Part shown: positions 1 to 29,403 of the stretch, piece by piece
How positions within the stretch are numbered: the first letter of the stretch is position 1
How the letters are laid out: the number at the start of each line of letters is the position of its first letter
Source: a virus
Taxonomy: Duplodnaviria > Caudoviricetes
Direction: 5' to 3' (one strand)
IMG/VR virus record: IMGVR_UViG_3300020159_003530
Coordinates: 1-29,403 of that record
DNA: 29,403 nt
Notes under the pieces: generated by a model
What the model saw: only the letters and a program-made list of their open reading frames with translations
What the model was told of the DNA's origin: nothing
The model's database searches: none
Translations under genes and position numbers: made by a program

Positions 1-75
1 ACAACTATCCCTGAAACAACTATCCCTGAAACAACTATCCCTGAAACAACTATCCCTGAAACAACTATCCCTGAG
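1..75 (+). repeat. 15-bp coding tandem repeat ACAACTATCCCTGAA (TTIPE) x5, probably extending left of the window
   Basis: Directly visible; the fifth unit ends in GAG. Confidence 0.95.
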
Positions 76-858
76 CCGCAAGTCACTAGCACCACTGAAG
101 TGATAATTGAAGATGTAACAACGACTACAGAACAAGAAGTACCTACTGCAACAACAATTGAAGCAGGGCCAGAACCCCAGCAGGAAGATCCAAAAATAGA
201 TGAGGAGATAAATGACCCATCCTCGGAAACAACGGTATTTGAACCAGATGCGGTCCAAGAAGTTACAGAAGAAGAGGCAGCGCCGCCGATAGTTGTTGAG
301 CCAACATCCAGCGACGAATTGGTCAATGACATTCTTTCTGGCGAGGCAACAGATGATCAAGTAGATGCATTTCTTGACGATGTCTTTTCCAATGGTGTGA
401 CAGAAGAGGCCATAGAGGATGTAGTTGACATAATTAATACCGGAACGCTAGATCCTGAACAGGTGCAGGAGATTATTGATGAAATACTTGCCGAGGAAAT
501 TAATAGCGACCAAGCTGTCCAGCTCGCAACTAGCCCAGAGCTGCTAGCAAGTATCACATCAGAGCAAGCGGAGGAAATTTTTGCCAGCATTGATACCGGA
601 GACCTTTCTAAAGAAGAGGCATCTCAGATTGTTGCCGCAGTGCAAAACGCAGTTGAATCAGTCCGTAAAGCATTTGAGACTGAAATAAATGTTTTTGGAG
701 GAAAGTTTGACACCTATGTCCCTACTGGGTCGCGTGTGACGGTTGCTGAACGAAGGGTCGTTGTAGCTGCTGGTGCTGTATTATTTATGGCACCTGTTGT
801 TTTAGCGTCATCTACAAATACAACTACTAACAATTCTGCGCCCAACAGAAAGCAGTAA
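1..858 (+). CDS. C-terminal part (5'-truncated) of a large acidic, Thr/Pro/Glu-rich membrane-anchored protein
   Basis: Frame 1 is open from base 1 (TTIPE repeats) into ORF 100..858. Acidic helical region followed by a hydrophobic C-terminal segment VVVAAGAVLFMAPVVLA. Confidence 0.75.
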   Translation, partial: TTIPETTIPETTIPETTIPETTIPEPQVTSTTEVIIEDVTTTTEQEVPTATTIEAGPEPQQEDPKIDEEINDPSSETTVFEPDAVQEVTEEEAAPPIVVEPTSSDELVNDILSGEATDDQVDAFLDDVFSNGVTEEAIEDVVDIINTGTLDPEQVQEIIDEILAEEINSDQAVQLATSPELLASITSEQAEEIFASIDTGDLSKEEASQIVAAVQNAVESVRKAFETEINVFGGKFDTYVPTGSRVTVAERRVVVAAGAVLFMAPVVLASSTNTTTNNSAPNRKQ

Positions 859-865
859 GTAAAAA

Positions 866-1054
866 ATGTTTAAAAAATTAATAGCAAAGCTTACAAGCGA
901 ATTTCACTCGCTTATATGGACAGCGGCTGGAACACTCCTTGTTCTAATCACATTGTCTGGAGATGTACAGAAACTTGCAATCCAAATAAGCGTAGCTGCA
1001 CTCATTCTCCACTTTATAGGCGTTCTAATAAAGCGTGACTCAAATGAATCTTAA
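866..1054 (+). CDS. small two-TM membrane protein
   Basis: 62 aa with two hydrophobic stretches; tightly packed between its neighbours. Confidence 0.7.
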   Translation: MFKKLIAKLTSEFHSLIWTAAGTLLVLITLSGDVQKLAIQISVAALILHFIGVLIKRDSNES

Positions 1055-2462
1055 GAAAATACTTGCAATAACAACCGTCCTTTTTGGTGGGTTATTTGCG
1101 GCCTCACTGTCCGAAGCGCCACGCAACCTCGGCATTGTCAGTGTTGCTAACGCATCTGGAACTGGTGGCCCAATAGTTCTTGACGGAATGGACCCTGTCT
1201 GCCACTCTGGCGGGGAGGGAACGTGGGGGTACATTGCACAGGTTCTAAAGAAAACACATGCCGGAGCAACAAATCAGAACAGTGGCGCAATTGCAGTTCT
1301 TGGTGCTAACGGAGCAACCAACTCATGTGGTGGCAACTGGAACACTCTTCTAACAACAAAGTATCTAGGCCAGTTCACTACGGCTCCAACAGTTAATTTC
1401 TACAACTCAGAAGCTCAGGTTGCTACTTTCTTTTCTACCATAAACACGCTGAAGCCTGCAGTCATATGGATCCCAGATAACTGGAGTCGCTCCTCTGCTG
1501 TAGAAGCAGCCTTCACGTCTAATGCTGAAGTAATTGCCGACTTTGTTAACTCCGGTGGCGGGTTGTTCGCAAACATGGGAACCTACGGGTGGCTGACCGC
1601 GCTTCTCCCAAGCGCTGTGTATAACAGTGGTGGCTGTAACGGTGGCCCAGATGCGACTGCGGATGGAACTGCAGATTTTGGCTTGACGAACACAATGGTC
1701 GCTGCATGTTGGCACGGATTCTTTACAGGTAGTGTTGGAACACTAAAAACTCTTGTTGATTATCCATACCCTTCAGTTTCTTCTACGCGCAAGGCTGTCT
1801 CGATTGGCGGTGGCGCAGTGTCTCTTCCAAGTTCATTTACTCTCGCAATTAGCCCAACGAATCCAAGCGCGGGAACGCCACTAACAATAACTGCTACTGC
1901 TCAAACAATAGCTGGTGTTCCTCAAGCTGGCGTAACAGTCAGCATGACAGTAAGTAGCGGTCCAGATGCTGGTCAGACATTTACAGCTACTACAGACGCT
2001 TCTGGCATTGCGACCATAACTGTTAACACTTCTTCTACTGGAACAAACGTCTATACGGCAACTGCAACCGTTAATGGTGTTTCAAAGACTGTTTCTGCAA
2101 CAGTTGCTTGGAGCCCTGCTCCAACGACCACTACTGAATTAACTACCACCATTGTCGCCCAGACGAGTACCACCTCATCTAGTAGTACAACAACCAGTCA
2201 ACCACCTGCTCCCGTAACAACAGTTCAAGCTATACCTGCTGTTACGTCAACAGAATTAGCAACCACCACAACAGAAACGAAAGTACCAGATCTTGGTATT
2301 TCTTCGTCAACGCAAACAACAGTCCATGATCACTCAAGCCATTCACACGGTTCAACGCTTCCTTCAACAGGATCAAATACTGGTGACCTGGTCTTCTATG
2401 GATTTATTCTCTCGATTGCTGGATTTATCGTCAGTCTCAGATTTGGAGGCAACAAGAAGTGA
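1035..2462 (+). CDS. secreted surface protein with an Ig-like (Big-1-like) domain, Thr-rich stalk and LPXTG-type anchor
   Basis: N-terminal signal peptide; TTDASGIAT Big-1-like motif; S/T/P-rich linker; LPSTG followed by a TM segment and a basic tail (RFGGNKK). Start is GTG 1035 or ATG 1044. Confidence 0.75.
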   Translation: MTQMNLKKILAITTVLFGGLFAASLSEAPRNLGIVSVANASGTGGPIVLDGMDPVCHSGGEGTWGYIAQVLKKTHAGATNQNSGAIAVLGANGATNSCGGNWNTLLTTKYLGQFTTAPTVNFYNSEAQVATFFSTINTLKPAVIWIPDNWSRSSAVEAAFTSNAEVIADFVNSGGGLFANMGTYGWLTALLPSAVYNSGGCNGGPDATADGTADFGLTNTMVAACWHGFFTGSVGTLKTLVDYPYPSVSSTRKAVSIGGGAVSLPSSFTLAISPTNPSAGTPLTITATAQTIAGVPQAGVTVSMTVSSGPDAGQTFTATTDASGIATITVNTSSTGTNVYTATATVNGVSKTVSATVAWSPAPTTTTELTTTIVAQTSTTSSSSTTTSQPPAPVTTVQAIPAVTSTELATTTTETKVPDLGISSSTQTTVHDHSSHSHGSTLPSTGSNTGDLVFYGFILSIAGFIVSLRFGGNKK

Positions 2463-2764
2463 GTAAGAAAAAAGATGTTATTAGCAACATTCTCATGCGT
2501 ATCCTCGCAACTTTTGCTGCTTCAGGCCTCGGCGTAATTGGCGCAGGAGCGATTGCTGGAGTTCCATTATGGAAAGCTATGTTCATGGCGGGCATAGCTG
2601 GCGTCGCAACGGTTGTTGAAGGACTCTCGCGAGCTTTTCTGGACGATGGAAAACTAACGCTTAGCGAGATCAATAATGTCTTCAATAAGTTTGACAAAAA
2701 GGGCGCTGTGGCGGATTCTGAAGTTTCGTCTGTATCTAAAAAGCGCTCAGCAAGTACAGAATAA
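2459..2764 (+). CDS. putative holin
   Basis: Two TM segments and a charged C-terminus; lies immediately upstream of the endolysin. Confidence 0.6.
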   Translation: MSKKKDVISNILMRILATFAASGLGVIGAGAIAGVPLWKAMFMAGIAGVATVVEGLSRAFLDDGKLTLSEINNVFNKFDKKGAVADSEVSSVSKKRSASTE

Positions 2765-2806
2765 AAGCACCACGTACCTAGGAAATCCTTATACATAAAG
2801 CTCTCA

Positions 2807-2816
2807 GGTGTATAAT
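2807..2816 (+). promoter_or_regulatory. extended -10 promoter (TGTATAAT) for the endolysin
   Basis: TATAAT at 2811-2816; AGGAG RBS upstream of ATG 2851. Confidence 0.5.
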
Positions 2817-2850
2817 TGATTATGACATCACACCCAGGAGAGGGAAGAAA

Positions 2851-3609
2851 ATGAAGTACCCATACATTAAGCTAGCGCTCCCCAAAGCTCTCGAGAAGAT
2901 TGAGAATGGCAAGCTAACTGACGCAATGCTTGACAAGGCTCTTACAGGCGGAAGAATGTATAAGCCTGTTGCTGTTCATTTCAATGCGATGTACAAAGCA
3001 GCAGAAGCTGCTGGCTTTAAGCTAAAGAATGTCGGAGACTTCCGTCCATTTGCCGATCAGATGGCCCTATTCCGTGATAGATACGATGACAAGCCAACTG
3101 GGCGCAAGCCAGAGGTAACTCGTGACTACGAAGGAAAGAAGTTTTACTTAAAGGTTGGAAAAGCGCCAAGCTCCACACCTGGTCGTAGTAATCATGGTCT
3201 CGGTCTGGCAATTGACCTTGGTTATGACGTGAAGGGCAAACTCACATCTATGGGTGGAGAGTGCTTTGAATGGATGTGCGAGAACGCTCCCAAGTATGGT
3301 TTCTACCTCCAAGGCAATGATCCCAAGTCTCCTGAATTTGAGGCTTGGCATTGGCAGTACTGTCTTGGTGACCAACAGCCCCCATATCTCGCTGGAGGCG
3401 CTGCAGCTCCTTCTATGCCCTTCCCTGGCAATCTAACGGAAGGCGCGACTGGAGACGCTGTGAAGGCCGTTCAGGAGAAGCTCGGGATTGCTCCAGCCGA
3501 TGGGAACTTTGGCCCCTCAACGACGGCTGCAGTAAAGGCTTTCAAGGCCAAAAATGGCTTGAAGGAAGACGGAGTAGTTGGATCTAAAGTTTGGGATCTA
3601 CTTTTCTGA
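2851..3609 (+). CDS. endolysin: M15/VanY-type Zn peptidase plus C-terminal peptidoglycan-binding domain
   Basis: SNHGLGLAID (SxHxxGxAxD) and EAWH Zn motifs; C-terminal G.FGP.T..AVKAF...NGL..DGVVG PG_binding_1 pattern. Confidence 0.88.
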   Translation: MKYPYIKLALPKALEKIENGKLTDAMLDKALTGGRMYKPVAVHFNAMYKAAEAAGFKLKNVGDFRPFADQMALFRDRYDDKPTGRKPEVTRDYEGKKFYLKVGKAPSSTPGRSNHGLGLAIDLGYDVKGKLTSMGGECFEWMCENAPKYGFYLQGNDPKSPEFEAWHWQYCLGDQQPPYLAGGAAAPSMPFPGNLTEGATGDAVKAVQEKLGIAPADGNFGPSTTAAVKAFKAKNGLKEDGVVGSKVWDLLF

Positions 3610-3658
3610 TTTAGAGGGTCGTACCTAAATATTCAGATTTATCCAGTAATCTTCCAAT

Positions 3659-3997
3659 ATGGATGTTGAAATGACGTGGCACAACGACGGCCACAAAATG
3701 TCGTTAGTTCTTGATAAGGCTGAAATTGTCATAGGCAGCGTTAGTTGTCCACATACGCAAGATGAAAACGCTCCGTGCGCTGGGATCGCAAAAGGCCAGT
3801 GCGTAGTTGAGTATTTCTTGAATCGCTACGGGTTTGACTGCAATGTTGGTGTTGCGCCAGTTTCCTCAGAGATGGAAATTGCCTGGACTCTCATTGGTGA
3901 GCCAAGGTATGACGTTGAACTCTGCCAAGTGTGGGTAATCCCAGTGGCTGACGAGTTCTTTGCAGCTTGGCTGGTAAGCCAAGGCTCTCAATCCTAA
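3659..3997 (+). CDS. hypothetical Cys-containing protein, probably leaderless
   Basis: 112-aa ORF; TAATCT -10 box sits 6 nt before the ATG. Confidence 0.7.
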   Translation: MDVEMTWHNDGHKMSLVLDKAEIVIGSVSCPHTQDENAPCAGIAKGQCVVEYFLNRYGFDCNVGVAPVSSEMEIAWTLIGEPRYDVELCQVWVIPVADEFFAAWLVSQGSQS

Positions 3998-4464
3998 AAA
4001 GGATCCTCTTCTTCAGTGATATCTTTTGGTGTTTGGGGCTCTAGCATGCGCTGCGCGTGTAGAGCGTAAATAAGGCGACTGATATCAGGATGCTCAAGAG
4101 CGCGGTTTTTGTTAATTTGATATTTGTTGCGCCCTTTCACTTTTGTCTTTGCTATGAGTTCAGAATCAACAAGCGTCTTGACGGCTTTGTGGATATTTGA
4201 TTCAGTCACGCCAAGATACACAGAAAGCGCCCTTTGAGTAATTTCTGGATCCTCAAGCATCGCTACCAAAACCCTGCCGGCTGGTGTTATCAGTGAGATT
4301 TCGTCCTTCGCTGAGTACATGATCATCCGCTGGGAGTTGAGTGTTTTGAGCACTGTTTCCACAACATCACTTGACGAACTGCCAGATTCCAAGGCGGCTC
4401 TTATTGATTGCTCAAGCGGTTCCCGTAAAACGTGCTCACGGTGGCCTCGTTTATTTTCATCCAT
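3994..4464 (-). CDS. winged-helix (MarR/AsnC-like) DNA-binding protein
   Basis: PEITQRALSVYLGVTESNIHKAVKTLVDSELI HTH followed by a wing (KVKGRNKY). Confidence 0.8.
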   Translation of the reverse strand: MDENKRGHREHVLREPLEQSIRAALESGSSSSDVVETVLKTLNSQRMIMYSAKDEISLITPAGRVLVAMLEDPEITQRALSVYLGVTESNIHKAVKTLVDSELIAKTKVKGRNKYQINKNRALEHPDISRLIYALHAQRMLEPQTPKDITEEEDPF

Positions 4465-4573
4465 TTACAACCTCACTACAAAGACAGTAGCAAAAACTTA
4501 TTGAGTATACTTGCATACACGACATGTTGTGGTGCAGAATTTACGACAGCACAAGATCCGGGGAGGGCCACAA

Positions 4574-4822
4574 TTGAGCGAGCTTAAAAATCGGCTTGAA
4601 GCTTTAATGAATAAAAAGCCAAAACCATGTCCTGTAATTCAGATGATGGATGAATGGGATCAGGAAACAAAGGACGCTTTTAATAGTGTTCTTTCTTCAA
4701 AGGCTAAGACAACGGATATTCATAGAGAGCTCGCATCTGCTGGTTTCAGAATCGGCAGAGACACACTCTCCTACCATAGGAACGGATTCTGTAGATGTGG
4801 AGCATACAATGACGCACAATAA
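4574..4822 (+). CDS. small HTH-like/Zn-binding phage protein
   Basis: TTG start after a GGGAGG RBS; C-terminal HR..CRC; overlaps the next gene, an arrangement common in actinophages. Confidence 0.65.
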   Translation: MSELKNRLEALMNKKPKPCPVIQMMDEWDQETKDAFNSVLSSKAKTTDIHRELASAGFRIGRDTLSYHRNGFCRCGAYNDAQ

Positions 4823-6056
4823 TAAGTCCAATGACTTGATCGCACGACTAGCTGCTGTTGAAAACAAAGCTGAGCATGAAGATGCGGTCAAAGACAAGAA
4901 GTACCCTGCTGGCTGGGAGCCAGGAGTTGTATGGGATGGTAATAAGGGTTTTATTACAACAGACACGGTTTTTGAAACGCCCAAGGATTGGTCTGACCTA
5001 CTAGCAATGCGAGGCCTTGATCCAGAAGCCTACGAAGTTGTTGGTGATAGCATCAAATGGTGCTCATATGATGGGTGGAAGCGCGACGAGCCAGGCCAGC
5101 CGGCCTATTCAGCTATCTGTTACTCATATAAAGCTGAGATTCGCCTCAGAAAACGCGATGTTTCGTTTATTCCAGAAGAGTTATATCGCGAGGTAAAAAA
5201 GGCCAAAAAGAAGGAAAAGCGACCACAGTCAGGAGAGTCCACTTTTGTAGTTGCTCTGTCTGACTGGCAGACGGGAAACCGTGACGGTGGTGGGGTTGCA
5301 AAACAGGTTGAAAAGATTGCTGCTTTGCCAGAATTGATTCCGGACAGAATTGCAGATCTACGTAGGGCTGGAAACGATATTGGCCATATTGTTATTGCCG
5401 GCCTTGGCGACCTCCTTGAAGGAACGTGCGGACACTATCCTGCGCAACAGTTCAGAATAGAACTTGACAGGCGCGAGCAATTGAAGCTTGTCCGCCGCGC
5501 CATTAGAGATATTGTCATGGCCGTGGCTCCGCTTTCCGACAAAGTTACAGTAACTGCAGTCGGAGGAAACCACGGCGAAAACCGTGGACTCAGTGGTAAA
5601 GCATTCACAACTACTGGAGACAATGACGATGTTGCGGTATTTGAGCAAGTTGCCGAGATACTCGCAGCCAATCCTGATGTCTACGGGCACGTCGGGTTCA
5701 GGCTTCCGTTGGAAAGATTGACAGTATCGCTCAATCTCTCTGGCCATATTGTTGCTTTTACCCATGGACATCTGTCAAAAGCCGGCCCGAACGCTGCTCA
5801 AGCGGTCTGGAACTGGTGGAAAGATCAGTCCCATGGCCGTGCGCATGCTGGTGTTGCCGATGCCGACATCCTTGTGACTGGCCATTATCACCACCTGAAT
5901 GTAAAGGAACAGGAAGGGCGCGCAGTGTTTATCTGCCCGAGCCTTACCCAAGTTGGTGAATATTTCCAAGATTCGTATGGAGTTAAAACCCGTGAGGGCA
6001 CTCTTTCTTTCGTGATATCACCGGAGGGCTGGGGTGAGCTCCATCTCATTAACTGA
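4809..6056 (+). CDS. calcineurin-like metallophosphoesterase (Mre11/PolD small-subunit-like nuclease)
   Basis: SDWQ, GDLLEG, GNHG, HGH and GHYH motifs in the canonical order; ATG 4809 after GGAG. Confidence 0.88.
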   Translation: MTHNNKSNDLIARLAAVENKAEHEDAVKDKKYPAGWEPGVVWDGNKGFITTDTVFETPKDWSDLLAMRGLDPEAYEVVGDSIKWCSYDGWKRDEPGQPAYSAICYSYKAEIRLRKRDVSFIPEELYREVKKAKKKEKRPQSGESTFVVALSDWQTGNRDGGGVAKQVEKIAALPELIPDRIADLRRAGNDIGHIVIAGLGDLLEGTCGHYPAQQFRIELDRREQLKLVRRAIRDIVMAVAPLSDKVTVTAVGGNHGENRGLSGKAFTTTGDNDDVAVFEQVAEILAANPDVYGHVGFRLPLERLTVSLNLSGHIVAFTHGHLSKAGPNAAQAVWNWWKDQSHGRAHAGVADADILVTGHYHHLNVKEQEGRAVFICPSLTQVGEYFQDSYGVKTREGTLSFVISPEGWGELHLIN

Positions 6057-6423
6057 AAAAATCCAAGAAATAACTAAGAGAATCTCTCCTAGTTATGGCC
6101 AGTCAATAGATGTTGATGAAGGCTGGCACTCAATAGTTGTCTCATGCTACGAAAAGCTGTGTGAGATAGATCCATATCACTCAATATTTCAAATTAAAGA
6201 AAAGTTTGGTGGCTTTAGGTATTACTTCAGCACAACAGTTGAAGGCGATGCCTTGGGTCGGATGAGCAGAATTGTTGCCGAGCACGAAGAGATGGCATCT
6301 AAAACATGCGAACTAACAGGAAAGCCTGGGTTCCTTATGCAAAAAGGATTCCGATACAAGACCCTCTGTGAAGAATATCTTGCTGATGGGTGGAAGATGA
6401 CTAGGAGCCCACATGAAAAATGA
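6034..6423 (+). CDS. conserved phage hypothetical protein
   Basis: GW...QIKEKFGGFRYY...CE..G.PG pattern that I recognise from a widespread phage family. Confidence 0.75.
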   Translation: MSSISLTEKIQEITKRISPSYGQSIDVDEGWHSIVVSCYEKLCEIDPYHSIFQIKEKFGGFRYYFSTTVEGDALGRMSRIVAEHEEMASKTCELTGKPGFLMQKGFRYKTLCEEYLADGWKMTRSPHEK

Positions 6424-6748
6424 AGATAGTCCTGATTACATCAGCGATCTAGAAGCCGTTGAAATAAGCCTAGAGATGTTTACCAAACTCCTAGATACTG
6501 GGCAGGCCGAAGTACACCCAGAGGCAATTTTTTTCAAACAGACTCTACAACAGATAGCTCTACTTAAATCTCAACTAAATCTATCTCGTTCTTTTAGTGC
6601 AAAGGCGTATGTGGCCTTGCGCGACGTCATTGCCGGCGGATGCCGAGACTGGCCACAACAAATAGAACTCCTTGATGTCATATACCTCAATGGACTACTA
6701 GCTGAATATGAAGCCTCATTTCAGTCCAAGTCGGAGGATCCTTCATGA
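6413..6748 (+). CDS. hypothetical protein
   Basis: AGGAG RBS; overlaps both neighbours. Confidence 0.7.
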   Translation: MKNEDSPDYISDLEAVEISLEMFTKLLDTGQAEVHPEAIFFKQTLQQIALLKSQLNLSRSFSAKAYVALRDVIAGGCRDWPQQIELLDVIYLNGLLAEYEASFQSKSEDPS

Positions 6749-7377
6749 CAACAATCGTAGGAATGCAGGGAGACGGCTACGCCGTAGTAACGACAGATAG
6801 CCGGATTAGTTCTGTGGATGAGTCGGGTTTTGCGTACCAGATCACAACATTAGGTACAGGCAGCTCAAAAGTGGCTACAAATGGCAAGTATCTCCTAGGG
6901 GCTGCAGGCGATGTCCGAGCAATCAACATCCTGCACTATGTATTCACGCCTCCGACGCCCGCGCCTTCATTGAAAGGGAAGAAGCTGGACGCCTTTATAA
7001 CATCCAAGTTCGTACCTGCATTAAGGGGATGCTTTGAAGAACAAGGATACGCATTACCAGAGAGAGACTCAAGCCACCATATGGCTGAACACGACTCAAC
7101 TATTCTGGTGGTTATCAATGGAGTGATTTACATTATTGAAGGGGACTACTCCTGGACTTCTGACAGTGCTGGTCATTACGCAATTGGCACTGGCGCTCCT
7201 TATGCCCTAGGAGCCTTACAGGTACTGAGGGGAGATAAGAAATGCACACCCCAGCAATCCAAAACCATTGCCCTGAAAGCCCTAGCGGTAACAGCCAAAT
7301 TTGACCCTCACACTGGCCCTCCGTTTAATACATTCGTACAAGAGCATGTGACAAGGTCTAATGGTGGAAGAAACTAA
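6745..7377 (+). CDS. proteasome-beta/HslV-like Ntn-hydrolase threonine peptidase
   Basis: M-TTIVG start (Thr1), DSR, K, GAAGD, YAIGTGAPYALGAL and DPHTG motifs. Confidence 0.82.
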   Translation: MTTIVGMQGDGYAVVTTDSRISSVDESGFAYQITTLGTGSSKVATNGKYLLGAAGDVRAINILHYVFTPPTPAPSLKGKKLDAFITSKFVPALRGCFEEQGYALPERDSSHHMAEHDSTILVVINGVIYIIEGDYSWTSDSAGHYAIGTGAPYALGALQVLRGDKKCTPQQSKTIALKALAVTAKFDPHTGPPFNTFVQEHVTRSNGGRN

Positions 7378-7717
7378 CAAGAGTAATTTAACCGAAATAG
7401 AACAGCCCAGTGGGCCTTCAGAAGAAGATATACAACGTTTGGGTTGGATGGCATTCGCTAACTGCAGGAACAGAACGACTGAGATGTTTCCCCAGAGTCA
7501 TAAGGACATCTCTTATATTCTCAATGCGCGAGCAATATGTTCAGAATGCTCAGTCAGTAAGCAATGCCTTGAGTACGCACTAGAGTTTCCAGCAGCTGAC
7601 ATGCATGGAGTGTGGGCTGGGTATACCAGTAGACAGTTGTCTGCGGAACAAAAGAGAAGAGGAGTCGGGCCAATTAGGCCGACCCTTGCTCAAATGTGGG
7701 GAATGAAGACTAAATAG
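7361..7717 (+). CDS. whiB: WhiB-family Fe-S transcription factor
   Basis: W...ANC, CSEC..C and GVWAG motifs. Confidence 0.88.
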   Translation: MVEETNKSNLTEIEQPSGPSEEDIQRLGWMAFANCRNRTTEMFPQSHKDISYILNARAICSECSVSKQCLEYALEFPAADMHGVWAGYTSRQLSAEQKRRGVGPIRPTLAQMWGMKTK

Positions 7718-8189
7718 AGCAGACTGAGAACTTCACCTGCGAGCAATGCCCATTCAGGATGAACATCACATCCTGCCAGCGAAGTCCACCAATGCCACAT
7801 CCAATGCGAGGCATAGCGATGTGATCAATACCGTTATCCAGTGCGTGCTCAACCATGCGCCCGACGGCAATATCAACAGCTGTCAGAGATCCGTGAGGAC
7901 CAGGCTGCACTTGAGTCGCAAGGTTATAGATGACATAAGGTGCGCCGGCCCTAGAGGTAGTAACAGGAAAGCAACCACCGATACGGAGCTTACGAGTCTC
8001 ACAAGCGTTGCGGTAAGCGGATTCAACCATCGGGTATTTCTGGGCGATTTGGAGAGCGATTCCACCACCCATCAGGCCCATGATGTTCACGCCGTGAGCA
8101 AGAGCTGGGGCATGAAACTCAAGGGCGTCTGTTTTGAAGTATTCGTTCAGGTTGGGGTGAATGGTGCGGAGAGTAGGGTCAATTAACAT
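7710..8189 (-). CDS. macro domain (ADP-ribose glycohydrolase, Poa1p/TARG1/DarG-like)
   Basis: HGVN..GLMGGGIA..IAQKYP, IYNLATQ and IAMPRIGCGIGGLRW motifs. Confidence 0.9.
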   Translation of the reverse strand: MLIDPTLRTIHPNLNEYFKTDALEFHAPALAHGVNIMGLMGGGIALQIAQKYPMVESAYRNACETRKLRIGGCFPVTTSRAGAPYVIYNLATQVQPGPHGSLTAVDIAVGRMVEHALDNGIDHIAMPRIGCGIGGLRWQDVMFILNGHCSQVKFSVCSI

Positions 8190-8243
8190 TACATTGAGGA
8201 TATCAGAGCGACATTTGCAACGCCATGGGTAAAGAAGGCGAAA

Positions 8244-8588
8244 TTAGTACGCCCGGACGCGGCATTTTCTACAAAAGCCTTGATTTTGTAGTTGCACGAT
8301 CTCTGGTTCGCAGTCAGTTTGCCCGCAAGGGTTCATTAGTTTTTCGCCGGCGAAGTAGGCCCTGAGCTGCGATGCGACATCAGGCATTGGCGCTTGTGGT
8401 GGTGGCGCTGGTGGCAAGCCCTTCTGTGCCTCTACGGCCTCCTTGAGTAGCCATAGGATCCACTGGTTGACGCCAGTCTTCTCTTTGCGACAGATGTCTA
8501 CGATCTCGTTCTTTAGCCAGCCGGGTAGGTTGACAACGATGTGGTAGGTCGCGTCGGGTTTACGGGCTTTCTGGGCTTTGCGCGGCAT
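8244..8588 (-). CDS. ribbon-helix-helix-like protein with a C-terminal Cys4 motif
   Basis: VVNLPGWLKNEIVDIC....VNQWI..LLKEAV; CGQTDC...CRKC. Confidence 0.6.
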   Translation of the reverse strand: MPRKAQKARKPDATYHIVVNLPGWLKNEIVDICRKEKTGVNQWILWLLKEAVEAQKGLPPAPPPQAPMPDVASQLRAYFAGEKLMNPCGQTDCEPEIVQLQNQGFCRKCRVRAY

Positions 8589-8745
8589 CCCTTGAGATTA
8601 GCGTGAGTAGGTACTCTGTGATGGTCATATCGTAACCGTCGGCCAACTCTAGTATTAAATTCTTAGTAGCTCCATCAACGCGTATTGTTATAGAGCTCAT
8701 TTTATTCTCAGTGTATTTTGGGGGTCGTCCCATTCTATTTTGCAT
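8560..8745 (-). CDS. ribbon-helix-helix DNA-binding protein
   Basis: MGRPPK...SITIRVD...K..I..LA....MTITEYL; start is 8745 or 8733. Confidence 0.7.
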   Translation of the reverse strand: MQNRMGRPPKYTENKMSSITIRVDGATKNLILELADGYDMTITEYLLTLISRDAAQSPESP

Positions 8746-8757
8746 GACTCAGTCGTT

Positions 8758-9231
8758 TCATTCCGAGGGTGGCTTAATCGCGAGTACTGTCCGAAGCCAC
8801 TCTTCCGCCACCGTGTTGTAGACTTCTATGAATGCTTGACGATCCCCATTGGTGTGCATTGAATAACTGGCCGTGCCCCCTAGACGGCGTATTACCTCCT
8901 TCGTACATGGATGAAGGTTTACCTCCACATATTGTCCGTTGGATGCAGCTTGAGCGACACTTTGAAAAGAAGCCCAAGCCTCGAGAGCTGAAGGACTTGC
9001 GGATTGGTTGCTCAGGATTGAATGCCGACGAACTGCGCCTGGATTCGGCATGTAGGTGTCGGTCACAAGCAAAGCGTCTACAGCCTGGTTGACTTGGTCT
9101 GCGGTCAGGTCGTTTAATGGCCTCCACCATGCTTTCAAGAGCCTCTGACGCTCCTCGCGCACTGTAGGGACCTTCTGGTTCCATGAAATGAATACGCGCT
9201 CTACAATCTCTTCAAGCTCGGCCTTGGTCAT
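8758..9231 (-). CDS. replicative helicase loader/inhibitor-like (G39P-like) protein
   Basis: AWWRPLNDL...V..AV...YMPNPGAVR and ALEAW...FIEVY pattern; coupled to the upstream gene via TAATG. Confidence 0.6.
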   Translation of the reverse strand: MTKAELEEIVERVFISWNQKVPTVREERQRLLKAWWRPLNDLTADQVNQAVDALLVTDTYMPNPGAVRRHSILSNQSASPSALEAWASFQSVAQAASNGQYVEVNLHPCTKEVIRRLGGTASYSMHTNGDRQAFIEVYNTVAEEWLRTVLAIKPPSE

Positions 9232-9620
9232 TAGAAGTCTCCCTTTCCGCGAGAGTCTTCCTCCACCGTAAATGAGATAAAGCGCTCGATGTGAGCTGCG
9301 TCGCGCAAGACCAGCTCGATGTCAGTGTAGCGCCGGCGCATCTTGTTGTCGCCCATATGGAACGGCGAGAGGGTGCAGCCTCGGATTGCCATCTTGGCCT
9401 CCTCGAGACCGTATTCGTAAATGGCCAACGCGATCTTCCGCCACCGTGGATCAGTAAGCTTGGGTCGGGGGCCCCGCTTGATCCAGGTTTGATCAACCCA
9501 GTAATTAAATACTTCTTGGATCTCGAGCTCATTAACAGCTGCAATCTTTTGGGCCGTGGTTAATTTCTTGGCCGACTTGTTCTTAACTGGCTCCTGGTTA
9601 CCAAAAATGTCTTCTTGCAT
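9231..9620 (-). CDS. replication-initiator C-terminal-like domain protein
   Basis: VFNYW...KLTD.R..KI...YG.EE...AI.G...SPFHMG.N....YTDIELVLRD pattern; ATG 9620 after AGGAG. Confidence 0.6.
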   Translation of the reverse strand: MQEDIFGNQEPVKNKSAKKLTTAQKIAAVNELEIQEVFNYWVDQTWIKRGPRPKLTDPRWRKIALAIYEYGLEEAKMAIRGCTLSPFHMGDNKMRRRYTDIELVLRDAAHIERFISFTVEEDSRGKGDF

Positions 9621-9679
9621 CAAAGCTCCTGTGTGCAAACTACTCCCCTTGTCGTACAGACGTTTGAAGGACTTTCCTA

Positions 9680-9708
9680 AAAGTACCTGTACTACAGGTA
9701 TAAGTCAA
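9680..9708 (-). promoter_or_regulatory. SigA-type promoter TTGACT-N17-TACTTT with a palindrome in the spacer
   Basis: Read directly; the ACCTGTACTACAGGT inverted repeat lies in the spacer. Confidence 0.6.
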
Positions 9709-10153
9709 CCCTCAGACCGTTATAAGTACTTAACCAAGTACTAAACAATCCCTTCCAAACAACTTATCTCTGCCTCCGTATCAGCCATAGGCTGATTAAG
9801 GAGTGCTACTTACGAACAGTTGTACTTACTTGGAATACTGTCCGGAAGGGGGGTTCCAGGGGGGAAACCATTTTGAAGATATATGCCGGGGTAACACAAA
9901 TAGAACACTCGATTTTCGGGAGTGCCTCGAACGGACTTTCGGCCGGCCTGTTCAGTTGCGAGCCCAGTATACACAATCATCCGCCACCGTCAAGGACATT
10001 GGGAATATTTCCCGGCGGGACTCGTGAGCTGATGTAAAGTATTGACAGCAGCTGCGTTCACGCTAGCGCGACTGCGGAGCGGGGCTTGGCAGCTTCAACG
10101 CCTGGGCCGGCCGTTTGGATATTAACCCAGGCCCCGCTCTTTATAATTGTTAT

Positions 10154-10627
10154 CTATTTAAGCGGCAGCAAGAATCGCTGTGATTCCCACATGATTCCAA
10201 TCGCTGAATACCCAACGATGTCCATCAACGTGTCCTCGACTGATTCGTTTTGAGGAATTCCTTCTTGATCCCAAAGATTCTCGAGACGAGCAACCTTGTC
10301 ATGGGTGCGAATACAAAGGCCTTGGCGTCCAAAGCGCCGAATATTCTCAGATCCGTAATCCCTTTGTTTGCTGATCAGGATTTTAGTTAAACGTTTAACC
10401 GAGAACTCGAATTGTTTTTTTAGCGCAAGCTCCCAGGCGTCTGCTCCAACAACCGACCATCGAGCAATCATTCTTTCTGACCCGGACGGCGTGTGAAAAA
10501 ATTCGTCAACCATCTCATCAAAATCAGTACGTAACTGAACCAGATCAGTGCGAGGTTTAAACCTGACTTCTGAATTGATTAATTGCACAGCAGCTTCAGC
10601 TGCATCGTTCCATGAGCTGTATTCCAT
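10154..10627 (-). CDS. DUF1599 / nucleotide-modification-associated domain 1 protein
   Basis: KQRDYG.ENI...R..DKVARLENL...NESVEDTLMDIVGYS. Confidence 0.8.
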   Translation of the reverse strand: MEYSSWNDAAEAAVQLINSEVRFKPRTDLVQLRTDFDEMVDEFFHTPSGSERMIARWSVVGADAWELALKKQFEFSVKRLTKILISKQRDYGSENIRRFGRQGLCIRTHDKVARLENLWDQEGIPQNESVEDTLMDIVGYSAIGIMWESQRFLLPLK

Positions 10628-10702
10628 ATATTACTTTTTATCACATGTCTTCCGCCACCGTCAAAAAAAGACACTGCCCGCAGCGGGGCTCCGAAGGATG
10701 AA

Positions 10703-10936
10703 TTACCAGTAACGCCAGCTCCGTCCCCAGCGGGGAGAAGTTGAACGAAGGTACCTGGCTGTACGAGGAAACTTATTTTCAGCGAGTTCCGGCACAACAA
10801 TATGGACCAAGATGTCAATCGAGCGAACAAAACGACATGGCGACCCGAGAACGAAACGACTCTCCGTCTTCTTTTCAGCTGCGCGCAGTAGCTCAAACGT
10901 CTCGCGCATGTCCGTATGTGGGCTAAGCATACTCAT
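10703..10936 (-). CDS. hypothetical protein
   Basis: ATGA overlap with the upstream 19-aa ORF; last gene of a minus-strand run. Confidence 0.5.
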   Translation of the reverse strand: MSMLSPHTDMRETFELLRAAEKKTESRFVLGSPCRFVRSIDILVHIVVPELAENKFPRTARYLRSTSPRWGRSWRYW

Positions 10937-10992
10937 CGCGATCCAAGCATTCCACCGAGAAGGATTATGAAGGCAAGTGTTGTAATTGTCAT
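10933..10992 (-). CDS. 19-aa hydrophobic micropeptide MTITTLAFIILLGGMLGSR
   Basis: Exactly fills the gap between 10994..11269 and 10703..10936; resembles 21295..21354. Confidence 0.55.
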   Translation of the reverse strand: MTITTLAFIILLGGMLGSR

Positions 10993-10993
10993 G

Positions 10994-11269
10994 TTAGTTA
11001 CTTTCTACTGTGTCGTCAGCAATGATCTGGCGAATCATGATGTAAGGAAATGAAACCCAGTCTGCGTCGCGCGTATCAATTTTAAAAGGATGACGCATGC
11101 GAGGGTTGCGGAAAATTCCATGCGTTAGATCTTGTATGTCAAGAGACTTGCCGCTAAATAAAGCACGAAAGTTCTCGCCACTTTTCATCGTGACGAGAAC
11201 TTCGTGTCCTACAAGCTTTTCAGCTTCGGTGCGTGTCAGGTTTTTCACGCCTGGCCAGCGGACCAGCAT
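10994..11269 (-). CDS. hypothetical protein
   Basis: 91-aa ORF in a packed minus-strand operon. Confidence 0.65.
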   Translation of the reverse strand: MLVRWPGVKNLTRTEAEKLVGHEVLVTMKSGENFRALFSGKSLDIQDLTHGIFRNPRMRHPFKIDTRDADWVSFPYIMIRQIIADDTVESN

Positions 11270-11784
11270 TCAACAAGTTGTTTGGTGCTTAATGATTTGG
11301 CGAGTTTTCCCCATTCAACTTCAACCCACTTAAGCTGCGCGCCCTGTAAACGCATTTGGCCGGCAGCAAAGTACCAGCGGAAGACGTCTGTATCTTCACC
11401 GCGCCATTCAATCCATGATTCGTCCTTAACCCAAGGCGAGATGGCGCAGAAGAAAAGGTCCTCTTGGCCTTGCTTGTTGTTGTAAACGAGATCAACCAGA
11501 TTGCCATCGTCGTCATATGTTGGACTAAACCCGAGCTCCATCAACATTTGATGGAATGTTGCAATTTCCTTCGGATAGTTTGCGTCCATCCAGGAAAACC
11601 AGCGCGCTGGATGATAATCCATATGCTCAGGCCGAGGATCATCAGAGCTGATGTCTTCTCCCCAGCCGCCACCGCGCTTCAGGTGATCGTAATCATTAAG
11701 CTTGCACATTGCTTTGTAGCAGCTTTGGAAGTCTTCCTTCTTGATGAAGAATTCTGATGCCTCGGTGCGAACGTAGTACCCCAT
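11245..11784 (-). CDS. conserved phage hypothetical protein (Trp/Asp-rich)
   Basis: GAGG RBS; TGATG coupling with the upstream gene. Confidence 0.8.
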   Translation of the reverse strand: MGYYVRTEASEFFIKKEDFQSCYKAMCKLNDYDHLKRGGGWGEDISSDDPRPEHMDYHPARWFSWMDANYPKEIATFHQMLMELGFSPTYDDDGNLVDLVYNNKQGQEDLFFCAISPWVKDESWIEWRGEDTDVFRWYFAAGQMRLQGAQLKWVEVEWGKLAKSLSTKQLVECWSAGQA

Positions 11785-12095
11785 CAGTTCACCTCTGCAA
11801 GTTGATTGATGCGCGACTGAGTAAATTCCTTGTGATCCTGCATGACATAGTCAACAATTTGTGTGTTGGCCTCTGCCATCTTGCCTGCGAAATCCCAAAG
11901 TTCGCTGATGTCGTGGAAGGTGAAGGAGATTGAGGAACCGGATGCGTACGATCCGTCCTTATCGCTACTCCACTTGATCTCAATGGTGTAAAACCAGGGC
12001 GGGCCCTGCTTCCCCTCATCGCTTTCGTGGTAGTAGGTACGGAAACTTACCTCTGGCTTATATACGTGAGCCGCACGGATATCGGTTGTTGACAC
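11784..12095 (-). CDS. hypothetical protein
   Basis: GTG start with an AGGAGG RBS downstream of a strong promoter. Confidence 0.8.
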   Translation of the reverse strand: MSTTDIRAAHVYKPEVSFRTYYHESDEGKQGPPWFYTIEIKWSSDKDGSYASGSSISFTFHDISELWDFAGKMAEANTQIVDYVMQDHKEFTQSRINQLAEVN

Positions 12096-12132
12096 TTTTG
12101 CCTCCTAGGCGTAGTGGTTAATAGGTGTTTTT

Positions 12133-12161
12133 AATATAGCCACTAACCGCACGACTGTCAA
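12133..12161 (-). promoter_or_regulatory. SigA-type promoter TTGACA-N17-TATATT
   Basis: Near-consensus boxes with exact spacing. Confidence 0.8.
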
Positions 12162-12170
12162 CCTATCCAG

Positions 12171-12638
12171 CTATTTTTTTTCTGCTTCCCGGTCGGCCTT
12201 TGGGTCGCGAACCTCGTAGAGGCCATGCTTGATTTTGCGAAAGAGATCTGGCCTGTCTGTGATCAGCTTAAGAGCCGTCGGATAAGAAACTTCTCCGAGC
12301 TCCGCGATCTCAGCAGCTGTTACCTGGGCGAAAACATTATCTTGGCACCACGCGTAGATAGCCCCGTATTTGTCGGAACGACGAACTTTTTTATCTGCTT
12401 CTACCTGGACGAATCCAAATATGTCTGCTGCGACCATTGCGTCAATCGAGTAATGATAAACAAGCTCTTTAACGGAAAGAGTAGGATTTGTAATTGCGCA
12501 CATACGCGCGCGATCGCGCTCTGTAAGTTTCTCTCTAAGATGTTTGGGAATACCAAATACACTCCCATACTCTTTTGATGCTTTTGCCCAATCTTCTTTG
12601 CCGAGCGCGCACGCTTCTTCGTAAGTGAAATAACTCAT
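12171..12638 (-). CDS. hypothetical protein with a C-terminal winged-HTH-like region
   Basis: VTAAEIAELGEVSYPTALKLI...FRKIKHGLYEV. Confidence 0.7.
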   Translation of the reverse strand: MSYFTYEEACALGKEDWAKASKEYGSVFGIPKHLREKLTERDRARMCAITNPTLSVKELVYHYSIDAMVAADIFGFVQVEADKKVRRSDKYGAIYAWCQDNVFAQVTAAEIAELGEVSYPTALKLITDRPDLFRKIKHGLYEVRDPKADREAEKK

Positions 12639-12686
12639 TGTTGGAATTCTACCAATCAAGCAGGCGTGCTTCAAAATCTTTATACA

Positions 12687-12857
12687 TCACAAGCCTTCCT
12701 TCATGTCAATAACTTTCGCGCCCATTTCAACAAGTGTCTTAGCGCAACTAAAGCAAAACCAACCGGCTCCAGAAAGGGTCATGTTGGGAGTATAAAAAAC
12801 CCTGTAGAAGCCTTCGCCGCGACAGGGGGCGCCGAGACCTTGGCAGTCCACGATCAT
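12687..12857 (-). CDS. 56-aa Cys4 microprotein (paralog B)
   Basis: MIVDCQGLGAPCRGEGFYRVFYTPNMTLSGAGWFCFSCAKTLVEMGAKVIDMKEGL; ATGA overlap with paralog A. Confidence 0.7.
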   Translation of the reverse strand: MIVDCQGLGAPCRGEGFYRVFYTPNMTLSGAGWFCFSCAKTLVEMGAKVIDMKEGL

Positions 12858-13018
12858 GATGACACCTTCACTCCAAAAATTTCAGCACCATAGTTCTTAA
12901 GGATCTGGATGCAGTTGGAACAAAGCCAGCAGCACCCGGCATCTGAAAGATCAGGCATGAGGTAGGAAGCGTAAACAACATCTTCGCTACATGGTCCGTA
13001 AAAACCTTGGCACCCCAT
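12854..13018 (-). CDS. 54-aa Cys-rich microprotein (paralog A)
   Basis: MGCQGFYGPCSEDVVYASYLMPDLSDAGCCWLCSNCIQILKNYGAEIFGVKVSS; TGATG overlap with 13018..13221. Confidence 0.7.
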   Translation of the reverse strand: MGCQGFYGPCSEDVVYASYLMPDLSDAGCCWLCSNCIQILKNYGAEIFGVKVSS

Positions 13019-13221
13019 CAGATACCCACCGCCTCAAGAAACTTACTGCGATCAAAACGTGGATTGTCACGCTTCATTGCATCGCACATGCATTCAACAG
13101 CGATTTGAAAAGCTGTGCGTTGATCGCTATCACTATCTCCCTTGGATACGATGAGATCATCCAGGTTGCGAAGAGTGATTGCCAATTCCTCCGCCAAGCG
13201 CTTGTAGTCCTTACGGGTCAT
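13018..13221 (-). CDS. conserved small phage protein (MTRKDY...NPRFD..KF family)
   Basis: Recognisable terminal motifs; AAGGAGG RBS. Confidence 0.8.
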   Translation of the reverse strand: MTRKDYKRLAEELAITLRNLDDLIVSKGDSDSDQRTAFQIAVECMCDAMKRDNPRFDRSKFLEAVGI

Positions 13222-13246
13222 AATTCCTCCTTGATTGGTTATGCGT

Positions 13247-13275
13247 ATTCTAAACAGCCATCAAGAAAAAGTCAA
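13247..13275 (-). promoter_or_regulatory. SigA-type promoter TTGACT-N17-TAGAAT
   Basis: Read directly. Confidence 0.8.
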
Positions 13276-13448
13276 CTACTTAAAAGGCTAAATTTCTACG
13301 AGTGGCCATGGCCGGGCAAATAAAAAAGAATTCTCCGGCAGCTCATCCGCCACCGTCATAAAAAAGACGCATCTCAACGGGGCTTCGGACGCGCAGCTAC
13401 ACGCGATGTATGCCTGGTAGTCCCGTTAGCTGTAGTAAAGTACCACTC

Positions 13449-13826
13449 ATGAACATTACAAAAAGATGGGACAAAAAAGTCCGAGCACTCGAGGAATATG
13501 TGAAGCTAAATGGAACAGCTCTCGTCCCGGCAACTGCAAAGATAGAAATTGACGGGACTGTTATGAGCTTAGGGCCATGGGTTTGCGCTACTCGAGCTGC
13601 ATACCACAGAGGCGACCTCATGCCTCACAGAATTACTCAGCTTGAATCTTTTCCTGGATGGAACTGGGGGCCGCTTAAGCCAGGAAGAAAAGTTTCTCCG
13701 AAGCGCGATCAGGAAATTGTTCAGGCGCGCGAATCGGGATTGAAGCTTGAGCAGATTGCTGAACAACATAATCTGTCGCGCCAGCGAGTTCATCAGATCG
13801 TGAAGAGGTCAAAAATAAATGCCTAG
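13449..13826 (+). CDS. helicase-associated (HA) domain fused to a sigma70-region-4-like HTH
   Basis: WD....L.EY...NG...VP...LG.WV...R..Y..G.L...RI..LE; C-terminal LEQIAEQHNLSRQRVHQI. TAAAGT lies 7 nt before the ATG (leaderless). Confidence 0.8.
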   Translation: MNITKRWDKKVRALEEYVKLNGTALVPATAKIEIDGTVMSLGPWVCATRAAYHRGDLMPHRITQLESFPGWNWGPLKPGRKVSPKRDQEIVQARESGLKLEQIAEQHNLSRQRVHQIVKRSKINA

Positions 13827-14073
13827 AGAGTTCAGCCGAAGCAATTGGCCACAGGAAGAAGAAACTGACGATAAGCAAATAAGAACCTGGACTGCGTTTT
13901 TTACTTTTGCTTGGGGATCACTGTTTTTAACAGCTTCATTTTGGCTGACATTCTGGGTTCTTGAATCAGAGGGCGTGATTGATTGGATGATTCCGTGGTG
14001 GAAGTGCGGAATACTTTCGTATTGCTTTTTGATCATTTTTGGAATGACGCGAATCGGTAAACGACAGCAATAA
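13819..14073 (+). CDS. small two-TM membrane protein
   Basis: Two hydrophobic aromatic-rich segments; overlaps the previous stop. Confidence 0.7.
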   Translation: MPREFSRSNWPQEEETDDKQIRTWTAFFTFAWGSLFLTASFWLTFWVLESEGVIDWMIPWWKCGILSYCFLIIFGMTRIGKRQQ

Positions 14074-14117
14074 AAAAAGCCAGCGCCTCGGTAAGAAAGG
14101 AAACCGAGACGCTGGCT
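14072..14117 (-). terminator. intrinsic terminator between convergent genes
   Basis: AGCCAGCG.CTCGGT/ACCGAG.CGCTGGCT stem; A7 on the + strand gives a U-tail on the - strand. Confidence 0.75.
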
Positions 14118-14182
14118 AGCGTCGTGCAGCAGGGCAAGGAGGTGGAGTCCCCGCGCACAGAGCGCCGTACCTAGTCTAATGA

Positions 14183-14593
14183 CTAGGCAACAGCGGTGAC
14201 GGAAGTCGTCTGCGAGGCCTCCACAGCCTGCGCAACACGGATCTGCGAGTAATCGCTGTAATCCGTGCATGCTTCCGCAATATCTGTTGGCAGAGAACCA
14301 AGCTTCACGGCCGCCTTGAACTTCTCTCCATCAACGACACTCTTGATAAGCGTCTTGAAGAGGTTTGGCTTGATCATTTGCTTCAGCTTCTCAATGTCGT
14401 AGGACGCACGACGTCCTTCAACGATAGAAACCTTAACGCCGTCAACAACAACAGAAGTAGTCATTCCGTTTGCCATTGCGAGACGCATTGCGTTCTCTGC
14501 TTTTTTAAGAGCGTCTTCAGCTTCAGACTTTGCCTCGCGAGCTGCGAGATAGTCGGAAACCGTCTTGCTCATTTGTCCTGCGCTTGCTTTCAT
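14183..14593 (-). CDS. hypothetical phage protein with an N-terminal coiled coil
   Basis: AAGGAGG RBS, own promoter and terminator. Confidence 0.8.
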   Translation of the reverse strand: MKASAGQMSKTVSDYLAAREAKSEAEDALKKAENAMRLAMANGMTTSVVVDGVKVSIVEGRRASYDIEKLKQMIKPNLFKTLIKSVVDGEKFKAAVKLGSLPTDIAEACTDYSDYSQIRVAQAVEASQTTSVTAVA

Positions 14594-14622
14594 TTTATTC
14601 CTCCTTAGTAAGTAGTTTGAGT

Positions 14623-14682
14623 GTGGGATCGTCCAGTTCCGATCCCACGAATGTGGTTTTTGGTGCGGGATGAACTGGCACC
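14623..14682 (-). ncRNA. candidate structured 5' leader: two hairpins with complementary loops
   Basis: Minus strand GGTGC-CAGTTCATCCC-GCACC and GTGGGATCG-GAACTGGA-CGATCCCAC; loops CAGTTC and GAACTG can pair. Confidence 0.5.
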
Positions 14683-14724
14683 CCTTGACCTAGTAGCACT
14701 ATATCCCCCCTTATGTTGTAGCTT

Positions 14725-14753
14725 AATTTACCTGAGACTAAATAGAAAGTCAA
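14725..14753 (-). promoter_or_regulatory. SigA-type promoter TTGACT-N17-TAAATT
   Basis: Read directly. Confidence 0.7.
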
Positions 14754-14756
14754 CCC

Positions 14757-15008
14757 CTAAGAGATAATTTCCCAAGAATCTTCTTCAGGGACGAGGCCAA
14801 GGCTTGAACCGTCATCCCAAGTGACATGAACGGTGCCATGATCATCAATAAGATTGATTGTTCCTTCTGCTCCCGGCAAGAGCTTCGTAAATTTATCAGT
14901 CGTTTTCGTGAGACGAATGCGCCTCCCAACGAGAACTTTGTTGAGGCTTTCTTGAATGACGCGAATTAAAAGTGACATATCGTCGTTGAGGTCGTTGTTA
15001 GTAGTCAT
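14757..15008 (-). CDS. DUF4314 domain protein
   Basis: GRRIRL..TTD....L.PGAEGTI..IDDHGTVHVTWDDGSSLGLVP.ED; leaderless after TTGACA-N17-TTTGAT (15043-15015). Confidence 0.85.
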   Translation of the reverse strand: MTTNNDLNDDMSLLIRVIQESLNKVLVGRRIRLTKTTDKFTKLLPGAEGTINLIDDHGTVHVTWDDGSSLGLVPEEDSWEIIS

Positions 15009-15184
15009 AAAGACATCAAAGCAGCTGGAATAGAAAATGTCAACCCGTGTCAACAATAAATATAAAACTGCAGAGCTTCGCCGGCTGAGAAAAAAGAAGA
15101 TCATCCGCCACCGTTAAAAAAAGAAGAACGCCGCCAACGGGACTCCGGAGTGCTTCTTCGTGCAGCTGCATAATCTTGGGCAAT

Positions 15185-15226
15185 AAAAAAGGGCGTCTGA
15201 CGGAAATGATCCGCCGGACGCCCTTT
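15185..15226 (-). terminator. intrinsic terminator
   Basis: AAAGGGCGTC...GACGCCCTTT stem with A6 on the + strand, downstream of 15238..15672. Confidence 0.75.
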
Positions 15227-15237
15227 GGGGTGGTTTT

Positions 15238-15672
15238 TTATGCGCAGAGGCTATGTGCGAGACCGCTCATTTCGTTCGCGAGTGCGCCACGGGCTTCACC
15301 TTCATCAGTGAAATGCGAGCCATCAGCGAAATGGATCACAGTAGCCGATGTTTGACGGGTGAATACCGTAATCAGCGTCACGCGAGAGCGTTCAGGACTT
15401 TCGCTCGCTGGTGTAGAAGGCTCGTCTTCGCCTGCTTTAAGCGGAGCTGCCCATCCCCCCGTCAATGCGCCCACGGCCGCGTAACCGTTATTCACAGCGT
15501 GCGACTCTTGCGCTTGTTCAATGGCGTCGTAAATGTCCAGAGATGAGCTGAGGACGGAGATGCCTTCGTCGCTAACCCCGAAAATGATTGCCTCCGGGAG
15601 TTTCTTTTCAGGATCAAGCGTTGCTTGCCCGAAGTGGTCAGAGGCCTTAAAAGCCAAGTCCAGTGTTTTCAT
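15238..15672 (-). CDS. hypothetical protein
   Basis: GAAAGG RBS, own promoter and terminator. Confidence 0.8.
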   Translation of the reverse strand: MKTLDLAFKASDHFGQATLDPEKKLPEAIIFGVSDEGISVLSSSLDIYDAIEQAQESHAVNNGYAAVGALTGGWAAPLKAGEDEPSTPASESPERSRVTLITVFTRQTSATVIHFADGSHFTDEGEARGALANEMSGLAHSLCA

Positions 15673-15701
15673 ATTAGCCTTTCTTATTGGGAACAGAGCA
15701 G

Positions 15702-15763
15702 ATCATAGCAATCTAAAAATGCTTTGTCAAACTATTGCATTTCTTTTTTATTAGGCATATACT
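15702..15763. promoter_or_regulatory. back-to-back SigA promoters: (-) TTGACA-N17-TATGAT at 15730-15702 and (+) TTGCAT-N17-TATACT at 15735-15763
   Basis: Read directly between divergent genes. Confidence 0.75.
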
Positions 15764-15787
15764 GGCCTCCCAATAGAAAGGAACAAA

Positions 15788-16321
15788 ATGGGATTAGACA
15801 ATATGCCAAACAAGTACCCGTGCAAGACACGGGGTACGGCGATTATGGAACCACGTGTAAGCCAAAAGACTGGCGAAGTCCTGCTTGACGAGGATGGCCA
15901 GCCAGCGATGACGATTGACTGCCAAGCAACACAAGCATTTGGCGGATGCCCGTATCAAAACGCATTCGCCAAGTCCGGGATTACCGAGGGTCGCGTTTAC
16001 GGGATGTTTGGTACGGATTGCTGGTATCGCGGTAAGTACGGCAACGCAATCGTGGCCGCGGCTTCGCACAACAATATGGATGACGAGTTCACGTTCTACG
16101 GCGACAATGAGGATTCAACTCATAAGTCAGCCGAGTCCTGCACTCAACTGGCCGACTTCATCAAGGTTGTTACGGCCTCTTATGAAAATGAAGACATTGT
16201 CGCAGATGCTAAAGAAGAGTTTGCTGAAGACAAGGCCGATATTCTGAATGGCCTCCGCTACGCTGAGTGGTATCTTCGCTGGGCAGCTGAAGAGTGTGAC
16301 GGATTGGTGTGCTGGTACTAA
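15788..16321 (+). CDS. phage hypothetical protein (MGLD...YRGK family, Cys-rich insert)
   Basis: GAAAGGA RBS; 177 aa. Confidence 0.8.
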   Translation: MGLDNMPNKYPCKTRGTAIMEPRVSQKTGEVLLDEDGQPAMTIDCQATQAFGGCPYQNAFAKSGITEGRVYGMFGTDCWYRGKYGNAIVAAASHNNMDDEFTFYGDNEDSTHKSAESCTQLADFIKVVTASYENEDIVADAKEEFAEDKADILNGLRYAEWYLRWAAEECDGLVCWY

Positions 16322-16584
16322 TGAAAATGAAGTTTTACGCCGATGATCAAGAAAAAGAAGTGATTGAAGTCGCTGAACTTATTCTTGAAGAATATTTTGG
16401 ACTTGGAACCACTGGCGCAGATGCCATCGTGGACTGTCTTCGCGATCTCGTGAGCGGTCAGATGAATGTCTCAGAGTGGGAAACAGACGACGACACGGTT
16501 TTCCGCGCTGTCGCGATGATCGGGATGAAGCTGCAAGAGGAAAACAAGCTGCATCAAATGATCGTCCCCCTCCCGGTCGTATAA
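16321..16584 (+). CDS. acidic hypothetical protein
   Basis: TAATG coupling with the previous gene. Confidence 0.7.
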   Translation: MKMKFYADDQEKEVIEVAELILEEYFGLGTTGADAIVDCLRDLVSGQMNVSEWETDDDTVFRAVAMIGMKLQEENKLHQMIVPLPVV

Positions 16585-16764
16585 AAAAGGATCATCCACC
16601 ACCGTAAAGGAGGTGGGTGTCCTTAGTCCCGTTGTCCGTTGTCCTGCTGCCTCATACTCAGCGGGACTTCGGAGGCTGGGTTTGAGTGTTTGCGCTTAGC
16701 TAACTCAGGACGATTGTCTCGGTAAGTAATAGACTTGACGGGACTCTGGCGCTAGACTGTCGCG

Positions 16765-16959
16765 ATGGCGTTGTTTGCGTGCAAAGTGTGTGGCATTGAG
16801 CTGCATAAAGACACGCCAGGCGTCAGCCGGTATGTCAGGGGTTGGCAAAAAAACGGATCTACAGCCGTGGCCTACACTGAAGAACTCTTTGAATATGCGC
16901 ATACCGTGTGTCTGAGTACACGAAAAAGCCCTAACGCCCAAGCTGATCGCTTGTTCTAG
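16765..16959 (+). CDS. small Zn-finger-like protein (CKVC...HTVC)
   Basis: TAGACT -10 box 6 nt before the ATG (leaderless). Confidence 0.65.
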   Translation: MALFACKVCGIELHKDTPGVSRYVRGWQKNGSTAVAYTEELFEYAHTVCLSTRKSPNAQADRLF

Positions 16960-17038
16960 GCGCTAGGGCTTAATCGGTTGTGTGGCTGTCAGCCGGCCAA
17001 GAGAAAAGCAAGCACAAGTACCAAGAAAACGGTACCCA

Positions 17039-17467
17039 TTAGAGGCCCAAGCGTTCTACCTCGGCCTCGCTAACGGGCCAAAGCTGCGAGGCTCCACCCA
17101 TACTGTCGTGGTGACTGAGAGAGTAAGAAACATGATCGGCTTGCACGTTGTAGCGCAACGTCCAGCTTGAATCTACTGTCATGCCACGGAGAATGTCAAC
17201 TACCTTCTCGGCGTGGAAATAGCCGCTCACGGTACGATTCCAAAGGTTGAGATCCTTGACATGCCACCATCCAGTCTCATTTGACTCACGGAGTGTCTTG
17301 GTGTCTTCGCTGAACAAGTCAACGACGAACTCCCAGCAATCGCCGTAGCAATCATCGGCCGGCTCATCGGTGAACTCTTCTTTAATTGCGTCGTACTTAG
17401 TGCAGGTGCAGTCGTTTGATACCTCCGACTGCCAAAGGTTGAGATGATCCCCGAAGAGAATGGTCAT
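17039..17467 (-). CDS. hypothetical protein (CxC...CxxxC)
   Basis: GAAAGGA RBS. Confidence 0.8.
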   Translation of the reverse strand: MTILFGDHLNLWQSEVSNDCTCTKYDAIKEEFTDEPADDCYGDCWEFVVDLFSEDTKTLRESNETGWWHVKDLNLWNRTVSGYFHAEKVVDILRGMTVDSSWTLRYNVQADHVSYSLSHHDSMGGASQLWPVSEAEVERLGL

Positions 17468-17479
17468 TTTTATTCCTTT

Positions 17480-17788
17480 CTATTTATTGGTAGAGAAATT
17501 TGAATAGTATGCAATATGGTCATGAAGTGCGCCAGTATCACGCCAGTCGGGCAGGTTGTCGGTAATCCATTCGCGAGCAACGGACACAAGGCCTTCAACC
17601 GTGATAGTCGGAGCGCTTGTTTCATAATCCCAAACATTTACGCAGTCAAAAGCCTGGTCTGGAACATCCCCAATCGCGATGTCTACGTATGCGCCGCCAT
17701 GCCAGGTGAAAATGAATCCGTCAATGGCCAGCTGAAAATATTCATTGCCCGTATCTGGGTCAGAGAGAGTCTTAATCTTGTTATGCAT
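17480..17788 (-). CDS. hypothetical protein
   Basis: ATG 17788 lies 7 nt after TATTAT (leaderless). Confidence 0.7.
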   Translation of the reverse strand: MHNKIKTLSDPDTGNEYFQLAIDGFIFTWHGGAYVDIAIGDVPDQAFDCVNVWDYETSAPTITVEGLVSVAREWITDNLPDWRDTGALHDHIAYYSNFSTNK

Positions 17789-18671
17789 ACGCAATATAAT
17801 ATCTAGGGCTATTTAATAATGCAACTCTTTTGATGAATATCTCGACTGGCCCAGATGATTAGATCGCAAGCCCGGCCAGCAGCTGAAGAAAAAGAACCCC
17901 GGCCGGCAGAAAAAGAAAAACAATCTCGACTGGCCGTCATCCGCCACCGTCAAAAGAAGAAGACAGCTCGACAGTCCCGTCTTCCCCCTGGACGAAGGAA
18001 CGGGGCTCTGGCCCAGGCTGTTTAATTCTGTGAGAAAACTAGCTCTTCGCGTTCGAGAAGCTGACCTGGGGGCAAAAATTAGATTGCAATTGCTGCGCCT
18101 GGTGAAATGATTGCAATTTTCGAGCAAACTGGGGGCCAGGAATTGCATTTTGGGCAGAGCTTCGCTGCAAATGTGTGTAGTTGCCGGCAATATTACTGTG
18201 AAAAAACGAAAACAACAACCTTGTAGCTTGGAAAAAACATATGCACGTGGCCGTGCATGTTAAAAAAATGCAACCCAGATGACGTATTGCGGGCGATGCG
18301 CTCGGTAGTCCCGTATGTTTTATCTTTGTTCTGCCGGGCCCAGACGCGTTGGAATAAGTAAGTACCTTCTTGGCGACTTTGATTGTTTTGATGCGTGCTG
18401 AAACCCTTGCAGAATAAGGACTTCAAAAAACTCGCTTTTCCAGTAAAATTTTTGACTTTTGAAAACTGACTTCACCACCCCTGGGTAAAGAAAAAACAAA
18501 CTGCCGCTGCCTGGCGCTGTGGAAAAACTCCGATGTCGCGCTGAACTCATCCGCCGCCGTCACAAAAAAGACGGATGGTGGCCAGCCCCGTTGTGTTTGT
18601 TTTGTGCAGCTGTGCAAACTGATTAGCCGGGAGAAGACGGGACTCTTTAGCAAGGCGAAGTCACATCATTC

Positions 18672-18726
18672 TCTGCCGGAGGCGAAGCATCAGAAGCGGA
18701 GCGGATGTAGCGGTGCCGTCGGCAGA
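18672..18726. repeat. structured motif H1, copy 1 (stem-GA-GG..AAGC...TGTAGCG..CC-GT-stem)
   Basis: TCTGCCG/CGGCAGA outer stem and GGC/GCC inner stem. Confidence 0.75.
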
Positions 18727-18768
18727 TAATGGGTGCGGAGCCACTAGTGGCGTTTTGCGGGTCTACTT

Positions 18769-18833
18769 GGGACTAGCGAGTCATATATTACAACAAGGCA
18801 CTTGTTGAAGTATATGCGAGCGGGGCTAAGACC
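18769..18833. repeat. 65-bp repeat H2, copy 1, with a GCA-triloop hairpin
   Basis: Near-identical to 20672-20736. Confidence 0.9.
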
Positions 18834-18885
18834 CTAGAAATGCGAGATATTAGATAGCTGCTTTAAGTGGTGAAGCGTCAGCTTT

Positions 18886-19110
18886 CTAGTAGAGACCGAA
18901 CGCCTGACCTTCTTTGTCTAATCCAAACAACGCACCTGCGTCGTTTCCTTCTGTGTCCATTGAAGGATACAAAATTGTTCCGCTTGACAAAACTAAACAA
19001 CTTGGGATTTCGTTTTTACGCCAACCCTCGTTGTTCATTTCCTCTTGTGTCATCGGACGTATAGCAACGATTGTTGCGCCAATAATGCCTGCGTCTATTG
19101 CATTACTCAT
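18886..19110 (-). CDS. conserved phage hypothetical protein
   Basis: IVAIRPMT.EE...EGW...YPSMD.EGN.AGALF; AAGGAG RBS. Confidence 0.8.
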   Translation of the reverse strand: MSNAIDAGIIGATIVAIRPMTQEEMNNEGWRKNEIPSCLVLSSGTILYPSMDTEGNDAGALFGLDKEGQAFGLY

Positions 19111-19295
19111 GTTGTCTCCTTGTCGTCGTATGGCTCATTGAATTCTTCTGCAAGTGGCTTATTGAATTCGTCTGCAAAGATACACGCGTAAACGAGCGCA
19201 CCCCCGATATATACGAATGCGCACACAAGCGCAATAACGCTATGATTCACGACATCCCCCTCAAGCCGCCAAGATAATTCCGATAAGAATTGCAA
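19107..19295 (-). CDS. small membrane protein
   Basis: One TM segment; ATGA overlap with the next gene; start uncertain. Confidence 0.5.
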   Translation of the reverse strand: MQFLSELSWRLEGDVVNHSVIALVCAFVYIGGALVYACIFADEFNKPLAEEFNEPYDDKETT

Positions 19296-19307
19296 AAAGT
19301 ACAGTGA

Positions 19308-19823
19308 TCACCAGATCTTAAACCCTCCGCTATGGCGCAAAAAGAGCGCAAATTCCTGGACGTTCTCAACCGAGAAAGGGTAGTTGGATTCAAACGAATC
19401 AACGACGCCCTCGCCATGGCAACCATTACAAAAACCATGCGTGCGTCCAAGTACCAAAGAAGTTGCCTCATCAAGTTCACGATCATGAAAGCCATGTTCA
19501 AGACCAACAGCGTCAGTGCGAATACCAGTTGCACCGCAATATGTACAGTCCTTGCGAGGAAGGTTTGCAATGCGCTCACGGTAGTCCTCTTCGTGTGACT
19601 TAGTAACACCAAGTTCAATCTCACGAAACAGGATGTCAGCAAGTTGGCTAGCCCCTTCAGCGTTGAGTCCATCTCCGTCATTGAAGTGACCGTCCACATC
19701 AGAACAGAGTTCTGGAGCTGCCGTTTCGCAATAGTCCCACAACGGGCGCCACCACCAAACATTGTTCCTGAAGTACTCACCACACTTTTCCGTGGGGTTC
19801 CTTCCGATTACATCCATACCCAT
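19308..19823 (-). CDS. phage protein (MGMD...YFRNNVWWW family) with a DnaJ-like CxxCxxxG Zn finger
   Basis: CTYCGATG and CNGCHGEG; AAAGGAGG RBS. Confidence 0.8.
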   Translation of the reverse strand: MGMDVIGRNPTEKCGEYFRNNVWWWRPLWDYCETAAPELCSDVDGHFNDGDGLNAEGASQLADILFREIELGVTKSHEEDYRERIANLPRKDCTYCGATGIRTDAVGLEHGFHDRELDEATSLVLGRTHGFCNGCHGEGVVDSFESNYPFSVENVQEFALFLRHSGGFKIW

Positions 19824-19850
19824 AATGCCTCCTTTGTTCGGGTAATGAAG

Positions 19851-19879
19851 ATCATAAAAGCTTTAAATAAAAAAAGCAA
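19851..19879 (-). promoter_or_regulatory. SigA-type promoter TTGCTT-N17-TATGAT
   Basis: Read directly. Confidence 0.65.
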
Positions 19880-19898
19880 CCCAGAGAAAAACTAAAAA

Positions 19899-20324
19899 CT
19901 ACGAGACTGGCCAAAAGTATGGGAGATCATCCTCCACCAACCAATTCCACTGGCCGTAGAAAGCCCGATCTTTACGAAGAAGATTGCTTTGGTGGCTTAG
20001 ATGTACTCGCGAATCTCCCCACCAGGCCGGCAAATCATCAAATTCCGGGCGCGAGACGGCAAGCAGCTTTTCTCTACATGTGTCTTTGTAGCCCCGCCCA
20101 ACCCATTCATCGCAGATTGCAACTCCGTAAGCGATCAGGCCGCCGAGATTGTTTTGCCACATCTTTGTAGCTGGGTGGTTTCGCCATCCATGATTTCTTC
20201 TTCCGGCGACCGGGACAAGCGCTTGAACAATTTGAAGCGTTTCAACTCTTTGTTTTCCGAGGCGCTGGCGGTCAAGAACTCGAGCGCACTGGTCAAAGTG
20301 CTCATAAGGTACGAATGTCTGCAT
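19899..20324 (-). CDS. pyrimidine-dimer DNA glycosylase / endonuclease V-like (MSMEG_6728 family)
   Basis: MQTFVPY...LD..RLGKQRVE..QI, HPATKMW, EW..RGY.D and H.SHQSNLLRKD; GGAGG RBS. Confidence 0.9.
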   Translation of the reverse strand: MQTFVPYEHFDQCARVLDRQRLGKQRVETLQIVQALVPVAGRRNHGWRNHPATKMWQNNLGGLIAYGVAICDEWVGRGYKDTCREKLLAVSRPEFDDLPAWWGDSRVHLSHQSNLLRKDRAFYGQWNWLVEDDLPYFWPVS

Positions 20325-20343
20325 TAGTAAATCCTCCGCAGCT

Positions 20344-20372
20344 ATCATCCACCACCGTAATAATAATGTCAA
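20344..20372 (-). promoter_or_regulatory. promoter TTGACA-N17-GATGAT overlapping a 14-mer repeat copy
   Basis: The repeat at 20345-20358 covers the spacer and -10 box. Confidence 0.55.
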
Positions 20373-20671
20373 CCTGTGACGGGGCTCTTGACCCAGGATG
20401 GCCAGATCAACTCGAAATACCTGCAGCTGCTGAAAAAACGTTCCGCCAGGGAGGCCGGCAGCTGGAAAAAAGAGTTTTATCCTCTCGAGCAGCTCGGATC
20501 TGGCTCTCGAAGGAAAAGTTTTTAACTTTGCACGCGCGCGACCCAGGTAAAGCCGATAACACGAAGCTGGAATGGCCTTGTAGGCATCGTTAGCCCCGTC
20601 TTCGGCTATTACGAAGTATTAGTGATCACCAGGCAGCGCATCAATCTGGAGCTATCTATAAATGACCATGC

Positions 20672-20736
20672 GGGACTCGCGAGTCATATATTGCAACGAG
20701 GCACTTGTTGCGATATATGCGAGCGAGGCTAAGACC
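20672..20736. repeat. 65-bp repeat H2, copy 2
   Basis: CATATATTGCAACGAG-GCA-CTTGTTGCGATATATG hairpin. Confidence 0.9.
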
Positions 20737-20770
20737 TTGCCTGTGTTACGGGATTAGTTCATATCTTTTT

Positions 20771-20835
20771 TACCAGAGGTCAGAAGCGTAAGTAGTGAAG
20801 CACAGCGTAACGGATGTAGCGGTTGACCGTTGGGA
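20771..20835. repeat. structured motif H1, copy 2
   Basis: CCA-GA-GGTCA...TGTAGCG..TGACC-GT-TGG. Confidence 0.75.
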
Positions 20836-20979
20836 ACAAAGAATGACTAAGCCTTCATAAGTTGTTTAGTGAATCATTACGGGACTCATGACCTTCAAAC
20901 AGTTAAACCACATGTCAAACCAGCCCGAGCCTCGAGTTCAGAAATACAAAGCCCTCGTATTTAGAAAAACATTTAAAAG

Positions 20980-21008
20980 TTGACAACAGGAGCCGGCGCA
21001 AGTATATT
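20980..21008 (+). promoter_or_regulatory. SigA-type promoter TTGACA-N17-TATATT
   Basis: Near consensus; drives the whiB-DUF3846-helicase operon. Confidence 0.8.
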
Positions 21009-21037
21009 GATTGAACCTACTAACTAAGGAGCTATAT

Positions 21038-21295
21038 ATGACCTGGCGTCTCGACCGTAACTGCGAAGACAAAGATGTTTCATTTTTCTTTCCGTCCGAC
21101 CGTGGAGGAGTAAAGCGCGCAATCACAGTTTGCAGTGAGTGCAATGTAAGGGCCGAATGTCTTGAATTCGCAATCTGCAATCAAATCACCGACGGTATTT
21201 GGGGTGGAACAACGGAAACGTCTCGTATCAAGCTGATTCGTGAGCGCTTTGGCCGCCTTGGTAATGTTGATTTCAACTACATGGCGGTTAAGTGA
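21038..21295 (+). CDS. whiB: WhiB-family transcription factor
   Basis: W....NC...D..FFFP, CSEC..C and GIWGG; AAGGAG RBS. Confidence 0.92.
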   Translation: MTWRLDRNCEDKDVSFFFPSDRGGVKRAITVCSECNVRAECLEFAICNQITDGIWGGTTETSRIKLIRERFGRLGNVDFNYMAVK

Positions 21296-21354
21296 TGAGC
21301 ATGATTAGCTTGATCTTTGTTGTAGTGCTTGGTGCATTTTTTGGAGCGCAATAA
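21295..21354 (+). CDS. 19-aa hydrophobic micropeptide MSMISLIFVVVLGAFFGAQ
   Basis: TGATG and TAATG overlaps on both sides. Confidence 0.6.
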   Translation: MSMISLIFVVVLGAFFGAQ

Positions 21355-21719
21355 TGTTTGTGACTGGTCTTTATATTGACGGTAACCGCATCACTCGCGT
21401 GCAGGTGGATACAAATAGCAACTCATCAATCTCGGGCATGATTGACGGAGACATTGATGCTGTCACAAGGAAAACTCAAGATGGGCAAATGTTTTCAGTC
21501 TTCGTTAACGACATTGGTCTTTTTAGTAATTTTGAGATGAATCCAATTGCTTCAATCATTGCCGGCAGTTACCTTGTTGGGCCAGCCGTAATAACAGGAA
21601 CCGCGCTGAACGGAGAAACAATTTCAGTACCGCTTTCAGTTATTGCGCACGCAACGCAAATTCTTGAGACCATGGCTCTTCATCAGGCCTTTGGTTCTTC
21701 AGATCAGCTGCCTGTATGA
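21354..21719 (+). CDS. DUF3846-like protein
   Basis: IDG.IDAV, FVND.GL, N.IAS and LVGPAVITG...GE pattern. Confidence 0.75.
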   Translation: MFVTGLYIDGNRITRVQVDTNSNSSISGMIDGDIDAVTRKTQDGQMFSVFVNDIGLFSNFEMNPIASIIAGSYLVGPAVITGTALNGETISVPLSVIAHATQILETMALHQAFGSSDQLPV

Positions 21720-21738
21720 ACGATTGCAACCATCAGTG

Positions 21739-23748
21739 ATGAGATACGACGCATCTGCAGGAAATTTATTCTTCCTCAAAGACATGCTTGTTTTTGAGTT
21801 TGAATATAACGCTGAGCTCGTAGACGAAGTTCGCCGTATACCTGGAGCAAAGTACGATAATAAGTTTAAAGTTTGGCGAGTTCCAGCTACGCAGATAGAT
21901 GCTTCTAGAAGAATTGCGCAAAGGCACAACCTCTTCATGGAGCCAAGCGTCGCTAGATTTGAAGTTCCACGGACAGAGAATGAGTTTATCGGACTGAAGA
22001 GGGATGGAGAATGGGTTTATCTCGGCTTTCTTTACGACCAAGTTAAGGTCAGAAAAGTAAAACAACTTCCTGGCGTTACGTGGCATTCAAAGTCCAAGGC
22101 GTGGAGGGTTCCGGTGACCGCCATCGCAGAAGCTGTTGCATGGGCTGACAATTTTGGTGTACCTGTTGATGATGATGTGCGTGCCGAGGCCGAGGAATTC
22201 ATCCAAAATAGGCGTAAAAAAAACGAAGCATCACGGTCTGTAGACGCCGATGTGAATATACCAAACATGGTTGGAGACCTTTTGCCGTACCAGCGGGCTG
22301 GTGTTGCATACGCAGTTGATGCACGCAGGTGTTTTATCGCTGACGATATGGGTCTCGGCAAAACTGTGCAAGCTCTCGCTGCATTAGAATTTGCTTCCCA
22401 GACAAGCTCAGTATTTCCAGCAGTTGTAATTTGCCCACCAAGCCTGGTGCTTAACTGGAAAAAAGAGATCAACAGATGGTTTCCGCACCGAAGCGTAGAG
22501 GTTGTTACAAACCGACGCAATTTCCCTGGCTCATCCGCCGCCGTCAATTCTAGTGCTAAGAATTACGGGGCTTCTGACTACCTGGTTGTTGGTTATTCAA
22601 ACATTTCCCACTGGGAACAGCTGCTGCTCGGTTTCAACGCGTACGTGTTTGACGAGTCGCATTACGTAAAGACCCCAACAGCACAGAGGACAAAGTCAGC
22701 AATCAAACTTGCCAAGTCATGTCCGAAAACTGGAATGGTTTTGTGCCTGACCGGAACTCCAATCACAAACCGTCCTGCAGAGTATGCATCACAACTGGAA
22801 ATCATTGGTCGGCTCAACTCGCTCGGTGGAAAGTGGGGCTTCTACAGGCGCTACTGCGGTGCTTATCAAGACAAGTGGAAAGTGTGGCACACTGACGGCG
22901 CCACGAATCTTGACGAACTCAACGACACTCTTCGCTCGGTCTGCTATATCCGTCGGACAAAGACACAAGTACTTGACGAGCTCCCAGATGTCAGACATGC
23001 TCCTATTGTTGTTGACGGGACTGCCAGGATCATGCGTGAATACAAGGAAGCTCAAGACGACATTATTGACTACCTGGTCAAGCGCGCTGCAGAGATTGCT
23101 CGCGAGCTCGGAAAATCACCTGGATCCGCAGCTGTTCGCGCCAGGATGAAAGCTGAAGCAAACCAACACCTGGTAAGACTTGCGGTGCTTCGCCGGATTG
23201 CCGCACGTGCAAAAATGGACGCGGTCACCGAATGGGTTGAATCGCGGATCACCGGCGGGCAAAAGGTTGTTATTGCAGCTCACCACCGGGAAATCGTTGA
23301 TGAACTTACGAACAGGTTCGGTGGCCTGAAGATTCAGGGTGGGATGGACGTGTCAGACGTTGAGGAGAACAAGCGCCTTTTCCAGGAAGGTGATGTCACC
23401 GAAGCCCCGTGTATCGTGCTTTCCATCCAAGCAGCTAAGACTGGACACACGCTCACGGCAGCACAAGAAGTTTTGTTCGTTGAGTTACCCTGGACGCCAG
23501 CCGACGTGGATCAGACATACAGTCGTTGCCACAGATTAGGGCAAAAGGGTTCAGTAACTGCAACATATATGATTACCGAAGGTACCGTTGATGAAGAGAT
23601 CTATGAGTTGATCCAAGCAAAGCGCTCAATCATTGACGCAGCTACCGAAGGAACTGAACTTGACGAAGAAGCATCTGGTTCACAGATCGTGATGCGACTG
23701 CTTGAGGCGGGACTTCAGTCCAAGGCTGTCCGCACCTCTAGCAAATAG
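21739..23748 (+). CDS. SNF2-family helicase with two N-terminal HARP-like domains (SMARCAL1-like)
   Basis: ADDMGLGKT, DESH, LTGTP and R.HRLGQ motifs; two F.Y....V..V..LPG..(Y/W)....K.WRVP repeats. Start uncertain. Confidence 0.92.
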   Translation: MRYDASAGNLFFLKDMLVFEFEYNAELVDEVRRIPGAKYDNKFKVWRVPATQIDASRRIAQRHNLFMEPSVARFEVPRTENEFIGLKRDGEWVYLGFLYDQVKVRKVKQLPGVTWHSKSKAWRVPVTAIAEAVAWADNFGVPVDDDVRAEAEEFIQNRRKKNEASRSVDADVNIPNMVGDLLPYQRAGVAYAVDARRCFIADDMGLGKTVQALAALEFASQTSSVFPAVVICPPSLVLNWKKEINRWFPHRSVEVVTNRRNFPGSSAAVNSSAKNYGASDYLVVGYSNISHWEQLLLGFNAYVFDESHYVKTPTAQRTKSAIKLAKSCPKTGMVLCLTGTPITNRPAEYASQLEIIGRLNSLGGKWGFYRRYCGAYQDKWKVWHTDGATNLDELNDTLRSVCYIRRTKTQVLDELPDVRHAPIVVDGTARIMREYKEAQDDIIDYLVKRAAEIARELGKSPGSAAVRARMKAEANQHLVRLAVLRRIAARAKMDAVTEWVESRITGGQKVVIAAHHREIVDELTNRFGGLKIQGGMDVSDVEENKRLFQEGDVTEAPCIVLSIQAAKTGHTLTAAQEVLFVELPWTPADVDQTYSRCHRLGQKGSVTATYMITEGTVDEEIYELIQAKRSIIDAATEGTELDEEASGSQIVMRLLEAGLQSKAVRTSSK

Positions 23749-23945
23749 GTTCCGTTGTCTTTCACCTCAAGCACAGCTGCACCCAGTTCTTCGAGTATCG
23801 CATCCGCAACATCTGCCATCTGCCGCTGGAGTTCGCGCAGTTCGTCTCCAGATACGGATCCAGCATCAGCCAGGTCGAGCAATATATCCGTAATGGTATT
23901 AACTAGCTCTACCCTGGCTTCGTAAATATTTGGCGTTTGGGGCAT
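23715..23945 (-). CDS. acidic hypothetical protein
   Basis: TAATGT 7 nt before the ATG (leaderless). Confidence 0.7.
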   Translation of the reverse strand: MPQTPNIYEARVELVNTITDILLDLADAGSVSGDELRELQRQMADVADAILEELGAAVLEVKDNGTYLLEVRTALD

Positions 23946-24014
23946 GACGTGTACATTAGCAGGTGCTATATTGCTTGACGCGGGAGTCCCGCAATCACGA
24001 AACGAGGTACGAAA

Positions 24015-24467
24015 ATGAGCAAGCCAGTTGCTACGGTAACCGGGAATCTTACGGCAGATCCCGAGATCCGCTTTTTTGATGGTGGAAGTGCGAAGGCATC
24101 TTTCAGTATCGCCGTAAACAGTCAGTGGAAAGATGCGTCAGGGCAAATGCAAGAGCGCACTTCCTACTTTGATGTCGTGGCATGGAAAGCCTTGGCGGAG
24201 GACATCGTGCGTGTCGCCACCAAGGGTGCGCGTGTCACCGTCACCGGCACACTTGAACAGCGTTCATGGGACGACAAAGCCAGTGGTCAGAAGCGCACCA
24301 AGGTGGAAATCGTTGCCGAAGAGGTGGCGGTTTCCGTGCGGAGCATTGAAGAGTTCACACGCAAACAGCGTGTAGAAGGTTCTGATGGAGCCACAAAGAA
24401 GCCTGTAAGGGGCCGTGGCCCAGCGGTTAATCGTCAGGATATCCCCGAGGACGAAGAGCCGTTCTGA
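24015..24467 (+). CDS. ssb: single-stranded DNA-binding protein
   Basis: GNLTADPEIRF, DVVAW..LAE and G.L.QRSWDD motifs; acidic EDEEPF tail. Confidence 0.95.
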   Translation: MSKPVATVTGNLTADPEIRFFDGGSAKASFSIAVNSQWKDASGQMQERTSYFDVVAWKALAEDIVRVATKGARVTVTGTLEQRSWDDKASGQKRTKVEIVAEEVAVSVRSIEEFTRKQRVEGSDGATKKPVRGRGPAVNRQDIPEDEEPF

Positions 24468-24486
24468 TTCTTCCTTGGGCAGGGAG

Positions 24487-24536
24487 AAAAAAGAAGACCC
24501 CACCGTGGAGGGCTACGGTGGGGTCTTTCTTATTTG
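24487..24536. terminator. bidirectional intrinsic terminator
   Basis: AAGACCCCACCGTGG/CTACGGTGGGGTCTT stem with an A-run on the left and a T-rich tract on the right, between convergent genes. Confidence 0.8.
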
Positions 24537-24580
24537 TTATGCGAGCAAGTAGCAAACGAGCAAAAGCAAACCGAGCGTTA

Positions 24581-24877
24581 TCACTTGTCGGTCGCCCAGT
24601 CCCACGAACCATCCATGGAAAGAACCATAATGGGGTCAAGGTTCCGACAGTTGTTCGGGTCGGTGTCGCCATGCACCCAGCGAAATGCAACCACATCCCA
24701 AGTAAAATCCTTGTTGATGACGAGGTCACATTTAGGCTTGGAGTTCTCTGCCAAAAGAGGAGAGTTCTGAAGCACCAAGTAGGTAGCAAGAGCCACCAAG
24801 GCACTCACGCCGAGCCAAAAGGCGATACGGACGGTAGAGCGAATAAGATAGTAAGCAGGGCTGTGATAGTAGGTCAT
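24581..24877 (-). CDS. membrane-anchored hypothetical protein
   Basis: N-terminal TM segment; TAATGT 7 nt before the ATG. Confidence 0.65.
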   Translation of the reverse strand: MTYYHSPAYYLIRSTVRIAFWLGVSALVALATYLVLQNSPLLAENSKPKCDLVINKDFTWDVVAFRWVHGDTDPNNCRNLDPIMVLSMDGSWDWATDK

Positions 24878-24900
24878 GCAAAATACATTAATGAAAGGGT

Positions 24901-25347
24901 GTGACAAGGTCAAGCATTGTTATGGAACCAGTGAACCGCAAGAAAGCACCCCAGCAAGAGATAGTTGAGATTAATAGGGTCGGCTCATGGGGGCGAGTCA
25001 CCTACCAGCACAAACTCTCCTGTGGCCACGTAGAGATCCGGAAGCGGCCCTCATCAGCCCCGAGAATCGCTTGTACGTGGTGTGTCCAGGCTGAACGCAA
25101 AGACGAGGAACTTAGGGCATTGGCGATCCGCGAACCAGAGTCGCTTGAGATCCCAGATGACGACATCAGGCCAGCGGGACTTGAGACAGCCGAAGGAGAA
25201 GCCGTAGCCATCAGAGCTGCAATCGTCCGGGTCTTGGGATGCGCAGCTGAAGCAGTTGACGTAGTTCTCGAAGACAACGATGGAACGCTTGAGGTGTCTG
25301 GAGCTATCGTTTTCCTGGACGCAATCCAGGCACGTAGCTATCTTTAG
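24901..25347 (+). CDS. hypothetical protein with an LSCGH...CxxC Zn motif
   Basis: 148-aa ORF; start is 24901 or 24922. Confidence 0.7.
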   Translation: MTRSSIVMEPVNRKKAPQQEIVEINRVGSWGRVTYQHKLSCGHVEIRKRPSSAPRIACTWCVQAERKDEELRALAIREPESLEIPDDDIRPAGLETAEGEAVAIRAAIVRVLGCAAEAVDVVLEDNDGTLEVSGAIVFLDAIQARSYL

Positions 25348-25389
25348 CTACGGGACTTGCTACCCGAGTAGCGAGTGGTCTTTCTGCGG

Positions 25390-25439
25390 TGCCAGAGGCT
25401 AAGCGTAAGTAGCAGCGCGTATGTAGCGAGCCGTTGGCA
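25390..25439. repeat. structured motif H1, copy 3
   Basis: TGCCA-GA-GGCT-AAGCG...TGTAGCG-AGCC-GT-TGGCA. Confidence 0.78.
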
Positions 25440-25577
25440 GAGCATAAAGGCACGAGCGGTAGTAACATTCTTGAGGAGTTATGAGTTATCACATTGATGG
25501 CACCGGCATCAATAGGGATGCGAATAACGATGTCTACACGGGACTGCTGAGCACTAGAGAAGCATTGTTGTCTTATA

Positions 25578-25647
25578 TGGATAAGAGGCAAAGCGTAAGT
25601 GTGCGTAGCGTATTTAGCGGAGCTACTGTAGCGATGCCGTTTATCCA
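25578..25647. repeat. structured motif H1, copy 4
   Basis: TGGATAA-GA-GGCA-AAGCG...TGTAGCG-A-TGCC-GT-TTATCCA. Confidence 0.78.
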
Positions 25648-25801
25648 GATAAGGAACATGCGTACCTAACAATGTGTATAGGACTCATTCATCTGTACCA
25701 CAAGCCTCTTGTGGGACTTGATGATGAGTACGAAGTCCGCACGGGACTGATGAGCCCTAGACCACCAAAAAAAGACGAAACTACGGAAAAATTTTAGAAA
25801 G

Positions 25802-25864
25802 TTATCCACAGCTTAAACCTTTGAAATATAAGGATATGAACAAAAAACGACAGCGTTATCCACA
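25802..25864 (+). promoter_or_regulatory. two perfect DnaA boxes TTATCCACA (25802 and 25856)
   Basis: Exact consensus, direct orientation, AT-rich spacer. Confidence 0.65.
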
Positions 25865-25982
25865 GAGTTCTACTTGATTTTTTCGTTCATAGGGTTAAAA
25901 TAGTCATGCACAGTTACTACATATGGCGAGCGCCTATACCTTCCAGCTCGTCGGCCCCATCCATCTCGAGAAGGAGAACCCT

Positions 25983-26747
25983 TTGATTAAGAGACTTATT
26001 TTGTCATTGACCGTATTGGCTAGCGTCGTGAGCCTCGAAGCGACATCAAGCCATCCAGCTAAAGGCCTCACGGCCACCGAGGCATCCCTGCCCAGAGATG
26101 TAGTTTTACAAGTCCTTAAGCCTCTCCAGGCGAAGCCGGCTGTTGTTAATAAGAAAACAGAAGCAGAGCGACTGATACTTACTGGCTCTTATAAGTTTAG
26201 AGAGACAAGCGAAGCAGTCAAGAACCTTCAGCGGATCGTAGGAGCTTACGTAGACGGCTTCTACGGGTGGAAGACCTACAGCCTCCATAAGGCAAAGCTG
26301 ACTGACATGGGGCTTTCTTTGACAACACTGCCTTCCGTGCCTGTAGCAAAAAAGACAGCAACAAAGCCACGCTATCCATCCGACAAGGAGCTGCGCTGTC
26401 CAAAGTTTGAAGCGAAGTTCAAAGAGTACGGTCTTCCGGTTGACGTTTTTAGCTACATTGCTTACCGGGAGTCGCGCTGCAATCCGAAATCAGTAAACGC
26501 TACTTGGGACAAGAATGGCAAAATCAAATGGACGCTCAACAAAGACGGTTCGTTTGATAGTGGGTTACTCCAGATCAACAGCTCCTGGATTCGTACAGTC
26601 AGACAGGTGTGCAAGGTTGATACAGGCAGCTGGGCGAAAGACCTGAAGGTTCTTCTTAACTTGGACTGCAACCTGCAAATGGCTAGCTGGATTATGGAAA
26701 ACACTTCAGGAAAGCTCAAGAACTGGCGTATTTATGGTGGGGATTAA
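25983..26747 (+). CDS. secreted lytic transglycosylase (SLT-like) with a peptidoglycan-binding-like domain
   Basis: TTG start after AAGGAG; signal peptide; V..LQ..VG..VDG.YG..T; IAYRESRCNP and DSGLLQIN motifs. Confidence 0.85.
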   Translation: MIKRLILSLTVLASVVSLEATSSHPAKGLTATEASLPRDVVLQVLKPLQAKPAVVNKKTEAERLILTGSYKFRETSEAVKNLQRIVGAYVDGFYGWKTYSLHKAKLTDMGLSLTTLPSVPVAKKTATKPRYPSDKELRCPKFEAKFKEYGLPVDVFSYIAYRESRCNPKSVNATWDKNGKIKWTLNKDGSFDSGLLQINSSWIRTVRQVCKVDTGSWAKDLKVLLNLDCNLQMASWIMENTSGKLKNWRIYGGD

Positions 26748-26835
26748 GAGACGCCCTTGACGTAAAGCCGATAGGCAAGCATTTGCCGATAGTCAGCGGT
26801 GAGTGCCACCACCGACACTCACGGCCTGCTCGGAT

Positions 26836-27075
26836 CTAGACCTCCATATTGCCGTAGGTTCCTACATATCCGCAAGCTCTGCACTTTACGTCGTAGGCGA
26901 TCCACTCAACCTCGTACGACTCGTCACCGCCGATACGGTCAATGTCGTCAGGTTCGTAGTCCGTGATCGCTTCACGGCACTCGTCGCACTCTACGTACTC
27001 GTCAATTTCCAAGTACATTGCCGACTCACGTGCTGGCTCGTCTTGAGTAGAAGGCTGGCTGAAAAGATAGCTCAT
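26836..27075 (-). CDS. acidic Zn-ribbon protein (CDEC...CRAC)
   Basis: AAAGGAG RBS. Confidence 0.75.
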   Translation of the reverse strand: MSYLFSQPSTQDEPARESAMYLEIDEYVECDECREAITDYEPDDIDRIGGDESYEVEWIAYDVKCRACGYVGTYGNMEV

Positions 27076-27220
27076 ATTCTCTCCTTTGTTGTCGCCGTTC
27101 TAGACAGAAGAAAACTACTGAGCAAGATCGCCTGCCGGCGTCGCTCAAAGTAGCAGTAAAAGCAATAATTAAGGTGAGCAGTTTTACGACTTACTCAGGT
27201 CGTTTTGAGCCCGAAGGGGA

Positions 27221-28147
27221 TTAGAGCTCAAACTCAATGGCTGTGCTTGATGGCGCAGCAACCGTAGGCCATTCTGACTTGCGAGTCCATGCGCGAATCA
27301 CGCGAACTTCACGGCCCTCAACGAAAGCGTTAAACGCCTTGATGTATGTTGCGGTGTTCTCAATCGTAGCTGAGCGCTTCTCGCTGGACGCACGTGTGAG
27401 CCAGTTACGCAACGCAAGGCAGACATTGCCGTCGCTCAGGCCTACGCCATCACGAACGCTTTCAGCAAATGCTTCAACTTCGGAACGGCCACGAACCTTT
27501 TCCGCCAAGAGCGCAAACAGGATCCATGATGAGCGAATGCCTCCAACTTGTTTATCTACCGACCGGCCGAGTGTTTGTGCCCACTCAACAGAGTCAAGAT
27601 TATCCTCAACATACTTGATTACATCATCTGGCGTCACGCACTGAAGCAGCTCGCTGTTCATGATGTTGTTGTCTGCCTCAAGAGTTAAGATAAGGCGAAT
27701 CGCTGGAGCAACGTGCTTGAAGCTGCCGACACCAGCAATGTGCATAACATCATTTACTGTACGCGTCTTGCCACGGTCAATGACGCTGAAAACATTGTTA
27801 TCAAGCTCGTCAACAAGAACGGTCGGGAATGGAACTCCAGACTCGATGCATGCCTGAAGGCGGTGCTGCCCGTCAATCAGACGTTTTTTGCCAGTTTGTG
27901 AATCCGTTGCACGCTTGATGGACTCGCCAGACAGCTTCCACTGTCCACGTTTCATTGCATCAGTGTAGATGCGAACACGAGCCCGGTTCAGTGGGCGATT
28001 GCTGACATTTTCACTCATCAGAGCTGTAGCAATTTCGGGTGTGATTTCAATAATGCGGACACTGGGGCCGTTTTGGATTGCGGAGACCATTACAGGCTTC
28101 GCTTTCACGTAGGACTCAGTGACTTCTCGGTGGTTTTTGTTTTTCAT
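27221..28147 (-). CDS. ParB/Sulfiredoxin-like (DGQHR) domain protein
   Basis: NRPL...Y..AM..G.W, LIDGQHRL.A and ID.GKTRT; leaderless after TTGACA-N17-TAGTTT (28183-28155). Confidence 0.82.
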   Translation of the reverse strand: MKNKNHREVTESYVKAKPVMVSAIQNGPSVRIIEITPEIATALMSENVSNRPLNRARVRIYTDAMKRGQWKLSGESIKRATDSQTGKKRLIDGQHRLQACIESGVPFPTVLVDELDNNVFSVIDRGKTRTVNDVMHIAGVGSFKHVAPAIRLILTLEADNNIMNSELLQCVTPDDVIKYVEDNLDSVEWAQTLGRSVDKQVGGIRSSWILFALLAEKVRGRSEVEAFAESVRDGVGLSDGNVCLALRNWLTRASSEKRSATIENTATYIKAFNAFVEGREVRVIRAWTRKSEWPTVAAPSSTAIEFEL

Positions 28148-28185
28148 ATCTAAGAAACTACGTCACGATAATGCAGTTGTCAACC

Positions 28186-28719
28186 TTATTTGTTAAAATC
28201 TTGCAGATAGCGATAAAAAGAATCCAGAATAAAAGCAATAGCACCACCTTGAGGGCCCTCGTTAACCATTGGTTGGCTAAACACTGGCATTCCATCATCT
28301 CCGTAGCTGTATTCAACCAACCCCCCAGCATGCGACCCATCCCCAAAGACCGCAGAGGCAACAAGGATCTCTTTAACTGGCGCAGATGGGTCAGACTTGT
28401 GTTGCTGCTCAAGTGTCTGGGTTGAGTCCTTGATGGTCTTGATCATGTCTTCTTCGTTGTCAAACTCCATGCCAAAAGCATCCCCAACGAACCCGACCTC
28501 AATGAATGGTCCATTCTGGTTGTAGGCCTCCGTAAGCGCACTCAGAAGCCACACATTGGGATCTGAATTTTCAAGCATCGGGATCACGGTATGACCATGC
28601 CCGTTTGAGTAATACAGGCATGACGGAATATCCATTGGCCCATTGTTTTCAAAGCATTCGGACAATTTAACAATGACACCACTATCGAGCATCTTTTCAA
28701 TAAAAGCTGTTTTTGACAT
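28186..28719 (-). CDS. hypothetical protein
   Basis: Leaderless after TTGACT-N17-TATCTT (28754-28726). Confidence 0.75.
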   Translation of the reverse strand: MSKTAFIEKMLDSGVIVKLSECFENNGPMDIPSCLYYSNGHGHTVIPMLENSDPNVWLLSALTEAYNQNGPFIEVGFVGDAFGMEFDNEEDMIKTIKDSTQTLEQQHKSDPSAPVKEILVASAVFGDGSHAGGLVEYSYGDDGMPVFSQPMVNEGPQGGAIAFILDSFYRYLQDFNK

Positions 28720-28795
28720 GCCACAAAGATACTTGCACCAAGTAGGTTAGTCAACCTGTCAGGATATGGAATAAATTAATCCAGAATGAGGGATC

Positions 28796-29403
28796 ATGAG
28801 TCACGATATTGAGATCAACAAGAATGGAACGGCAAGGTTCGCCTACTCAAGTCATGAAGTGCCTTGGCATAGGCTTGGCACTCCCATGAAGGGTCTTCAG
28901 AGCATGGAGGCAATGCTTCAGGCATCCAATAGTGACTACGACGTGCTCATAACGAAAGTGGCTGCGATAGACGATGACGGCAATTTAATACGTAACCCAG
29001 ACGGATCAATAGTGCCGATTAGTGACTCAAGGGCGACTGTACGCCAGAACACGGATGGGTCTTTTGATGCTCTTGCGACGGTCGGAACAAGGTATGAAGT
29101 ACGTCAGAACAGGCAAGTTCTAGAAAGAGCTCTTGCGGTTGTTGATGCTTCTGGCGGAGATGCCGTAATAGACACATGCGGAACACTTAAAGGCGGAGCC
29201 CGGTTCTTTGCCACCATTGATCTTGGTGCCCTTGTTATTGATCCCGCTGGCGTTGGGGACAAGATTGGCCGATACCTTGTGGTGTCTTCTGGCCATGACG
29301 GAATCTGGCCAGTTCGGTATGCAAATACTGACATTAGAGCCGTATGTCGCAACACAGTAATCATGGGCCTAGAACAGGCGCAACGCGTCTTCACTGCGCG
29401 CCA
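28796..29403 (+). CDS. DUF932 (phage/plasmid-like TIGR03299) family protein, 3'-truncated
   Basis: MSHDIE...PWHRLG, Y...QN, G.L.GG.RFF, GHDG and IRAVCRNT motifs; open to the window end, so absent from the ORF track. Confidence 0.88.
   Translation, partial: MSHDIEINKNGTARFAYSSHEVPWHRLGTPMKGLQSMEAMLQASNSDYDVLITKVAAIDDDGNLIRNPDGSIVPISDSRATVRQNTDGSFDALATVGTRYEVRQNRQVLERALAVVDASGGDAVIDTCGTLKGGARFFATIDLGALVIDPAGVGDKIGRYLVVSSGHDGIWPVRYANTDIRAVCRNTVIMGLEQAQRVFTAR

What the first reader, a model, noticed from the sequence alone, without database searches (positions are those of the whole stretch)
18672..25647. Four copies of a covarying hairpin motif (H1) in gene-free islands
Seen at 18672-18726, 20771-20835, 25390-25439 and 25578-25647. 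Outer stems differ in sequence but pair (TCTGCCG/CGGCAGA, CCA/TGG, TGCCA/TGGCA, TGGATAA/TTATCCA). An invariant GA/GT junction follows, then an inner stem (GGC/GCC, GGTCA/TGACC, GGCT/AGCC, GGCA/TGCC). The loop begins AAGC and ends TGTAGCG, and is rich in GCGNAGC-like units. Three copies have CGGGACT starting 34-39 nt upstream. Covariation implies function as a single strand. Established: d(GCGNAGC) forms very stable mini-hairpins, and TAGCG(T/A) is the CS-6 box of plasmid single-strand origins. Inference: an undescribed ssDNA signal (priming or ssDNA promoter) or ncRNA family, located near the SSB and annealing-helicase genes.
Basis: partly seen in the sequence, partly recalled or inferred. Interest (0 to 1): 0.85.

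Follow-up and report, generated by a model that had tools for sequence, protein, structure and literature searches.

The report
One-strand hairpin signals in actinophage
Four non-coding hairpins of about 100 bases in the likely early-gene region of an uncultured large phage keep their pairing while their stem letters change and share their tip with sites resembling integron recombination hairpins, so they likely work as folded single-stranded DNA signals for a still unknown protein, although an RNA role is not excluded.

Summary
The four hairpins are real and non-coding. Across 14 variants from four phage genotypes, 12 of 14 stem pairs show compensatory changes. The element is longer than reported (87-105 nt). 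It has a second conserved site lower in the stem (bulged purine, then T-C) and a tip ladder of 2-bp helices between GNA loops, in which GC:GC switches to GT:AC twice. No Rfam match; a covariance model finds it only in this narrow phage clade. The copy-2 tip recurs in attC-like sites (7 of 8 outside hits), which favours folded ssDNA, but H1 lacks the R box, spacer and bulge geometry of attC, so it is not an attC. Two first-reader links fail: the CS-6 match holds in only 7 of 14 variants, and CGGGRCT and the SSB/helicase genes occur in distant relatives without H1. Cruciform extrusion looks unaffordable, so the strand must be truly unpaired. Best reading: a strand-specific ssDNA protein-loading site used in replication (ssDNA about 0.5; priming/loading specifically about 0.33). 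An ncRNA remains a serious rival (about 0.33). No expression data or partner protein was found.

The parts
18654..18742 (+). H1 copy 1, full element: basal GAA/GGA loop, bulged T and A, variable helix, GA/GT junction, ladder, GGA cap. Antisense to the flanking leftward ORFs.
   Evidence: orthologue in G002 has GT:AC in the outer ladder rung
20750..20854 (+). H1 copy 2, three-rung ladder with a GT:AC middle rung; lies between divergent promoter-like sites; tip shared with attC-like sites
25371..25457 (+). H1 copy 3, two-rung ladder; starts 24 nt after the stop of the + strand gene 24901-25347
25562..25661 (+). H1 copy 4, three-rung ladder; a 14-15 nt unit is present twice relative to G003
18638..18644 (+). 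CGGGACT 41 nt before the junction of copy 1 (member of a dispersed word family, not specific to H1)
25351..25357 (+). CGGGACT 44 nt before the junction of copy 3
25539..25545 (+). CGGGACT 46 nt before the junction of copy 4
18769..18833 (+). H2a, near-perfect palindrome module next to copy 1 (GCA triloop)
   Evidence: (family D5)
20672..20736 (+). H2b, near-perfect palindrome module before copy 2; covaries; triloop GCA or GTA in three genotypes, CCC in G003
18546..18560 (-). D1 motif, likely a leftward early promoter; copy 1 lies behind it
   Evidence: promoter role inferred
20980..21008 (+). sigma-70-type promoter-like site (11 of 12) for whiB, downstream of copy 2; conserved in G003
25874..25901 (+). 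promoter-like site for the SLT gene, downstream of copies 3-4; conserved in G003
21643..23748 (+). SNF2-type helicase gene (context; family-wide, not H1-specific)
24015..24467 (+). SSB gene (context; family-wide, not H1-specific)

Best explanation
H1 is a family of non-coding, covarying hairpins on one strand of this phage clade's likely early region, and it likely works as folded single-stranded DNA: when the + strand is left unpaired during replication it would fold into a rod and present a protein with two fixed sites, most likely to load a priming or helicase complex (an ssi-type signal). Shown: the pairing, the one-strand bias, and two conserved sites (bulged purine plus T-C, and the GA/GT junction) 10-14 nt apart across a helix whose letters are free.
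For: Covariation: 86 of 98 cells Watson-Crick at helix positions 1-7; positions 2, 3 and 5 pair in 14 of 14 with 3-4 pair types; 92.3% of cells paired against 65.5% in shuffles and 29-51% in slid controls. Ladder rungs switch GC:GC to GT:AC in two places. Lower site in 14 of 14, against 40 of 2800 shuffled and 20 of 144 mixed arm pairs. The + strand folds better in 15 of 15 variants with RNA and with DNA parameters. DNA lean: (a) the copy-2 tip pattern hits 8 loci outside the clade and 7 look like attC bottom strands; among 14 attC-like sites, RC-GNA-RC lies on the bottom strand in 9 and on the top in 0; attC acts as folded ssDNA with a purine-rich tip (PMC5027507, passages). (b) Caps are GNA triloops in 7 of 15, ACA in 2, AGC in 3, 7-nt loops in 3, and GNRA/UNCG tetraloops in 0 (read); GCGNAGC mini-hairpins are described as extraordinarily stable in DNA, the one RNA counterpart quoted (an 8-mer) is much weaker, and such hairpins occur at priming sites (PMC13037366, abstract and passages). 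(c) All copies are on the + strand whatever the direction of neighbouring genes, with no promoter or U-tract shared by the copies. A close relative encodes a primase-helicase about 4.7 kb beyond copy 4.
Against: No direct evidence separates DNA from RNA. Invariant G.T wobbles and single bulges are equally typical of RNA protein-binding sites (own knowledge). Copies 3-4 lie on the sense strand just after a stop codon, and a 9-of-12 promoter-like site lies about 205 nt before copy 1. Five of 15 variants have no intact GNA or ANA cap at the tip in the nested fold, or six if all of copies 3 and 4 of the three close genotypes are counted. Four same-strand copies have a 1-in-8 chance under random orientation. 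Of the 14 attC-like sites, 4 were picked by the tip and 8 come from one plasmid; their attC status rests on my own pattern and eye, with no integron integrase beside them. Three complete distant relatives carry no H1, so it is not a universal replication need of the family. T7-type primases are not known to need hairpins (own knowledge). The 14 variants are related, so shuffle counts are not probabilities.
Confidence: 0.33

Rival explanations
1. H1 is a family of small structured RNAs, or RNA modules, transcribed from the + strand; the bulge site and GA-rich loops would bind a protein (sponge, decoy or processing signal). CGGGRCT 16-23 nt before the hairpin base might help transcribe it.
For: Same covariation. 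Invariant G.U pairs and bulges. 54 of 498 predicted pairs are G-U. Cruciform extrusion is unaffordable, which limits DNA folding to brief windows. CGGGRCT starts 41-47 nt before the junction in 10 of 10 copy-1/3/4 variants. Copies 3-4 follow a + strand gene.
Against: No GNRA/UNCG tetraloop in 15 tips; tip shared with attC-like DNA hairpins; no TAnnnT hexamer kept across all orthologues within 90 nt upstream and no U-tract at the base; copy 1 is antisense to its neighbours and copy 2 lies behind two divergent promoters; CGGGRCT is on both strands and inside genes, unlike a promoter box.
Confidence: 0.33
2. H1 is folded ssDNA but serves recombination or defence rather than priming: a domesticated attC-derived site for an unknown hairpin-reading recombinase or nuclease, or a decoy for a host hairpin sensor.
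For: Flanks outside the search pattern also resemble one attC-like family (z 2.9-5.5 for copy 2 of the window, G001 and G002 against L122, L125, L126, L131). Two extrahelical bases on one arm. Working attC sites are reported in virulent phages, one with a Tetrasphaera host (PMC9892861, passages). Copy 1 sits in a segment that differs between the window and G002.
Against: No R box, unpaired spacer or attC bulge geometry. Flank similarity is weak for the two G003 variants (z 0.0-2.5) and the test was post hoc. No tyrosine recombinase, GIY-YIG or Y1 transposase in the records searched, which are 4-28% complete for the clade. No gene swap is bounded by copies 2-4.
Confidence: 0.19
3. H1 is an ordinary terminator or attenuator stem-loop of PeSL-like early cassettes, and the tip is inherited baggage.
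For: Each copy lies about 95-420 nt behind a promoter-like site; the region is built of repeated promoter modules; PeSL stem-loops are terminators (PMC2839356, passages).
Against: The tip is better conserved than the stems (36 of 41 and 49 of 55 identical between window and G003, against 5-7 of 12 in the arms), which a terminator does not need. No U-tract. Copies 1 and 2 have no + strand gene to terminate.
Confidence: 0.1

Closest known systems
Integron attC sites (bottom-strand ssDNA hairpins; PMC5027507, PMC8946536; phage-borne ones in PMC9892861)
   Same: One-strand fold, purine-rich tip, sequence-free stems, extrahelical bases; the copy-2 tip matches tips of attC-like sites, and the GA-GGT...TTGACC frame resembles their L box.
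   Different: No conserved AAC/GTT R box, no 5/6-nt unpaired spacer, bulges on the 5' arm 3-4 bp apart, no cassette array, no integrase found.
Single-strand initiation sites with mini-hairpins (phage G4 origin, RSF1010 ssiA) and N4 virion-RNAP hairpin promoters (PMC13037366)
   Same: GC-GNA-GC caps, function as folded ssDNA, link to SSB.
   Different: Those are short perfect hairpins with a known enzyme; H1 is an 87-105 nt mismatch-rich rod in a tailed phage, with no enzyme assigned.
Plasmid ssDNA promoters Frpo/ssi (PMC11541004) and ssoA origins (CS-6 box; features recalled)
   Same: Long imperfect hairpins among early genes, all on one strand.
   Different: No -35/-10 letters in the stems; CS-6 not conserved and paired; no conjugative or rolling-circle context seen.
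Streptomyces telomere palindromes bound by Tap (PMC4513846)
   Same: Actinobacterial ssDNA hairpins with GCA loops closed by sheared G.A pairs and read by a replication protein.
   Different: H1 is internal to contigs and dispersed over 7 kb; no terminal-protein system was seen.
PeSL promoter/stem-loop cassettes of T4-type phages (PMC2839356)
   Same: Stem-loops near repeated early promoters in a variable gene region.
   Different: PeSL stems are simple terminators next to the promoter; H1 keeps a complex tip and two internal sites.

Membership tests
attC site | Conserved AAC/GTT R box at the hairpin base | tested here: not met
   Stem letters below the junction are free in 14 variants; my attC pattern finds none of the four window copies
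attC site | Unpaired central spacer of 5/6 nt between L and R boxes | tested here: not met
   Only one A.G mismatch and a G.T pair, then a paired helix
attC site | Extrahelical bases on the L'' arm, near the L box | tested here: not met
   Bulges are on the 5' arm, 10-14 nt below the junction; the G extrahelical in the attC-like sites is paired in copy 2
attC site | Purine-rich terminal structure on the folding strand | tested here: met
   66% purine; copy-2 tip shared with attC-like sites
attC site | Gene-cassette array or integron integrase | tested here: inconclusive
   No array; no PF00589 match in G001, G002, G007-G009, but clade records are at most 28% complete
   7 of 14 variants keep it; its GC pairs and covaries
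ssoA-type single-strand origin | RS-B box in the lower stem; rolling-circle replicon (recalled) | not tested
   RS-B not searched for; no rolling-circle Rep among the annotated proteins
Frpo ssDNA promoter | -35 and -10 hexamers held in paired stems | tested here: not met
   No such conserved letters in the stems; definition from PMC11541004 passages
N4-type hairpin promoter | 5-bp stem with GGA/GAA cap, plus a virion RNA polymerase | tested here: inconclusive
   Cap present in some copies but on a 2-bp rung; no RNA polymerase among the annotated proteins of the partial records
ssi priming signal | Primes complementary-strand synthesis on ssDNA | not testable with these tools
   Needs an origin-less M13 or in vitro priming assay
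Rfam RNA family | Covariance-model match over an H1 copy | tested here: not met
   2 chance-level hits elsewhere in the window at E<=1; 0 in L112, L122, L125, L131
Ssn/NTS hairpins | Sequence-conserved palindrome with a small GIY-YIG gene | tested here: not met
   Stems vary freely; no PF01541 match in 5 records; definition from PMC11893778 passages
IS200/IS605 or REP hairpins | Y1 HUH transposase in the element or genome | tested here: inconclusive
   No PF01797 match in 5 partial clade records
PeSL terminator stem-loop | Terminator stem-loop directly beside a sigma-70 promoter | tested here: not met
   About 95-420 nt from the nearest promoter-like site, not called terminator-like, no U-tract

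The most novel reading that the evidence does not exclude
A lytic dsDNA actinophage has domesticated integron attC hairpins: it dropped the recombination core, kept the SSB-tuning GNA ladder, added a second bulge site, and now uses several copies on one strand to restart synthesis on a long displaced strand of its early segment (for example in duplicating a terminal repeat). That would be a new class of ssDNA signal inside a double-stranded phage genome.
Probability: 0.15. Interest if true: 0.8.

Novelty: new variant of a known kind. Interest (0 to 1): 0.55.

Why it matters
If H1 is ssDNA, a tailed phage keeps elaborate, multi-copy single-strand signals in its early region, which points to a regular single-stranded phase there and an unknown hairpin-reading protein. 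It would also show the attC tip design reused outside integrons. If it is RNA, it is an uncatalogued phage RNA family. Either way the element is short, has clear conserved sites and can be tested with synthetic oligonucleotides. Its weight is limited by a narrow range (four genotypes) and no assigned partner.

Tried and rejected
Coding role: rejected; stops in all six frames across copies 3-4 in 3 of 3 relatives, and frame-breaking indels. Rfam: no match. Expression: no RNA holder was listed, which is no evidence either way; read mapping was therefore not possible. Cruciform extrusion behind strong promoters: rejected as the main route; estimated cost 121-135 kcal/mol against 55-63 relief at sigma -0.06, break-even only between -0.10 and -0.15 (rough nearest-neighbour estimate with an assumed junction cost, ignoring sheared G.A pairs). 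Wider distribution: model R1 gave 15 hits of 37 bits or more in 81 sources, all in the clade; none at E<=1 in 3 complete distant relatives and one 14-bit hit in a fourth, partial record; only the clade among 120 loose-pattern loci, from a scan that covered 8 of 64 parts. Of 8 metagenome loci, 5 were clade copies and 3 did not fold like H1. Of 13 loci, 7 were outside the clade and did not fold like H1. L027 was a tandem repeat. BLAST against phages and plasmids gave only short chance-level hits; the Klebsiella plasmid hit to the attC-like query lies inside a gene. A 44%-identity relative of the gene before copy 3 has no H1 behind it. DnaA boxes as an origin: weak, since in G011 such boxes recur with promoter modules; GC skew follows gene direction. 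T5 injection-stop analogy (10.1101/866236, first 2 of 6 parts read): only 2 DnaA boxes and no evidence for genome ends. A general long-hairpin scan was too noisy and its output was cut. Bacterial 5S loop E and hammerhead resemblances (recalled) were dropped on inspection. Weinberg 2017 (PMC5737381, passages) describes no such motif in the passages seen; its supplements were not read and could bear on novelty.
Full report
Setting. The window is part of a tailed phage, likely of actinobacteria: it has tail, holin and endolysin genes, two WhiB genes, an SNF2 helicase and an SSB. Close relatives of about 40 kb are rated 27-28% complete, so the genome is probably near 150 kb (inference). From about 8 to 20 kb lie many small leftward ORFs of unknown function, the usual look of an early region (inference). 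A close relative encodes a primase-helicase about 4.7 kb beyond copy 4.

Observation. The shared pattern has 4 matches against 0 in 100 shuffles. Folding z-scores of single copies with flanks are modest (RNA -1.2 to -2.6, DNA -1.1 to -1.6), so the case rests on comparison. I collected 14 distinct variants from four genotypes (window 4, G002 4, G001 3, G003 3) and a fifth, junction-less copy in G003 (37 bits). Identical copies in other records were counted once.

Covariation. Anchored on the GA/GT junction, 86 of 98 cells at helix positions 1-7 are Watson-Crick, and positions 2, 3 and 5 pair in 14 of 14 with 3-4 pair types; 0 of 100,000 arm permutations reach this. On the alignment, 92.3% of cells pair, against 65.5% in shuffles and 29-51% when partners are slid; 12 of 14 pairs change on both sides. 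The variants are related, so these counts are not probabilities, but close orthologues show double changes such as GGCT/AGCC to GTCT/AGAC. Between the window and G003 the cores of copies 3 and 2 keep 36 of 41 and 49 of 55 letters (copy 4, which differs by a unit duplication, 35 of 56), while the arms keep only 5-7 of 12. The islands are non-coding.

Anatomy. The element is 87-105 nt. From base to tip: often a GNA/GNA or GA/GA loop; a bulged T on the 5' arm (9 of 14; the four copy-3 variants have GA/GA instead and one is ambiguous); 3-5 covarying pairs; a bulged purine followed by T-C pairing with G-G (G-A in 2), present in 14 of 14 against 40 of 2800 shuffled and 20 of 144 mixed arm pairs; a 10-14 nt helix of free sequence; an invariant G.T pair and A.G mismatch; a 3-6 bp stem; then a ladder of 2-bp helices separated by purine-rich 3x3 or 7x7 loops that mostly start with G and end with A. 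The rungs are real pairs: GC:GC becomes GT:AC in the middle rung of copy 2 and in the outer rung of G002 copy 1. The + strand folds better than its complement in 15 of 15 variants. Two fixed sites about one helical turn apart suggest a protein that reads both (inference).

What does not belong to H1. CGGGRCT occurs 32 times in the window, all within 10016-25742, on both strands and inside genes (19 exact CGGGACT against 2.3 expected). RCGGGRCT is enriched over its control in 4 of 5 distant relatives; in the fifth (G009) it equals its control (15 and 15) but all 15 lie in one 28-kb stretch. The three complete ones carry no H1. So the word is a family-wide signal, likely an operator, although it does start 41-47 nt before the junction in 10 of 10 copy-1/3/4 variants, which I cannot explain. 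SSB relatives (74 loci) and the helicase family (1213 proteins) are far wider than H1, so their nearness says little.

DNA or RNA. The copy-2 tip pattern hit 10 viral loci, 4 from the clade and 6 outside, and 2 loci in prokaryote genomes. Seven of these 8 outside loci (two of them identical) look like attC bottom strands; the eighth is a chance-like hit without a hairpin. My attC pattern caught the tip-bearing site in 4 of the 6 viral loci and found further attC-like sites in all 6; L124/L127 and L135 were judged by eye. A Thiolapillus plasmid with a cassette-like run of genes carries related tips. Among 14 attC-like sites, RC-GNA-RC is on the bottom strand in 9 and on the top in 0; leaving out the 4 picked by the tip, 5 and 0 of 10, of which 7 come from that one plasmid. 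No integron integrase lies beside these sites (G017 has one on another contig). attC sites act as folded ssDNA with purine-rich tips (PMC5027507, passages), and their GC-rich apical part governs opening by SSB (PMC8946536, passages). H1 tips are GNA triloops in 7 of 15, ACA in 2, AGC in 3 and 7-nt loops in 3, never a GNRA or UNCG tetraloop (read). GCGNAGC-type mini-hairpins are unusually stable as DNA, the RNA 8-mer quoted is much weaker, and they occur at G4 and RSF1010 priming sites and N4 promoters (PMC13037366, abstract and passages). All copies face the same way although copy 1 is antisense to its neighbours and copy 2 lies behind divergent promoters; the conserved promoter-like sites are downstream of H1, and no -10-like hexamer or U-tract is shared. 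Against this: wobbles and bulges suit RNA just as well; copies 3-4 follow a + strand stop codon; a 9-of-12 promoter-like site lies about 205 nt before copy 1; and four same-strand copies have a 1-in-8 chance. I put folded ssDNA at about 0.5, RNA at about 0.33.

Mechanism. Extrusion from supercoiled duplex looks unaffordable (cost 121-135 against relief 55-63 kcal/mol at sigma -0.06; rough estimate), in line with the report that only attC sites with short tips extrude well. So a DNA role needs a truly unpaired + strand, as on a lagging-strand template or a displaced strand (inference). My best single reading is an ssi-type loading or priming signal (0.33). A recombination or decoy role of an attC-derived site (0.19) and a plain terminator (0.10) follow; the RNA reading is as likely as my best single mechanism. 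The flanks of copy 2 resemble one attC-like family beyond the search pattern (z 2.9-5.5 for three genotypes, 0.0-2.5 for the two G003 variants), which allows descent from attC but also convergence. No tyrosine recombinase, GIY-YIG nuclease or Y1 transposase was found in the records searched, which cover at most 28% of a clade genome.

Comparison and novelty. H1 works most like an attC bottom strand or a mini-hairpin priming site but fails attC membership on R box, spacer and bulge geometry, fails the CS-6 test (7 of 14, paired), has no Frpo boxes (PMC11541004, passages), and is not a PeSL terminator (PMC2839356, passages) or an Ssn target (PMC11893778, passages). Streptomyces telomeres give an actinobacterial precedent for protein-read GCA-capped ssDNA hairpins (PMC4513846, passages), and attC sites are known from virulent phages (PMC9892861, passages). 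It is not in Rfam 15. I did not find it described in ten literature searches, seen as listings except for the papers named; these were aimed at neighbouring concepts, cover open-access text only, and no supplements were read. Earlier scan notes mention similar G.A-rich hairpins in other phages, some read as RNA; they are unchecked leads, not support.

Verdict. A real, well-covarying, uncatalogued one-strand hairpin family of a narrow phage clade; a new variant of a known kind; interest 0.55.

Noticed in passing
window 10016-25742, both strands: CGGGRCT occurs 32 times only in this segment, also inside genes; the same word marks a stretch of about 28 kb around SSB in distant relatives of 138-151 kb. 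Likely an operator; binder unknown.
   Followed up: partly
window 8801-22544: D1 motif (TCCRCCRCCGT on +), 11 copies all in one orientation, with CGGGRCT 33-39 nt away in 9; one copy lies inside the helicase gene and is conserved in G001-G003. Likely a leftward early promoter.
   Followed up: partly
window 25802-25810 and 25856-25864: Two perfect DnaA boxes just after the last CGGGRCT, conserved in G001 and G003; in G011, 12 such boxes recur near D1 modules.
   Followed up: partly
window 18769-18833 and 20672-20736: H2 palindrome modules with covarying stems and GCA/GTA triloops; H2a is absent from G002.
   Followed up: partly
window about 25676-25745: A third long imperfect hairpin (H3) with compensatory changes in G003 and a 3-nt loop.
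   Followed up: no
window 18420-18530, 20420-20530, 25760-25850: Runs of A-tracts beside each island, suggesting bent DNA (by eye).
   Followed up: no
window 10-24 kb: An 8-bp palindrome GYAGCTRC and variants often lie next to CGGGRCT; counts in 2-kb bins show no clear confinement to the segment.
   Followed up: partly
L122, L124-L127, L131: Records filed as viral carry runs of attC-like sites without an integron integrase; G014 (41 kb, complete) has them next to an ordinary tyrosine integrase.
   Followed up: partly
L156:6171-13352 (NZ_AP012275.1): Thiolapillus plasmid pTBH13 holds a run of about a dozen mostly same-strand genes with 8 attC-like sites and no annotated integrase.
   Followed up: partly
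L136:8440-8930 (G007): A distant relative has an island of about eight CGGGRCT sites separated by short hairpins without the H1 ladder.
   Followed up: no
window 24493-24528: Strong two-way terminator-like hairpin after the SSB gene.
   Followed up: no
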